NCBI RefSeq assembly: GCF_036588685.1
Contig: NC_086384.1
Span: 26,412,001 to 26,476,000 of the forward strand
Direction: 5' to 3'
DNA length: 64,000 nt
Origin: Mytilus trossulus
Lineage: Eukaryota
The notes under the pieces: generated by a model
The model's database searches: none
Seen by the model: only the letters and a program-made list of their open reading frames with translations
Told to the model about the DNA's origin: nothing
Shown here: one piece after another, positions 1 to 64,000 of the stretch
Position numbering within the stretch: position 1 is the first letter of the stretch
How the letters are laid out: each line of letters opens with the position of its first letter
Translations under genes and position numbers: made by a program

Positions 1-454
1 GGAAAGTAAGGAATGTCCACATTCCGGAGTGCCAGAACAACCGGTGTTTATTTCAATGTCGTTTGTTTTTGTTGCACTTCGGTGATTCTATTGTTTCGCG
101 CTTTCCTCTTGTAGTTGATTTGTTTTCGTCGGTTTTAGTTTGTAACCCGTATATGTTTTTTCTCAATCGATTTATGACTTTCGAACAGCGGTATACTACT
201 GTTGCCTTTATTATACATAGTAGACATTAGACCGGGAGTGTGAGGTGGTCATCTTCTTCGCCCTCGCATCATCATTAACCTGTCCATTTACCTTCACGAT
301 CTTAGATGATTTGCCTACTTCTTGATGTTTATCAAGTGTCACTTTAAAGTCAATCACTAATTAATCTAGCTTTAACCATCGCAGTAAACGATAGTCCGAG
401 ATGACTCAGTAAACGACAGATACTCTTCGAGGTGCTAACAGGTGACTTTTCCAA

Positions 455-584
455 CAGGGGCGGATGCAGGAATTTTCGAAAGGGGGGGTGCACAACATAT
501 GTCCCGATACAAATGCATTGATCGGCAAAAATAAGGGGGGGTGCGCACCCCCGGAACCCCCCCCCCCCTCTGGATCCGCCACTG
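455..584. mobile_element. Small hAT-type MITE
   Basis: TIR CAG(G/T)GGCGGAT(G/C)CAG; TSD TCCAA. Confidence 0.8.
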
Positions 585-2199
585 TCCAATAACTCTCGTC
601 TTTGTTACATAGTGAAATGGGCCAAACGTCAATTGAAAGAAAAGAAGTATAGTGAATCATCAATATGTAAAAACAGGAGATATTTCAATTAATCGAAGTC
701 TTCCAATATAAAGCCTGAAAAGGACATTGGACGTAAGCATAAGACCAGACTCAGACTTGGACCGCATCGAATTGGATCATTGAAATCATGCAACCGTTAG
801 TATACAAGTTCAACCCTTAATGTAGACGAAAACGCCTTAAATTGTTGGAGAAAAGATCTATATGATCAAAGCCAGCATATCCGCTACCTGAATTATTTCT
901 ATCTGCAATAAAGTGATTCATGTAAGCAAGAGTAGATATAACTTTATTTGGTTCAGAAAGGATTTGTAGCCCTTTTTATAACTCATTAACTAATAAACTC
1001 ATTATAGATACCAGGATAAAATGAATCGTTGTTTGAGTAAAGACCAGTGGCGAATATTTCTGTGTACGCCAAGCCGATTCGGGAAGACCTTATCAAAGGA
1101 ATTAGGCAGCAACTATTTACTTCATTTCATAGGGAGGGGAAATGGGAGCGGGGGGGGGGGGGGGGTAGGGGGCGTGGGCTATTTGTTTTTTTCATGACAA
1201 ATTTTGGTGACAAGTCGAAATCAATTTTAGCATTATATATAGAGTGAAACAAAACAAAATTCAGGGCCAAAAACTGGAAACATTTTTGGTTTCCAAAACA
1301 AAATCCATAGCTCACCACCCCCACCCCTTGCCTTTATGTTTTATACTCAACTAAAATAGTCCCCCCCCCCATCGAAAAATCAATTGGTTGCTGCCTTATG
1401 GGTTCGGCAATGATGCTGCTTTGAGTCTTGATAAAGAACGTTAATTTTTTTAACAAAGAAAAATCTGTAAAATTTAGACAATAATTTCTGTAAAGAACTA
1501 TATACTAATAATTATCAAAAATATCAATTTTACTCAAAAATAGTTTCCTCCTTAAATATATACACCTTAAAACTAATGTCCTAAATGCCTAGTTTTGTGT
1601 ACACTTAACCTACACAAGGCCTACATTGACTATCGACTGTGTGTAGATAAAACATGATTTAAACTACATGTAAACATTGAGTTTTATCAATGGGAACGCA
1701 ATTGTGTTTAGTTTACGTGTGAGTTACACTAACACAACACCGAATTTAGGTCAATGTGAACACGGCCTTATTTCAACAAAAATGAGTCCAGTTTAACAAA
1801 ATTGTGTAGCATACTACATATTTAAAATTTTGTCATACAAAATTATCTTTCAGTGGACAAAACTTGCTTTTGTCACTGAACACAGACTTTGTTAGGCTAC
1901 CTTATTTGAAAATTGGGCGGCAAAAGTCATTTTTGTATGCAAATTAGTTAAGTTTGGATTCTGTTAACTAATTTGCATAAAAAACTGATATTTCGTCTCA
2001 AAATTCAATTTTGTGTTTATTTTTGTGTAGACAAAATCAAGTTTGGTTAAAACGTCAAATATGTTTGCACAAAAATAAACACAAAATTGAATTTTGTCAT
2101 TCTTTTGTAGACGAAATTCATTTTTGTCATGACAAAATTGACTTTTGTGTCTACTTTTTTATGACAAAATTGACTTTTGTGACTAAAAATTGTCATTTT

Positions 2200-2324
2200 G
2201 ACAAAATTCAATTTTGTAAACAAAATTCATTTTTGTAACACAAAATTCATTTTTGTAACACAAAATTCAGTTTTGTAACACAAAATTCAGTTTTGTAACA
2301 CAAAATTCAGTTTTGTAACACAAA
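2200..2324. repeat. 20-bp tandem repeat, degenerate back to about 1830
   Basis: CAAAATTCA(T/G)TTTTGTAACA, five or more copies. Confidence 0.9.
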
Positions 2325-3911
2325 GTCTGATAATTGTTCATACAAACAGAATTATTCAATTAGATGAATAACTGCCTACCTGTGTACTTTCAGAAGGGAA
2401 CAGGGAAGATGCTATAAGAGCGAATCGTCCAGATAAGAATGTATGAAGATGGGATGTATGTACGCTTGTGTGATTTGAATAAAACCTTCATAGTTTAGGT
2501 CGAAGGAGTCGTTGAAAGGCCAAAATGCCTAGCTCAGAAGAATAAGACCACGCCTTCCCAAACTAGTTTCGGGATATTTCGGAAAGTTGGGGATCTAGGA
2601 ATACGTTTTATTCAGGTCCAGAGTAGTTCACATTCCTAATTCAGAAAGCATAAATTAAACTGAGAATGTGAGGTGGTAGCCTTACACGCCATTACACTAT
2701 TAGTAATCTGGACATCGATCATCACGGCTCCTACTTTTTCTTGAAGTTTTTTCGAGGAAGGCTGTAAAGACAATTTCTATAATAACCTGTCAATAGCCAA
2801 CGCATAGACAAGACTCTTAAGAGGTTCAAAGAGAGAAGACTTTTCTAATAACTCTTATTTTTGTGGCATAGTGAAATTGGCCAAAGTATTAGAACATGTA
2901 CCAAGTGCTCAGAAATAATGAAAAATATTTGGCTTCAATGACAAACAATAGAAAGGTCCAGGCATTCTAAAACGGAGGGGGAGGGGTCCCAACCCAGAGT
3001 AAAAGGGGTTCCAACAACTATATGCTCCCATTAATATGCATTGATCGTCAAAAAAGGGGGGTCCATGACCCGGGCCCCCCTCCCTGGACCCGCCAATGAA
3101 GGTTCACCCCGCCATTGACAGATGATCCAAGTACTGAAGCGAATGGAAATAGTATGACTATACCGGATGGATTACGCAGATTTTCGTTTGTTTCACATGC
3201 ACTCTCATGGTACAACTTATGATACGAGAAATATCTATTCGTTGTAGAAGTAAATAACAACCATAAGAGAAATCAATATACGCAAATACAATAAAAATAT
3301 TTCCGCTACTTCAGATGTTGAGCAAAATGTAGAAAATAAAAAAGGCACCACAGGCTACGTAAAGTTTTATTTTTGGCAAAAAGTAAAATCACAAGTTAAA
3401 GATTCTGAACTCCGGGAACAATTCAAAAACGGAAAGTCCCTAATCAAATGTCAAAATTAAAAGCTCAAAAGAATCAAACGAATGAACAACAACTGTCTTA
3501 CGTGTAGAAAATGGTGAATTCAACCTAGTTTTATAGATAGCTAAACCTCTCACTTTTACGACAGTCACCGTATGAGTGTATGGCAAAATATTCTTTCTTT
3601 CCGTTGAAATGATCTAGTCAGATATTTCCAACCTATTATCTTATGAAATCAAGTAAAAAACACTTTATAAATACATTTATTGCGTTCGACGCGTTTTTCT
3701 ATCTTGAATGCTCATACTTAAGAGTGATTTCAAGCCACGGACTATTGAGCTCTATACAACATATGTACTTGATTGTATTTATGTTAAGTCATGTGTTTAA
3801 TTTTGGCGAAACATTTTTCATGATAAATGTGCATCATAAATAAAGTTATAATGACATATTTAATTGTGTATTACTTGATGAATGCATTCAGTGTAGGGCG
3901 AAAATCTTATA

Positions 3912-4075
3912 CAGTGAAAACTGTTAAAACCGAACCTCTTCGGGACTTACGATGATTTTGATCGGTTTTTGCCAACATTCAATTTTATCAGGTTCATAAC
4001 GCATACAATTTGATATAAAGATTATATATACAGGTTGTCGGATTATGCAGGGTTCGGTTTAGCCAGATTTCACTG
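3912..4075. mobile_element. Tc1/mariner-type MITE
   Basis: TA|CAGTGAAA...TTTCACTG|TA with CCGAACC/GGTTCGG inner arms. Confidence 0.7.
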
Positions 4076-5339
4076 TAGTAGATTTATCTGAAATTGTGTT
4101 TCGTGTGAAAGTCGAGTGACATTTTCAGCTTCAGAAAAGGATATTTACAAGATGTAAGCTTCTTATTTCTGACAGGCGTTAGATATGATTACATCTGATA
4201 TACATGGAAACAGATCACTTCTCTTGGTAAAGTGTTCTAAAAAATGCAATTCCGTATTTGATAAAACTAGAAAAGTGTCATTACTGGAATCACGTCTTTT
4301 TTTCTGTCACCAAATTAATGCCTTATCACTGCTTTTGTATTTGGCAATTTGACTCGCTGCATATGGTTTGCCAAAATCTAAATGCTTTGCTGATAAGTGA
4401 TAACACTTGCATATGGGTTGGTGTCATTTTTTAAGAATTGAATGCTTCTTTTTGTGACTTTATTGGGCGTTGTGAGAGTTTGTTGCTGGCGACGTATTGT
4501 CTTTTTATTTATTTTTTCAATTTTCGTTTGCTAAACTGATTTTTTTTTTAATTGTTTCATGGTCTCGTTTCATCTCAAGTTGGTGTGTTTGTGATTTGGT
4601 ATGTGCCATGGGTCCCAGACCCGCACAGGCACTCGTCTCAGAAAAAAATCCTATATACCTTTATATATCACAAGGTACCTAACTCGCGATTATGAAAAAT
4701 GTCAGGCGATGACGAAATTCCGTTATATGCCGATTTCTCGGCTGTCAACTCCACTAAAACTTGTTATGTCGTAAATCTAAATTGATTTATCTTCACAATG
4801 GTGTATAACACGCCTACTTATGTTGTAGGAACATCCGTAGCAATCCTTCCCAAGTATGTCGATCGTAATTATTTGAATTGGCAATCTTGTCTTCTGGTCG
4901 GGGTGTTTTCTTTTCTGACTGGCCGTAGCCTATCCGTGGATGTATCTACTGACCGTTGTTAGATGAAATATGGCCAGTAATTTCATTTTTAATTTGATAT
5001 GTGAGTCATCTTGTTTGATGTTCCCCGATTTTCTTGTTGATATATACCGGTTATTTTCTTATTACGTTTTATAGATATACTACACATTCTGCAAATACAT
5101 TATCATGGTCTGCATTCCCGACAGGGGCATAGTCTCAACTTGACTATGCTTGGTGAACATTAGATCAAGTGTTCTACCTCGACCCCTTTAGCAATTTTTT
5201 TTACAATCTGCTCAAGTACACGCTAATATTTAATTATGGTATTTAGAAGTTGTTCGTGATTTGCTAGGGAGAGTGCACGGGGACTTACTATACTTAAGTA
5301 TAGTGTAGAAAGTCCTTGATTGAATATCCCAGTCTGCAT

Positions 5340-5700
5340 GGTTAAGATTAAAGTCACTATAACAAGAATGGTTGTAGAAGTTGAACTCGCATATTGATTT
5401 GTGTGATCTAATGAAATGTAAGTTGTTCATGATCGCTTAATGTCTGGTTGTTAGGGATGGTGCATGAAATGTCCCAATCTTTGAGGTTAAGATTAAAGTC
5501 ACTAACAAGAATGATTGTAGAACTCGCATTTTGATCGCATTTTGAATTGTGTGATCTAATGAAATGTAAAGTTGTTCGAATCATGATCGCTTAATGTCTG
5601 GTTGTTAGGGATGGTGCAGGAAATATCCCAATCTTTGAGGTTAAGATTAAAGTCACTATCAAGAATGATTGTAGAACTCGCATTTTGGTTAGCGTGATCT
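5340..5700. repeat. Tandem repeat of about 150 bp, about 2.5 copies
   Basis: GGTTAAGATTAAAGTCACTA at about 5340, 5485 and 5639. Confidence 0.85.
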
Positions 5701-5714
5701 ATTAATGAGATGTA

Positions 5715-6860
5715 ATCATAAGTCCCAGGACAAATTTTCCTAGGAAAATAAGTCCATAGGTAGTAAAATATGTCTGGAACTTATTTTCCAAGTAAATTTG
5801 TCCTAAGACGTTATACTAGTAATTTTTTTTATCATATTATAACAATTATTGAAAATAAAAACAGATCATATTTTTAGTTAAGATTTGAAAGTTTCATTTT
5901 TTCCCCTTTTAAAATAAAGGAAAGTGGCGTTATAACCTAGGAATGTTAATGCCATGGACATGATGTCCTAGGAATATAAGTCTGGGGAAATAGATTTTAA
6001 TAAATATTAATACGTGTACACAACTCTATAACCGAATATTGAAACAGATCTTTTAAAATAAAGGTCAGAGACGATTTTACCTAGGAAAATTATTGACATG
6101 GATACGATTTTCCTAGGAAAATTAGTCTGGGGACATCAATTGTACTGATATATTATAACACAACTCTCAAACTGAATATTGAAACAACATTTATATTTAT
6201 CTTTTAAAATAAAGGTCTGATATTTTACTAAGCAATATTATTGACATTGACATGATTTCCTATGAAATTAGTCTGGGGACATGCATTTCATTAAATTTTT
6301 AATGCCCGAGCTCTTGATCCGAACAATATTTAAAAACATAAAAATTGCATTTTCATGTCAATAATTAATTTGTTCCAGGACATGGACGAATTTACCTAGG
6401 AATATTAATGACATGGACAAAATTTCCTGTGAAAATTAGTCTGGGAAAATAAACTTTATTAAAAGAATTAATACACAACTCTTTAAAACAATATCAAAAT
6501 ATAACATTTTTATTTACCTTTAAAAACAAAAGGACATGGACGATTTTACCTAGGAATATTAATGACATGGACATGATTTCCTTGGAAAATTAGTCTGGGG
6601 TTATTTATTTGATTAAAAATATAAATACAAAACTCATATGTGATCATATTTAAGTTTCCATTGTTTAAACGTATTTATGATTTGATTCATTAATACTTTC
6701 CCTATAAAGAGGACGGCATTGACCTTTTTAACCTAGGAATATTAATGACATGGACTAGAATTCCTACTGTAACAGAGAAAATTATAGTCTGAGGACATAA
6801 ATTACAAACATCGGACCAAAAATACTAGTAAATTTTGTAACCATGGACTTTTTCTACTAG
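5715..6860. repeat. Degenerate satellite-like array continuing after 10995
   Basis: Recurring ACCTAGGAATATTAATGACATGGAC...AATTAGTCTGGG units. Confidence 0.7.
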
Positions 6861-6866
6861 TTATAT

Positions 6867-9800
6867 CACAGTGTAGATACTATTCTGTACGCTATCCGGA
6901 AGTCGGGATTTTCGAAGCGAGGATTTCAAACTGCCTAACAGAACGGTTTTGTTTTGGTGCTTTTTCTCATCATTTGTTTACTCCTATATCTATAAAGTGC
7001 TTTGCACATCTTAAATGTATGTATAGCATCATAGATATGAGTAACTGTAACAAAAACATGCAGTAGAATATAAAATATACGTGTGCATCACACCAACTTC
7101 ATAGCAAAAAGTGAAATCGATTGACAATTTTGCTCTCGTAGTACAAAGCAAATAATCTTTTATTGTAAATATTTGCATCAGTTTACAGTTAAATATATGC
7201 TGATTCAATATTCCTACCGTATTTAGGTAGAATGTTCGTATTTCTAATAAAAAATACTAGAACACACCCGCGAAATCGCGGGCATTCAGAGCGTAGTTTA
7301 AAGTATGTAAAGTGTTGATGGAAGAATTTTGTAAAATATTGAATGCCTGGAGAATTTCAGCAAAAGTATCATAAGTCATAGGTTATTGGGGACAGGAAAA
7401 TGTTTTTTTTTTATCCCTCCTCCTTTATTTCCAATATTCCCATTTTTTGGTTTTCTATCAATTTCAATATGAACATACATTTAGTATGTTATGAACATTC
7501 AAGTAATGAGCCTGTAATTCAGTGGTTGTTGTTTGTTTATGTGTTACATATTTGTTGTTCGTTCATTTTTTTGTACATAATTAAGGCCGCTAGTTTTCTG
7601 GTTTGAATTGTTTTACATTGTCAGTTCGGGGCCGTTGAAAGCTGAGTATGCGGTATGGGCTTTGCTCGTTGTTGAAGGTCGTACGGTAACCTATAGTTGT
7701 TAATTTCGTGTCATATTGGTCTCTTGTGGAGAGTTGTCTCAACATGGCAATCATACCACATCATGGCTTCTTTTTTTTTGTAATCAATGAATTTTGTAAA
7801 AAGATTTAATGACTGGAGAATTTCAGAAAAGGTATAAAAAGTTCACATGAATATTTTTGGCGCTTATCTGTATATTATGAACATTCATTACTATATAAAT
7901 ATAGTGTATTTACTTTCAATTCGAAGTTTACTAATCGATCCATAGTGGTCATTGATATAGTATACAGACCCTCTCTATTTAATAAACTCTGTGACTGCCG
8001 TGGATAGTAAACTTGAAAATTTTGTAAAAGATTTAATGACTGGAGAATTTCAGAAAAGGTATCAAAAGTTCACATGAATATTTTTAGCGCTTATCTGTAT
8101 TATGAACATTCATTACTATATAAATATAGAGTATTTACTTTCAATTCGAAGTTTACTAATCGATCCATAGTGGTCATTGATATAGTATACAGACCCTCTC
8201 TATTTAATAAACTCTGTGACTGCCGTGGATAGTAAACTTGAAAATGATAGCAGATAGAATTCTGAAAATACACTTTATTCTTTGTATATGTATGTTCAAA
8301 GTATACAGAAAAACGCAAACCGGAAGTCTAATCTGACTTAAAATTTCGTCCAATGACGGGACAATATCCGGATGCCTTTTTTCTCGTTTTTCTCCAAAAA
8401 TAACTCAATCTGAATAATCATATGAATGGATGGCACTATGCACTGTACCTATAGGACACAGAGGCGTGTTGATTAATTTATTGTGGAAAGAAGAGAAGCG
8501 ACACCCAAAATGAGGTCTTCTCGTTTAATAGTATAGATGCTTTCCTTGAGGATCCCAAAATAAATTACTGTACGATCAGTCCAAAAATGACTGTATTCTA
8601 GAAGCGATTTCAGATTTTTTGTCTGTATGACCAGTCGTTATTTTGAAGAAAAAAAACAACAACAAATGGAAGTTTTTAACGACCTTGACTGAAAAACAAC
8701 GGCAATTTGATGGTCACGTGTCTATGTGATATTATGATTGTGTCCATGGAACTATAACGTGTAATTTCTTTCATCGGACAATATAAATATATTTCTGATG
8801 ATTTTTGTAGACGGCAAAATAATTATATTTTTGTTCCGTCAGTGTTACTTAAAATCAAATGCCTAAAAGGCAATACATGATTCGCTTGTGGACTTTGTAT
8901 TAGTGTGTCGTTGCAGTTATCTGTTTAACTATTACATGTGTAAACACTATTTACACCGTCTGCCGTTGACAAATTGGTGATAACATACATCAAGCCTGTC
9001 TCTTTTAAAATGACAAAAAAATAGATAGAGAAAGCTTTGTTTAAAAACTTTAGGTATTGAGGAAAGAATTAACGAAATTATACCCCACCACTTCTATAGT
9101 CTATGTTTTGGAAAAAAATAAACCACCAGAAAACTAAATTATAGGTGCACAGGGGCATCATTTAATAACGATTATGAAGAGTTTTATTAATATATGGTAA
9201 GTTTTTGAAAGTTGCGTATAGTAAACGGGTACCACTCAATATTAAAGGTAGTGAAAAAGTCCTTATCGTGGGAATAGAAAACCGATGAATTTTCGAAAAT
9301 TCAAAATAAGAGGTGCCTAGTTGAATTAAATGATAAGGAATCTGAGAAAAAGATTCATATAAGTGTCTGAAGGAAGTTGTGGATATAAAATAGGTATGCC
9401 CAATATAAGTTTATGACAAAGTCCGTATTTTAAATATAGAAACATCAAAAATATTTTACCAAAAATTCTAAATAGAAGGTCCATAATACATTAATTGATA
9501 AAAAATGGAGCAGTTTTAGAAAAGTGTCACGGTTGGAAATACCTGATGGGTGCCCCCATATAATGCAATGTTCAAGTCCGTATCTTATATAAAGAAACCC
9601 CATAAAAGATTTTTTAATAAAATTCGAAAGACATTCCATTTTTAATATATAAATAAGGCCGTTAATTTTCTCGTTTAAATTGTTTTACATTGTCATTTCG
9701 GGGCCTTTTATAGCTGACTTTGTGGTATTGGCTTTGCTCATTGTTGAAGGCCATACGGTGATCTATATTTGTTAATGTCTGTGTCATTTTGATCTCTTGT

Positions 9801-10989
9801 AGACGGTTGTCTCATTGGCAATCTTATACCGAATCTTCTTTTTTTTATATTATCATTTATGATAAGGAATCCGAGAAAAAATAATGTTATAGTTATACCA
9901 GTGACGGATTCAAGAAAAATGGGATCCGGCTGTTTGAAACTCTTTTTTTTTAAATTTTCAATGCATTTGTATGGGAACATATATTTGGAATCCTCTTTTC
10001 TCCTGGATTGGACCCCCTCTCCATTTAAAAATGTCTGGAAACCCCAATGTATATTAAGTGGTTTATGAGGAGATGCCCTTACAAAACCGGCGAAACATGT
10101 TGTACCGGTCCAACGGACGAACTGAAAGACGGACTTCATTATCACTATAAACCACCGCTTTACCAAGTGGTGTACAATTGAGTGTGAAAGAGACAGATCT
10201 ACATCCAAAACAAAGTGAAGGAACTGTGATCAAATATAGGCTACAGTACGGCCTCGAATGTTTGTAAATACATGCATTTTTATAAAACAATTACATCTGT
10301 GTGTTCTGAAACTTAAATAAACAAACAAACCTTCCTTTTATTTCAGCAACATTCAAACATCCTTATACTTAATGTAGTAAGTCGAGTACACCCTATCAAG
10401 CTAAAACATCATGGTTTGATAAGTTTTCAGGATGTGAATTTATTAAAATATATCTGTGTTAGATAGAAAAATGCAATCTTCTAATGTATCGTAAATAACT
10501 TTGAAATCACTACTAGAATACAGTGAAATAAAGACTGATCATACAGTTTCAAAATATACCAGCGAGACTGATCGTACAGTGTAGAAATTCAAACAAGTGT
10601 AATTTTCTTATTTCTGGCTTCAAAGATCTGGCTGAAGCTTTTACCACCACTTAAAATATACTTTATTTCGTAAATTAAGTCTGGTTTTTACGGTAATTTG
10701 TACAATAAGGGTGCAAAACGATTGTTTTCAGGTTCACTGACTGATTTACCGTAGTGATGCACTTGAAAATCTCTTGATTAAGGCAAAGATACGAATAATG
10801 AATGTGCTAAATTTAATTATAAACCATTTGTGAATATCGATGTCAGCTGAATTAATCATTAAGCAATGTACAGATGAACATCTTACCGTTTAATATAGTA
10901 TATCCAACAAATTTAAAATGTGATTCAAAAAGTTCTCGCTTCGAAAATCGCGACTTCCGGATAGCGTACAGAATAGTATCTACACTGTG
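6867..10989. mobile_element. Non-autonomous Transib/RAG-like element
   Basis: About 55-bp TIRs starting CACAGTGTAGATACTATTCTGTACGCTATCCGGAAGTC; 5-bp TSD TATAT. Confidence 0.85.
7257..8537 (-). mobile_element. Non-autonomous Helitron nested in the 6867-10989 element
   Basis: On the minus strand A|TC...hairpin CCCGCGATTTCGCGGG...CTAG|T; internal duplication of about 230 bp (about 7790-8245). Confidence 0.75.
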
Positions 10990-11428
10990 TATATGTGTCC
11001 GCCCAGATATATTTTACCAGGACAATATTATCTCTTACAATCGTATCATTCATTTTTATTCATCACGATAGGCTTAACAAGTTGACAAATTCAGAATATA
11101 ATTTTTAATTATATAAATCTGTGAATTCATTTCTCCGACATTGTAATACATTTATATGTTTTTATTTATTTACTTATTTATTTTAAATTCAAATACACTA
11201 TTTTCAGTCCTTATAGTCTAGTACTATGTGATGTATTTGCAAAGAATTGTTTGTTAACAATTTTTAATATTTAAACTTCCAGGATAAAATTTCATCGCAA
11301 TGGAAAATATCTCACAATGAAATATGTTCCTATGGAAAAAATCTTGCAATTTCGTCTGTAACATTTTTTTGGTCCGATAATTATACTGTCCCAGGGTACC
11401 GGATCATATATTACACTCTCGATTAAAC

Positions 11429-11609
11429 CACAGGAGTTTGAAATCCTATCAATAAGGGGGTCAATAAGGGGGTCAAAATATACCAAAGTCGCCCTATCAC
11501 AGTAGAGCTTCTCTCGAAGAGAGAAGCGTCTCTTCGAGAGAAGCTCTACTGTGATAGTCGACTTTGGTATATTTTGACCCCCTTATTGATAGGATTTCAA
11601 ACTCCTGTG
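11429..11609. mobile_element. Fold-back MITE (P-like termini)
   Basis: Near-perfect palindrome CACAGGAGTTTG...CAAACTCCTGTG; 7-bp TSD ATTAAAC. Confidence 0.8.
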
Positions 11610-11666
11610 ATTAAACTCGTTGCTTGCTGTTCAAAGTTGAAGTAAACATTGGAATAATTATTGTAA

Positions 11667-12663
11667 GGGGACGACCATTTGATATTCTGGGGGGGGGGGG
11701 GCCAGGAGGATTTGTTTTTGATCGGTTATTTATTTTTGTAAACTGAGAGGACAGATTATTCATTTTCTTCACTATTGAAGCAAGATTTTTCATTTTCATT
11801 AAAGCAAGGGACTGATTATTCATTTTCACAACTATATTTATGATATTCGAAAACATACAATTTTAAAAATATTTGTTAATTATGAATAATACATGTACAG
11901 TCAAGTTATTGTGTATCATTTAATCAAAATTAATCACTATCCCCTGCAAAAATTTTAAGATTCAAGATTTTATAACCTCAGACACAAACTTGTGTACAAA
12001 AGGACAATATGTACAAAGATAAGACATATAACGAGACAGGACAAACGAAATACAAATACATAATATATTATAAAAGACAATTGGTATACTTAGATTAAGT
12101 ATATTATATTTTTCTTTCGAAAAGAATCATTTATATAGCCAAGGAATTGTATATTTAAATATATAATTTCCTTGATATACCCAACCAATATACATGTATT
12201 GCATACATACAATGTACATAGTATTTAAGTTTGGTTCTACGTAGCCTTTTTCAAAGTATTGTCAAACATATTTCGCCGAGCGAAGCGAGGCAAAAATTTT
12301 TTTGAAGTGTTTTGGAACCGCTGAAGGCCCAAGAAGCTAAAGACCTGCTGAGTTATTTATTTTCCATACATTCCAAGTCAGGTAATTTATTTTCAAACTA
12401 CCAAAGCAGTGGCGGATGCAGGAATTTTCGAAAGGGGGGGTGCTAGCCCAGGGCAAAGGGGGGGTGCAGGGGGGGGGTGCAAAATTATCCCGATTCAAAT
12501 GCATTGATCGGCCAAAATAAAGGGGGGGTGCGGACCCCCGGAACCCCCCCTCTGGATCCGCCACTGCCAAAGAACAAACCATTTATTTTTGCAATTATCA
12601 AGGCGGAGTTATTTATTTTCAAAATCCTCCTGGCCCCCCCCAGAATATCAAATGGTCGTCCCC
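11667..12663. mobile_element. Harbinger/Tourist-like MITE
   Basis: TIR GGGGACGACCATTTGATATTCTGGGGGGG; TAA TSD. Confidence 0.85.
12407..12566. mobile_element. Same MITE family, nested in a Tourist-like MITE
   Basis: CAGTGGCGGAT...ATCCGCCACTG; TSD CCAAAG. Confidence 0.85.
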
Positions 12664-12879
12664 TAAATTCAAAGACTTGCACCATCGGCCCGTGGGCGTA
12701 TTCTTTGTTATGTGATAATGTTGTGCAAGGTTTCATTATTTTAAACGTCAACAATGTAGAAAGTCAGAGAACCAACAATCTCGGTGGTTTTAATTTTATT
12801 AAAGATCATTAACTTTCGGTCTTACTATCGAAGACCGCTTGCATCAATGAACTTTAGTCAAGGGAGGCAACTGTGTGAA

Positions 12880-12945
12880 CTAACGTGGAACGCATGCGTA
12901 GCAAGGCCTTTTAATATTTCACCGGAACACAGGCAACACGTGAGT
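12880..12945 (+). promoter_or_regulatory. Candidate promoter and non-coding first exon of canonical eIF5A
   Basis: CpG-richer patch, palindrome ACGCATGCGT near 12890, pyrimidine run CCTTTT at 12907, strong donor AC|GTGAGT at 12940. The first coding exon is preceded by an acceptor (tttcag, 20233), so an upstream exon is expected. Confidence 0.45.
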
Positions 12946-14311
12946 TCGGATGTTTCAGCAAAATAATATAATTCAACCCTTAAAAAAGTGTATAAAAACA
13001 AACACACATAAATATTCGACAAGCTCAAAAAACAAATATCTTGAAAAAATGTTGAAAAGTGTAAATGGTACGGTCGAAGTCATTAAATGTGACATGCGGC
13101 TGTCGGACCGAGTTTGTCCTCCATCTTTGTTTTGTGGAAACATCGAAACAACACATTAGAAGTATCCAGTTGTGCAATACTTGTGTATTGAACAATCCCT
13201 TCACTTTTTGTGGTATTTGAATGTGTAAATTTTCTGTTAAACTTACTTTAAAGAACGTGCTCGGTGTCAAGTAGTTCGTCATTGTAAAAGAAGTTCAAGT
13301 ACTCAAAACGTTCCCCCCTTTTTTCTCTATTATAAATTAATTGTTACTACCTTAGGAAATGACTCAATCCCGACTATTAGTATTAATGAGTTGGTTGTCA
13401 ACTTTAGTGTACCAATATTTGGTTATTATACATTGTAGTTTTGTTTAACAAGCATGATGCTGATAAGTTGAGATGGACTTTCACATAAATTTTGGCATGG
13501 CACGACTCCAAATAATAATTTATATGGTCTGGCAAGGCTCTATTAATGTTATGAGGGACGCCTTTCTAAGGCATAACACTGAAGCCATTTTTTACGTCCG
13601 ATGTTTAAGAGCACCTTTTTGTGCTTATTGGTGTTAAAAATTTCCAGAAATATCCATAAGAAGTGATTAAATAAGATTCTTTTCCATTTGAGGTGGGCAA
13701 ATATTTATTTAGTTTTAAATGATTTCCCATAAATAGAAAAGAAACGTCGTTTCTGGTGAATTTTATAACTGGTAAAATTTGACAGACTTGAATTTCTGGA
13801 TTATGTAAATGGAACATCCTAGAAATTTGGGTCCATTAAACTTTATCGATTTAAGATATTACCAGACCTGACTATAGGCAGGGTTAGACACTAACATTAT
13901 ATGCTATGTAGTCCACAGGACCACCAAGAAAAAATATTTGGTAGTCCTGGTAGGCCATTACTATCACCGGTGAGGGCCGCAACGCGGCCCGAAATTTCTA
14001 GGGGGGTTTGGGGGCATGCCCCCCCAAGAAAATTTTTCAAAATTAGATGCAATTTCCTGCCATCTGAGCACCTCAAAAGCACACAAATGTTCATTTGAAT
14101 TTTGAAAATATTTTGGTTTTTTTTTAGATAAAAGCTAATATTTAGTGCAATTTATTGTATTCTTCCTGAACTTCCTCTGGGTCCCTGAAGAAATTTTGAA
14201 AAAAATGAGATGCCTGCAATTGGAGACGATTTGTAAGGCTTTGTTTGATGGGGTTATTAAACCTTTTATTCCAGAATTATTTAGAAAAAAGAATAACAAT
14301 CAGTTAATATT

Positions 14312-17300
14312 TTAATTTTCCATTAATTCTTGGAACAGTTTATATGATTTCTGTTGTAGAGATAGAATGTCTTTGTTATTATAATATAGTTCATCCTCAT
14401 CATCACTGATGCTATCATCCTCATCCTCCAACTTTTCTGCCTCAAGATATACATTTTGTACCAAATTATAATCATTGTCAGTTTCAATTTCTTCATCCTC
14501 ATTGACCTCCATCTCCACTTCAGCAGAAGTTGCAACATCAATGAGGATGTCATCTGTACAACTCTGAAAGATATAAAAATAATTTCTAGTATTAAATGAA
14601 AAGTTAAACAAGGACAGTCTATATGGGATACTTCACATGGTTTAGTTTAAAGTTTATGATGGAAAAATGTGTGACAATAAAAAAAGCATGATGAGAGGAC
14701 ACAAAGGTCGACCCAACAGCCTATTAACCCACAACTGTCAAGGACTTGTTTTTACAAAATTTTAACTTTAATAGAAGGCTATGGCCATAGATACCTTTTT
14801 CAGGTTGTCTTTATAGAAGGGTCGTCTTGATCTTACACCCTCAGTACTCCAGAGGTGAATGGCTTTTGTTGGGTCAAAGGCATCAACATTTTCTGTTTCC
14901 AAAGAAACAAGCATCAAGTCAGACAGGTTGTTGGCGCTAAGCCTTGACCGCCAATCATTCTTGATCATCTTCATGCTGTTTAAAATAAACAAGTATTTCT
15001 TGAATTAATCAATATGTTCAACTCAAGAAGACAGTAACATTTATACTTCGACACCACAGCCTATAATAATTTTTCCATGCTAACTTTAAATCATTATCTT
15101 GAAAAAAACATACACCAGTTGTTGAGTTCCATGTGGAGTCAAAGTTAAAATTTGCATTGGTTTTACATCACAACTTTAAACTAAATGTGAATCATGAATG
15201 CTTATTTTTTAGACTTGTAGTTATCTTTTAATGATAGATATTATTATTGTTGCTGACACATATCAATTTTTATTGTTACCTTGAAAAGCCACGTTCAGCA
15301 TCTACTGAACATGATGGCAGCGTCAGGAGGTAGTTCACCATAGTGAACAAATTGGGATATTTTGTCATGTATGCATCTGCTGCTGCTTCCCATGTATACA
15401 TCTGCAGTGACTTTTTGCTTAAACATATAAAAAATAATGTATGATTAATTCATTGCAAAATTGGTGTCTATATGGTGTAGTGTAACCATACAAAATCATG
15501 AAAAGAAGTTACTGTCCAATTAGAAAAGTACATTAAAATACATAGATTCTGAATGATTATTTTTATAACAAATTTTGAATTATAATTACCTGGAATACAG
15601 TTCACATTTAAATCTTGTCCACTCTGATTCAATTGAGTCAGCATCAACTGTGTCGTCAAACCCTGGGCTGCACACATCCACTAGCTCACTAATAAGTGTA
15701 TCCCCAAACTCTGGGAAGAAATAGATATAAAAGTCAAGTTTTTATTTGAAAACAAATTTATAATTATTTTGGGGTTAGAGTATAGAGGTAATTTGAACTT
15801 GAGAAAGTGCTTCAACAGACAAAATAATTTTCTTAGTACTGTAAGACAACCACAGATGCTGGAAATCAACCATTCTACCATGAATTCATAATGATCAGTT
15901 CCAATAAATAAACCAAATAGTGCATCTATACTAAAACATCCCCTTAAAAAAAAGGCAAACAAAATATGATTATTCAGAATTCATTGTATTTCAACATTTG
16001 AAATAAGCAATTGATGATATTCTTCAAAAGACAAATCAAAATATCTTTAATGGGTGCCCTTAAATACCTGTGTCTTCATCAAGACTGGATGGCCACTTAT
16101 TAAATGAAAGAACTGTACAACCCTTGAATAAATGCAAATCTCCTTCAAAGCGAGTAGAAATGGCTTGAATTAGTCTACTGAGGAATAAGTTTCTTGAAGT
16201 TTCCAGGATTTTTTCATCACCATTAGTAGAAGCTTTCAAATACTTTCTTACATTTGGTCCATCACTAAATAAAAAGAAGCATTCAAAGCATTTTGGATTA
16301 GCCCCATCACCAGTTAATGAATCAGAAACAAGATGGAATCACTATGCATACATTCATTTTTGAAAAGTTTATATTAAAACCAAAAGACTGGTAGATTCTT
16401 GTTTCTAAAACATTGTAAGAATGAAAGCAAAGTTAAAAATATAATGTTTTCTATTGCAAATGATGACTTTTTGTTTTTGTTTATTTTCCTTCACGAAAAA
16501 TGATGGAAAAATGAATGGATTATAATATTGATGGCCATCATCAACACAATAACCCATTAGTTTATCATACAATGTACATGTACAAAAAATCACCATTATG
16601 TTGATTATATTGATGGTCATGCAGCTATATGTTGATTATATTGTTAAATGGTCATGCAGCTATATGTTGATTATATTGTTAAATGGTCATGCAGCTATAT
16701 GTTGATTATATTGTTAAATGGTCATGCAGCTATATGTTGATTATATTGTTAAATGGTCATGCAGCTATATGTTGATTATATTGTTATATATTATATGTGC
16801 ATAATGCATGTATAGAACCTACAGAATTATTTGTTAATATAGTGTTAACTACAATTTTTTACTATAGGACGTGAAAGCATATTTAATGAACTCATTGTGT
16901 TTCCATATTAGCTACCTTTTCATATACTTGTTCAGTATGGTTTTGCACGACTCTAATTCATTATAAACATCACCCACAGTGCTGTTTTTACTTTGGACTG
17001 TCCTAGAAACAGTACTCAAAGTTTTAATGACGTCTAGCATGAAATGCAACCAGAAGGAAACATTCTTATCTTTCAAAGCTTTTAAAAAGTTCCGTGCCTT
17101 TGCACTGGAATCTTTCCTGGATTCACCTGGTACTTGCATCTACAAAAGAAAGCTTTCAGTTTTAAAAGTTTTGTGTTAAGTGCAAAATTTACTACTCAAA
17201 CACTGCTAATTATCTGCATTTTAATATATAGTTAATAATTAACATGTTCACATCAGTTTATTTGAATAACAAAATTAGACTTGGTCCAGCTTTAATATGC

Positions 17301-19678
17301 ATATATATTATATGTAACTTAATATGAAACCTATATTGCCAATAATTATATTATTTCATACAACATTTTTACAATTAACAACAAACCTGTTCAAGATGTT
17401 GAGTAATGGCTTCTTTCCCTTGTAGTATTGTGGTCAAAGCTCTCTCATGGTGAGGCACCCAGCGTGTCCCACCGACTCTGGTTGGTGTTAACATCTTCTG
17501 ATCTAAGCTTTTGAAGCTAGCCTGCAAGTTAGATCTGTTCAGTGGACTGTATCTAAAAAATCAGACATTTATACTTCAACGTGTGATAACTTTTAATTTC
17601 ATTATAAAGTGCTATGCAAAATTTGTTTTAAGTATGAAGAAAAGGGGATTAACAAATTACAGAATAGAGCTTGTAAGAAAACATTCATGTAACAAGGACA
17701 CACATGAACAACATTTGTGCATTAAATGCAAATAAATAAATAAATGAATTTGTCCTTAATAAAACCAAGTTTATGCTAAAAGTCATAGAATTTTTGACGT
17801 TTTGAATTTTAACACACATACTAAAAACTAATACACGGAAATTGTAAAAAGAAATTTAATTCATACTTGTAAAACAGATAGATGTTCAGCATCAGCGCAT
17901 CACATCGCTGCCAGATTTTCACCATCTTGATTGCATCTTTGTATGCCAATTCAATCCTATAAAAAACATATGGACACATGATAGACATGAACAGCTGCAC
18001 ATGAAAGACTCCTATTGATTAATACATGATTGATTGATGTAATGAATGATCAGATGAAATATTGGTTGGACAGGAAAACTAGATAAAATATGTACATGTA
18101 CTTAACAAGACATTATGTTGTACTGTTATACCAATGTCCCAGGTTAGGGGAGGGTTTTGATCCCACTAACATGTTTAACCCTGCCACATTATTTATGTAT
18201 GTGCCTGTCCCAAGTCAGGAGCCTGTAATTCAGTGGTTGTTGTTTGTTTATGTGTTACATATTTGCTTTTCGTTCATTTTTTTTACATAAATAAGGCCGA
18301 TACATTGTAGCTTTCCTGTTTACATTGTTTTACATTGTCTTATAGCTGACTTTGCGGTATATGGTTGCTCATTGTTGAAGGCCATACAGTGACCTATAGT
18401 TGTTAATGTTTTGTCATTTTGGTCTTTTGTGGATAGTCTCATTGGCAATCATACCATATCTTCTTTTTTATATAGTCAAGTGTGCATAGACTAGTGTACG
18501 TACCTGTGTGCTGAACAATGAATTGCATGAACTGGTTTGCTGGTCATGTCACTTATTCTCTTTACCACTCCACTAGACTTTCCTAACATCACTGATGCTC
18601 CGTCAGTGCCCATAGCAATAAGCTTGTCTTTCCATGATTGCTGGAATCTCTCTGTTAACAAAGTACTAATGGCAATACTTATGTTATTACCATCAGCTTT
18701 GGCAACATTCTTCACACCAATAAAAAGAGTTGACACCTATTAACAGAAAAATATTTATTATATTTTATTGTTATAAATTTTAAAGGACCTCGGCTCCATA
18801 ATTTTTATGTTAACATGGTTAATATATAGTCATATTTTTTTTCAAAACATTTAAATATGATCAACTGTCAAGACGAAGTCCTCTTAAAATGTTATTGTCA
18901 TGCGTACCTTTTGACTTTTAATAGCAGGATTTCATCATATTATTGAAAGTATTGTAATCAGAAATAAAGGTCATATAAAAATAAAACTTCAAAAATTATG
19001 ATATCTTACCCTACATTTTACGGAACAGCGCACATAAATTATCTCCGCTTCCTTGGATGAGACGTCTGTGGACCCATCAGAAATCACAGAGATAAAACTA
19101 CTGTTTTTTATGATGTCATCCTGTTCATTCTGTCTTGCTGAAGAAATGGCATGAATAAACATTTGGCAGGATTTGTCTGTCATGTATGTGTCGCCAATGT
19201 CCAGGTCCTTGGCCTTGTCCAATGCACAGAGGCTAATATAGTCTGTGTAGGGACGATTGTTTTTACCAATATAATGTGCATTACGAAAGAGCAATGTCAA
19301 TTTGTTGAATGCAGCCTTCTTCATCATCAATAGTGTTTTCTCAGCTGTTGATTCTGATGGAGGTATTGATGTGGCCATTTGTTTTTTTACATTTTTCATA
19401 TGCGTTTCTGAGCTTCCATGCTTTCTAACAGCTTCAATTCTGTAGTTTGATGACCCCTCTACCCACTGCCCCTCTTTTTCATACTTTTTACAGGTCTTAC
19501 ATGTCATGCCTTCATCACCAGAATTTTGAAGCCAGGTGAAATCTTTTTCCCAGTCGACACAATAACTCCTTTTTCTTTTACTTTTTTCATAATTTTTCTG
19601 TGAGTCTTTCTTTTCCTCTGATGTTTTGGTTCTTTTAAGGGGAGGTTGGGTCCCGAAATAGGAATCTAATGTTGACAT
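14312..19678 (-). CDS. hAT transposase (ZNF862-like: N-terminal zinc finger, DDE core, dimerisation domain, acidic tail), 10 exons, about 756 aa
   Basis: Exons 19678-19010, 18736-18504, 17956-17867, 17552-17387, 17139-16916, 16264-16068, 15710-15590, 15417-15280, 14975-14795, 14563-14312, all GT-AG with compatible phases. Motifs CKTC...H, SDGSTD, TDGASVM, HCSAHR, TRW, LPSCSVDAERGFS, K..WRSRL. Confidence 0.9.
16597..16785. repeat. 35-bp minisatellite (about 5 copies) in a transposase intron
   Basis: Unit GCAGCTATATGTTGATTATATTGTTAAATGGTCAT at 16621, 16656, 16691, 16726 and 16761 (partial). Confidence 0.95.
18120..18472 (+). repeat. Abundant interspersed repeat of about 300-350 bp; other copies at about 7500-7780, 9650-9850, 29488-29743(-), 41425-41660(-), 51100-51265 and 62440-62711(-)
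   Basis: Recurring blocks GAGCCTGTAATTCAGTGGTTG, TTGTTGAAGGCC, GTCTCATTGGCAATCATACC. Confidence 0.85.
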
Positions 19679-20240
19679 TTCTTTTATTCAATGTCGATCT
19701 TACGCGATTTTGACTTTGTCGATACCCGGTTTTAAAAAGCGCTTGAAAGATCGTGATGTGCGGTTCATTCCGTTCATTCGCCACTTTACGCAAACGTCCC
19801 TCATGATTCAACATAAGGTAAAAGTCCGAAGAGTTCCGCCCGATTTGCGTCATTCGGCCTAATAACCTGGGGCGAGATAATGGGTCGTTCTTAAGGCTAG
19901 CTGTCGAGTCACATATATGATTATAAGTGTAAACATCCTGTCAATCGTGAAGTAAAATAAATTTATTAATTGAAAGCGTGACATGAATGCTTTAATCTTA
20001 TTTTAGCATTGAAATAACCAGATCATACACAAAATTCAGGGTGTCCACAGGACTACTGATTTACAATTTTTGGGTAGTCCGCCTTGTTTTTAGGGAGGCA
20101 CCGGACTACCGGACTACCGTTAGTGTCGAACCCTGATAGGTATCAGAAATTATTCTGAAAATTTTGAATTTATTTAACACATAATACATGTAAGTGAACA
20201 AAATGTATATAAAAAGATGGGTTTTTGTTTCAGTTTCACA

Positions 20241-23200
20241 ATGGCAGATGCTGATGTAGATGATGATTTCACCACAGGTGATGCCGGGTCTTCTGAAACA
20301 TACCCACAACAGTGTTCTGCTCTAAGGAAAAATGGACATGTTTGTATTAAAAACCGTCCATGCAAAATTGTGGAAATGTCAACTTCCAAGACAGGAAAAC
20401 ACGGTCATGCTAAGGTACATATCTCACATGCACACATATATATAATTTTAAATATTGGCTGATGTATTTACATTTATCATGTTTACATAAATGACTTCAT
20501 AAGACATTCTGTTATACTTATCTTTTACTTTGCCATCATTTTATAAACTGCTTCAGGACACTTAAATTTTACAGTTGTACATATGCATGTATTTTTTCAA
20601 ACGCATATTAACAATTGAATTGTAAAGTCTACCTACTTACCAGTTATAGTGAGATCTTGATGGTAATAGACAAACAATGACATTTTTTCAGAGAAAATGA
20701 TAGTAATGTGTTAAATTGTTTTCAGGTTCATATGGTTGGAATAGATATTTTCACTGGTAAAAAATATGAAGATATATGTCCATCTACACACAACATGAAT
20801 GTTCCTAATGTTATCAGAAAAGATTTTACGGTAATGTATTTCTAAACGATAGTTGCCACTTCAAATTTTTAGAATGCAGACTGTTTCAATCTAGCTTAGA
20901 AGTCATATCTATATATATGCCTCAATTTAAACAAAATTTGATATTTTAAGTCAGTTGTGGCTAAAACTATTAAATGCAAGTATACTTACTGGTGAATTCG
21001 GTACATTTTGATAATAATGGGGGTAGAGTTGTCTCCCATGGTCCTGATAGTTTGAACTTTAAAAGTAAAGAAAATCTTATGGGTAGCATTTAAAAATTAA
21101 TGTATATAACATATTTTGATTAGGCCTTATTTGCCATATCTGTGCATAGACATTAGGAATCCTTACTCTATTATTGAATTGTACATTTGTATCTTACAGA
21201 CAGAGTAAGTCGTACCACTTCTGTGGATTCATTATTATATATATATAGTTCAAAATCAGATATCATTGAAAATACAGTAAGTTAGTAAGCAATTTCCTCA
21301 CTTGAATAATTTGTAGCAAAAACCCAAAAAATAAATGAATCCTAATTATCTGCCATTGATGTTGAAAATTTAATTCCATATGACTTGGTTTGTATACGTA
21401 GTGCACATTATTATTTTAAATTATCTGAAGTAATTGAATTTTATTTTATTTTAGCTACTTGACATTAACGATGGTTTTCTATCTCTCATGGATGACAATG
21501 GTGAAACCCGTGAGGATGTAAAAGTACCAGACAATGATTTAGGAAAAGAAATTAAAGATAGATTTGAAAAGGATGAGCAACTTCTAGTAAGTGAAAATAT
21601 TGTGAATTTAAAATATAAAGTGTATAAACATATGTCTTTTTATTGACAATGTATATTGATCAATCAAATGGTCTTACCACATACATGACATAGGTGATTA
21701 TCAAGGAGTCATTTCTCAATAGCAAACCCCATTGGCATGTGAAGATTCATGTCTAAATGATTGGATGTATGCAATATCTAATAAGGTCATTATACAGCTA
21801 TCTACATTGAGAAAACCATATTGCTGTCAACCATAGATAGTGTTTTATTTAGACCTAAATATGGGCATCATATTTTTTTAACAAAAGGTCACTTTGTGCA
21901 TTGCCAATATCAAATAGGGCTCATGAATTAATAAGTTACACATATTAAGTTTTACTTATTGAAAAAGATAATGATAACATAAATTTAACAAAGTTAAGCT
22001 GGTACATAATATAATGATATATGTATGAGAGTCCCAGAGTTGAGCAACTTAAAAAAATATATTAAAACAATGCATCTACATTAACATATATACATTAATC
22101 ATGTTTTTACTTCATTTGAAAATTGTTGCTTATTTTTATTGCATCCTATGTATGCGAGATTTCAACTTTGTATTACAGGTTGTTTTATATGTCAAAATGC
22201 ACTGTTTTTATGTTATTTGTTTTTATATTCGGTCAAAAGCTTCTTAGAGCTTTAGTGTTTCCTGCAGCTTTTAAAAAGGGCAGGGTAATTGTTAGCTCAG
22301 AGGGCACATTAAGCGCGATGGACAACAATTTTAGGGCACTTACTTAACATAAACAGGCAATTTCTATAAAATGGATTCATTTAAAACATACTAGTTTAAT
22401 ACTATAAAAAGGACATATATACATCTGTAATCAATCATTAAATCAAATTGTTAAACAAGAAAAAGTGTTTAAAACATACATATATGAAATATTTAAAACA
22501 ATAAACACAATTAAAAACAAAATCAGTTCTTCAAAACTGTTTAAAAACTATGTCATATATATAAAAATATTGCTTTGGTCATATCAATTGTCATTGACAA
22601 ATCCTCCTTCCCCCCCCTAAAAACAGGTTGACACATGCATGATATCCAGGGTCATTTTTAGTAACCAAAATTTATTAAATTACAAAAAAAAATAACTTTA
22701 CAAATTAACCCCTTCCCCTCTACACCCTTTTCCAAATTAAATTAATATAGATACACCAAGTTTTACTACTTTCATGGCACTACCATATCAGCTGTTTATT
22801 TTAAATGTCTATAAATAGCCAGACATAGTTGTCTGTTACTTAGGTGTTTTCCCCAAGTATTTTTCCCGCTTAAAATGATCATGTGACATGTTTGTAAACA
22901 AAAGAAAACATTTGATCAAGGAATTCATTTATTTTCTGGATTATTCTGCTTTTAATAATTTAGTTTGGATTTTTATTCATTTCATTTAAGGTACAGTCAA
23001 GCATTTGTATTTAAAAAATAGTTTGCAAAGAATTTTTACTTTTCAATTTGACAAATGTCTCATGATCGCCGTTCATTGGCTTGTTTAACCATGCAAACAA
23101 TGTAAATTATGTAAATTAGAAATATATCAGATGTCAAAAGAATTGATCTAAGCATCACATCAATTTTATCATTAATCTTCTGGGCAAAACGATGTTTCTG

Positions 23201-25775
23201 GGACTTGGGGGATACAATCAGGACGCGTGATTAGTATCTGTATTCACTTTTGGCGTCCTAGTGAACTTTTGTTTTGAAGGGAAATAACTCGAGCGGTATT
23301 CATAAAATATGTCTTTCAGTACCGGTTGTTAATTACGACGATAAAGGCATGGCGTCAGGAATTTCGACAAAATAAGGGCAGGGCGCCAATTTTTTTTCCC
23401 AAAAAGGGCAGGGCGTCGAGAAATCGCGGCAGGGCGCCATTACACGCCAAAACCACCTGTAGGAAACACTAAGCTTGTGTTGCTTATTTGTACTTGTGCC
23501 AAATCAAAATAAAGTTTTCTTATCTTATCTTAATCAAGTTGATCTAACCAAAATTATGTTAATTCGTGTCAAATGCAAACTTTTTCAATATTCTTCCGTC
23601 AGCTGTGTCATTCGTGCATCCGTAGGCATTATCATAAGAACTGAGAATTAGAAATTTCTTCACTCCATGCTAATTTTCTTTAGATAAAAACACTTATAAA
23701 AGGCATGGTTTGACAAAAGTGTGAAACAATTCAAACACGAATACCAAAGACCTTATCTATGCTCAAAACAAAAATAATAGAAAGCAACCAATATGAATGG
23801 CTGTATTTCTGACTTGAAACAGGCTCACAATGAAGCTGTGGGATTAAAAATAGTTGTGAGAGCTTGACCCTTTAATGGGTTTAACTGTTAGTGTTTGTAA
23901 GAGCTTGACTCTTTAGTGGGTTTAACTGTTACAGTGTGTAAGTACAATCTAAGGCCAACCTTAAAAATATGTTTGTTTGCAGTTTTCCGACTGTACCTTC
24001 AGACTAGAGGGTCGGTAGGTAGGAAAAATATTTTATTTTATCAGCCAAAAAGTTTAAACAAGCAGTTACACAAACCAAGTTTCTTAAGAAAAAAAACAAC
24101 AAAGAAACACTGAAAACCAACATGAAATGAATAGGCATTGTCAGATAAAAAAAACTTTTTAACCAAAACTGAAATTTTAACATAGTGTGATTATCCAATT
24201 TATGACATAAAATATGTTCTTATTATATACTGAAACACTTATAAACAAGGAATGACTAGAACTGTTTTAAAGAAATATATTCACTGACATATATGCTTCT
24301 TGACTAGAATGTTTTCATAAGTAGAGTATTTTCATCAGAAAAAATGTAGATATTAAATATTAAGTAAACAAAGTATTTTAAAGAGTGTATTTTTAATAAA
24401 AAAAAAAATCAGCCATTGAATCTTCCTCAATTGAAAAGAAGGCAACTCAAAAAAGACTGTTTTCATATTTCTAACAATATTTAATTATATGTAATAAGGT
24501 TATATTTTGAAAGATATGTTGATGCCAGGCTTAAATGAAAACCAAAGAAAACTTGCTAGTTTGGGGTGAAATCCATAGCACCCCATTAAAGTAAACGGTC
24601 TGTACTGAAATGTTTTGACTGCATAAAAAAAATTGGCAGCATAGCTCCTAGGAACCTGTTTTAATTCAATTCACACAGGCCACAAAGTTTGGATTTATTT
24701 AATATTGTATAAAGAAAGAAAATAATTGCAATGAGTGGGGCAACTCCCCTTATCCTAAAGGAGCATACTCATTGCAATTCAAGATAGATTCAATATATAA
24801 TAGTATATTTATTTTTCAAGCTAATCATTTATTTTGTCTACATCTTTGTGAAGTTTGGGTTGATTTGGCATGGTCTCTATCCATTTACATTTCAAATGAG
24901 CTCTTTCTCCCTTTCTCCGTAAAGGCATGATAACATGTATCCATAAATTCATGGAGGAATGGTTTCATCTTTGTCTTCTTCACAACGATTTATAGAAAAT
25001 AAGACATACTTCAAGCTGCTGTCGAATTGTTTAACCACTGAAATTGGTTTATAAAGTCAGACTCCAAAGATTCTGTTCCCGATTTGTTTGAGACAGAAAG
25101 TTGTTGAGAAAGATGAGTTATCATGTCAGTTCTTCGTCTTCTTCAACATGTTCAATGATATCATCAAAGACATCATTTTATGTGCCTGAATCAGTTTACT
25201 ATTCAACTTGTTTGTTTGTTATTAGTCTTAGAATTGACAGAAGTCGACAGCGTAAAGTACTCCTCCATTTCTTCATGGATACCTGTAAACAATTTCCATG
25301 TGCTTTATCATTAAACGGTCACATGAACGCTTGACGGGAAGGCAAGAAAAACTGAACTTAAAACGTGTAATACACCTAGACTTAAACAACCAATTCCGGA
25401 AAGGACCCAAATTTCCGGATCTCGTCTATAGAAGTATTAAAAATAATTTCTTCAAATTTAAAGCAATAAAATTTTCACAGTCGGGAGGATTTTCAAGGGT
25501 CCGTCGGTAAACTGCAAACAAACAATATTTTAATTTAAGCCTAAACACTATTTGTAGATAACTGCCATATGATAACCCTGCATACAATCTGGTATTCATT
25601 TAAGGGAAACGCTACCAACACAAAACATAGGTGTTGTTTCAGCAGTTCTTTATTTGTAGAATAGAACACAATTTTAACAAACATTTTCATTATGTTATTC
25701 TTTATTTTTCAGATTACAGTTATTAAAGCTATGGGAGAAGAACTAGCTATTGCTATTAAAACTCAAACAAAGTAG
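20241..25775 (+). CDS. EIF5A: Eukaryotic translation factor eIF5A, canonical copy; coding exons 20241-20414, 20726-20830, 21455-21586, 25713-25775 (157 aa)
   Basis: Spliced translation [10 protein letters not shown]...[10 protein letters not shown]...[19 protein letters not shown]|[24 protein letters not shown]...|[23 protein letters not shown]...|[20 protein letters not shown]. All introns GT-AG and phase 0. Invariant hypusine motif intact (K53). Confidence 0.96.
22253..23471. mobile_element. Non-autonomous TIR element with 5-bp TSD in the last eIF5A intron
   Basis: TIR TAGTGTTTCCT(G/A)CAG; TSD AGCTT. Confidence 0.8.
23953..25541. mobile_element. Non-autonomous Harbinger-like element in the last eIF5A intron
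   Basis: Imperfect TIR of about 40 bp, GGC...TGTTTGTTTGCAGTTT.CCGAC; TAA TSD. Confidence 0.72.
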
Positions 25776-26290
25776 TGCACGGATAACCTTAAGACATATA
25801 AAGGCTTGATATTTTGATGTGACAACAAACATTATTTAAACCTTATGACATATGTCCTGTTTTGTTACCCAGATTCCTGAAATATCAAGCCTTTAAAACA
25901 ATTATAGTGCTATTAAAAATGCAAAAAAGAACTTTCATTTGAATTCTACTGCTTCGCTCAAAAACAATGTACTTCTATTTCACATAATTTGCTGAAGAAC
26001 ATTTTCCTTCACTTTTTTGTACAAACACAAATTGGTAAAATTTCCAGGGGGAAATGAACTTGTGACCTTTTGACCTATATTTTATGAATATTATTTATCC
26101 ATATAGATAACTGTCAGAACAAATTGTGTGAAGTATTTGAAGAACTTGTTTAATATTGACAGTATGGGAAATTTGGTGCATGGATTGGATGGGTGGGTGC
26201 TGATATAAAAAAAGAAAAAAAGAAGAAAAACTACATTTAAAGAATTTGTTTAAAGAAATATTTAGATTGATTTATAGACCTAAATTTCCA

Positions 26291-28242
26291 TTTTTATACG
26301 ACCGCAAATTTTGAAAAAATTTTCGTCGTATATTGCTATCACGTTGGCGTCGTCGTCGTCGTCGTCGTCCGAATACTTTTAGTTTTCGCACTCTAACTTT
26401 AGTAAAAGTGAATAGAAATCTATGAAATTTTAACACAAGGTTTATGACCATAAAAGGAAGGCTGGTATTGATTTTGGGAGTTTTGGTCCCAACATTTAAG
26501 GAATTAGGGGCCAAAAAGGGCCCAATTAAGCATTTTTTTGGTTTTCGCACTATAACTTTAGTTTAAGTTTATAGAAATCTATGAAATTTTGACACAAGGT
26601 TTATGACCACAAAAGAAAGGTTGAGATTGATTTTGGGAGTTTTGGTTTCAACAGTTTAGGAATTAGGGGCCAATAAAGGGCCAAAATAAGCATTATTCTT
26701 GGTTTTCGCACAATAACTTTAGTTAAAGTAAAAAGAAATCAATGAAATTTAAACACAATGTTTATGACCACAAAAGAAAGGTTGGTATTGATTTTGGGAG
26801 TTTAGGTCCCAACAGTTTAGGTAAAAGGGGCCAAAAAGGGACCCAAATAAGCATTTTTCTTGGTTTTTGCACCATAACGTTAGTATAAATAAATAGAAAT
26901 CTATGAAATTTAAACACAAGGTTTATGACTATAAAAGGAAGGTTGGTATTGATTTTGGGAGTTTTGGTCCCAACAGTTAAGGAAAAAGGGGCCCAAAGGG
27001 TCCAAAATTAAACGTTGTTTGATTTCATCAAAATTGAATAATTGGGGTTCTTTAATATGCCGAATCTAACTGTGTATGTAGATTCTTAATTTTTGGTCCC
27101 GTTTTCAAATTGGTCTACATTAAGGTCCAAAGGGACCAAAATTAAACTTAGTTTGATTTTAACAAAAATTGAAACCTTGAGGTTCTTTGATATGCTGAAT
27201 CTAAAAATTTACTTAGATTTTTGATTATTGGCCCAGTTTTCAAGTTGGCCCAAATCAAGGTCCAAAATTAAACATTGTTTGATTTCATCAAAAATTGAAT
27301 AATTGGGGTTCTTTGATATGCCAAATCTAACTGTGTATGTAGATTCTTAATTTTTGGTCCAGTTTTAAAATTGGTCTAAATTAAAGTGCAAAGGGTCCAA
27401 AATTAAACTAAGTTTGATTTTAACAAAAATTAAATTCTTGGGCCTCTTTGATATGCTGAATCAAAACATGTACTTAGATTTTTGATTATGGGCCCAGTTT
27501 TCAAGTTGGTCCAAATCAGGATCTAAAATTATTATATTAAGTATTGTGCAATAGCAAGTCTTTTCAATTGCACAGTATTGTGCAATGGCAAGAAATATCT
27601 AATTTCACAATATTGTGAAATAGCCAATTTTTTTTTAATTAAGAGTTATCTTTCTTTGTCCAGTATAGTAAGCAAGAAATATCTGCAAGAATTTTTTTTC
27701 ATTGGAGTTATCTTTCTTTGTCCAGAATTAACTTAAATCTTTGTTATATACAATATACAATGTATATTCACTTTTTACTACCAACTGATAAATTTAAATA
27801 ATCTTTACCATTCAGTGATAACAAGCAGTTTTTTACATCTTAATATTTTATGATGTATTTAAATGAGTAGTAATTGTTGCAAACTCCATTAGAATATTTT
27901 AATTGAAATTAGTTTTGGAATAAGGGAAAGGGGGATGTGATTAAAAAATTGGGTTCAATTTTTCTCATTTGAAATTTCATAAATAAAAAGAAAATTTCTT
28001 CAAACATTTTTTTGAGAGGATTAATATTCAACAGCATAGTGAATTGCTCTAAGAGAAAACAAAAATTTTAAGTTCATTAGAACACATTCATTCTGTGTCA
28101 GAAACCTATGCTGTGTCAACTATTTAATCACAATCCAAATTTAGAGCGGAATCCAGCTTGAATATTGTGTCCATACTTGCCCCAACCGTTCAGGGTTCAA
28201 CCTCTGCGGTCGTATAAAGCTACGCCCTGCGGAGCATCTGGT
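26291..28242 (+). mobile_element. Helentron-derived (HINE-like) element with internal satellite
   Basis: Subterminal IR TTTATACGACCGCA / TGCGGTCGTATAAA, (CGT)n microsatellite, internal tandem repeats, 3' hairpin GCTACGCCCTGCGGAGC. Confidence 0.75.
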
Positions 28243-29825
28243 TATTATTAATTTAGCTGGTGTGTATTACTGGCAATATAAACCTTAATTTTCCTGAAAT
28301 TATGGGATTAAGAAATTTGTAATTTCATTCATTTAATTTTAATAATAGACCTGCAGGATCATGTATCAAACATTTATGATCAATGACATTATAATCATTA
28401 AAGCAAAGGTTGAAGAAAACTAGTGATGTGTATTTGCAATTTCTTAAGCAAAAAACAAGTTGTGAAAATCGACAACAATCTTCATAAAACAACTTTTACA
28501 AGATTTAAAGATTAGTAGAGAAAGAAGCATCTGAAAAAATGCTCGAGTCAGCATTCTGACCAATTCAGATTGAGAACGGGTATTTTAACAACAAGTGTGT
28601 TAACGGATCTCTAGGGAGAGGAATATGTGGCAGGGATATATTAATAAAATTTTAGAATTTCAGCACTAAATTTTATTTAATAAAAGTTTCTATGGTTGTT
28701 GATTAATCTTGATCTTTAAAAAAAGTAAAGCTGTTCAAACTTTTAATCTGGCTTTCATTGTTATTTTATTTTTTGAACCTGTTTTATGAGATAATTGTAC
28801 AAATTATGAATGCTACTGGGGGGGGGGGGGGGGATATAAAAAATCACTAGTTAACAAAATTTGATTTGAATGTTAGTATGATTTTCTGGAAACCAAAAAA
28901 TTACTTATTAATATGAGAAATTAAAACATTAAAAAAAAGGTTATGGTAAGGGAGTTTGGGGAGCACCAGAGTTCACGAATCTTTTTTCCTTGGTGGTCCT
29001 TGAAGAAAATTTGCTGGTCCTCACTATCAAGTCTATTGAAAAATACTAAAATTGTGTCAGTCCTGTGCAATATTTTGGTGGTTAAATCCTGAGGACTGAC
29101 ACTTTTCGCAAACCATGGGAGCACTCAAATTAGATTGAGTGAGGTGTTTTTATTTTCCTTGAAATAATGCCGAGTTGTAGATAAAAAATAATTTAATAGA
29201 ATGGGTAGTTATAAAGGTAAAAACAAAACTGCCTTGCATGCTAAATTGAGGAGAAAACTTAACAAAAGTTATTTTTGCATTGCGTTTTCTTTGATAGTTC
29301 AATATGACACATAAAAAGAACAAGGTAACTGGTTTGTTCTATAATCAAATGACAGAAAGAATTGTTTTAAATTCCAAAATCCAAAAATACAACTTATTAT
29401 TACACAGGTCACAGAGAAATGAAAGCACCAATTACCACTCATTCACAAATTGTATTAGGGCACCATTACTATAAATATAGTATGTTAATATAAAAAAGAA
29501 AGATGTGGTATGAATGCCAATGAGACAACTATCCACACAAGACCAAAATGACCCAAACATTAACAATTATAGGTCACCGTATGGCCTTCAACAATGAGCA
29601 AAGCCCATACCGTATATAGTCAGCTATAAAAGGCCCGATAAGACAATGTAAAACAATTCAACAAGAAAACTAACGGCCTTATTTATGTAAAAAATTGAAC
29701 GAAAACAAATATGTAACACATACCCAAACGACAACCACTGAATAGCAAACATCGGTCGATACGTCATAGCTGGGTAATGAATATTCATATTTTAGTCACG
29801 TGACCCAGCCTCATACAAACAATCT

Positions 29826-32189
29826 ATGGCGTCTACACAATCCTATCAAAAAATTACTTTGAATTCTGACGATGTACCGGGAGCTAAAATTGATTTCGAT
29901 GATCTTGACAATTATGTGAATGTTCAGCTCAGACGCTGGCTTGAATGCAGAGGGTTAAAAACCGGTGGAAACAAATCTGACCTCGTTCAAAGGTGAGTAA
30001 ACATCGAACAACGCCCACTTCCTTTGTGTTGTCCAACTAAACGTGACATTCTTTTACAGGTAAATTGTCACTTGTCATTCGATTGGGGTTTAATCGTAAA
30101 AGGCGTAACGGGATATTTAAATCGTATGACCTGAAATTATTATATTTAAATCATTATTTATATAATATATGCGCCACTTTAAGTACGATAAACCTGTGAT
30201 TTTTATCAACCTCGTTTTCTTTTTACTTTCTGTTTGTTTTTCTGTTCTTCACTTGCCGTAAATATATAAATATTAGAAATTATTTTAAAATATGTACCCG
30301 TATGTGCATTTAAAAATAAAAGTGTGAAGAAATCAATAATAATGTTGATAAACGTTTCTGTGTTAGAATACTGTTAGTAAATACGGCGGCGTCCTGTTTA
30401 AGCATGGCATTTTTATTTATCTCACGGCCAGATTTAAGTAAAGAGTCTGTGATCAAGGTCTGTCATAAACATGTTAATTATGTCAACTTGTATTTTTTTT
30501 AGATGTAAGGACGCAGTTAAAGCTGGCAAGTTAGAAGAAATTGACATTACTATTGATGGTGGGAAATGGTGTGATTTGAAGGCAGCTAAGACAAAGAAGG
30601 ACCCAAGTCCCTCTTTACAGGTACTGATACCCCCAGTCCTTGGATGGAAACCATTTCCTTCTAGGCAAATACCAGCAAACTTTAATTACGGTCACATATA
30701 TCATTATCTTCTGGAAAGTGTTGTGATGGAAGGTGAAAATGGTAAAACTGAAGACACTGACCTAAGCCATTTGACATCAAAGCCACTTACCAAAGGCCAT
30801 CAGTATGTTAAGAGTGGTAGTGTGAGTGAAATAATGGACAATGAGCGTAACCATCATTACTTTATTAAGGCAAAAGTTGCAGCATCTATGCGTAACGAGG
30901 AAAGGATAGTGCAAGTTACACTATCCTGTTTAAGTGGAGCTATTAGAGATGCTAGCTGTACATGTCCTGGGTCAGCTCTCGGACGTTGTAATCATGTGGC
31001 AGCAGTTTTACTGACATTAGATAAACACTGTAAGGAGTTTGGACATGACCTTATAGCATGTACTAGTAAACAATGTGAGTGGGGAAAGGGACAAAAAAAC
31101 AAAAAAAATCCAGGAAAAATTACAGATGCTTCATACACATCTTACAAACCTAAACTTCTGAAGCTTACGGAGTTTGACCCTAGGCCTACCGATTTAAGAA
31201 AAGCTAGCGATGTAAACATGAACAGTTTTTCAAAAAATTTGAAGTACGATTGTATTAGTTCAGGAAAAACTTCAATGTGGCACACACTAATCAAGTACAC
31301 ATATGATGATTATGAAATTTCTCCTGAACGTAGAGGAATTATAAAGTCTCAAGCTTGGGATTTTTTTACTAACATAAAGCAGGAATGTAGCTTATTTGAA
31401 AGAGATGTTTTTATGATACCCAAGACAGAATCACAATCAGAATCAATCGAGTGGAAAGCATCCCGTTGGTTCAGGATAACTGCATCCACAGCTAAAAAGG
31501 CAAATACATTAGGATACTTGCTAAAATCACCTCCAACAGATGCAAGTCAGAGAAAATTTCAGGCATACATCAGCAGTACCGTTTGGAATCTTTCATCTTT
31601 TAAATACACATCACCAGACATGCTGTATGGAATTGAAAATGAAGATAAAGCCAGAGAGGACTATTATCAACTTATGGCAAATAAGGTTCCAGACTTTAAG
31701 GTTGAAAAGACTGGATTCTGGGTTTGTAAAATGTGGCCTGAATTAGGATGCAGCCCAGATGGTCTTGTAACAGATCCCTCAGAAACCCCAAAACATGGAT
31801 TGCTGGAGATTAAATGTTTGAAAATATTCCGCAAAATAGCTCCATCTGACCTTTTTAAGAGCCTTGAGAAGAATCAAACTTCCAAAAAAGACCTTTACAG
31901 TGCATGTTTTGGAATACCCACAGCTGACAATACTTCTCTCGAGCTGAAGACAACAAACATGTACTACTATCAAATCCAATTTCAGTTAGCGATAATGGGC
32001 CTAAATTGGTGTGATTTTGTCATGTGGTCGCCAATAGGAAAACCTAATGTTGAGAGGATAAGACGTGATGAACAGCTTATTGGAGACATGATAGGAAATG
32101 TTACATCATTATGGCACCAAGTTATTGCACCAGAAATATTTGAAATGCGTGTGCCCAGAAAATTGAAACCAGTTATTTTAGATTTATGA
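29826..32189 (+). CDS. SAP + SWIM zinc finger + YqaJ (lambda-exonuclease-like PD-(D/E)XK) protein; exons 29826-29992 and 30503-32189 (about 617 aa)
   Basis: SAP-like QLRRWLECRGLKTGGNKSDLVQR; SWIM CTCPGSALGRCNH; YqaJ motifs RITAS, GIENE, GCSPDG, LEIKC, YYYQIQFQL. Confidence 0.9.
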
Positions 32190-32570
32190 AATATATGTAT
32201 GTACATGTGTACATGTAGTTCTTAACAAATTGATGTAATATTCATTGATTTTCATTTTGAGAGGTTCTGATGAAAATTTATTCTTAAAATCACTTCTAAA
32301 ATACATGTATTATAGTCTTACAAACATGACAAATGTGCATAGTAAAACAACTAATACAATTGTTTTACCAATTTATAAATGTTTTTATCATTCATACAAC
32401 AATGTTCATTGTTTATAAAATAAGAGGATGTGGTTAAATTGGGAACGAGACAACTCTCAACCTAGATACTAACAAGTTAACAAATAAGTCACCATATAGC
32501 CTTCAACAATGAATTAAACCCATACCAAACAGTCAGCAGTACATGTATGTACAAACATCACAAATTCCTG

Positions 32571-34955
32571 TTATTTAACAAGTGGTTCTTGGAAATTAAC
32601 CAAGCAGCATGCTACAAAAACCATTTGGTCTGATATTTGTGTTAGTGATAATGGAATATTTCCACTCAGTAATTTAAATTTTTTTACTCTTTCAATCACT
32701 CTTTCTACATGTATTCTTGCTTTAGCAATACGACGGGTCTGCAACTCTTCCTGAGCAGTAAATTTAGACCTTTTTCCAAGAAAAGGCGGAATGTTAAGGG
32801 TTGCTTGTCTTGCCATTAGAAAATCTTCTATCAAAAAGCCTCGATCAGCCAGGACAAGATCACCTGGATTAATGTATTCCAAAAAGCCGCATTTTTCAAC
32901 AATTGCTCTATCACTTATAGATCCTTCATATAAATTAGACACATATACTATTGCACCATTTGGGGCTACTCCTATAAGACATTTATATGTATGATGACTT
33001 TTATACGAGGAATACAAATTTCCTTGACGACGAAAGTCTCGTGGCATTTGAACAAAAAATTCTGTACAGTCAATTGTGCATCGTATGTTTTTAAAACATC
33101 TGAAAACACGTGGCATATACTCTTTAAAGTGCTGACGCTCTGGAAACATAATATTTCTATAGTCATTAAAATGGCAATATAAAAACTGAATCCATGTTGT
33201 AAATATCACGCTAACTGTTGAAGATGAAACTCGAAAGAAGTGCGACATGACATCTAGATTGAATCCTCTTTTTAAGCGTACCAATGTTAGAAATAGTTCT
33301 TCTTTTGGCTCTAGTTTACGATTTCCTTTTTTCACATTTTCCTTTGTATTTTTACCATCCCAGTAAGTCAGTTTATTTACACTTTCACCAAGAAATTCAA
33401 ACAATGTCATAAATTGATTATATTGTAGTCCTGTAAATAATTTCAATCGTGCATCATCACTTTTCAAACTTTCTAATGATAGCATTGCATCAGAAGATGC
33501 ATTGTTATTTTCCTGATTTTGTTCTACTTTCATTTTGTTTTTTAATACCATGTTTTCAATCTTTGCATTTAGTATTTCTTTTCCATATACAGTTTGAACT
33601 TCCTTGTCATGTTGAATGCCTGATTCAGTTTGAACAGATTTCTCTTTATGTGTTTCACATTGAGCCAGTGTAGACTGTAAAAAAAAAAATCAAATAAATA
33701 TTAATAAACAAAAACATACATGTCAGACATATTTCCAATATTCAAGACTATACTTGCACTCAAATTATTATTAATACAGTTAGACAGTTGTTTCAATTAT
33801 TTCAACACACACAAGAATACATAACACTTGCACGACATGGTGCATGAAATAATAAATATATAATATAATTAAACATGTACATGTACCTGTAGTGCCCCTA
33901 TTTTTCTTCTTGCCTTTATCTAATATAAAGACAATTAATAACAATTTTATCTTACCGTTATTGATTCAGTACAATCCTTGTCAATACTTGGATCTGGTCC
34001 AGTGTATTCGGACAACTCAAGAAGACTTTCAGCTGCTGTAGTTACATCTTTTCTCAAGATTTTTACGTGTTGTTTTCTTGGTGTGGGAGCTTTTCTTTTC
34101 CGCTTAAAACGATTCATCTGTAATAATATAAAGTTAGGATAAAAAATTGTATAATATTGCATGCATTAAAAGTATCTTAGAATATTAATTGAGAAAACTT
34201 TTCCAGTGACGAACGACTGAAAGCTATAAATGGAAAAGTGTTTTGATATTAAATTTTGTGATTTTACTACCCTCCCTGCCTTTTCATTATCAGGGGAGGA
34301 ACATGTGTGATAATATACTTGTGCATTAAAATTCAACTTTACCCAAAATATACATGATATACAATAAATTCATATAAATAAACTTTCATTATATTTTTAT
34401 TTTTTACATTAAACTAATCAGGTATTATTAAGAATTAAAAAAGTATTTATTTACAAGTTCTAAAGTATATTGACAGTAAAGCACAAACAATAAAACTGAA
34501 ATGAAAATTATATAAAATTAGTTATATAAATAATTACTTATATGATGTTGATCAGGGTACAATTTACACAAAAATACGAAAATCACATTGTACATGTTGT
34601 TAACTGTCATGATTTGTAAAGGTAAACAATAAAATGCACCCACCTGGTCCTCGTTGTGCAACAGTGCAGGCAGTGGGTCCGGATGAAGTACGGTTGGCCC
34701 TTTACTACCGACGAAGTGTTTACTACACATGTATGTACAGCGTTTGATCTTTTCCACATTAAAATCCTCCTTGGGTCTCCCACATGCCTTAATCCAACGT
34801 TCACATTTCTCTCGTTGCGTGATGGGCTTTGGAAAAGGGATGAAAAACACATCCTTCATGTCATCACGATGTCTATATCTTGTGTCACTATTACATGTCC
34901 CGTAACAACAATGTTTCACACCTTCAGACTTATGTTTTACCGGAGCAACTTCCAT
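32571..34955 (-). CDS. THAP-HTH-DDE (DDE_Tnp_4-type) transposase; exons 34955-34644, 34117-33956, 33674-32571 (about 525 aa)
   Basis: THAP CCYGTC..FPKP..W..C..MCSKHF..P; HTH region LFLTLVRLKRG..F.VS.STVS; catalytic motifs IDCTE, LADRGF, RIHVERVI; phases compatible. Confidence 0.92.
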
Positions 34956-37903
34956 TTAATTAGATTTATCAGTTAATGTACGTGAAAATATCAACATCAT
35001 ACATACGCCATGTTTACAATGTTTGTATGACATCCGGGCATTTACTGATTGACCTGATTAGAGATCAAGATAAGAAATCTATTTTTAGTACAGCCGATCT
35101 TTGCTATTGAGACTATTTTCCAATCACTCAGCTGCTAAAGTCAAGAAGGCCTGCAGATAAGCACCTGGCATCTACAACAATGAAAAACAAGTTCACCATT
35201 CTGTGATCCATTTACTAAACCATTAAAACAGAATTTTGAAATAAATTGACCTGTGGTACAAGGATAGTTAACATAGTTTTAAAAGAGGCATACACACTAA
35301 GATATAGTATTCATAAAAGATGAACAGGAATAGACAACTTTTCAGAGGTCAATGTAACTGATAACTACAAACCTTGAATGAAATTTTAAGACTTGTACAT
35401 TGAGATGCCTGACATCCAGTTGTTAGATATACATGTAAGAAGACGTGGTATGAGTGATAATGTGAAGATCTAGATGCACTCGACTCTATAATCTTAATTT
35501 ACTAGGAATATTAGTTTCCTTTAGAAGGTCTGGTTTTCTCTTGGCATTCCAGCTTACTCCAATAAAACCTGGCCACCACGAAATAGCTTAAAAGTAGCGT
35601 TAAACACCCCAAAAAACAAATCAAAAATAAAAACTGCAAGTAAAAGTTTGGAAAAAATTTCATGTGCACTTGTGCTCTTGAATTTTTTTGGACAGAAAGA
35701 TTTCAGGGTTTTCAACCCTAAAACATGGCCTGCTTCAAATTTAATTCAGATTGTTAAACCAGGTCCATGAAAACTGGTCTACAACTATGATTGAACCGAT
35801 TCGATTCAAGGCATAAAGTTATTCAGCTCCTGTTTAATCGATGGTGTTATCAAATGAAAACAACATTGCAGCTAATGAACGGTAAACTAGCAGCATATAT
35901 ATACATACATATCAAAAAGATTCTTAGCTCATGGGGATCAGGTGACCAAGATAATTATTGTCTTCCTTGATTTAAGTAAAATATATATATATATATATCA
36001 ATTACAAATATTTTGATCATTTAGTTTGTGCATTGTTTTGTTTAATTTAAATCCGGCGATTGGTCTCTTTTCTGTCATGCTTGTGTCTTCGACAGCTTAA
36101 CATGGTATGTTTTCTTATATTTGATTGCCTTGTGGTCTAGGTAGTATGTCAACACTTTTATGTACAATTGGCTTATTCTTGTTGACTTGGGAATGTCCGT
36201 TTTAAATCGGAAAACAAATATTTGTATATCAAATGTAATTAATTTAAAATTGCAACAAGTTTAAAATCCTTCAAGGGTTGCAAACAATATTGCCTACTGT
36301 TTACAATGAATTCAAAAGATGGTGACTCGTGTTAAACATCCTGTGACAAATATTACATGCATAATCAGGTGTAAACATTGATTTGAATGAGAAACAAGCA
36401 CAAAGCTGCATTTTAAGTCCCCTATACCGACGAAGTCGAATTAGGTTTGCACTATATCCATCGACTGATACCGTCAGTCCGGCTTATTAGTTTTCCAAAC
36501 TTGTTTTATCGTGGTAAGCTATGGATCAAGGATGAATTTTCTGCTGGTCCGACGATTTTTGAACAGAGTAATGGTCCTTGGATAGAAAATTCACTCAAAT
36601 AATCCGGTTTCCCCCCTATCGTCCTTTTGAAGATATTGATTTGGCAGCAGGTTAACATAAGTTACAAATCAAGTAAGCATTTTGTTCATTAAATTTTCAA
36701 CCGGTATGAGACAACCCTTGTCCGTCTGTCCTGAAACTGGTATCTGATTTCTAACTTTAGTTTGCCTCAACTCGATGTTATGACTTATACTTATACACAC
36801 TGCTGCTCATTACCACAAAACGCAAATCGAAGGGAATTGGGTAGCGTCACTTTTGTTGTTATTGAGTTATCATACTATGTCCTATGGACACATTCTCCAT
36901 TTATTTTAGTGGGAGCAAGGATTTGTATACTATACAACAAATTTGATCTTTCTAAATCCAGAGACGATTCTCAGTTGACACATAATATGAACACCTTGTT
37001 TTTTGTCGGGGGAGTCGTCTGTTGAATTATTTTGACTGCAGGTTTTTTGTAATCTTTTCTTTGTGAGTTTTGTTGTAGATATTTTATCAAAGGTGAATCC
37101 AGAAATTTTCTTATAGTGGGAGGGGACATTGACTGCCATAGGAGGGGTCTCGCTCTAGCCATGCTTCAATGATTCCCTATATATTCGACCAAATTATTCC
37201 CACAAAAGGAGGACCATCCCTTTGGACTGCCCTACGTTTATAACTTTTTTTCACTTTCTTTAGTGTTCTTGCTTTTCCGTACGATATTAAATGGACAATA
37301 GTTTTATAAATTTTCTGATAAATTACAATTAAATTGAGGTTCAAAATTTATCGATTTAGAATAAAGGGGCTCCATTCCCCCCAAGCGCATGTAGTTTTGT
37401 CGCTTTTCCACAAGTCTCATTTTAGTCCATGGAATTTCTTCACTTGAGCGCATTTCAGTAAATTTTGTGTGACAAGTTTATTTGCATTGGCAAATGTATC
37501 TTTACAACTATAAAGAAAGTAAACTCCATTAAATATATACCAAAAAAAATGTTGCCGGCGGAGGTACCAACAAGGGGACATGTACAGTAATTATTTCGCA
37601 AATTATATCTGCCATTCCTCTCCATAGTAAAAGACATCATGATGTTGGTCCATTTTATAAAACCTAGAAATAAAAGTAAGTTACTATTTGTCGTTTTGGG
37701 GTTCTAACATGTGACAATACATGTGATTTTAAAAAATGACCTCATTATCAAATATAATTTATTTACCACTGGTTGTGCAATACTTACTATATATATATTA
37801 AAGCAACTTTGATATTGACGCCATATTACTGATTTCCAATATCTTAAGTGCTTACCTTTTGCGGATTTCCGAGGACCGTGAAAAACAGGAAAAGGACAAA
37901 AAA

Positions 37904-40900
37904 ATGAAAAACAAAAACAAAAGATCAAGGTAAGAAGAGTATAAAATAATTCAGAGTGAATATTTTTTATACCGGGAAAGAACGGATGCAGAGGCTAAAC
38001 ATTTTAAGAATTTTAAAATGATCAATTGCAAAAAAAATGAAAAGTTTCCGATAATTTGTTTTTATCTGTTTCATTACATAATATATGCTGCATGCACCCG
38101 TCGAATGCGTTTTTTAAATGAAAATTGCAAAGAAAAAAGGAGGGTTAGTTGTAAATAACAAAAATTCTCAAATCATTTCCAAAATGCCTATCATGATTAA
38201 CTAAAAGCTGCTTTGCACATGTATAAAATAACCAAATTAAAACCATTATATTTTGACATCTTTCTTTACTATACAGTGATTGCACCACCGTACGTGATAC
38301 ATACGGGTGCTCGTTGGAGAGAAATCGATAACTGCATAGTGATTTTTAAATATTTACATATACAACTGTATATATATCATGTAGACAAACATACTCGTAA
38401 TTAGGTCTTTCCACTTTTCGTGGAAAGACCTTTTGTTTTTCTTCTGGTTATAAGGTCTTTCCACTTTTCGTGGAAAGACCTTTTGTTTTTCTTCTGATTT
38501 TTTTTTTTTTTTTTTCTTCTGCCGTCTGAGATAAAATTGAGAATGGAAATGGGAAATGTGTCAAAGAGACAACAACCCGACCAAATAAAAAAACAACAGC
38601 AGAAGGTCACCAATAGGTCTTCAATGTAGCGAGAAATTCCCGCACCCGTAGGCGTCCTTCAGCTGGCCCCTAAACAAATATATACTAGTTCAGTGATAAT
38701 GAACGCCATACTAATTTCAAAATTGTACACAAGAAACTAATATAAAAATAATACAATACTAACAAAGGCCAGAGGCTCCTGACTTGGGACAGGCGCAAAA
38801 ATGCGGCGGGGTTAAACATGTTTGTGAGATCTCAACCCTCCCCCTATACCTCTAACCAATGTAGAAAAATAAACGCATAACAATACGCACATTAAAACTC
38901 AGTTCAAGAGAAGTCCGCGTCTGATGTCAGAAGATGTCACCAAAGAAAATAAACAAAATGACAATAATGCATAAATAACAACAGACTACTAGCAGTTAAC
39001 TGACATGCCAGCTCCTGACTTCAATTAAACTGACTGAAAGATTATGATTTCATCATATGAACATCAGACACAATACTTCCCGTTAGGGGTTTAGTATCAT
39101 ACCATCATAACATATGATTGGAAGCACATAACCCGTGTCATGCCAACAAATGTTTTTAGAATAAATGTCTTTAGTTCCGACGCAAAGACCTTATCAGTGA
39201 CTCAATATTAACGCCAAAATATGCAATCTTTAATGACTTGACAACAGTATCGTAATTATATCCCTTCTTAATCAGTCTATTTAAAGGTTTTGTAAGTTTC
39301 TGAGGTGAATACTGACACCTTTGTGCTTTATAAAGAATATTTCCATAAAAAATTGGATGTGAAATACCTGAACGTATAAAAAGTCTGCATGTTGAGCTAT
39401 ATTTCCGAATGATGTCTTTATACCGATGATAAAATTTAGTAAAAGTTTTGACTAGTTTGTGATATCGAAAACCCTGGTGTAATAATTTTAAAGTAATACA
39501 TAAATTTCTCTCGTTAAAATCTAAAACATTGTTACAAACACGAGCGAATCGTACAAGTTGAGATATATAAACACCGTAAGATGGTGACAAGGGAACGTCA
39601 CCATCTAAAAACGGATAATTAACGATAGGAAATGAAAAATCATCCCTTTTATCATAAATTTTAGTATTCAGCTTTCCGTTAGTGATATAGATATCAAGAT
39701 CGAGGAAAGGGCAGTGGTCATTATTAGTATTAGCTCTATTTAAAGAAAGTTCAGCAGGATAAATTTCATTAATACTGAAGTCGTCATTATTGAGAGCCAA
39801 AATATCATCCAAATATCTAAAAGTATTATTAAATTTGTTTATCAGATGTTGTTTTGATGGGTCTTTGCTTATTTTTGTCATAAATTGTAACTCATAACAA
39901 TACAAAAAGAGGTCCGCAATAAGTGGTGCACAGTTAGTCCCCATTGAAATTCCGATAATCTGACGATATACGGAATCCCCAAAGCGAACAAAAATGTTAT
40001 CTAGTAAAAGTAGGGCATATATAGTATCAAAGCATGTCAAATTAACATAGTTTTTTTGTTTATTGCTACTAAAAAATGACCTAAAAGAGTTTGAACATAT
40101 ATATTCACATTCTGATTTCACTGTGTCTAAACCACACCGGCAAAATTTGCTCGGACTCGATGCTATCTAACATCCGGCACAATGACGGAACACCAATAGA
40201 CAAAAGAAAGGTAGGTTTCTCCTTATTGTTTTATTCTTTTTATGATATCGAAGAATATATATACATATACAACTATTTTCTATTGTGAGATGCAATATTT
40301 TTTACAACCGTTCTATATTAACGGAGAAATAAGTCAAAATGCATGTCAAAATGACGAATTGAGTGAACCTTGCCTCGAAATTGTTTAATTTCTCGTTAAA
40401 TTTTTCTCATTGTACGGAAAGAAAGGTACGGGAAGATAGATATTGACACGGAGATTGCAAATTAAGTTATTATGAGCATCTCATTAATTGTATCTCTGTG
40501 TATGGAACGAAAGAAAAGGGTAATGTCAAATTAAAATAAACCGGTTTCGTCAATGTTGTTACTACACAATCACCCGGTTTCGTCTATATATATCACCCGG
40601 TTTGGTTGGTTTTTTTTAACAAACAATTTATGAAAAGCAACTTTGGCACGGATCTGAACATTGTATTTCGAGAATTTAAATATATATTTATTGTAAGGTA
40701 AACTTGGCGTGTTAAAATCTATTTTAAACAGGCACTTTTGGACATAGTTAATTATGATAATACACATTTTCCTAATGAAAGGCGTATCCCTTATTTCACT
40801 TAACTTCAAACTAATTTTTAATGGAATATAAATACTCAATAGCAAACACTGGTATCTAATTATTTTGTAACATTATTATATTTTCTTTGTTTATAATAGT

Positions 40901-43900
40901 AGTATGTAAAGATGAAAAATAAAAGTATGTGTTTTGATTGTGCCATAATTTTATTTTACTATACTAAATTATATACACTATGCATTCAATCATTGACGAA
41001 CAGTCCCAAACCGACTATAGTCTATACTGTTCTGCACAAGTTTATCATGCATGCAGTCCTGCCAGAGTTTCTGGTACTATATATACTGTGTTCCTTGCGC
41101 ACTAAAGCAAGTTTTCACACTTAAGCATCCATAACATAGCAATGAGATTTGTATCTTTCTCCCCGTTTCTGGTAGGCACATTTATTTTCCTATAGGCATG
41201 TTTTTCACATTATTTTTACAGTTCAAAATAAAAAAAATTACATTCCAAATTCATCTTTTTTACAGTTCGAATTCAATTGAAACTTCAAGATAACTTTCGA
41301 AAACAATATCTGACAGTATTGTATTTTCAATGTGAATAAAAGTTGGTTTGCAAAACATGACCGTCATTTATATCTAGGTCTTATTTAGAAAAAGTGACGG
41401 TAACCACTTATCCCATACACATTGACAATGAGACAACTTTCTTTTAGACACAAAAATGATGTTGAATTAATCAAGTTTAGGTCACCGTATGCTTTAAACA
41501 ATGAGAAAAACACACAAACCGCATGAAAGCAAGCTATAACAGGGTCCTAAATTATAAATGTAAAACAATTCAAACATAAAAACTACCTGCCTATTTTATG
41601 TTCAAAACACATATGGTATAAAGCAACCAAAGACAACCATGGAATAACAAGCCTCTGACTCGGGAAATGGACTGAGTCAAAGTGTTGTCGCTGACACAAA
41701 CAGTACAACAAAAGTACAAATAATAAAAAATGATGAATAAACCTTAACTCGTCCTATGACAGAGTCTTTATAGTGAATTCGCGATTTGTGCCAAAACTTG
41801 TATCATAGTTAAAATTATCCATTAAATATGATAAATATACATGTATTCGCAGTTTACTATGAAATCCACTATATCTGAACTAGTATACATATTTATTAAG
41901 GGACCAGCTAAAAGACACCACCAGATGCGGGAGTTTTTCGCTTCATTGAAGATCCATTGTGGCCTTCGGCTGTTTTCTGCTCTATGGTCGGGTTGTTGTC
42001 GCTTGGAATTTGTATGACTTTTTCATGTTTAAATGCCCCCCCCCCCCCCCCACAATTTTTGTTTTTGTTGTTTTACCAAAAAAAAATTCAATCCCTCTAA
42101 ACCAAAATTTTAAACATCACCAAAAAGTAAAAAGTAAACAGAAATTTATAGTATTTATATAACTAAGAAGTGTATAAAGTTTGATGCAGTTATAATACTT
42201 CTTTTTTGAGATATGGCGCGACATGTTAAAAAAAACCCACATTCCTGTTTCACTTACATGTTCTGCTTCATTGAAGACCCATTGTGGCCTTCGGCTGTTT
42301 TCTGCTCTATGGTCGGTTGTTGTCGCTTGGAATTTGTATGAATTTTTCATGTTTAAATGCCCCCCCCCCCCCACTTTTTGTTTTTGTTTTACCAAAAAAA
42401 AATCAATCCCTCTAAACCAAAATTTAAACATCACCAAAAAGTAAACAGAAATTTATAGTATTTATATAACTAAGAAGTGTATAAAGTTTGATGCAGTTAT
42501 AATACTTCGTTTTTGAGATATGGCGCGACATGTTAAAAAAACCCCACATTCCTTTTTCACGTACATGTTCTGTAACTCAAAAAGATTTAATTTGATTTTC
42601 ACTTAAAGGTTTACAGATCATGTTAAATTTTAAGAAAACAAGATAAGCTGTCCTGAAGTTACGGTGCGACATGTTTATGGTGGGCAGACGGATAGATAGA
42701 CGGACGGACGGACGGACGGACGGACAGAATGACTGATAGATGGAGGCACGGATGGATGGAAGGACGGACAGTAAGACGGGGGTATACAATAATACGGCCT
42801 GTCAAAATTGGGACGGGCGTGTAAAAACGCGAAGAAATGGAGAAAAAAATCGTAATTAAAGGTAAATATTTTTTATTCGGATATCGGCCAAGTCGATTTA
42901 GTTGTATAGTTGTCTGCCTTATCATTTTCCTATATAACTTTTATATATATTTGAAAAAAAATATGTATAGAAATCGATAAAAAGAACTTGATATTCGGCA
43001 TTTATTATGAGAAACATAATCCAACTGACATAATCCGATTTCCCGGGTGTCCCTGTTTTTCTCATTTCTTACAATATTTTAATTCGGTATACAATTTATA
43101 AGATAAGTGGCGAATCTGGATGACGTATATGTTGCACGCCCCGACCCCACCTTTGGTTTCCAAAACTTGATTGATTCCTGTATTTAAAGATTTTATAAAG
43201 CAAAAAATAATCAAAATATTGTTCGACTCGCTACGCTCGGCCGTAGGTAAAAGTTGTTCGAAATACGCCCACTTTGAAATAAACTGAATACGTCTGTCCG
43301 TATATATTGTCCGTATATATTGATCAACATCAGTGTACGATCATCATAACACAATGGCGACAGTGCAGACTCGTTTTTTTTTAATAATGTTAACAAAATA
43401 ATTATTATTGAATTGTATAGATGACCTGAGACTATTATACTAATTTGTACATAGCAGTATAGTGATAAATAAATTGTATTTTAATGCATGGTAGTTGTAA
43501 CCCTACATTCGTTTTCTATGCCGATTATGCATGCATATACATTTGTCTTATTATCAACGTTTATCCTTAAGAAGATTTATTTTTAACGATGGTAGAAAAG
43601 ATTACATACATGGAATGATTAGATTACTTATAAAGGTGTCCATTCTTTTGTGCGAGAAAATCACATATCAATTGTGTGTTTCGATTTTTAAGACCGTAAA
43701 CTTTAATTTCAAGTTTAAAATTGTTCAACATATTTTCCCATAACTCATATAGAAAAAACATATTTAGAGAGCTTTAATCGCAATATGCTGTTAAAAAATT
43801 TCGGAATGCAAAGTAAAACTAAAATATATGTGTCGGCTATAAGAGTATGAATTTGCTAATTATTTATTTGAATCTGAGACTCATATAAATAATAAGCCGC

Positions 43901-46900
43901 TGTCCGGTGAACAACTTGTTTTCGAACGACCCACAAAACTCCTTTTGAACACTGAAGTTAAATAATCAGTTCTAATGTAATGCGATTATGATTTTTTTTA
44001 TTTGACCAAACCGGGTTATGCATTTTGAAATCTATGACGAAACCGGGTTGTATACATTGACGAAACCGGCCAGTTTGATTTTAACATGACCCATTTCTTT
44101 CGTTCCATACACAGAGTTACAATTATTGAGATGCTCATAATAACTAAATTTGCAATCTCCGTGTCAATATCTATCTTCCCGTACCTTTCTTTCCGTACAA
44201 TGTGAACAATTTAACGAGAAATTAAACAATTTCGAGGCAAGGTTCACTCAATTCGTCATTTTGACATGCATTTTGACTTATTTCTCCGTTAATAGAGAAC
44301 GGTTGTAGAAAATATTGCATCTCACAATAGAAAATAGTTGTATATGTATATATATTCTTCGATATCATAAAAAGAATAAAACAATAAGGAGAAACCTACC
44401 TTTCTTTTGTCTATTGGTGTTCCGTCATTGTGCCGGATGTTAGATAGCATCGAGTCCGAGCAAATTTTGCCGGTGTGGTTTAGACACAGTGGATTTTTTG
44501 AATGCCCATTTAATTAGGTGTGTGAATTTTTTCTTAATGAGAATGTGAGGCAATGTGGTATACAGGGTAGAAAAATCAAAACTTTGAACAGATTCAAAAT
44601 CACCAATATGAGCATGCAATTTATCAAGTACTTCCAACGAGTTCTTGACACTCCAAAAGTAATTTATTCCACTATTTTCGAAGGCCTTATTTGAACAATT
44701 TATTATAAGGTTTTTAATTGTACCAAGTGTGAGATGCTTTTTTGTTTTACAACATATCGAATGGATGTTTGGCCAATGATGTTGTTCAGTAATGGAGGTT
44801 TCAAAACTCACCCTGTGTGACCGAACACTTATTCTTATAGGAGTTATCTCCCCGCGTCTCTTTTTTCTTGTTATCGCTATATCTCTATAACCGTAAAAGA
44901 TTTTTACAAACTGTTTTCACCAAATTGTTCGTCTACTCTTAGGAATGATTTGTTTTACTTTGACTGAGGTGATCAGAAGACATCTTATGTGAGTTATTTC
45001 CGTTTGAAATTTAAAATAAACGACATGTTGGGTTCATTCATACAGTATAATTTGTAGAGGCCTACAGTCTTTTGATATGAAGTCCTTGGTCCATATAAAG
45101 GAAATTGAGGTTAAAGTCAAAGGTCAAGGTCATGTTATAAATTTTGAATTTTGCTTGTTATCGTTATTCGAAAGAAACTGTAACAGTTAATGATATGATA
45201 TGTTTGCAAAATCACTGTTTACAATAAGGCACAACTTCAACTTATTCAGTCGAAGTGTTTTGGTTACCCCTTATAGGAGTTTTCTCCCCTTATGTATTTG
45301 AAATCATTATTTCTCCACAACCATACAAGTGATTGACCTCGGACCTTCTAATTTGAGTTCACTGACCCATGACCTTGAAATTGAGGTCAAGGTCAAAGGT
45401 CAAGGTCATGTTATAATTTTTTGAATTTTGCTTGTTATCGTTTTTCAAAAGAAACTGTTACAGTTAGTGATATGATGTGTTTGCCAAATTACTGTTTACA
45501 ATAAGGCGCAACTTTAACCTATTTAAGTCGAAGTGTTTTGGTTAACCCTTTTAGGAGTTTTCTCCCCTTTTGTATTTGAAATAATTATTTCTCCACAACC
45601 ATACAAGTGATTGACCTGGGGCCTTCCTATTTGAGTTCACTGACCTATGACCTTGAATTTGAGGTCAAGGTTGAATGTCAAGGTCATATTCTATATTTTG
45701 GAATTTGCTTGTTATCTATATTCAAAAGAAATTGTAACAGTTAATGATACGATGTGTTTGCCAAATAACTGTTTACAACAAGGGGCAACTTCAACCCATT
45801 TAAGTGGATGTGCTTTGGTCAACCCTTTTAGGAATTTTCTCCCCTTTTATATTTGAAATCGATATTTCTCTTCAACCATACAAGTGATTGACCTGGGGTC
45901 TTTTGATTTGAGATCACTGACCTATGACCTTGAGGTCAAGGTCAAAGGTCAACTTGACGTTTTAGATTTTGACCTTTGCTTTAAATTCTTTCTTGTTCAT
46001 TATAAAATAATTAAGTCTTTTGCATTTACCAATTTTTTTTTTAAATCAGTTTGAGGTACTAAATTACATCAACAAGGAGTGACCTTTTCTAAAATCTTGT
46101 TTAAAATTTCATTCTTAATATCGAGGTGGAAAGACCTTCAATTGTTCTCTGAAGAATTGGTTTTTAATTATTAATAAAGTTATTCAATTTAGTAGTAGTA
46201 AGGAAAATATACCTTAAGTATGCTACATCTCAAAATGCTGGCATCATTTTTTTTAATAGAAAATTTAAATAAGGAAAAATAAGACGTAGGGATACGTATA
46301 TATGGAGCCACTGAAGGACAAGAAAGCCGTTAGAGCCAAACGAATATTTATTTGTAAAATACCACCAGTTTTTTTTGGCCGAGCTTTCAAAGTTGCTTAA
46401 AATGCATCTTCTTCGCTAAAGTTTCATATCTCCTATCTGAATATCTGAGATATTTAATATTTCAGCGCTCGCAAGGAAGCAGCAGCCATTGTTATCAATG
46501 ACGAGGAGGAATTTGAGCAGGGGGATGCTGGAGCATCTAGTACTTACCCAGAACAATGCTCCAGTCTGAGGAAAGGAGGTCATGTTCTACTGAAGAATCG
46601 TCCTTGTAAGATAGTAGAGATGTCTACATCCGCCCCAGGAAAGCATGGACACGCAAAGGTATGGCAATAGTACTTCCCGCCACAAACACCGATATAATTT
46701 TATCGTACAGAAATATGAACGTCTATAAAGCAAATATTGTTGTCTCTTTGACACATTCCCCATTCCCATTCTCAATTTTATTCTCACCAAGTAATTTTAC
46801 ATATGGGGCCCCACTAGCAAATTTGGCTAATGTCTATCTGATTAGTAATGTCCCAGCACTGTAAATGCGTATGTGTAGTATACAATGAGTTGATGTGACA

Positions 46901-48829
46901 ATACAACTTAACTAATAATGTATACAGAACCACTTTCTTTTTTTACAGGTGGTTACCTTTGTTTTCTTTTATAGTCAAATCTTCTCTGTTTGTCATGTTT
47001 ACAGGTTCATCTCATTGGATTGGATCTGTTCACTGGAAAGAAGTACGAAGACATTTGTCCAGCACACCATAACATGGATGTTCCTAATGTCAAACGTCTG
47101 GAATATCAGGTGGGGACACTTATTGTAAACACCAAGTATAATAAATATAAGTAGGAAACTGAGAGTTTACTATCAGATCGGTACTTTGTGTCAATAGTAA
47201 TTTGTTATTTTGTAAGTTGTTTTTATTTGACATCAACATGTTTGCGTTGATATAATGAAAAAAGGGGCCAAACAGCAAAAACAATAATTCTAGATTCCGG
47301 ACCATAACTTGAGTTTTGTTTGAAATTGTACTACAAGGTTCAATACCACAAAAGGAAGGTTTGGTTAGATTTCGCGGTTATGATACGTCCGTATTCGCTT
47401 AGGAATAAGTTACCTACACGAACATAAAAAAAAGAGAACTATGTTATGTCCAATTGTCAATCACAATCCAAATTCAGTGCCGCAGCTGTTCATGGTTCAA
47501 TCTCTGTGGTCGTATCAGGCTTCTCCCCGCGGAGTATTTTATCCAATATAGTGACATGGAAGGCCGGTTAACTCATTTGTATAAAATACATTTCGAAACT
47601 GATAGGTTCGATTTCGGGAAATCTAGATTAATGTTTAATGATAATTGGCACAGTTGTCATTGGTCTCTGGTGGAGTGTTGTCTATTAAACAAGGATACCA
47701 CATCTTCTTTATTTCATATTTTGTTTTGGCTGTTCGTTTGACCTTAATTAGCATTAAATGGTTCAAAGTTTTTAAAAATATGTATAACAATTGCTATGTT
47801 TTGTCATTTTTAGATTGTTAATGTTAGCCGTGATGGGTATTTGACAATAATGGATGACAAAGGTCAACTTCGCAGTGATATCAAGATCGAGGAGGATGAT
47901 GACCTTGGAAAAGAGATTAAGGTCAAATTTGAAAAAGATGAAGATTTTATGGTACGTTATAGCACTTGTTTTATATATTTATACTTCAGTCATTTTTCGC
48001 GGTTTTCGTTCATGTTTCACAAAATTAGGTTTGATTTTTAGATGTCATAAATTATACCTTCTAAATGTGGAGGAGTTTTGCAATTACCGTGTCCGTACGA
48101 CAGAAATTTTCATCACAAGTTTTTCAGAAACTTAAGAGAACGACTGCATATTTGGGTCAGTATGACCATCTTTAACGGCTTAATTTATAGGCAACAGTTT
48201 GTTTTTGCTATAAAAAAAAAAAAAAAAAATCTTATTTTTTTAATTCCTCTAAGGCAGTTTTTTTACAACCACTAAACGTGCAAACAACTTATAAAAACGC
48301 TGGAAAGTTGAAACATGGATCCCCATGTTAGAGATATTTAATGCCATGAGTGTTGTGTGGCCAGGTTATGTTCAACTGCTGTATGACTAGCCTGTCAACT
48401 GAGGTTGTAAGTTCGAAACCCGAAACCCGCACGTGGCACTGAGGTGCATTCGACTGTCAGTTTTCTCGCCGAAAGTCAGTGGTTTTCTGAATCACCTGAC
48501 TTTCTGGCTTCCTCAACCAATAAAAAAATGACCGCCACGAATTAGCCAAAAAATGCTGGAAGTGGCATAAAACACTAAACATCATTCAATCATTATCAAT
48601 AAACCATGATTATTTTTTGTTGTACACCGATAGATAATTACTTGAGTTTATACTTTTCCATAAAAGTAAATTTGTATTGCTATATTTTATCAAATCCTGT
48701 TAAATACCTGACCTGAAATTAGTAATTTACAAATATTGTGACATTTTGTCTTTTTATTTTCAGGTCTCCGTCATCACTGCTATGGACGAGGAGAAGGTCA
48801 TAGCAATGAAAGCTATTAAACAACCTTGA
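37904..48829 (+). CDS. EIF5A: Divergent eIF5A paralog; exons 37904-37929 (predicted), 46466-46658, 47005-47109, 47814-47951, 48764-48829 (about 175 aa)
   Basis: Translation (MKNKNKRSS)[64 protein letters not shown]|[35 protein letters not shown]|[22 protein letters not shown]...|[21 protein letters not shown]. Same three intron positions as copy 1, no stops, AATAAA at 49052. The first exon is inferred from phase-2 compatibility (AG|gtaaga) and is less certain than the last four. Confidence 0.88.
39052..39118 (-). promoter_or_regulatory. Type-2 SECIS element in the retroelement 3' UTR
   Basis: AUCAUAUG-UU-AUGAU-GGUAUGAUACU-AAA-CCCCUAACGGG-A-AGUAUUGUGUC-UGAU-GUU-CAUAUGAU: helix I, AUGA/GA core, 11-bp helix II, AAA bulge, apical mini-stem. 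Confidence 0.8.
41940..42575. repeat. Direct duplication of about 320 bp
   Basis: 41940-42264 is repeated at 42265-42575. Confidence 0.85.
42686..42830 (-). repeat. (GACG/GATG)n microsatellite with a HINE-like 5' end
   Basis: Tetranucleotide run next to a small inverted repeat ending in a T-run on the minus strand; a similar end occurs at 51265-51330(+). Confidence 0.6.
48343..48575 (+). repeat. Degenerate tRNA-derived SINE-like repeat
   Basis: A-box-like TGGCCAGG and B-box-like GTTCGAAAC; similar tail at about 35470-35610. Confidence 0.4.
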
Positions 48830-49289
48830 CTCTTTTTATCTCTTTTATACTCATCACTAATTCTATCCAAATAGGATAATACAAATTCCTAATGAGGATC
48901 ACAACCGGATCACATACATATAATTAACTCTGCAACGAGGAGTTTTAGGTGAAGGAAGGATAGGGAAGTAACAGAAAGTGAAGAGAGAGAATAACAAAAA
49001 AAAAAACTTTCATATTCTTTTATCTAATCACACATTCTATCTTCTAATTTAAATAAAATTATTACACTTAACCAGTTTTGTTACTTCTTAGCATTTTCTT
49101 GGCTAAAAGATGAAAGATATTGAAGGTGTCCAAATTTCCAAGAGTTACGATCCAGTCCCCTGCCTTCGGAGAAGACTAGATCGTAAAATTTGGCTATTTC
49201 ATGAGCATTAGCTAGCAAAGATGCTTTACTTCATATACGACTTGGAATAATGGCACAAATAGTGATCGCAATAATTGTTTGTTGTCACC

Positions 49290-50700
49290 TTTTTGTCGAG
49301 CCTACATTCCGTCGTCGGCGGCGTCTACAAATATTCACTCTGTGGTTAAAGTTTTTTAAAAGGAGTAGGTCCAGTAAGACCCCTTTTTGGCCCCAAAATA
49401 AAGCAGTTTTACAAAATTGTTAAAATGTAAACTTTTAGTTATTTATTGGATAGTAGAATTGTTCTGCTACATAAATATGGGCTGTTTTTGACGTTACAAT
49501 GCACATATATTGGGTACTAGCACCATTAAGTCACGCTAAATTACTGAAATATTCAAAATTCCAGCATTTTAGTTAAATTTCAGACGGTTTCCGTGTAAAA
49601 CGAAAGTGGCCGCATTCGTGTTCATCCAAAATATTGAAATGGAAGTTGTATTTGATAATAATACATAACATATATAAAGATTGAGGATGAACACAAATGC
49701 GGCCAATTTAATTTTTGACAAAAACCATCTAAAAAATGACATTTTTTCGCATATTTGGTTGATTTTTCATATTTGAGCTTGAATCGGAGCGTGTTTAATG
49801 ATGAAACCAGTTGAAATCTTTCATATATATTATTTGAATCAAATGAAATGGAAACTTAAGTGTATAAAAAGTGGTCAAAATCTTTCGTCAGATGAAACTG
49901 AAATTTGAGTCCAAAATCGGTCCTTACCGGACCTACTCCTTTAATAACTTTCTTAAACTATACTGGATTTCTACCAAACATGGACAGAAGCTTGTTTATG
50001 ATCATAAGATAGTATCAAGAAGTACAGTTTGCAAAAATAAAATTCCATTTTTTCTGTTTTTTACTTATAAATGGACTTAGTTTTTCTGCGGGGAAACATA
50101 ACATTCACTCTGTGGTTAAAGTTTTTAAAATTTTAATAACTTTCTTTAACTATTCTGGGTTTGTACCAAACTTGGACAGAAGCTTGTTTATGATCATGAG
50201 ATAGTATCCAGAAGTAAATTTTGTAAAAAAATCAATCCATTTTCTCCGTATTATACTTTTAAATGGACTAAGGGTTTTTGCCAGGAAACAACACATTCAC
50301 TCTGTGGTTAAATTTTTTTTTGAAATTTAATAACTTTCTCATACTTTTTTAAATTTGTACCAAACTTGGACAGAAGCTTGTTTATGATCAAAAGCTAGTA
50401 TCTAGAAAGGAAATTTTGTCAATATTTGGTACCTGTGTATCTGTATTTTACTTATAAATGGACTTAGTTTTTCTTCCAGTTAATTTTACATACAGTCTGC
50501 AGTTGAAGTTTTTTAAACATTTATTCGATTCATAAACTATCCTGAAATTTTCACCAAACTTGGACAGAAGCTTCTTACAATCTCAAGATAGTATCAAGAG
50601 GAATATTTTTATTGATTGTTTTCCTCATTTTTGTTGAGCCTGGGAGTTACAGCAAAAGTAGGCGAGACACTGGGTTCCGCGGAACCCTTATAATTTTTTT
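49290..50700 (+). mobile_element. HINE-like element with tandem internal units
   Basis: 5' TTTTTGTCGAGCCT; 3' AGGCGAGAC plus hairpin GGGTTCCGCGGAACCC; repeated ACCAAACTTGGACAGAAGCTTG units. Confidence 0.65.
49361..49940. mobile_element. Kolobok-like MITE
   Basis: TIR AGGAGTAGGTCC(A/G)GTAAG at a TTAA-type site; a degenerate reverse copy lies at about 60380-60770. Confidence 0.7.
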
Positions 50701-51506
50701 GGTACATTAGCTACGAGACATCGGGCCCCGAGACATAGACTAAAAGTAAAATATGATTTGTTTCGGTTCAATCGTTACAAAATAATTTGTTTTTAACAGC
50801 CAGTTTAGTTCAATTTTGGTAAAATAAGCTAAGAAATAAAGCTGAAGATTTATTCACTTGCAAGTGAACAATTTGTCTTCATTGAATCCGTATTCATGTG
50901 ACCTTCAATTAAATTAAAGAAAAGAATGTCAACATTCAAAGTGAATCATTTCGTTGACAGATTCGACCCACAAAAATATCATGCTTGTACCGGTAAAAAG
51001 GCGATAAAGTTATGTTTTTGACTCAACCGTAGTGGAGTCGGCATTTATTGTCCGTACTTCCCGATATTGCTATTCGTACTTTTAAAAACTTCAAGTTGTA
51101 CTGTTACACCACTGTCCCAGGTAAAGGGGATGGTAACAGGTTGGGATCCCGCTAATATGTTTAACCCCACCACATTATGTATGTGTGTGTCTGTCACAAG
51201 TCAAGAGCCTGTATTTCAGTGGTTGTCGTTTGTTTATGTGTAAAATATTTGTTTTTCGTTCATTTTTATAGGCCCGTTTACGTGACGTATTATGGTATAT
51301 CCGGTTGTCCGTCTGTCCGTCCGTCTGACAATTACTCAAAAATGCTTCACTGAACCAATTGAAATGAAACTTTTTTATATGTATTGACGTGAGCTCATTT
51401 CGATTTTCATAAATTTTGGATTCTAAGTTTCCGAGTTTTAGGGGTTTTATTCATAAAAAGGGGGAATTTCCCAGTTTTTGGACAAGAACTCAAAAATACT
51501 TCATGG

Positions 51507-51733
51507 GGGCTCTCGTTGGGGGGTTCCGATCCCGGATCCCGCTTACTGTTTTGTCAAATTCCCGTATCCCGCTTCGCTTACACTATGTACGTAAGCAATT
51601 CTCATTTTTTTGTCATTTCGCGGGTTCCGCAAGACCTCATTTCCCGTTTTCACGCCACAATAATTTGCTTTTCACGTGTCACGCTTAAAAAAATTCGGCA
51701 ATCCCGCGTCACGCTTAGACCCCAATGAGACCC
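51507..51733. mobile_element. MITE with 9-bp TSD (Mutator- or Merlin-like)
   Basis: GGGCTCTCGTTGGG...CCCAATGAGACCC; ACTTCATGG duplicated. Confidence 0.7.
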
Positions 51734-51881
51734 ACTTCATGGGGTTTACATGGTATGGGCTTTGCTCATTCTTGAAGGCCGTATGGGGACCTATAGTTCT
51801 TAATTTCTGTGTCATTTGGTCTCTTTTTATACGACCGCAAAAAAGTCAATAGAAATCTATGAAATTTTAAAACGAGTTTTA

Positions 51882-52248
51882 TTTTGATAACTATTTACAC
51901 CACAGGATCGATGCCACTGCTGGTGGACGTTTCGTCCCCGAGGGTATCACCAGCCCAGTAGTCAGCACTTCGGTGTTGACATGAATATCAATTATATGGT
52001 CATTTTTATAAATTTTCTGTTTTCAAGACTTTGAATTTTTCAAAAAACTAACGATTTTCTTACCCCAGGAGTAGATTACCTTAGCCGTATTTGGTACTTT
52101 TTGGAATTTTGGATCCTCAATGCTCTTCAAATTCGTATTTATTTGGCTTTTTAAACTATTTTGATCTGAGCGTCACTGATGAGTCTTATGTAGACGAAAC
52201 GCGCGTCTGGCGTATAAAATTATAATCCTGGTACTTTTGATAACTATT
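51882..52248 (+). mobile_element. Non-LTR retrozyme monomer (353-nt period)
   Basis: Starts and ends with TTTTGATAACTATT (51882 and 52235), contains a hammerhead ribozyme, has no ORF, and interrupts the host repeat at ...TTTAT^GACC. Confidence 0.8.
52171..52212 (+). ncRNA. Type I minimal hammerhead ribozyme
   Basis: CGUCA-CUGAUGA-GUCU(UAUGU)AGAC-GAAA-CGCGCG-UC^UGGCG. Stem I CGUCA/UGGCG; palindromic stem III ACGCGCGU; predicted cleavage after C52207. Confidence 0.9.
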
Positions 52249-52407
52249 ATGACCGTAAAAGGAAGGTTGGAATGGATTTTGGAAGAATTGGTCCCAACAG
52301 TTTAGGAATTGGGGGCCAATAGGGGCCCAAATAAGCATATTCTTTGTTTTCGGACTATAACTTTAGTTTAAGTCAATAGAAAACTATGAAATTTTGAAAC
52401 AAGGTTT

Positions 52408-53455
52408 ATAAAATTGAGAATGGAAATGGGGAATGTGTCAAAGAGACAACAACCCGACCAAATAAAATAACAACAGCAGAAGGTCACCAACAGGTCTTCA
52501 ATGTAGCGAGAAATTCCCGCACCCGGAGGCGTCCTTCAGTTGGCCCCTAAACAAATATATACTAGTTCAGTGATAATGAACGCCATACTAATTTCCAAAT
52601 TGTACACAAGAAACTAAAATTACAATACAAGACTAACAAAGGCCAGAGGCTCCTGACTTGGGACAGGCGCAAAAATGCGGCGGGGTTAAACATGTTTGTG
52701 AGATCTCAACCCTCCCCCTATACCTCTAACCAATGTAGAAAAGTAAACGCATAACAATACGCACATTAAAATTCAGTTCAAGAGAAGTCCGAGTCTGATG
52801 TCAGAAGACGTAACCAAAGAAAATAAACAAAATGACAATAATACATAAATAACAACAGACTACTAGCAGTTAACTGACATGCCAGCTCCAGACTTCAATT
52901 AAACTGACTGAAAGATTATGATTCCATCATATGAACATCAGGCACAATCCTTCCCGTTAGGGGTTTAGTATCATACCATCATAACATATATGAGAAGAAC
53001 ATAACCCGTGTCATGCCAACAACTGTTTTTAGAATAAATGTGTTTAGTTCCGATGCAAAGACCTTATCAGTGACTCAATATAAACGCCAAAATATGCAAT
53101 CTTTAATGACTTGACAACAGTATCGTAATTATATCCCTTCTTTATAAGTCTATTCAAAGGTTTTGTAAGTTTCTGAGGTGAATACTGACACCTTTGTGCT
53201 TTATAAAGAATATTTCCATAAAAAATTGGATGTGAAATACCTGAACGTATAAGAAGTCTGCATGTTGAGCTATATTTACGAATGATGTCTTTATACCGAT
53301 GATAAAATTTAGTAAATGTTTTGACTAGTTTGTGATATCGAAAACCCTGGTGTAATTATTTTTCAGTAATACATAAATTTCTCTCGTTAAAATCTTAAAC
53401 ATTGTTACATACACGAGCGAATCGTACAAGTTGAGATATATAAACACCGTAAGAT
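52408..53455 (-). mobile_element. Second, more truncated copy of the same Penelope/Naiad element
   Basis: Highly similar to 38531-39580 (RT C-terminus plus 3' UTR). Confidence 0.9.
52926..52993 (-). promoter_or_regulatory. SECIS-like element, second copy
   Basis: Same AUGAU/AAA/UGAU fold. One G-U pair is G-C and one A-U pair is an A-G mismatch relative to copy 1. Confidence 0.75.
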
Positions 53456-53889
53456 CATATCAATTTTAAATAGTCATAGTTTGATTAGAAAAACCAAGAC
53501 CAGGCAACAATTTAAACCAGATAGAAAGTCATCAAAATAATGTAACTTCATGCCCTCATTTTTTTTAATCAGTGAAAGTTTTGGCCTGTATTCTTAAACC
53601 TTTTCATGAGAATGATATTTATATCAACTTCATATCCACGTAAATCCATTTTGAATATTAACTAAATAACTCATATAAAAATAATATTGAGGACATTTGC
53701 ATTTGCAAGTCAGGCTGCTAATTATTGTGCAATAGCAAGTGTTTTCAATTGCACAGTATTACGCAATAGCAAGAAATATATAATTGCACAATATTGCGCA
53801 ATAGCAAGACATTTTCAATTGGAGTTATCTTTCTTTGTCCAGAATAGTAGTTGAATCAACTTAAATCATTGTTTTATACAATATACAAT

Positions 53890-54362
53890 GGGCCATTCCA
53901 GTTAATATCTGACAGGTGGGGATGGATGGGGAGAATTTTGTTTATACGTATCAGAAAAAAACCCACGAAAAACAACCTACCAGATCGATAAATTAAGACC
54001 TATCAGATGTAGAGTTTCTGTTCATATTGGGTGGATGGGCTTTCATGGGGAAAAACGACCTATCAGAATTTTTTACTGCAAGGATTGTACCCATCAGAAT
54101 TTTGAATACAATACCAGATAATGCATGATACTTAACTATCTACATTCAAAAGCACCCATAAGATCTGACATAGGCATTTGTGTAACCCCTAAGATGTAAT
54201 TATTTTAAATTATTTACTGCTGCAAGACCCTCTAAAGTTTTTTGTTTATAAGTGTACGTGTCAGATGAGAAAACCCAAATTTTCACCCCTAAGATGTATA
54301 AATTTTACACCCTCAGAAAGGACTATCCAACCTCCTTTAGCAGATATTAACTTGAATGGTCC
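53890..54362. mobile_element. MITE inserted in the HINE
   Basis: TIR GGGCCATTCCAGTTAATATCTG / CAGATATTAACTTGAATGGTCC; interrupts the host sequence ATACAATGTATA. Confidence 0.7.
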
Positions 54363-56591
54363 AATGTATATTCACTTTTACTACCAACTGATAAATTAAA
54401 ACAATCTATACTATTCAGTGATAACAAGCACTTTTTTACATTTTAATATTTTATGATGTATTTAAATGAGTAGTTATTGTTGCAAACTCCATTAGAAATT
54501 TGAATTGAGATCAGTTTTAGAATAAGAAAAGGGGGGGGGGTCAATTTTTCTCATTTCAGATTTCATAAATAAAAAGAAAATTTCTTCAAACCTTTTTTTA
54601 AGAGGATTAATATTCAACAGCATAGTGAATTGCTCAAAAGGCAAAAAATTTTTTTAAGTTCATTAGACATTCATTCTGTGTCAGAAACCTATGCTGTGTC
54701 AACTATTCAGTAATCCCAATCAAAATTCAGAGCTGTATCCAGTTTGAATGTTCTGTCCATACTAGCCCCAACTCTTCAGTGTTTGACCTCTGCGGTCTTA
54801 TAAAGCTGCGCCCTGCATCTGCATCTGGTTGAGAGCTGTCTCATTGGCAATCATACCATATATATTTTTTATATATCATCAGTTCTTTCGAAAGAAATAT
54901 TCCTTCATAAGCTACAACTTGCACAACGCAGATTACCGGTACGCTCATGGTTATGATGTACACGATCACACGTCATCTTGTTGCTACCGGATGTACCATC
55001 TACCACAATTCCAAATTAAAAACTTTATCAAATATTGCCATTTATTACCATTCGTATATTTGAATAATTGAAATGTGTATATACTAGTAATGTATATTGT
55101 ATTTTTATGTATGAATGTTAACTGTATGCATTTATTTTGCTTGAGGGCCTCAATGAAAAGTAGACAACTTCTATATTCAGGCATTGTTCTCTGCATATTT
55201 TTTTTTGTACATATAACCAAGGAATTGTATATTTAAATTCCTTGATATAACTAAATATTCTTCTTCTTCTTTATTTTCAGAAAAAACATCATATTAGTTT
55301 TAACAGAGACATATAATACATTATATTGTATTATATTTCTCTGGTTTTAATTAATAGGCCACGCATTCACCAATTATTAATCATCTTTTTTTCACATTTG
55401 AAAACTTTTAAAAAGAATGAAAATTGAAATTTAGCGGGAAATATTGATTACCTCCCGTGAAAGTGATATTTTGTGAGAAGGACATTTTGGCCACCAGACG
55501 AAAAGTTGGCGCAGGAAATAAAACGAAAGTGAAAGAAGCGTGTTTTTACAAGTTTACCGGCATAAATAGTTGTTTTGATAACAACATTTGTAATTGGGTT
55601 CTGCTAAACAGGTAAATATACACCACCAATAACCAAAACCTATGTAATTACAAATCTGTAACCCAGATGTGCATTTAACTGCAGCATACATAGTTTGAAA
55701 TGTCAACAATCTAAACGGTTATTTTAAAATTTACAAATATGCATAAACATAAAGTATGATAAATCATCTGTTCACTTTCAACATTAATTAGCATAGGTAT
55801 TAATGATCATTGAAGGCTGTGCAATCACACTTTTGCTCATGGACACTGCCAGTTGTCTGATTGGCAAAGTCCGTGGAACATACTCATGAACCATGTCATG
55901 ATACTGTACCACAGCCCACAGATCTGTCATATCTAGTAATTTCAAATATTTATGATGTCTTGAAAGTAGGAAGGCATTCCTGTCAAAAAAAATAGCCTTT
56001 CCAAACTACACATCTAGCTAGAAAGTTCAGGTAAATATATCATTCTTATTTAGATTAAAGATTGAAAAAAAGGGGGGGGGGTAGGAGGGGTCCTGATCAG
56101 GAATCCCAGACTAAAACATGAAATCATGAGGTCCTGAATTTAAAATTTTAAATCCTGCCATCCCGAAATTCGAAAAAAAAAAGAATCCCTGCACCGCAAA
56201 GGGTCAATCCCAAATTCTTAGCTTAAAAACACCCAATCCCTGAGCCAAGATAAAGGTCCTTCCTCTCCTAAGATTGGGGATACCATACACAATTATTTAA
56301 TTTATCTAAAATAACATACTTAACTACATCAAAAGAGGTGGGTTTTTTTTATAGCTAAAATTTTAAAACGAAATATAAGAATAGGATATTTCTTAGTTTG
56401 AATATCCTTTTGATATCTGTGCCATCTCTTTTTTGACTAATGTATGAGGATGTCAGGTAATGGGGGCACCTCTATGAGGAATAACGGTTATTTTTTCGTG
56501 CATGACGATAAAATGTACACTTTCATTGACTTTCTTGTAGACGAATCACGTTAATTTTTTTTCCAAAAATAATCTAACAATAATTGTTTAA

Positions 56592-59539
56592 CCTTCTTTC
56601 TGCCATAGGGCCGATTTGGCCGATGCAGAAACAGTACATTTGACTGCCAAGGATAGGCCCAAAGCCGATGTTGTTTTCCCCTGTGACGTTGTTCCTTGAC
56701 GTCATAGAGGACTTGCAGTGCCCTGCGAAGCAAGCTGGCTTGGAAGGAAAATCAGCCGTTGTTCAGAGTTCTGCTACTGGGCTCATGGACTTTTCTACTG
56801 TACATAAGTGCCATATTATAAAATATAAGCAGGTCCTATATCAATCTGTCCTTTCAGTCCACGGTGTTGACCCAATGTATAAATATGGACACAAAACCGG
56901 AATGTATAAATATGGACACAAAACCAAAAACTCCCAAAAGCCCAAAGGGAGATTCATGCTCGTAGAATAGATTGCAACTTCAAAACCTCTTTGAGTTGTC
57001 CGTAAGTGGCCTGTTGTAAGTCAAAATAGTTTTTTTTCAATTGACAGTCCCTTCTTCTCTCCTGTGTTACCGCTTTTATTAACATATCTTTTTGATTTCT
57101 TATGCGTATTGTAGTAATGAATCATTTCAAATGTCTCGAAAAAATATTTTAGAAGTTAAATTGAAAAGAGAATTCTGTTTTCATTGAAAATTAGGGAAAC
57201 AATTTAACAACTCTCAGTTTTCAATTAAAAAAATACTTTTTCCTGTATGTGACTGAGACACAATTGTTTTCAACTGAAACAGAATAAAGTGTTTGTCCAA
57301 TTAAAACCAAAAAATAAAACCGGTTGCGTCCGTGCATTCGCACCCCAACCTCGACAAAAATAAAGGATAAGGGACAATTCTTCAAATTTTACATTGATAT
57401 GCTGAGTGATTGATTTAGATTAATTATATTTAACACGAACTGTGTCTTATATTTCACAGGCCCTGAGCGTATAAGACACGGGTCGATAACGGTCTCCGAA
57501 TTTGGAAATTTTCTCAAAAATTGGCAAAAAAAAAAGATTATTTAAAAAACAAATTTAAGGAGCATAAAACACTTCAATTTTTACGTCATATAACTAGTAT
57601 TTCTCACTTTCTTTGTTTTTGTAGAGGAGTTGCTGTTCAATGAAATTGGTTTCTTCCTTTAGTAATATAGGTTCACTATAATACCGATTTTTTAAAATAC
57701 ACCGTGTCCTCAAACATGATATAATTGTCTATTTATGCGTGAAAAATATAATACAGTTTCTCCTTATTTTTCTAATCGCATGCACTTTTAAAACTGTGAA
57801 CATCAAATTAAAGATTTTTTAATACTAAAATTCTTAATTTAGAATCGTTTTGTAGTATACGTATTGAGTTAATCAAAATCTATGACTAGTTTGTGCATAT
57901 ACTTAGTACTTATCTTTAATATTTAAACAAACGTTTTGAAATCTGTTTTTCTCTGCAAAAAGCGTTTTACTTTTTAAAGGACATACATTTTGTACCTCCG
58001 AATTGATTATTCAAAGTAAAGTTCATGACCTGTAAAGAGAACACGAGAATATAAAATGTTGTTGTCAATATTCATAGACAGACATTTTACGACAGTCATA
58101 GTTTAGCATCAGTATCACAAAGAATATTTGGATAGGGTACAACATGAACTGATCTGACAAATATGATCATCCAACGGTATTTTTAAACCTAATGTTTGTA
58201 AAGAAATATATATATACGGATACTGATTGAATTGCATTACATTAAGAAACTTACATTGATTTTTCTGATTTAAAATTGCTAAAAGTGGAGCATTATCTCC
58301 CTTTACTTTAAAACCTTCATTGGAATTTCCTAATATTTCATATCTTTGTTATAAGCATAAAAATTAAAGGAGGTGTGAGTAGTGGCATAGAAAAGGACTG
58401 AAATATATGTGTGTTAGTGTGTGTGGGGGGATGGAAAAAGAGGAGGCGCAGAAACAAGAAATGCATAACACACTTCTAGAATTGCGGAGAGGACTTGTCC
58501 TGTTTATCCTTTCGTCCTTCATATATGCATATGTATTTGCCACTTGACGTTAAGCAGCCATCCTTGAACATATTTGGTCGGGTTCTTGTCTCTTTGACAT
58601 ATGCTCCATTTCCATTCTCAATTTGATCATCAACTAAAAAGTATAACAAGACAATGAAACAGTGCCTGTCCGTAATTGTAGGAACTCAATTTCATGCAGT
58701 GGTAATTTTCACAAATAAATTTATATTCTCAGCTCTATCATTCACCGAAATCAACGAAATACCTATTTTCCGTGACAATGCTTGATATTATAGAAACAGT
58801 TTTAATTATAGGCATGCGGAACAAAATCTGAAAAACACAACAAACTTTCCAAATCCCTAAGTTTTTTTATTGCTTTTAATTTTTTCTTCTAAAGTTTGAC
58901 AATGGAATTTGGTACAAAAATCCGAACATTTGAGTTAAATAAAGTATATTACACATAGTGTTTGTTCTAGAACGGGAGTCCGTCGTGAATTTAAAAGTGA
59001 CGCAAAAGACGTCACACTTCTACTGATGGCAATCGAAGTAAAACCGTGAAATATTTAAAACTTAATACTGGTGTTGTCACCATAACTAATTACGGTTTAT
59101 TTCATACAACACAAACGATGAATTTATTCTTCAAAATAATTTCCAGGTTTTACTTCTTTAAAATGGGTTGTGAAATTTTTTTAAAATAACATTAAGGCCA
59201 AAATATTGGCAATGTGGCACATATCTTCTTAATACCAATAAAGTCAATGAGGCTATCAGCTTTTACAAATACTAATAAATTGCAATTAACACAAAAAGAC
59301 TGAACAAAATAAAAAACACAAATACAGTAAAAAATTCGACACTTGAGAGTGATAAATCAACAGAGCAGACAGCTGTGGTGTCATCAAAACGAGCAATCAT
59401 ATGCAGACACCATGCACAATAGCGTGACGTTATCAATTGTTGTAAGGGTTGCCATGGCGCTGTTTGATAACGTACTAAGCCGGGCTGATTCTTAGCAGTC
59501 AAAGGTAAAGCGTGTTCCAATGTCATGGCAGTCAAAGGG
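56592..59539. mobile_element. Non-autonomous piggyBac-like element
   Basis: TTAA|CCTTCTTTCTGCCAT ... ATGGCAGTCAAAGGG|TTAA, with internal TTTGACTGC repeats near both ends. Confidence 0.55.
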
Positions 59540-62500
59540 TTAAGAGCTTTGACGAAGCATAATAAGGATATTTTGAAGAATCATGGTAAAATTTCCAACA
59601 ATTTGATGCTAATGGTAGTTGAAAATGACCGTGTGAGGCCTGAAGGTAAAGGGCATTACTACCCTCATGTATGCCTTGCTGTGCATTTTACTGACGTATG
59701 TCACTCTAAGTTTTGATACATAATGAAACATTATTTGTACTGCCTGTTAAATTTGTATTGCCTAAATGTAAGGAAAGACCAACAGGGTCAAAATTTCATG
59801 TTAGCAAATTGTCAATTTGTAACTTGAAACTGTGTAATTTCAAAATGCTAAATTCGTAAATCATGTAAATTGTCAATTGTAACAGACATACTCTTGATAA
59901 TGTCTGGAGTACATTTAAACCCAATGAAATCAAAAGCACACATATATGTATAGCCTATGTGGTCGAGTGGTCTAGTCTGTAGGGTAAAGTGCAAGCCATT
60001 TTGGTGCCACCATATTTCAGTAGCACGAGTTTAAATCACTAGCAAAGGAAATAAAAAAAAATTGCTAAAGCAAATTTACAGATCTAATATTGTTGGGCTG
60101 ATCTTTAGACGAATATGTTTCCTGATTTAGAGTAATTTCTCACAATTTGAATTGCTGATATTTTCCTAATAAATTTCAGTACAATTTTTTATAATGTCAA
60201 TTGGAATTATCTCCCTTATACCATTGCCTTAATAAAAGAAAATGCTTTGACTTGCATTTTAGTCCAACTTTTTATTTAATTTTTACAACTTTAGATTAAA
60301 TATTTAGATATATCTGGTAGATATTGTCATAATAATTGAATTTGAACATAATTATTTGTTGAATATAACAAAATCAGGATTTTGGCCTCAAATTTCAGGT
60401 TCATCTGATGAAGGTATTTGACACTTTTTAAACACTTGAGTGTCTACTTCAGTCAATTCAATTAGTTTATGTGACAGATTTGAACTGTTTTCATGGTTTT
60501 AGTCATTACAAATGTTTTTCAGATGGTTTTTGTCAACAATGAAAGTGGCCGCTTTCATGTTTAGTCTCAATCTTTATATATGTGATGTATTATCATCAAA
60601 TACAACTTTCATTTAAATATTATAGTAAGAATAAACACAAATGGGACCACTTCCATCATGTCAATTTAAGATGGAAATCATCTAAAAATTAACTCAATGC
60701 TTAAATTGTGAAGATTTCAGTACTAATTTAGCATGACTTCATGATGCTAGTAACCGATATATGTATGGACCATAATTTGCTATTGGGCTCCGTTTCCTAT
60801 AACTATAGAAAAGTGATAAAATGTGAATTACTGTAAGAAAAGTTGTAACTACATCTAAAGATGCCATTATTTTTATCAACATACAAGTGTATGCTACTCT
60901 CCCCTAGAAAAAAATTTGAAATATACGAATTTCAAAGATTCTACAACCGTATTTTTGTGTCGTTTCTCGCGTTACTTTTTGCTTCCGAAGAGCATAACGC
61001 TGACTGATTTATAGATAATCGTCACGGGCAAATTCGTAACTTTTGCTTTCAAATAACAAAGAACATGGACCAATAAGAATAGTGAGAAGAAAATGCCGAG
61101 AACTATAAGTATTTATGTAGCAGATGTAAGAACAGTGGCGTGACTTTTGTGTCCGATTTCGTAACGCAAATTTTAGATGATGTAATCTGCTTTGTTGTAA
61201 TAGAATTCTTAAAAACAATATGCAAATATGAACTCTCGCAAGATGTTCAAACAGGTAAATCAGAGATGATTTACATTCTTGTTTTGATCTTTGTAATAAT
61301 TAAGTAAGAAAATGACGTTATCGTTATGCGTTACATTTCACACGAAACAGAAGTCCAGTTATTTATTAAAATTGTTTTTGTCCTTAAGTTCTAATCATTT
61401 CCGGTCATACGTGAAACATGTGACTAACATGTGATAACGCCAGTACGGCCAGATGTATGAAATACTAGGTCTAAACATTGTTTTTGTTTCCAACGGGATG
61501 TTAGCAAACATAATCTGTAGACTTGTTTCGTCTTGTTTAAAAAAGGAAAATACAATTGTCAAAGAGATTGCGCCGGTGGTCTGTTATTTTTCCTATGTGC
61601 ATAATGTTACATATGATCCTGTGTGAAAAAAAATGCCCAATGACTTGACAAAATCGATTTCATATTTGACAGACGTTAGAACACACTTCGTTTCCCGATA
61701 ATGACGTGAAGAGTCCTTGGAAAAATCAATCGAAATTGCGTCTCTTATCATTGTACCAATGCTCGTTGGATTGATTTAACTTCAGCAGTAAATATTACTG
61801 GATATTTTAGGTGAATAAATATAATTTAATAAAAAATACATGTTAATATACCGTTACACTTGGAATGTACAAAGTTGGCATCTTTGTTACAGTTTTTAAT
61901 TAATATTTTTTATTAATGTTCTGCAAACACTTATCAGAAACGCAATAAACTTGTCAAAGGAGAAGTAAACTTTTACCATGCATGACTTGAAAGGAAGTAC
62001 TTTATTGATTGTAGCCTACTAAAGTAGGTTAAAATGTGGAAACCATGTAGATGGTGTACAGGTCACAAGTATCACATTGTGCCTATTTTAAAGATTTTAA
62101 TTCCAAGTTAAAAGTTTTTTTCTTTACTGGATTTAAAGAATGTTACATTGCCAATGATTTGGAATAAATTGTATATAACTGGAATATCAAAACCAAATAT
62201 AAATACATTTTTTTGGCTTAAACAATAAGATACAACGATTATGGTATCCTGTATCAATGAAGAAAATATGGAAAATTCTGAATAAATTGTACTAATTGTT
62301 TTCAAAACAAGCACATGTTTAGGAGTCTTATAATACTGTTACATTTAAGATGGATTTTAAGAAAAAGTATACTGTTCAGATTATTTTAAGCAGATTTTGC
62401 AATAAAATAAAACTAAAAAAATGCTTTCGGTTTCTTATAGATATAGGAAGATGTGGTGTGAGTGCCAATGAGACAACTCTCCATCCAAATAACAATTTAA

Positions 62501-62711
62501 AAAGTAAACCATTATAGGTTAAAGTACGGCCTTCAACACGGAGCCTTGGCTCACACCGAACAACAAGCTATAAAGGGCCCCAAAATTACTAGTGTAAAAC
62601 CATTCAAACGGGAACACCAACGGTCTAATCTATATAAACAAAACGAGAAACGAGAAACACGTATATATTACATAAACAAATGACAACTACTGTACATCAG
62701 ATTCCTGACTT

Positions 62712-63835
62712 CCCGTACGAAATTATAAGGCGTATTACGCCTGGAAATAAGGCGTAAACCAGGCGTAAGTGGTAGTTACGTGTCTAGATCCAAGCGTAAG
62801 GGAGCAGGAAACGTAAATTTGTAGTCCTGACGGGCGTAGAAAAAAGAAGTTAACCTGGCGTAAATTGAAATAAGCAAGGCGTAAGTTTTCTTACGGGCGT
62901 AAATAGAAATAAGCAAGGCGTAAATTTTCTTACGGGCGTAAAACTGCTAGTATGGCATAAATAAAAATACCCATAATGCTTTGTGTTAAGGATCATGGGA
63001 TTTTTTTTCAAAATTTGGCTCTTAGATTTTAGTTTGCAAGAGTTGGACACATGGCAGCTTCATATATTCAGGGATAATTTGCTTGTTTTGTGCTTTTTGG
63101 AAGAATCTGAAATTGGAAATACTAAATCAAATAAATTAATGAAAATTGTGAAATAAAAGGAAAGTAGTAATACATGGTAAATAATAATAATGTGAGTATA
63201 ATTAAGTATTATGTTCTATCAGAAATTTTGAAATCCCAAAACCTTTATCCTTGGATAATTACATTAAAATCTTTTACTTTAAGTTAAACTGTAGTATTAT
63301 CATTTATATTTTAGTTCAAAAGACAATAATTTTCAAAAACAACTTAGTTAAAATGCTACTTTCATTTCAAGAAAAAGTAATGGTCATATTTCTTATTTAG
63401 ACTTAAACTTATTTGAGCCATTGTCTTCATGAAATGTATGTATTTCTATATTAGCTTCTTCAATGGTTAATATTTCAAATTTTTGTCAAACAATAAGAAA
63501 GTTTGTATCAACTACACAAAAGTACACAGCTAGGTTAATACACTGAAATAAAATAAGTGTAGTATTATGTAAGGATATTACGCCTGGTTAATTTATTGAC
63601 CAGGCGTACTCATTTGCATATTACGCCTATTTTTTTGGTGAACCAGGCGTACTCATTTAAATATTACGCCTAATTTTACGCCTGGTTTACGCCTTAGTTA
63701 CGCCTAATTTACGCCTGGTTGACGCCTGGTTGACGCCTGGATATGCATTTTGTAAACACTGCAATGCCGCCAGGTTAAAGTATGATTTTTACGCCTGATT
63801 TCCGTGTCATATACGGGCGTCACAGTTCGTACAGG
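62712..63835. mobile_element. Non-autonomous EnSpm/CACTA-like element
   Basis: TT|CCCGTACGAA...TTCGTACAGG|TT; arrays of AGGCGTAA (left) and TTACGCCT (right) subterminal repeats; interrupts a common repeat. Confidence 0.65.
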
Positions 63836-64000
63836 TTAGGACAGGTGCAAACATGGTTTCCTGTCAGGTTTAAAAAAAACTTTAATTTAACATTGAAAAT
63901 AGATTTTAAATATTAACATGAAGCAAGTAACACTAGTAATGGTGTTTATTTATGCCTTTTGAAATATATTGTGCAAAATAAAGAAAATAAAGATTGGTTT

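What the first reader, a model, noticed from the sequence alone, without database searches (positions are those of the whole stretch)
46466..48829. Intact eIF5A paralog with a rewired hypusine loop ([12 protein letters not shown])
Seen: an uninterrupted, correctly spliced second eIF5A next to a canonical one. The nearly invariant eukaryotic [12 protein letters not shown] becomes [18 protein letters not shown] becomes PAHHNM and AMGEE becomes AMDEE, while the target lysine (codon 46641-46643) is kept. Known: the lost Lys matches human K47, an acetylation site, and a Pro-Gly-Lys loop is what bacterial EF-P and many archaeal aIF5A carry. Inference: a specialised translation factor with altered DHS/DOHH modification, regulation or stall-motif preference, possibly tissue-specific.
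Basis: partly seen in the sequence, partly recalled or inferred. Interest (0 to 1): 0.82.

Follow-up and report, generated by a model that had tools for sequence, protein, structure and literature searches.

The report
Divergent eIF5A paralog in mussels
The mussel genome carries, 12 kb downstream of its ordinary eIF5A gene (about 26 kb between the main coding exons), a second, transcribed and conserved eIF5A gene with two changed residues beside the hypusine lysine and a short basic tail; it is in databases but undescribed.

Summary
Exons 46466-46658, 47005-47109, 47814-47951 and 48764-48829 are open, GT-AG bounded and encode an eIF5A with loop [18 protein letters not shown] and AMDEE. The Lys codon is at 46641-46643.

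One correction: 46466 is not the start of the coding sequence. That exon has no in-frame ATG. The start lies 8.5 kb upstream (37904-37929, MKNKNKRS). The five-exon model (175 aa) is identical to RefSeq XP_063410607.1, "eIF5A-1-like" of Mytilus trossulus.

The same loop occurs in M. edulis, M. galloprovincialis and M. californianus. Spliced contigs occur in runs of three organisms. Sea-star proteins share a basic N-terminal tail and an A/Q-P-G-K loop.

The copy is old: 60% identity to its neighbour, with synonymous sites saturated. Its core is invariant among mussels. The genome has one deoxyhypusine synthase locus.

Whether the mussel and sea-star genes share one origin is unresolved, because the supporting clade dissolves when the trait columns are dropped.

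The function is inferred: probably a hypusinated E-site factor without the K47 acetylation switch.

I found no paper on it. The scan noted the N-terminal exon separately on this same window (s1-830481).

Verdict: a real gene and a new variant of a known kind, of moderate interest.

The parts
37904..37929 (+). First coding exon of the paralog (coding part only; the 5' UTR start is not mapped). It encodes MKNKNKRS plus the first two bases of a Ser codon; the donor is AG|GTAAGA.
   Evidence: Sequence. Joining it to 46466 gives a 175-aa protein identical to P0225 = XP_063410607.1. The same N-terminus is in the transcript-derived Logan protein P0235.
37930..46465 (+). Intron 1 (8.5 kb), full of repeats. 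It holds a minus-strand SECIS-like element at 39054-39116 that belongs to something else.
   Evidence: very high repeat depth. Two RNA-type contigs retain its last 150-220 bases.
46466..46658 (+). Exon 2: the rest of the N-terminal tail ([18 protein letters not shown]), then the SH3-like N-domain up to the hypusine loop.
   Evidence: Pfam PF21485 E 2.6e-21; spliced joint 46658|47005 in contigs of runs X1, X3 and X18.
46623..46658 (+). Hypusine-loop codons [12 protein letters not shown]: Ala 46632-34 (human K47), Pro 46635-37 (human T48), target Lys 46641-43 (human K50).
   Evidence: Read directly; aligned to the canonical copy and to human eIF5A.
47005..47109 (+). Exon 3 (105 nt, the same length as in the canonical copy); it holds CPAHHNM.
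47814..47951 (+). Exon 4: the first part of the OB-fold C-domain (DDKGQLRSD).
   Evidence: Pfam PF01287 E 4.9e-11.
48764..48829 (+). Exon 5, coding part ([21 protein letters not shown], stop TGA). The 3' UTR continues to at least 48988.
   Evidence: contigs reach 48959 (X1) and 48988 (X3).
20241..25775 (+). Canonical eIF5A gene, coding exons 20241-20414, 20726-20830, 21455-21586 and 25713-25775. It is the tandem neighbour and the reference for the comparison.
   Evidence: Its translation is identical to P0231 = XP_063410609.1 (157 aa).

Best explanation
This is a functional, transcribed second eIF5A gene of a Mytilus mussel; the protein is identical to the M. trossulus RefSeq entry. It lies in tandem with the canonical gene and has the same intron positions, so it arose by DNA-level duplication, long ago. 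The protein keeps the two-domain eIF5A fold and the G-K-H-G-H-A-K core around the modifiable lysine. Three things are changed. The basic residue two positions before that core is lost (K47 to Ala). The next residue is Pro instead of Thr, as in archaeal aIF5A. A disordered, basic N-terminal tail is added from a separate upstream exon. Inferred mechanism, not shown: the single deoxyhypusine synthase of the genome still modifies it, and it works at the ribosomal E site like eIF5A. It would escape the K47 acetylation switch that governs nuclear/cytoplasmic distribution of eIF5A in mammals, and it would have different affinity for DHS, ribosome or transport factors because of the Pro-stiffened loop and the basic tail. 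It belongs to a small, so far undescribed set of animal eIF5A paralogs with a basic N-terminal tail and an x-P-G-K loop, also seen in sea stars.
For: Gene model and identity. The five-exon model equals XP_063410607.1 exactly.

Family and fold. Pfam domains match. The AF2 model has mean pLDDT 85.8, residues 1-29 are disordered, and TM reaches 0.94 with rmsd 1.3-1.5 A to solved eIF5A structures. PDB eIF5A matches at E 3e-62.

Expression. Contigs with introns removed occur in runs of three coded organisms. The genome has no retrocopy, only two eIF5A loci. Logan protein P0235 comes from 13 contigs and includes the exon-1 peptide.

Conservation. [12 protein letters not shown] is present in every Mytilus copy of this paralog retrieved (M. 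trossulus, M. edulis, M. galloprovincialis, M. californianus and a Logan transcript protein; 9 loop matches, one of them in the fusion model P0234). In the seven aligned copies 17 of 176 columns vary; 8 of them lie in the first 28 residues and none lies between residues 55 and 110.

Age. Identity to the neighbour is 60%, pS is 0.82 (saturated) and dN is 0.31.

Relatives. Acanthaster, Patiria and Asterias proteins have an MPRKTKAS.. tail and Q/A-P-G-K loops. They score 270-322 bits on the subfamily profile (Mytilus copies 333-334), against 262 or less for canonical proteins.

Modification context. There is one DHS locus. The peptide P-G-K-H-G-S-A-K of Haloferax aIF5A is about 99% deoxyhypusinylated (PMC5178350).
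Against: No direct evidence of hypusination, ribosome binding or tissue pattern. In human eIF5A, K47 is listed among residues important for hypusine formation (PMC7191727). T48N lowers hypusination and causes disease (PMC7864902). DHS N173 contacts the main chain at T48 (PMC10042821). The two changes could therefore weaken modification rather than merely tune it. Two of the spliced contigs retain the end of intron 1 and cannot encode the full protein.
Confidence: 0.65

Rival explanations
1. Hypusine-poor or hypusine-free regulator. The loop changes disable efficient DHS recognition, and the protein acts in its lysine form. The basic tail would serve as a nuclear-import signal, for example for a nuclear or RNA-binding role, or the protein would compete with canonical eIF5A for DHS or exportins.
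For: K47 and T48 are positions where human substitutions reduce hypusination (PMC7191727; PMC7864902; PMC10042821). Unhypusinated eIF5A is found in the nucleus as well as the cytoplasm, and the first 19 residues of human eIF5A1 act as a nuclear localisation signal (PMC7191727). The added tail is Lys/Arg-rich and disordered.
Against: G-K-H-G-H-A-K is strictly kept in all Mytilus and sea-star members. That is hard to explain if the lysine were never modified. P-G-K-H-G is a good DHS substrate in archaea. Several fungal eIF5As carry K/R-P-G-K.
Confidence: 0.2
2. Question of origin, not of function: the mussel gene is a duplicate that arose within the mollusc or mytilid lineage, and its likeness to the sea-star paralogs (loop, basic tail) is convergent.
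For: It sits in tandem with the canonical gene and shares its intron positions. When the loop, CPxx and AMx columns and the N-terminus are dropped, the joint clade appears in 0% of bootstrap trees. A clade of all Mytilus eIF5As is not rejected (AU p 0.17). The mussel paralog is 52-56% identical to the sea-star paralogs but 62-65% to canonical eIF5As. No such protein surfaced from oysters, scallops or clams in the profile search.
Against: The full-column tree joins them at 96/93, and that clade is not rejected without the trait columns (AU p 0.41). They share rare states outside the loop: the tail pattern M-x-x-K-x-[KR]-x-S, G46 and K124. Elysia chlorotica has a second eIF5A with an MQRK.. tail and KGHLRYDI against the mussel KGQLRSDI. 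Synonymous sites against the neighbour are saturated.
Confidence: 0.38
3. A decaying or non-functional duplicate (pseudogene) that happens still to be open.
For: Two contigs retain intron 1 sequence.
Against: The upstream exon supplies the ATG, and the model equals a RefSeq protein. The frame is open in at least four species and in sea-star relatives. The core is invariant. The duplicate is old (saturated pS) yet intact. Spliced transcripts exist (P0235).
Confidence: 0.03

Closest known systems
Canonical eIF5A (EIF5A1 type; here the neighbour at 20241-25775, XP_063410609.1)
   Same: The same two Pfam domains, the same fold, the same intron positions, the same G-K-H-G-H-A-K core and target lysine.
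   Different: 60% identity only. K47 is Ala, T48 is Pro, S/T in CPSTH are A/H, and G in AMGEE is Asp. It carries an 18-residue net N-terminal extension with a basic start from an extra exon. GC3 is 0.40 against 0.22.
Second eIF5A genes of vertebrates and yeast (EIF5A2, TIF51B/ANB1)
   Same: A second, differently used gene copy of eIF5A. GenBank OPL21245.1 even calls the mussel protein '5a-2'.
   Different: Those paralogs are 84-90% identical to the main copy and are regarded as interchangeable (bioRxiv 10.64898/2026.07.17.739231). The EIF5A2 proteins retrieved here keep the canonical loop. Vertebrate 5A1 and 5A2 form their own clade at 99/98, away from the mussel gene, so it is not an EIF5A2 ortholog.
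Archaeal aIF5A
   Same: A Pro-Gly-Lys-His-Gly loop. In Haloferax volcanii the peptide PGKHGSAK is about 99% deoxyhypusinylated (PMC5178350).
   Different: Only about 25% identity. There is no basic N-terminal tail. The mussel protein sits among eukaryotic eIF5As in every search, so the likeness is limited to the loop.
Bacterial EF-P
   Same: A KOW/SH3-like domain I with a P-G-K tip. The paralog exon gives a weak EFP_N match (E 0.0033, below the cut-off); the canonical exon gave none at E 0.01 or better.
   Different: EF-P has three domains and other modifications. From established knowledge these are beta-lysylation, rhamnosylation and 5-aminopentanolylation; this was not tested here.
Human eIF5A1 isoform A (30-residue N-terminal extension)
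   Same: An N-terminal extension supplied by an upstream exon. It changes localisation to mitochondria in the human case (PMC8705083).
   Different: In human it is an alternative isoform of the main gene, with an unrelated sequence. Here it is the only annotated form of a separate gene, and it is Lys-rich.
Sea-star 'eIF5A-1-like' proteins (Acanthaster planci, Patiria miniata, Asterias amurensis); possibly Elysia chlorotica RUS80057.1
   Same: A basic tail starting M-x-x-K-x-K/R-x-S, RKGGHV, a non-basic residue plus Pro before G-K-H-G-H-A-K, K-G-x-x-R-S-D in the C-domain, and Asp in A-M-D.
   Different: Only 52-56% identical to the mussel protein. A single origin is not demonstrated. The Elysia protein keeps Lys and has Val instead of Pro.
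Fungal Hex1 (Woronin body protein)
   Same: An eIF5A-derived paralog with a new role. It matches the query at E 1.6e-8.
   Different: Hex1 is a structural, self-assembling protein of fungi, and its fold match is poor (TM 0.47). The mussel protein is a close eIF5A.

Membership tests
eIF5A (eukaryotic translation factor 5A) | N-terminal SH3-like domain (Pfam IF5A-like_N) followed by the OB-fold domain (Pfam eIF-5a) | tested here: met
   Exon-wise Pfam hits at E 2.6e-21, 1.3e-7 and 4.9e-11, all above the cut-off. Both domains are precomputed for the Mytilus orthologs.
eIF5A (eukaryotic translation factor 5A) | Three-dimensional fold of eIF5A | tested here: met
   AF2 model with pLDDT 85.8. Foldseek top hits are all eIF5A, with TM up to 0.94 and rmsd 1.3-1.5 A.
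eIF5A (eukaryotic translation factor 5A) | Modifiable lysine in a G-K-H-G-H-A-K context at the tip of the loop | tested here: met
   Codons 46638-46658. G67, K68, H69, G70 and K73 are invariant and H71 and A72 nearly invariant (90% or more) in a 40-sequence alignment.
eIF5A (eukaryotic translation factor 5A) | Canonical loop prefix S-T-S-K-T (basic residue at human 47, Thr at 48) | tested here: not met
   It reads S-T-S-A-P. By comparison, 312 of about 330 retrieved eIF5A loops read [11 protein letters not shown]. The family assignment stands on the other features; this one marks the variant.
eIF5A (eukaryotic translation factor 5A) | Hypusine actually formed by DHS and DOHH | not testable with these tools
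   Only context is available: one DHS locus in the genome, and a P-G-K-H-G loop is modified in Haloferax.
eIF5A (eukaryotic translation factor 5A) | Binds the ribosomal E site and relieves stalling | not testable with these tools
Vertebrate-type EIF5A2 | Orthology to the vertebrate EIF5A2 duplicate | tested here: not met
   Vertebrate 5A1 and 5A2 sequences form one clade at 99/98 that excludes the mussel paralog. The GenBank label '5a-2' is a name only.
Archaeal aIF5A / bacterial EF-P | Overall sequence kinship rather than the loop motif alone | tested here: not met
   PDB aIF5A matches at E 1e-12 against 3e-62 for eIF5A. The EFP_N match scores 17.8 bits, below the 23-bit cut-off.
Proposed animal subfamily 'basic-tailed x-P-G-K eIF5A' | One origin of the mussel and sea-star genes | tested here: inconclusive
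   The clade has 96/93 support with all columns. It appears in 0% of bootstraps with the trait columns dropped. Neither that clade nor the rival all-Mytilus clade is rejected by AU tests (p 0.41 and 0.17).

The most novel reading that the evidence does not exclude
The mussel gene, the sea-star genes and perhaps the second Elysia gene would be survivors of one ancient bilaterian duplication. That would make a third class of animal eIF5A, with its own loop chemistry (no basic residue at 47, Pro at 48, as in archaea) and a basic N-terminal tail, lost in vertebrates, insects and most other lineages. If the origins are instead independent, the same loop and tail were reached twice, which would point to a specific selected function.
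Probability: 0.45. Interest if true: 0.72.

Novelty: new variant of a known kind. Interest (0 to 1): 0.55.

Why it matters
eIF5A is the only protein known to carry hypusine, and its loop is among the most constrained sequences in eukaryotes. A single change at T48 causes a human developmental disorder. Here nature offers a conserved, expressed animal eIF5A that changes both K47 and T48 while keeping the lysine. That allows a direct test of what these two residues do for DHS/DOHH recognition, for acetylation control and for ribosome function. It also asks why mussels and sea stars keep such a copy. Finally, it shows that 'eIF5A-1-like' database labels hide a distinct subfamily.

Tried and rejected
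1. I looked for the start codon in the exon at 46466. There is none in frame. The ATG at 46498 is one base out of frame, and the upstream ATG at 46302 heads a 32-codon ORF that ends at 46400.

2. I considered that the one extra base in RNA contigs X1 and X3 (413 reference bases against 414 contig bases within 46244-46656) shifts the frame so that ATG 46498 is used. I rejected this as the main reading. The window frame is homologous to the N-terminal tails of other species, and the RefSeq protein equals the window translation. The position of the extra base was not shown by the tool and stays open.

3. The word search with exon 2 alone is limited to proteins of 35-112 aa. It found no close ortholog, but it did find four fragments with x-P-G-K loops that led to the full-length relatives.

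4. The large representative search added nothing. At 50% clustering the paralogs are merged with canonical eIF5A; the top score was 254 bits against 316-334 for true subfamily members.

I therefore could not fetch ortholog DNA, sea-star gene structure or synteny, and I could not compute a codon-based dN/dS between species.

6. Cano et al. 2008 (PMC2536608) is not held. Its result is cited only through a review.

7. The organisms behind fragments P0009, P0086/P0113, P0092, P0103 and P0414 could not be named.

8. The joined spliced protein was built only inside scripts from the window file. Remote searches used single exons by reference and, the database protein P0225, which is identical to the model.
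Full report
THE OBSERVATION. The stretch 46466-48829 holds four exons (46466-46658, 47005-47109, 47814-47951, 48764-48829). Each is preceded by a pyrimidine-rich tract and AG and followed by GT, and they join into one open frame that ends in TGA at 48827-29. The translation is an eIF5A. The exons match Pfam IF5A-like_N (E 2.6e-21 and 1.3e-7) and the eIF-5a OB domain (E 4.9e-11). A canonical copy lies upstream on the same strand, with coding exons 20241-20414, 20726-20830, 21455-21586 and 25713-25775. It reads [18 protein letters not shown] and AMGEE. A six-frame search of the whole 1.30-Gb assembly finds only these two loci. The window has no N.

A CORRECTION TO THE GENE MODEL. The exon that begins at 46466 has no in-frame ATG. 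The frame reads ...TAA(46455-57) Y F S|[22 protein letters not shown], and the nearby ATG at 46498 is out of frame. At 37904-37929 there is ATG AAA AAC AAA AAC AAA AGA TCA AG|GTAAGA, whose two last bases complete a Ser codon with the C at 46466. Joined inside a script, the five exons give a 175-residue protein. It is identical, residue for residue, to P0225 = XP_063410607.1, 'eukaryotic translation initiation factor 5A-1-like [Mytilus trossulus]'. The canonical copy equals XP_063410609.1 of the same species. The window is therefore most likely M. trossulus, and the gene is already a RefSeq model. The joined model was never typed into a search tool. Remote searches used single exons by reference and later P0225.

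TRANSCRIPTION. The run search listed 24 runs from three coded organisms that hold about a fifth of the words of 43600-49400, which is the size of the exons plus UTR. Laying four of the runs shows an 899-nt contig (X1, no mismatches) and an 867-nt contig (X3). The listed pieces of both cover exons 2, 3 and 5 with the introns gone, and an unlisted stretch of about 139 nt in each matches the length of exon 4. The joint 46658|47005 is seen in X1, X3 and X18. Since the genome has no retrocopy, these contigs come from RNA. Both long contigs, however, run unspliced from exon 2 back into intron 1, to 46244 and 46314. Both also carry one extra base relative to the window somewhere in that piece. Such RNAs cannot encode the full protein, so they are retained-intron or internally started forms. 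The position of the extra base is not shown by the tool. The productive form does exist: the Logan-derived protein P0235 (174 aa, 13 contigs) starts MKNKNKGSRARKE... and spans all five exons.

NOT PRIVATE TO THIS ASSEMBLY. The exon-2 word search could only see proteins of 35-112 aa. Among 111 hits it found four fragments with x-P-G-K-H-G loops. One of their cluster mates, P0113, is full length (150 aa). A profile built from these and from the window exons retrieved the Mytilus proteins. The cluster listing gives the same paralog in M. trossulus, M. edulis (CAG2186168.1, XP_071145869.1), M. galloprovincialis (OPL21245.1, XP_076085681.1) and M. californianus (XP_052072167.1). All carry [18 protein letters not shown] and AMDEE. 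Among seven Mytilus sequences, 17 of 176 columns vary. Eight of these lie in the first 28 residues, three are singletons in the N-domain, six lie in the C-domain, and none lies between residues 55 and 110. This is the pattern of a constrained protein with a freer tail.

AGE. Against its neighbour the paralog is 60% identical. The proportion of synonymous differences is 0.82, beyond correction, and dN is 0.31. GC3 differs, 0.40 against 0.22. Intron positions are the same, and exon 3 is 105 nt in both. The gene is thus an old DNA-level duplicate, not a recent copy and not a retrogene.

RELATIVES OUTSIDE MUSSELS. A profile of the variant proteins scores 333-334 bits on the Mytilus paralogs, 322 and 316 on the sea stars Acanthaster planci and Patiria miniata, and 270 on Asterias amurensis. 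Canonical eIF5As of any animal score 262 or less. The sea-star proteins begin MPRKT[KR]AS[KR]K... and have loops [12 protein letters not shown] or [12 protein letters not shown]. They share with the mussel protein several states that are rare in 26 canonical sequences: the tail pattern M-x-x-K-x-[KR]-x-S, Gly in R-K-G-G-H-V, Pro at position 48, and Lys in D-x-K-G. Elysia chlorotica has a second eIF5A (RUS80057.1) with a tail MQRKGDQK.., R-K-G-G-H-V and K-G-H-L-R-Y-D-I (mussel: K-G-Q-L-R-S-D-I), but its loop is S-S-K-V-G-K. Branchiostoma floridae has yet another divergent copy, with T-T-E-G-G-K-H-G-G-E-K. Pro at 48 alone is not unique: K-P-G-K or R-P-G-K occur in some fungal eIF5As.

ONE ORIGIN OR TWO? 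A maximum-likelihood tree of 37 proteins joins mussel, sea-star and P0113 variants at 96/93. That signal sits in the traits themselves. With the loop, CPxx and AMx columns and the N-terminus removed, no bootstrap tree has the clade, although an AU test does not reject it (p 0.41). The rival, all Mytilus eIF5As as one clade, is not rejected either (p 0.17). Adding four long divergent rows lowers support to 80/69. Overall similarity does not help: the mussel paralog is 52-56% identical to the sea-star paralogs but 62-65% to canonical proteins. I rate a single ancient origin at about 0.45-0.5 and convergence at about 0.38.

STRUCTURE AND LIKELY WORKING. An AlphaFold2 model has mean pLDDT 85.8. 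Residues 30-175 take the eIF5A fold (TM up to 0.94, rmsd 1.3-1.5 A to ribosome-bound and exportin-bound eIF5A), and residues 1-29 are disordered. The papers read here bear on the two changed loop positions:
- K47 is acetylated by PCAF and deacetylated by HDAC6 and SIRT2, and acetylation drives nuclear accumulation (PMC7191727, PMC8705083).
- K47, H51, G52 and K55 are listed as important for hypusine formation (Cano et al. 2008, cited through PMC7191727).
- DHS N173 contacts the main chain at T48, and the loop 46-SKTGKHGHA-54 enters the DHS tunnel (PMC10042821).
- T48N lowers hypusination and causes a developmental disorder (PMC7864902).
- On the other side, the Haloferax aIF5A peptide P-G-K-H-G-S-A-K is about 99% deoxyhypusinylated (PMC5178350).
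- The genome has a single DHS locus.

Shown here: fold, conservation, transcription and the strictly kept G-K-H-G-H-A-K. Inferred: the protein is still modified and acts at the E site. It would lack the K47 acetylation switch and have a Pro-stiffened loop and a basic tail, which could alter its affinity for DHS, ribosome or transport receptors. The main functional rival is a poorly modified or unmodified form with a nuclear or regulatory role (0.2). A pseudogene is practically excluded (0.03).

WHAT IS KNOWN. Searches of the held literature for eIF5A with Mytilus, with sea stars, and with paralog, phylogeny or invertebrate terms found nothing on this gene or on such a subfamily. One gill proteome paper lists an 'eIF5A like' spot without further detail. 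A 2026 preprint restates the usual view that eIF5A paralogs are 84-90% identical and interchangeable. The gene is thus known to databases but undescribed. I class it as a new variant of a known kind, of moderate interest.

LIMITS. There is no tissue information, no modification data and no codon-level selection test between species. The organisms of several fragments are unnamed. The literature library is incomplete.

Noticed in passing
window 46244-46465: Two spliced RNA-type contigs (X1 899 nt, X3 867 nt) retain the last 150-220 bases of intron 1 and carry one extra base relative to the window somewhere in 46314-46656. This is a retained intron or an internal start. The position of the extra base was not shown.
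   Followed up: partly
window 39054-39116 (-): An Rfam SECIS_1 match (39.3 bits, gathering score 35) on the minus strand inside intron 1 of the paralog. It lies just 3' of a minus-strand ORF 39171-40121 (316 aa) that has no Pfam match.
   Followed up: partly
window 30471-34955: Mobile-element genes lie between the two eIF5A genes: a 572-aa ORF with a YqaJ-like exonuclease domain (+), a 326-aa PIF/Harbinger-type transposase with DDE_Tnp_4 and HTH_Tnp_4 (-), and a THAP-domain ORF (-).
   Followed up: partly
window 46737-46782 and about 49359: A short repeat core of extreme abundance (summed contig depth 10^4 to 10^6 in all four runs), with loose ends on both sides. It lies in intron 2 and downstream of the gene.
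   Followed up: no
P0234 (GenBank VDH94685.1, M. galloprovincialis, 324 aa): A public gene model fuses the canonical eIF5A and the paralog into one protein. This fusion is why the 90% cluster mixes the two genes.
   Followed up: yes
P0362 (Elysia chlorotica RUS80057.1) and P0426 (Branchiostoma floridae XP_035673140.1): Further divergent second eIF5A genes with altered loops (SSKVGKHGHAK; TTEGGKHGGEK). The Elysia protein also has a basic MQRK.. start. Divergent eIF5A copies may be commoner in marine invertebrates than the literature suggests.
   Followed up: partly

Follow-up and report, generated by a model that had tools for sequence, protein, structure and literature searches.

The closest described relative of the element analyzed here is the non-LTR retrozyme of Mytilus galloprovincialis (Cervera and de la Pena 2020, PMC7229834), a tandem unit of 350-390 nt (construct Mg353) with low GC content, a type I hammerhead and no ORF, present in thousands of copies and giving rise to sense-strand RNA. 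In the accessible text of that paper, the mussel repeat is described without a fixed 3' end, a start signal or a named helper, and a 2020 review, as far as its available sections go, stated that no conserved motif in animal retrozymes indicates a helper (PMC7761336).

The ends and tails of the retrozyme family studied here resemble those of Penelope-like elements (PLEs), whose reverse transcription starts within the RNA (PMC11167929). Two PLE systems are particularly close. In the anole Poseidon element PAc (Frangieh et al. 2024, PMC11167929), as probably also in our family, reverse transcription starts internally, downstream of the hammerhead cut, downstream RNA is needed, the nick occurs at ATT and a tail is left. 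PAc differs in being autonomous, with a C-terminal endonuclease, two start sites and a linear uncut template in vitro. Naiad PLEs (Craig et al. 2021, PMC8557442) share with the retrozyme a fixed 3' end, strong 5' truncation and partial tandems, but they encode an EN-RT and were described without hammerheads, whereas the retrozyme is non-coding and carries one hammerhead per unit. A recent preprint argued that animal retrozymes originate from PLEs and are mobilised by them (Li, Clavereau, Pollet, bioRxiv 10.64898/2026.07.22.740005), on the grounds of co-occurrence and of a pLTR likeness observed in Xenopus; in its accessible text there are no molluscs, Naiad appears in coral only, and neither a start site nor an RNA signal is given.

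In this work, we analyzed a retrozyme copy at positions 51882..52248 of a 64,000-nucleotide stretch of the Mytilus trossulus genome (hereafter, the window). In our judgment, this copy is probably a 5'-truncated insertion of 1.04 units, pasted by a Naiad RT-endonuclease that docked on a stem-loop shared by both kinds of element, with circular RNA as the probable template. Taken alone, the copy is unremarkable among thousands of others; the interest lies in the family pattern, given that the previous link came from co-occurrence and pLTR likeness in frogs only. The element is known, and its proposed mechanistic link to Naiad is apparently unpublished: no report of an RNA signal connecting retrozymes with Naiad was found in the open literature.

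The copy at 51882..52248 and its hammerhead

The family to which this copy belongs has units of 353-360 nt, in arrays that reach about 19 units. The 1.3-Gb genome contains 18,241 exact matches to a 23-mer of the unit, and the closest other copies, many of them within arrays, are 96-97% identical. As in other metazoan non-LTR retrozymes, there is one type I hammerhead per unit, the sequence is non-coding, falls within the 150-450-nt range with a GC content below 50%, occurs in tandem and dispersed, and is transcribed; no ORF over 150 aa was found in the 51882..52248 copy. It is almost certainly a copy of the mussel-type non-LTR retrozyme already described, as judged by size and anatomy.

Numbering the unit from the first base after the hammerhead cut (+1), the copy runs from +28 to +353 and then from +1 to +41, totaling 367 nt. 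The 14-mer TTTTGATAACTATT is found at its 5' truncation point (51882..51895, plus strand, unit +28 to +41) and again at 52235-52248, with a spacing of 353 nt. Two matches occur within the window, against 0.01 expected, and none of 100 shuffles reached two. A first-pass annotation of this DNA had proposed a 353-nt unit with a 14-nt direct repeat, and a retrozyme copy slightly over one unit, both of which our data confirm, the repeat being exact. As a sequence the repeat exceeds chance; its length of 14 is nothing special.

The insertion splits a 161-bp host repeat, with the left piece at 51841..51882 and the right piece at 52247..52409, both on the plus strand. Empty copies of this repeat (window 26377-27006) read GGTTTATGACC, and the RNA joints 51878>52247 match such an empty site. 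The left piece ends in TTAT (51879-51882) and the right piece begins with a second TTAT (52247-52250), a 4-nt duplication or microhomology; nothing else was duplicated at the insertion, whereas larger target site duplications (TSDs) were described for the M. galloprovincialis retrozyme (PMC7229834). The 14-mer is missing from the empty site and is therefore not a TSD, which settles a check that the first-pass annotation had named.

Tandem arrays are also found in the window at 26377-27531, 45101-45952 and 49940-50599, with periods of 161, 261, 277 and 192; the 161-bp unit is the one that hosts the retrozyme insert. A copy of a sister retrozyme family has its 3' end at 998-1015 (minus strand). 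The open frames of the window include 30453-32186 (plus strand, 578 codons), 32574-33689 (minus, 372) and 18992-19687 (minus, 232).

The type I hammerhead, at 52170..52213 (plus strand), matched the Rfam model Hammerhead_1 (RF00163) with 33 bits and E 1.9e-6, one bit below the gathering score; the canonical type I fold and the palindromic stem III seen at first pass are confirmed. Stem II has 4 bp and stem III has 2 bp, closed by a palindromic GCGC loop; ACGCGCGT, itself palindromic, comprises stem III plus loop, and the cut is predicted after GTC at 52207. A hammerhead dimer is energetically possible according to cofolding (-31.5 against 2 x -10.2 for the monomers). Nevertheless, the 2-bp stem III and full stem II set this hammerhead apart from the dimer-dependent minimal type of newt or PLEs, in which stem III has at most one pair and monomers cleave poorly. 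The earlier view that cleavage requires a dimer is not supported either, as the cloned genomic mussel repeat was reported to self-cleave as a monomer, at about 0.1/min (PMC7229834). A hammerhead look-alike on the minus strand (51919-51955) was discarded: it has no Rfam match, its core is broken and it is not conserved in the sister families. The probability that this stretch pairs with the hammerhead core is at most 0.04 in circular folds. A working hammerhead on both strands, as in ambisense viroid-like RNAs, was not found.

In two stranded runs from a single study, family RNA came mainly from the hammerhead strand (about 5:1), a ratio that applies to the family and not to this locus. At 51904 and 51907 the reads carry the family letters instead of those of the copy (968/980 in run X21 and 952/982, respectively), in runs that may come from another individual or species. 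RNA joints stepping back 353 nt were seen, compatible with circles and arrays alike, and read ends did not accumulate at the hammerhead cut. Since the copy holds one hammerhead, no unit-length circle can be released from it by double cleavage. The single hammerhead, together with a weakened P1 helix (see below), makes this copy likely inert, a dead end.

Fixed 3' ends and 5' truncation in the family

Copies stopping after GATAAC (GATAAC-TATT pattern) gave 1,632 matches in the young subfamily. Insertion ends were studied in the first 100 matches listed, all of them on a single contig (C1) and 98 distinct; one ran off its locus and 11 had element-like left flanks, leaving 86 insertions. Seventy-four of these match the unit to +41 and 42/86 do so at +42, and the fixed 3' end of the family lies 41 nt beyond the cut. 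In the 51882..52248 copy, the tail from the cut to this end is 52208..52248 (plus strand, 41 nt), which includes the right copy of the 14-mer and whose end probably marks the start of reverse transcription. The start had been placed away from the cleavage site in the earlier reading, in agreement with these ends; the start is not arbitrary but a site fixed family-wide, probably set by a Naiad-like stem-loop that the earlier reading did not include.

At the 5' side the ends decay. The 86 insertions have a median length of 207 nt measured to +37; 79 extend beyond the first cut and 29 are longer than one unit, and the loss per 60 nt shows no spike either at the cut or at +28, where the 51882..52248 copy ends. 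Genome-wide 5'-end patterns gave 67 matches at the cut, 112 at +4 and 57 at +28; among 30 inspected in each case, 17, 13 and 7 were true 5' ends, and the true ends are estimated at about 68, 70 and 24, respectively. The ratio 24/70 equals the 0.34 survival beyond one unit. The 14-nt overlap therefore reflects no more than a random stop in copying, and the redundancy is a chance 5' truncation of this copy. With 29/86 insertions exceeding one unit, the redundancy does not count as evidence for a circular template, contrary to what had been suggested at first pass, although the circle itself is still the leading reading. An apparent 5' hotspot inside the hammerhead proved to be an artefact of the 50-base padding used in the search.

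Metazoan non-LTR retrozymes have TSDs longer than 4 bp when any are present. The TSD signal here was weak, with a mean of 4.1 nt against 3.6 nt in shuffled data, and duplications of at least 5 nt were present in 23/86 insertions, against up to 27 after shuffling. A fixed 3' end with a tail, variable 5' truncation and partial tandems form the signature of PLE-mobilised sequences, and all of them are found here. Inverted 5' copies, which are typical of Naiads, occur within 300 nt at only 3/97 retrozyme 5' ends.

Two sister retrozyme families (6,910 and 5,686 pattern matches) have tails that differ from that of this family, with ends some 47 and 33 nt beyond the respective cuts (hand count). In 24/30 and 22/30 of the inspected copies, the end fell 5-7 nt before the same ACTGG helix.

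A stem-loop shared with Naiad elements

Past the fixed 3' end, the unit continues into a stem-loop block of the kind found at Naiad 5' ends. In the 51882..52248 copy it occupies 51896..51959 (plus strand), with helices P1 (51902-06/51955-59) and P2 (51910-15/51943-48) and a terminal hairpin. Next to it is an 8-bp hairpin with a UUCG loop (51961..51980, plus strand); it has paired changes in a sister retrozyme family, and the hairpin was not seen in the Naiads. Three retrozyme families and two Naiad groups all end 5-7 nt ahead of this covarying stem-loop, and for this reason we consider the block a likely docking and start signal for the Naiad RT. In the available text of PMC8557442 the stem-loop is not described, and the equal offset from the 3' end is a feature that Naiads and the retrozyme have in common.

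In an 18-row alignment, 96.5% of the P1 and P2 positions are paired, against 21-59% in slid controls, and 4/11 pairs have two-sided changes, a number reached by 67/500 shuffles. All the two-sided P1 changes come from three related Naiads, that is, from few independent lineages. In the middle of this alignment (A1), MAFFT displaced the Naiad rows by 3 nt, and scoring was therefore restricted to P1 and P2. The block (+42..+104) is also where lineage-level changes are scarcest in proportion to private mutations (5/32 vs 65/123, p 0.011). A bulged stem-loop is the preferred model; a pseudoknot (GCTGGT/ACCAGC) was rejected, its 5' side being invariant, with no two-sided change and a mismatch in 10/18 rows. 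The 51882..52248 copy has private changes at +50 and +53 (51904 and 51907), unlike all 36 arrays, and they raise the predicted energy of the block from -39.1 to -30.3 kcal/mol, with most of P1 gone.

Candidate helpers were sought with a GIY-YIG search in which 150/615 candidates were scored; Naiads were recognised by a GIY-YIG domain N-terminal to the RT and by the CxC, GxKF/Y and DKA motifs. The first family (protein P0001) has GIY-YIG at residues 151-243 of 1025 (E 2e-7), N-terminal to the RT, together with CDC, GPKF, DKA and YIDD. Directly after its own 3' end, its tandem copies carry the same block plus an extra hairpin, and the block scored 43 against the 4.3-kb Naiad unit, with a maximum of 32 over 1,000 shuffles. 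The second family (L490), found with a looser block pattern, is represented by a copy broken by stops (RVT_1 E 2.5e-5; CTC, GPKY, DKA, YIDD) whose protein is 57% identical to P0001. Its block is identical at 53/64 nt without gaps, has the same predicted fold, lies 5-6 nt beyond its 3' end and shows an additional two-sided change in P2 (GATGTC/GACATC). The Naiad ends stand at the retrozyme-like offset from the block in 14-18/18 and 16-18/18 cases, with read ends at 3083-4, and 3/97 retrozyme 5' ends directly adjoin a Naiad-type 3' end. The RNA reads contained almost no Naiad 5' reads and no Naiad start.

PLEs with C-terminal endonuclease were rejected as helpers, since 7/7 loci are devoid of the block (scores of 19-20), and those examined end in (TA)n. 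Two such loci (L300 and L329) have a hammerhead (CTGATGA..GAAA) just past the ORF, followed by (TA)n ends.

A Naiad-type neighbor of the retrozyme, a 3' fragment of a SECIS-bearing element, is found at 52410..53454 (minus strand; tblastn match at 53454-53233, SECIS-like motif at 52952-52982, the two presumably continuous). Its insertion point is the TTTAT of the adjacent host-repeat unit that corresponds to the one used by the retrozyme, with loose ends at 52408-9. A search for the 5' block of this SECIS-type Naiad returned five unrelated matches and not the block. Elsewhere in the window (39054-40166, minus strand), a Naiad-type RT fragment (45% to P0001, E 6e-54) is followed by an Rfam SECIS_1 match; selenoprotein Naiads were reported in clams and spiders (PMC8557442).

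A Naiad 3' UTR matches the retrozyme tail over 29 nt, which at first suggested that the two elements have a tail in common. The match is instead a passenger insertion of 27 nt, given that empty copies of the site occur in the same 3' UTR: at L331:5500-6300, in a Naiad subfamily, the tail fragment lies in the third of three repeats, the other two being empty, with at most 1 nt duplicated. The reverse case is seen at L073:2577-2670, where a 45-nt Naiad 3' fragment lies within a retrozyme exactly at the tail, directly upstream of the block, which suggests self-targeting or a template switch.

Based on these sequence comparisons, Naiad is probably the helper of the mussel retrozyme. The likeness of the blocks could instead reflect shared ancestry without present-day use. 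If the block were an ancestral relic or a promoter element, with another PLE or a DNA-level process moving the repeat, its motif GGTCGATGCC, which we take to be box-B-like, would fit the promoter reading. The genome does contain PLEs with hammerheads, and a different helper has some room, with 150/615 candidates scored. We regard this explanation as improbable: five families of two kinds share the block-to-end distance despite different tails, the C-terminal-endonuclease PLEs examined lack the block and end in (TA)n, and a fixed 3' end combined with 5' truncation is a signature of retrotransposition.

Template and proposed route of insertion

In the route that we favor, tandem arrays are transcribed on the hammerhead strand, as the RNA reads show at the family level, and the hammerheads would excise monomers that are ligated into circles, as published for the mussel family. 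The Naiad protein would then bind the stem-loop (+48 to +105) and prime at an AT-rich nick at +41, as the fixed ends and shared fold indicate, so that copying begins about 6 nt upstream of the stem-loop. From there the RT would cross the sealed cut and continue around the circle, dropping off at random; in the 51882..52248 copy, a drop-off after 367 nt would have produced the 14-nt overlap.

If copying began at +41 on a cut linear monomer, the inserts would be 41 nt long; the RT therefore has to pass the cut. For a cut linear monomer to be the template, the RT would have to jump from the 5' end, just 41 nt away, to the 3' end, thereby mimicking a circle. Template jumping is known for non-LTR RTs. 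Linear monomers do exist in mussels (PMC7229834). Nonetheless, the spacing across the cut site is exact in 477/478 spans (a total that includes overlapping loci repeatedly) and no pile-up of 41-nt insertions was found, which makes a jumping RT very improbable.

An uncut linear multimer transcribed from the arrays is a stronger competitor, with the same Naiad helper and start signal and with the circles as a by-product. Long arrays are available as sources, the mussel hammerhead is slow at the rate given above, and the anole PLE takes unprocessed RNA in vitro with internal initiation, its own hammerhead not being needed (PMC11167929). Furthermore, tandems do not require circles, because Naiads form them without a hammerhead. 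On the other hand, partly cut multimers should leave an excess of 5' ends at the cuts, and none was found. Circles also dominate the RNA pool, accounting for >95% of family RNA in some mussel extracts and for 75-90% in other extracts (PMC7229834).

The arrays point in the same direction. In a set of 36 arrays, with seven duplicates and two old arrays left out, only 10/233 variable sites within arrays correspond to family alleles, compared with 23% of the differences between arrays; 203 are singletons, and four arrays of 4-5 units have no internal differences. The variants are thus mostly private and not inherited from a source array, meaning that a single haplotype gave rise to each insertion, which is expected for a circle. 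Young parent arrays with uniform units could likewise yield homogeneous arrays. On balance, we consider the uncut multimer unlikely and, given a Naiad helper, a circular template likely.

A broader interpretation, to which we give slightly better than even chances, is that retrozyme circles are parasites of the hammerhead-less Naiads. A captured Naiad 5' stem-loop of 60 nt would fix the start of the telomerase-related RT, like a template boundary, and rolling-circle copying of the small circle would generate the tandem genomic arrays. With its covariation and its fixed distance from the insertion end, the shared RNA signal points to a helper clade, a binding site and a start nucleotide; it makes the rolling-circle model testable and provides a telomerase-related RT with a compact, defined RNA element. 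If this is true, other RNA circles could use the signal as well.

The same block is present in two or more additional families of hammerhead-like repeats (loci L431-L454, on metagenome contigs, L421 and L425). At locus L452, the core of the block is itself repeated in tandem at 49-nt spacing.
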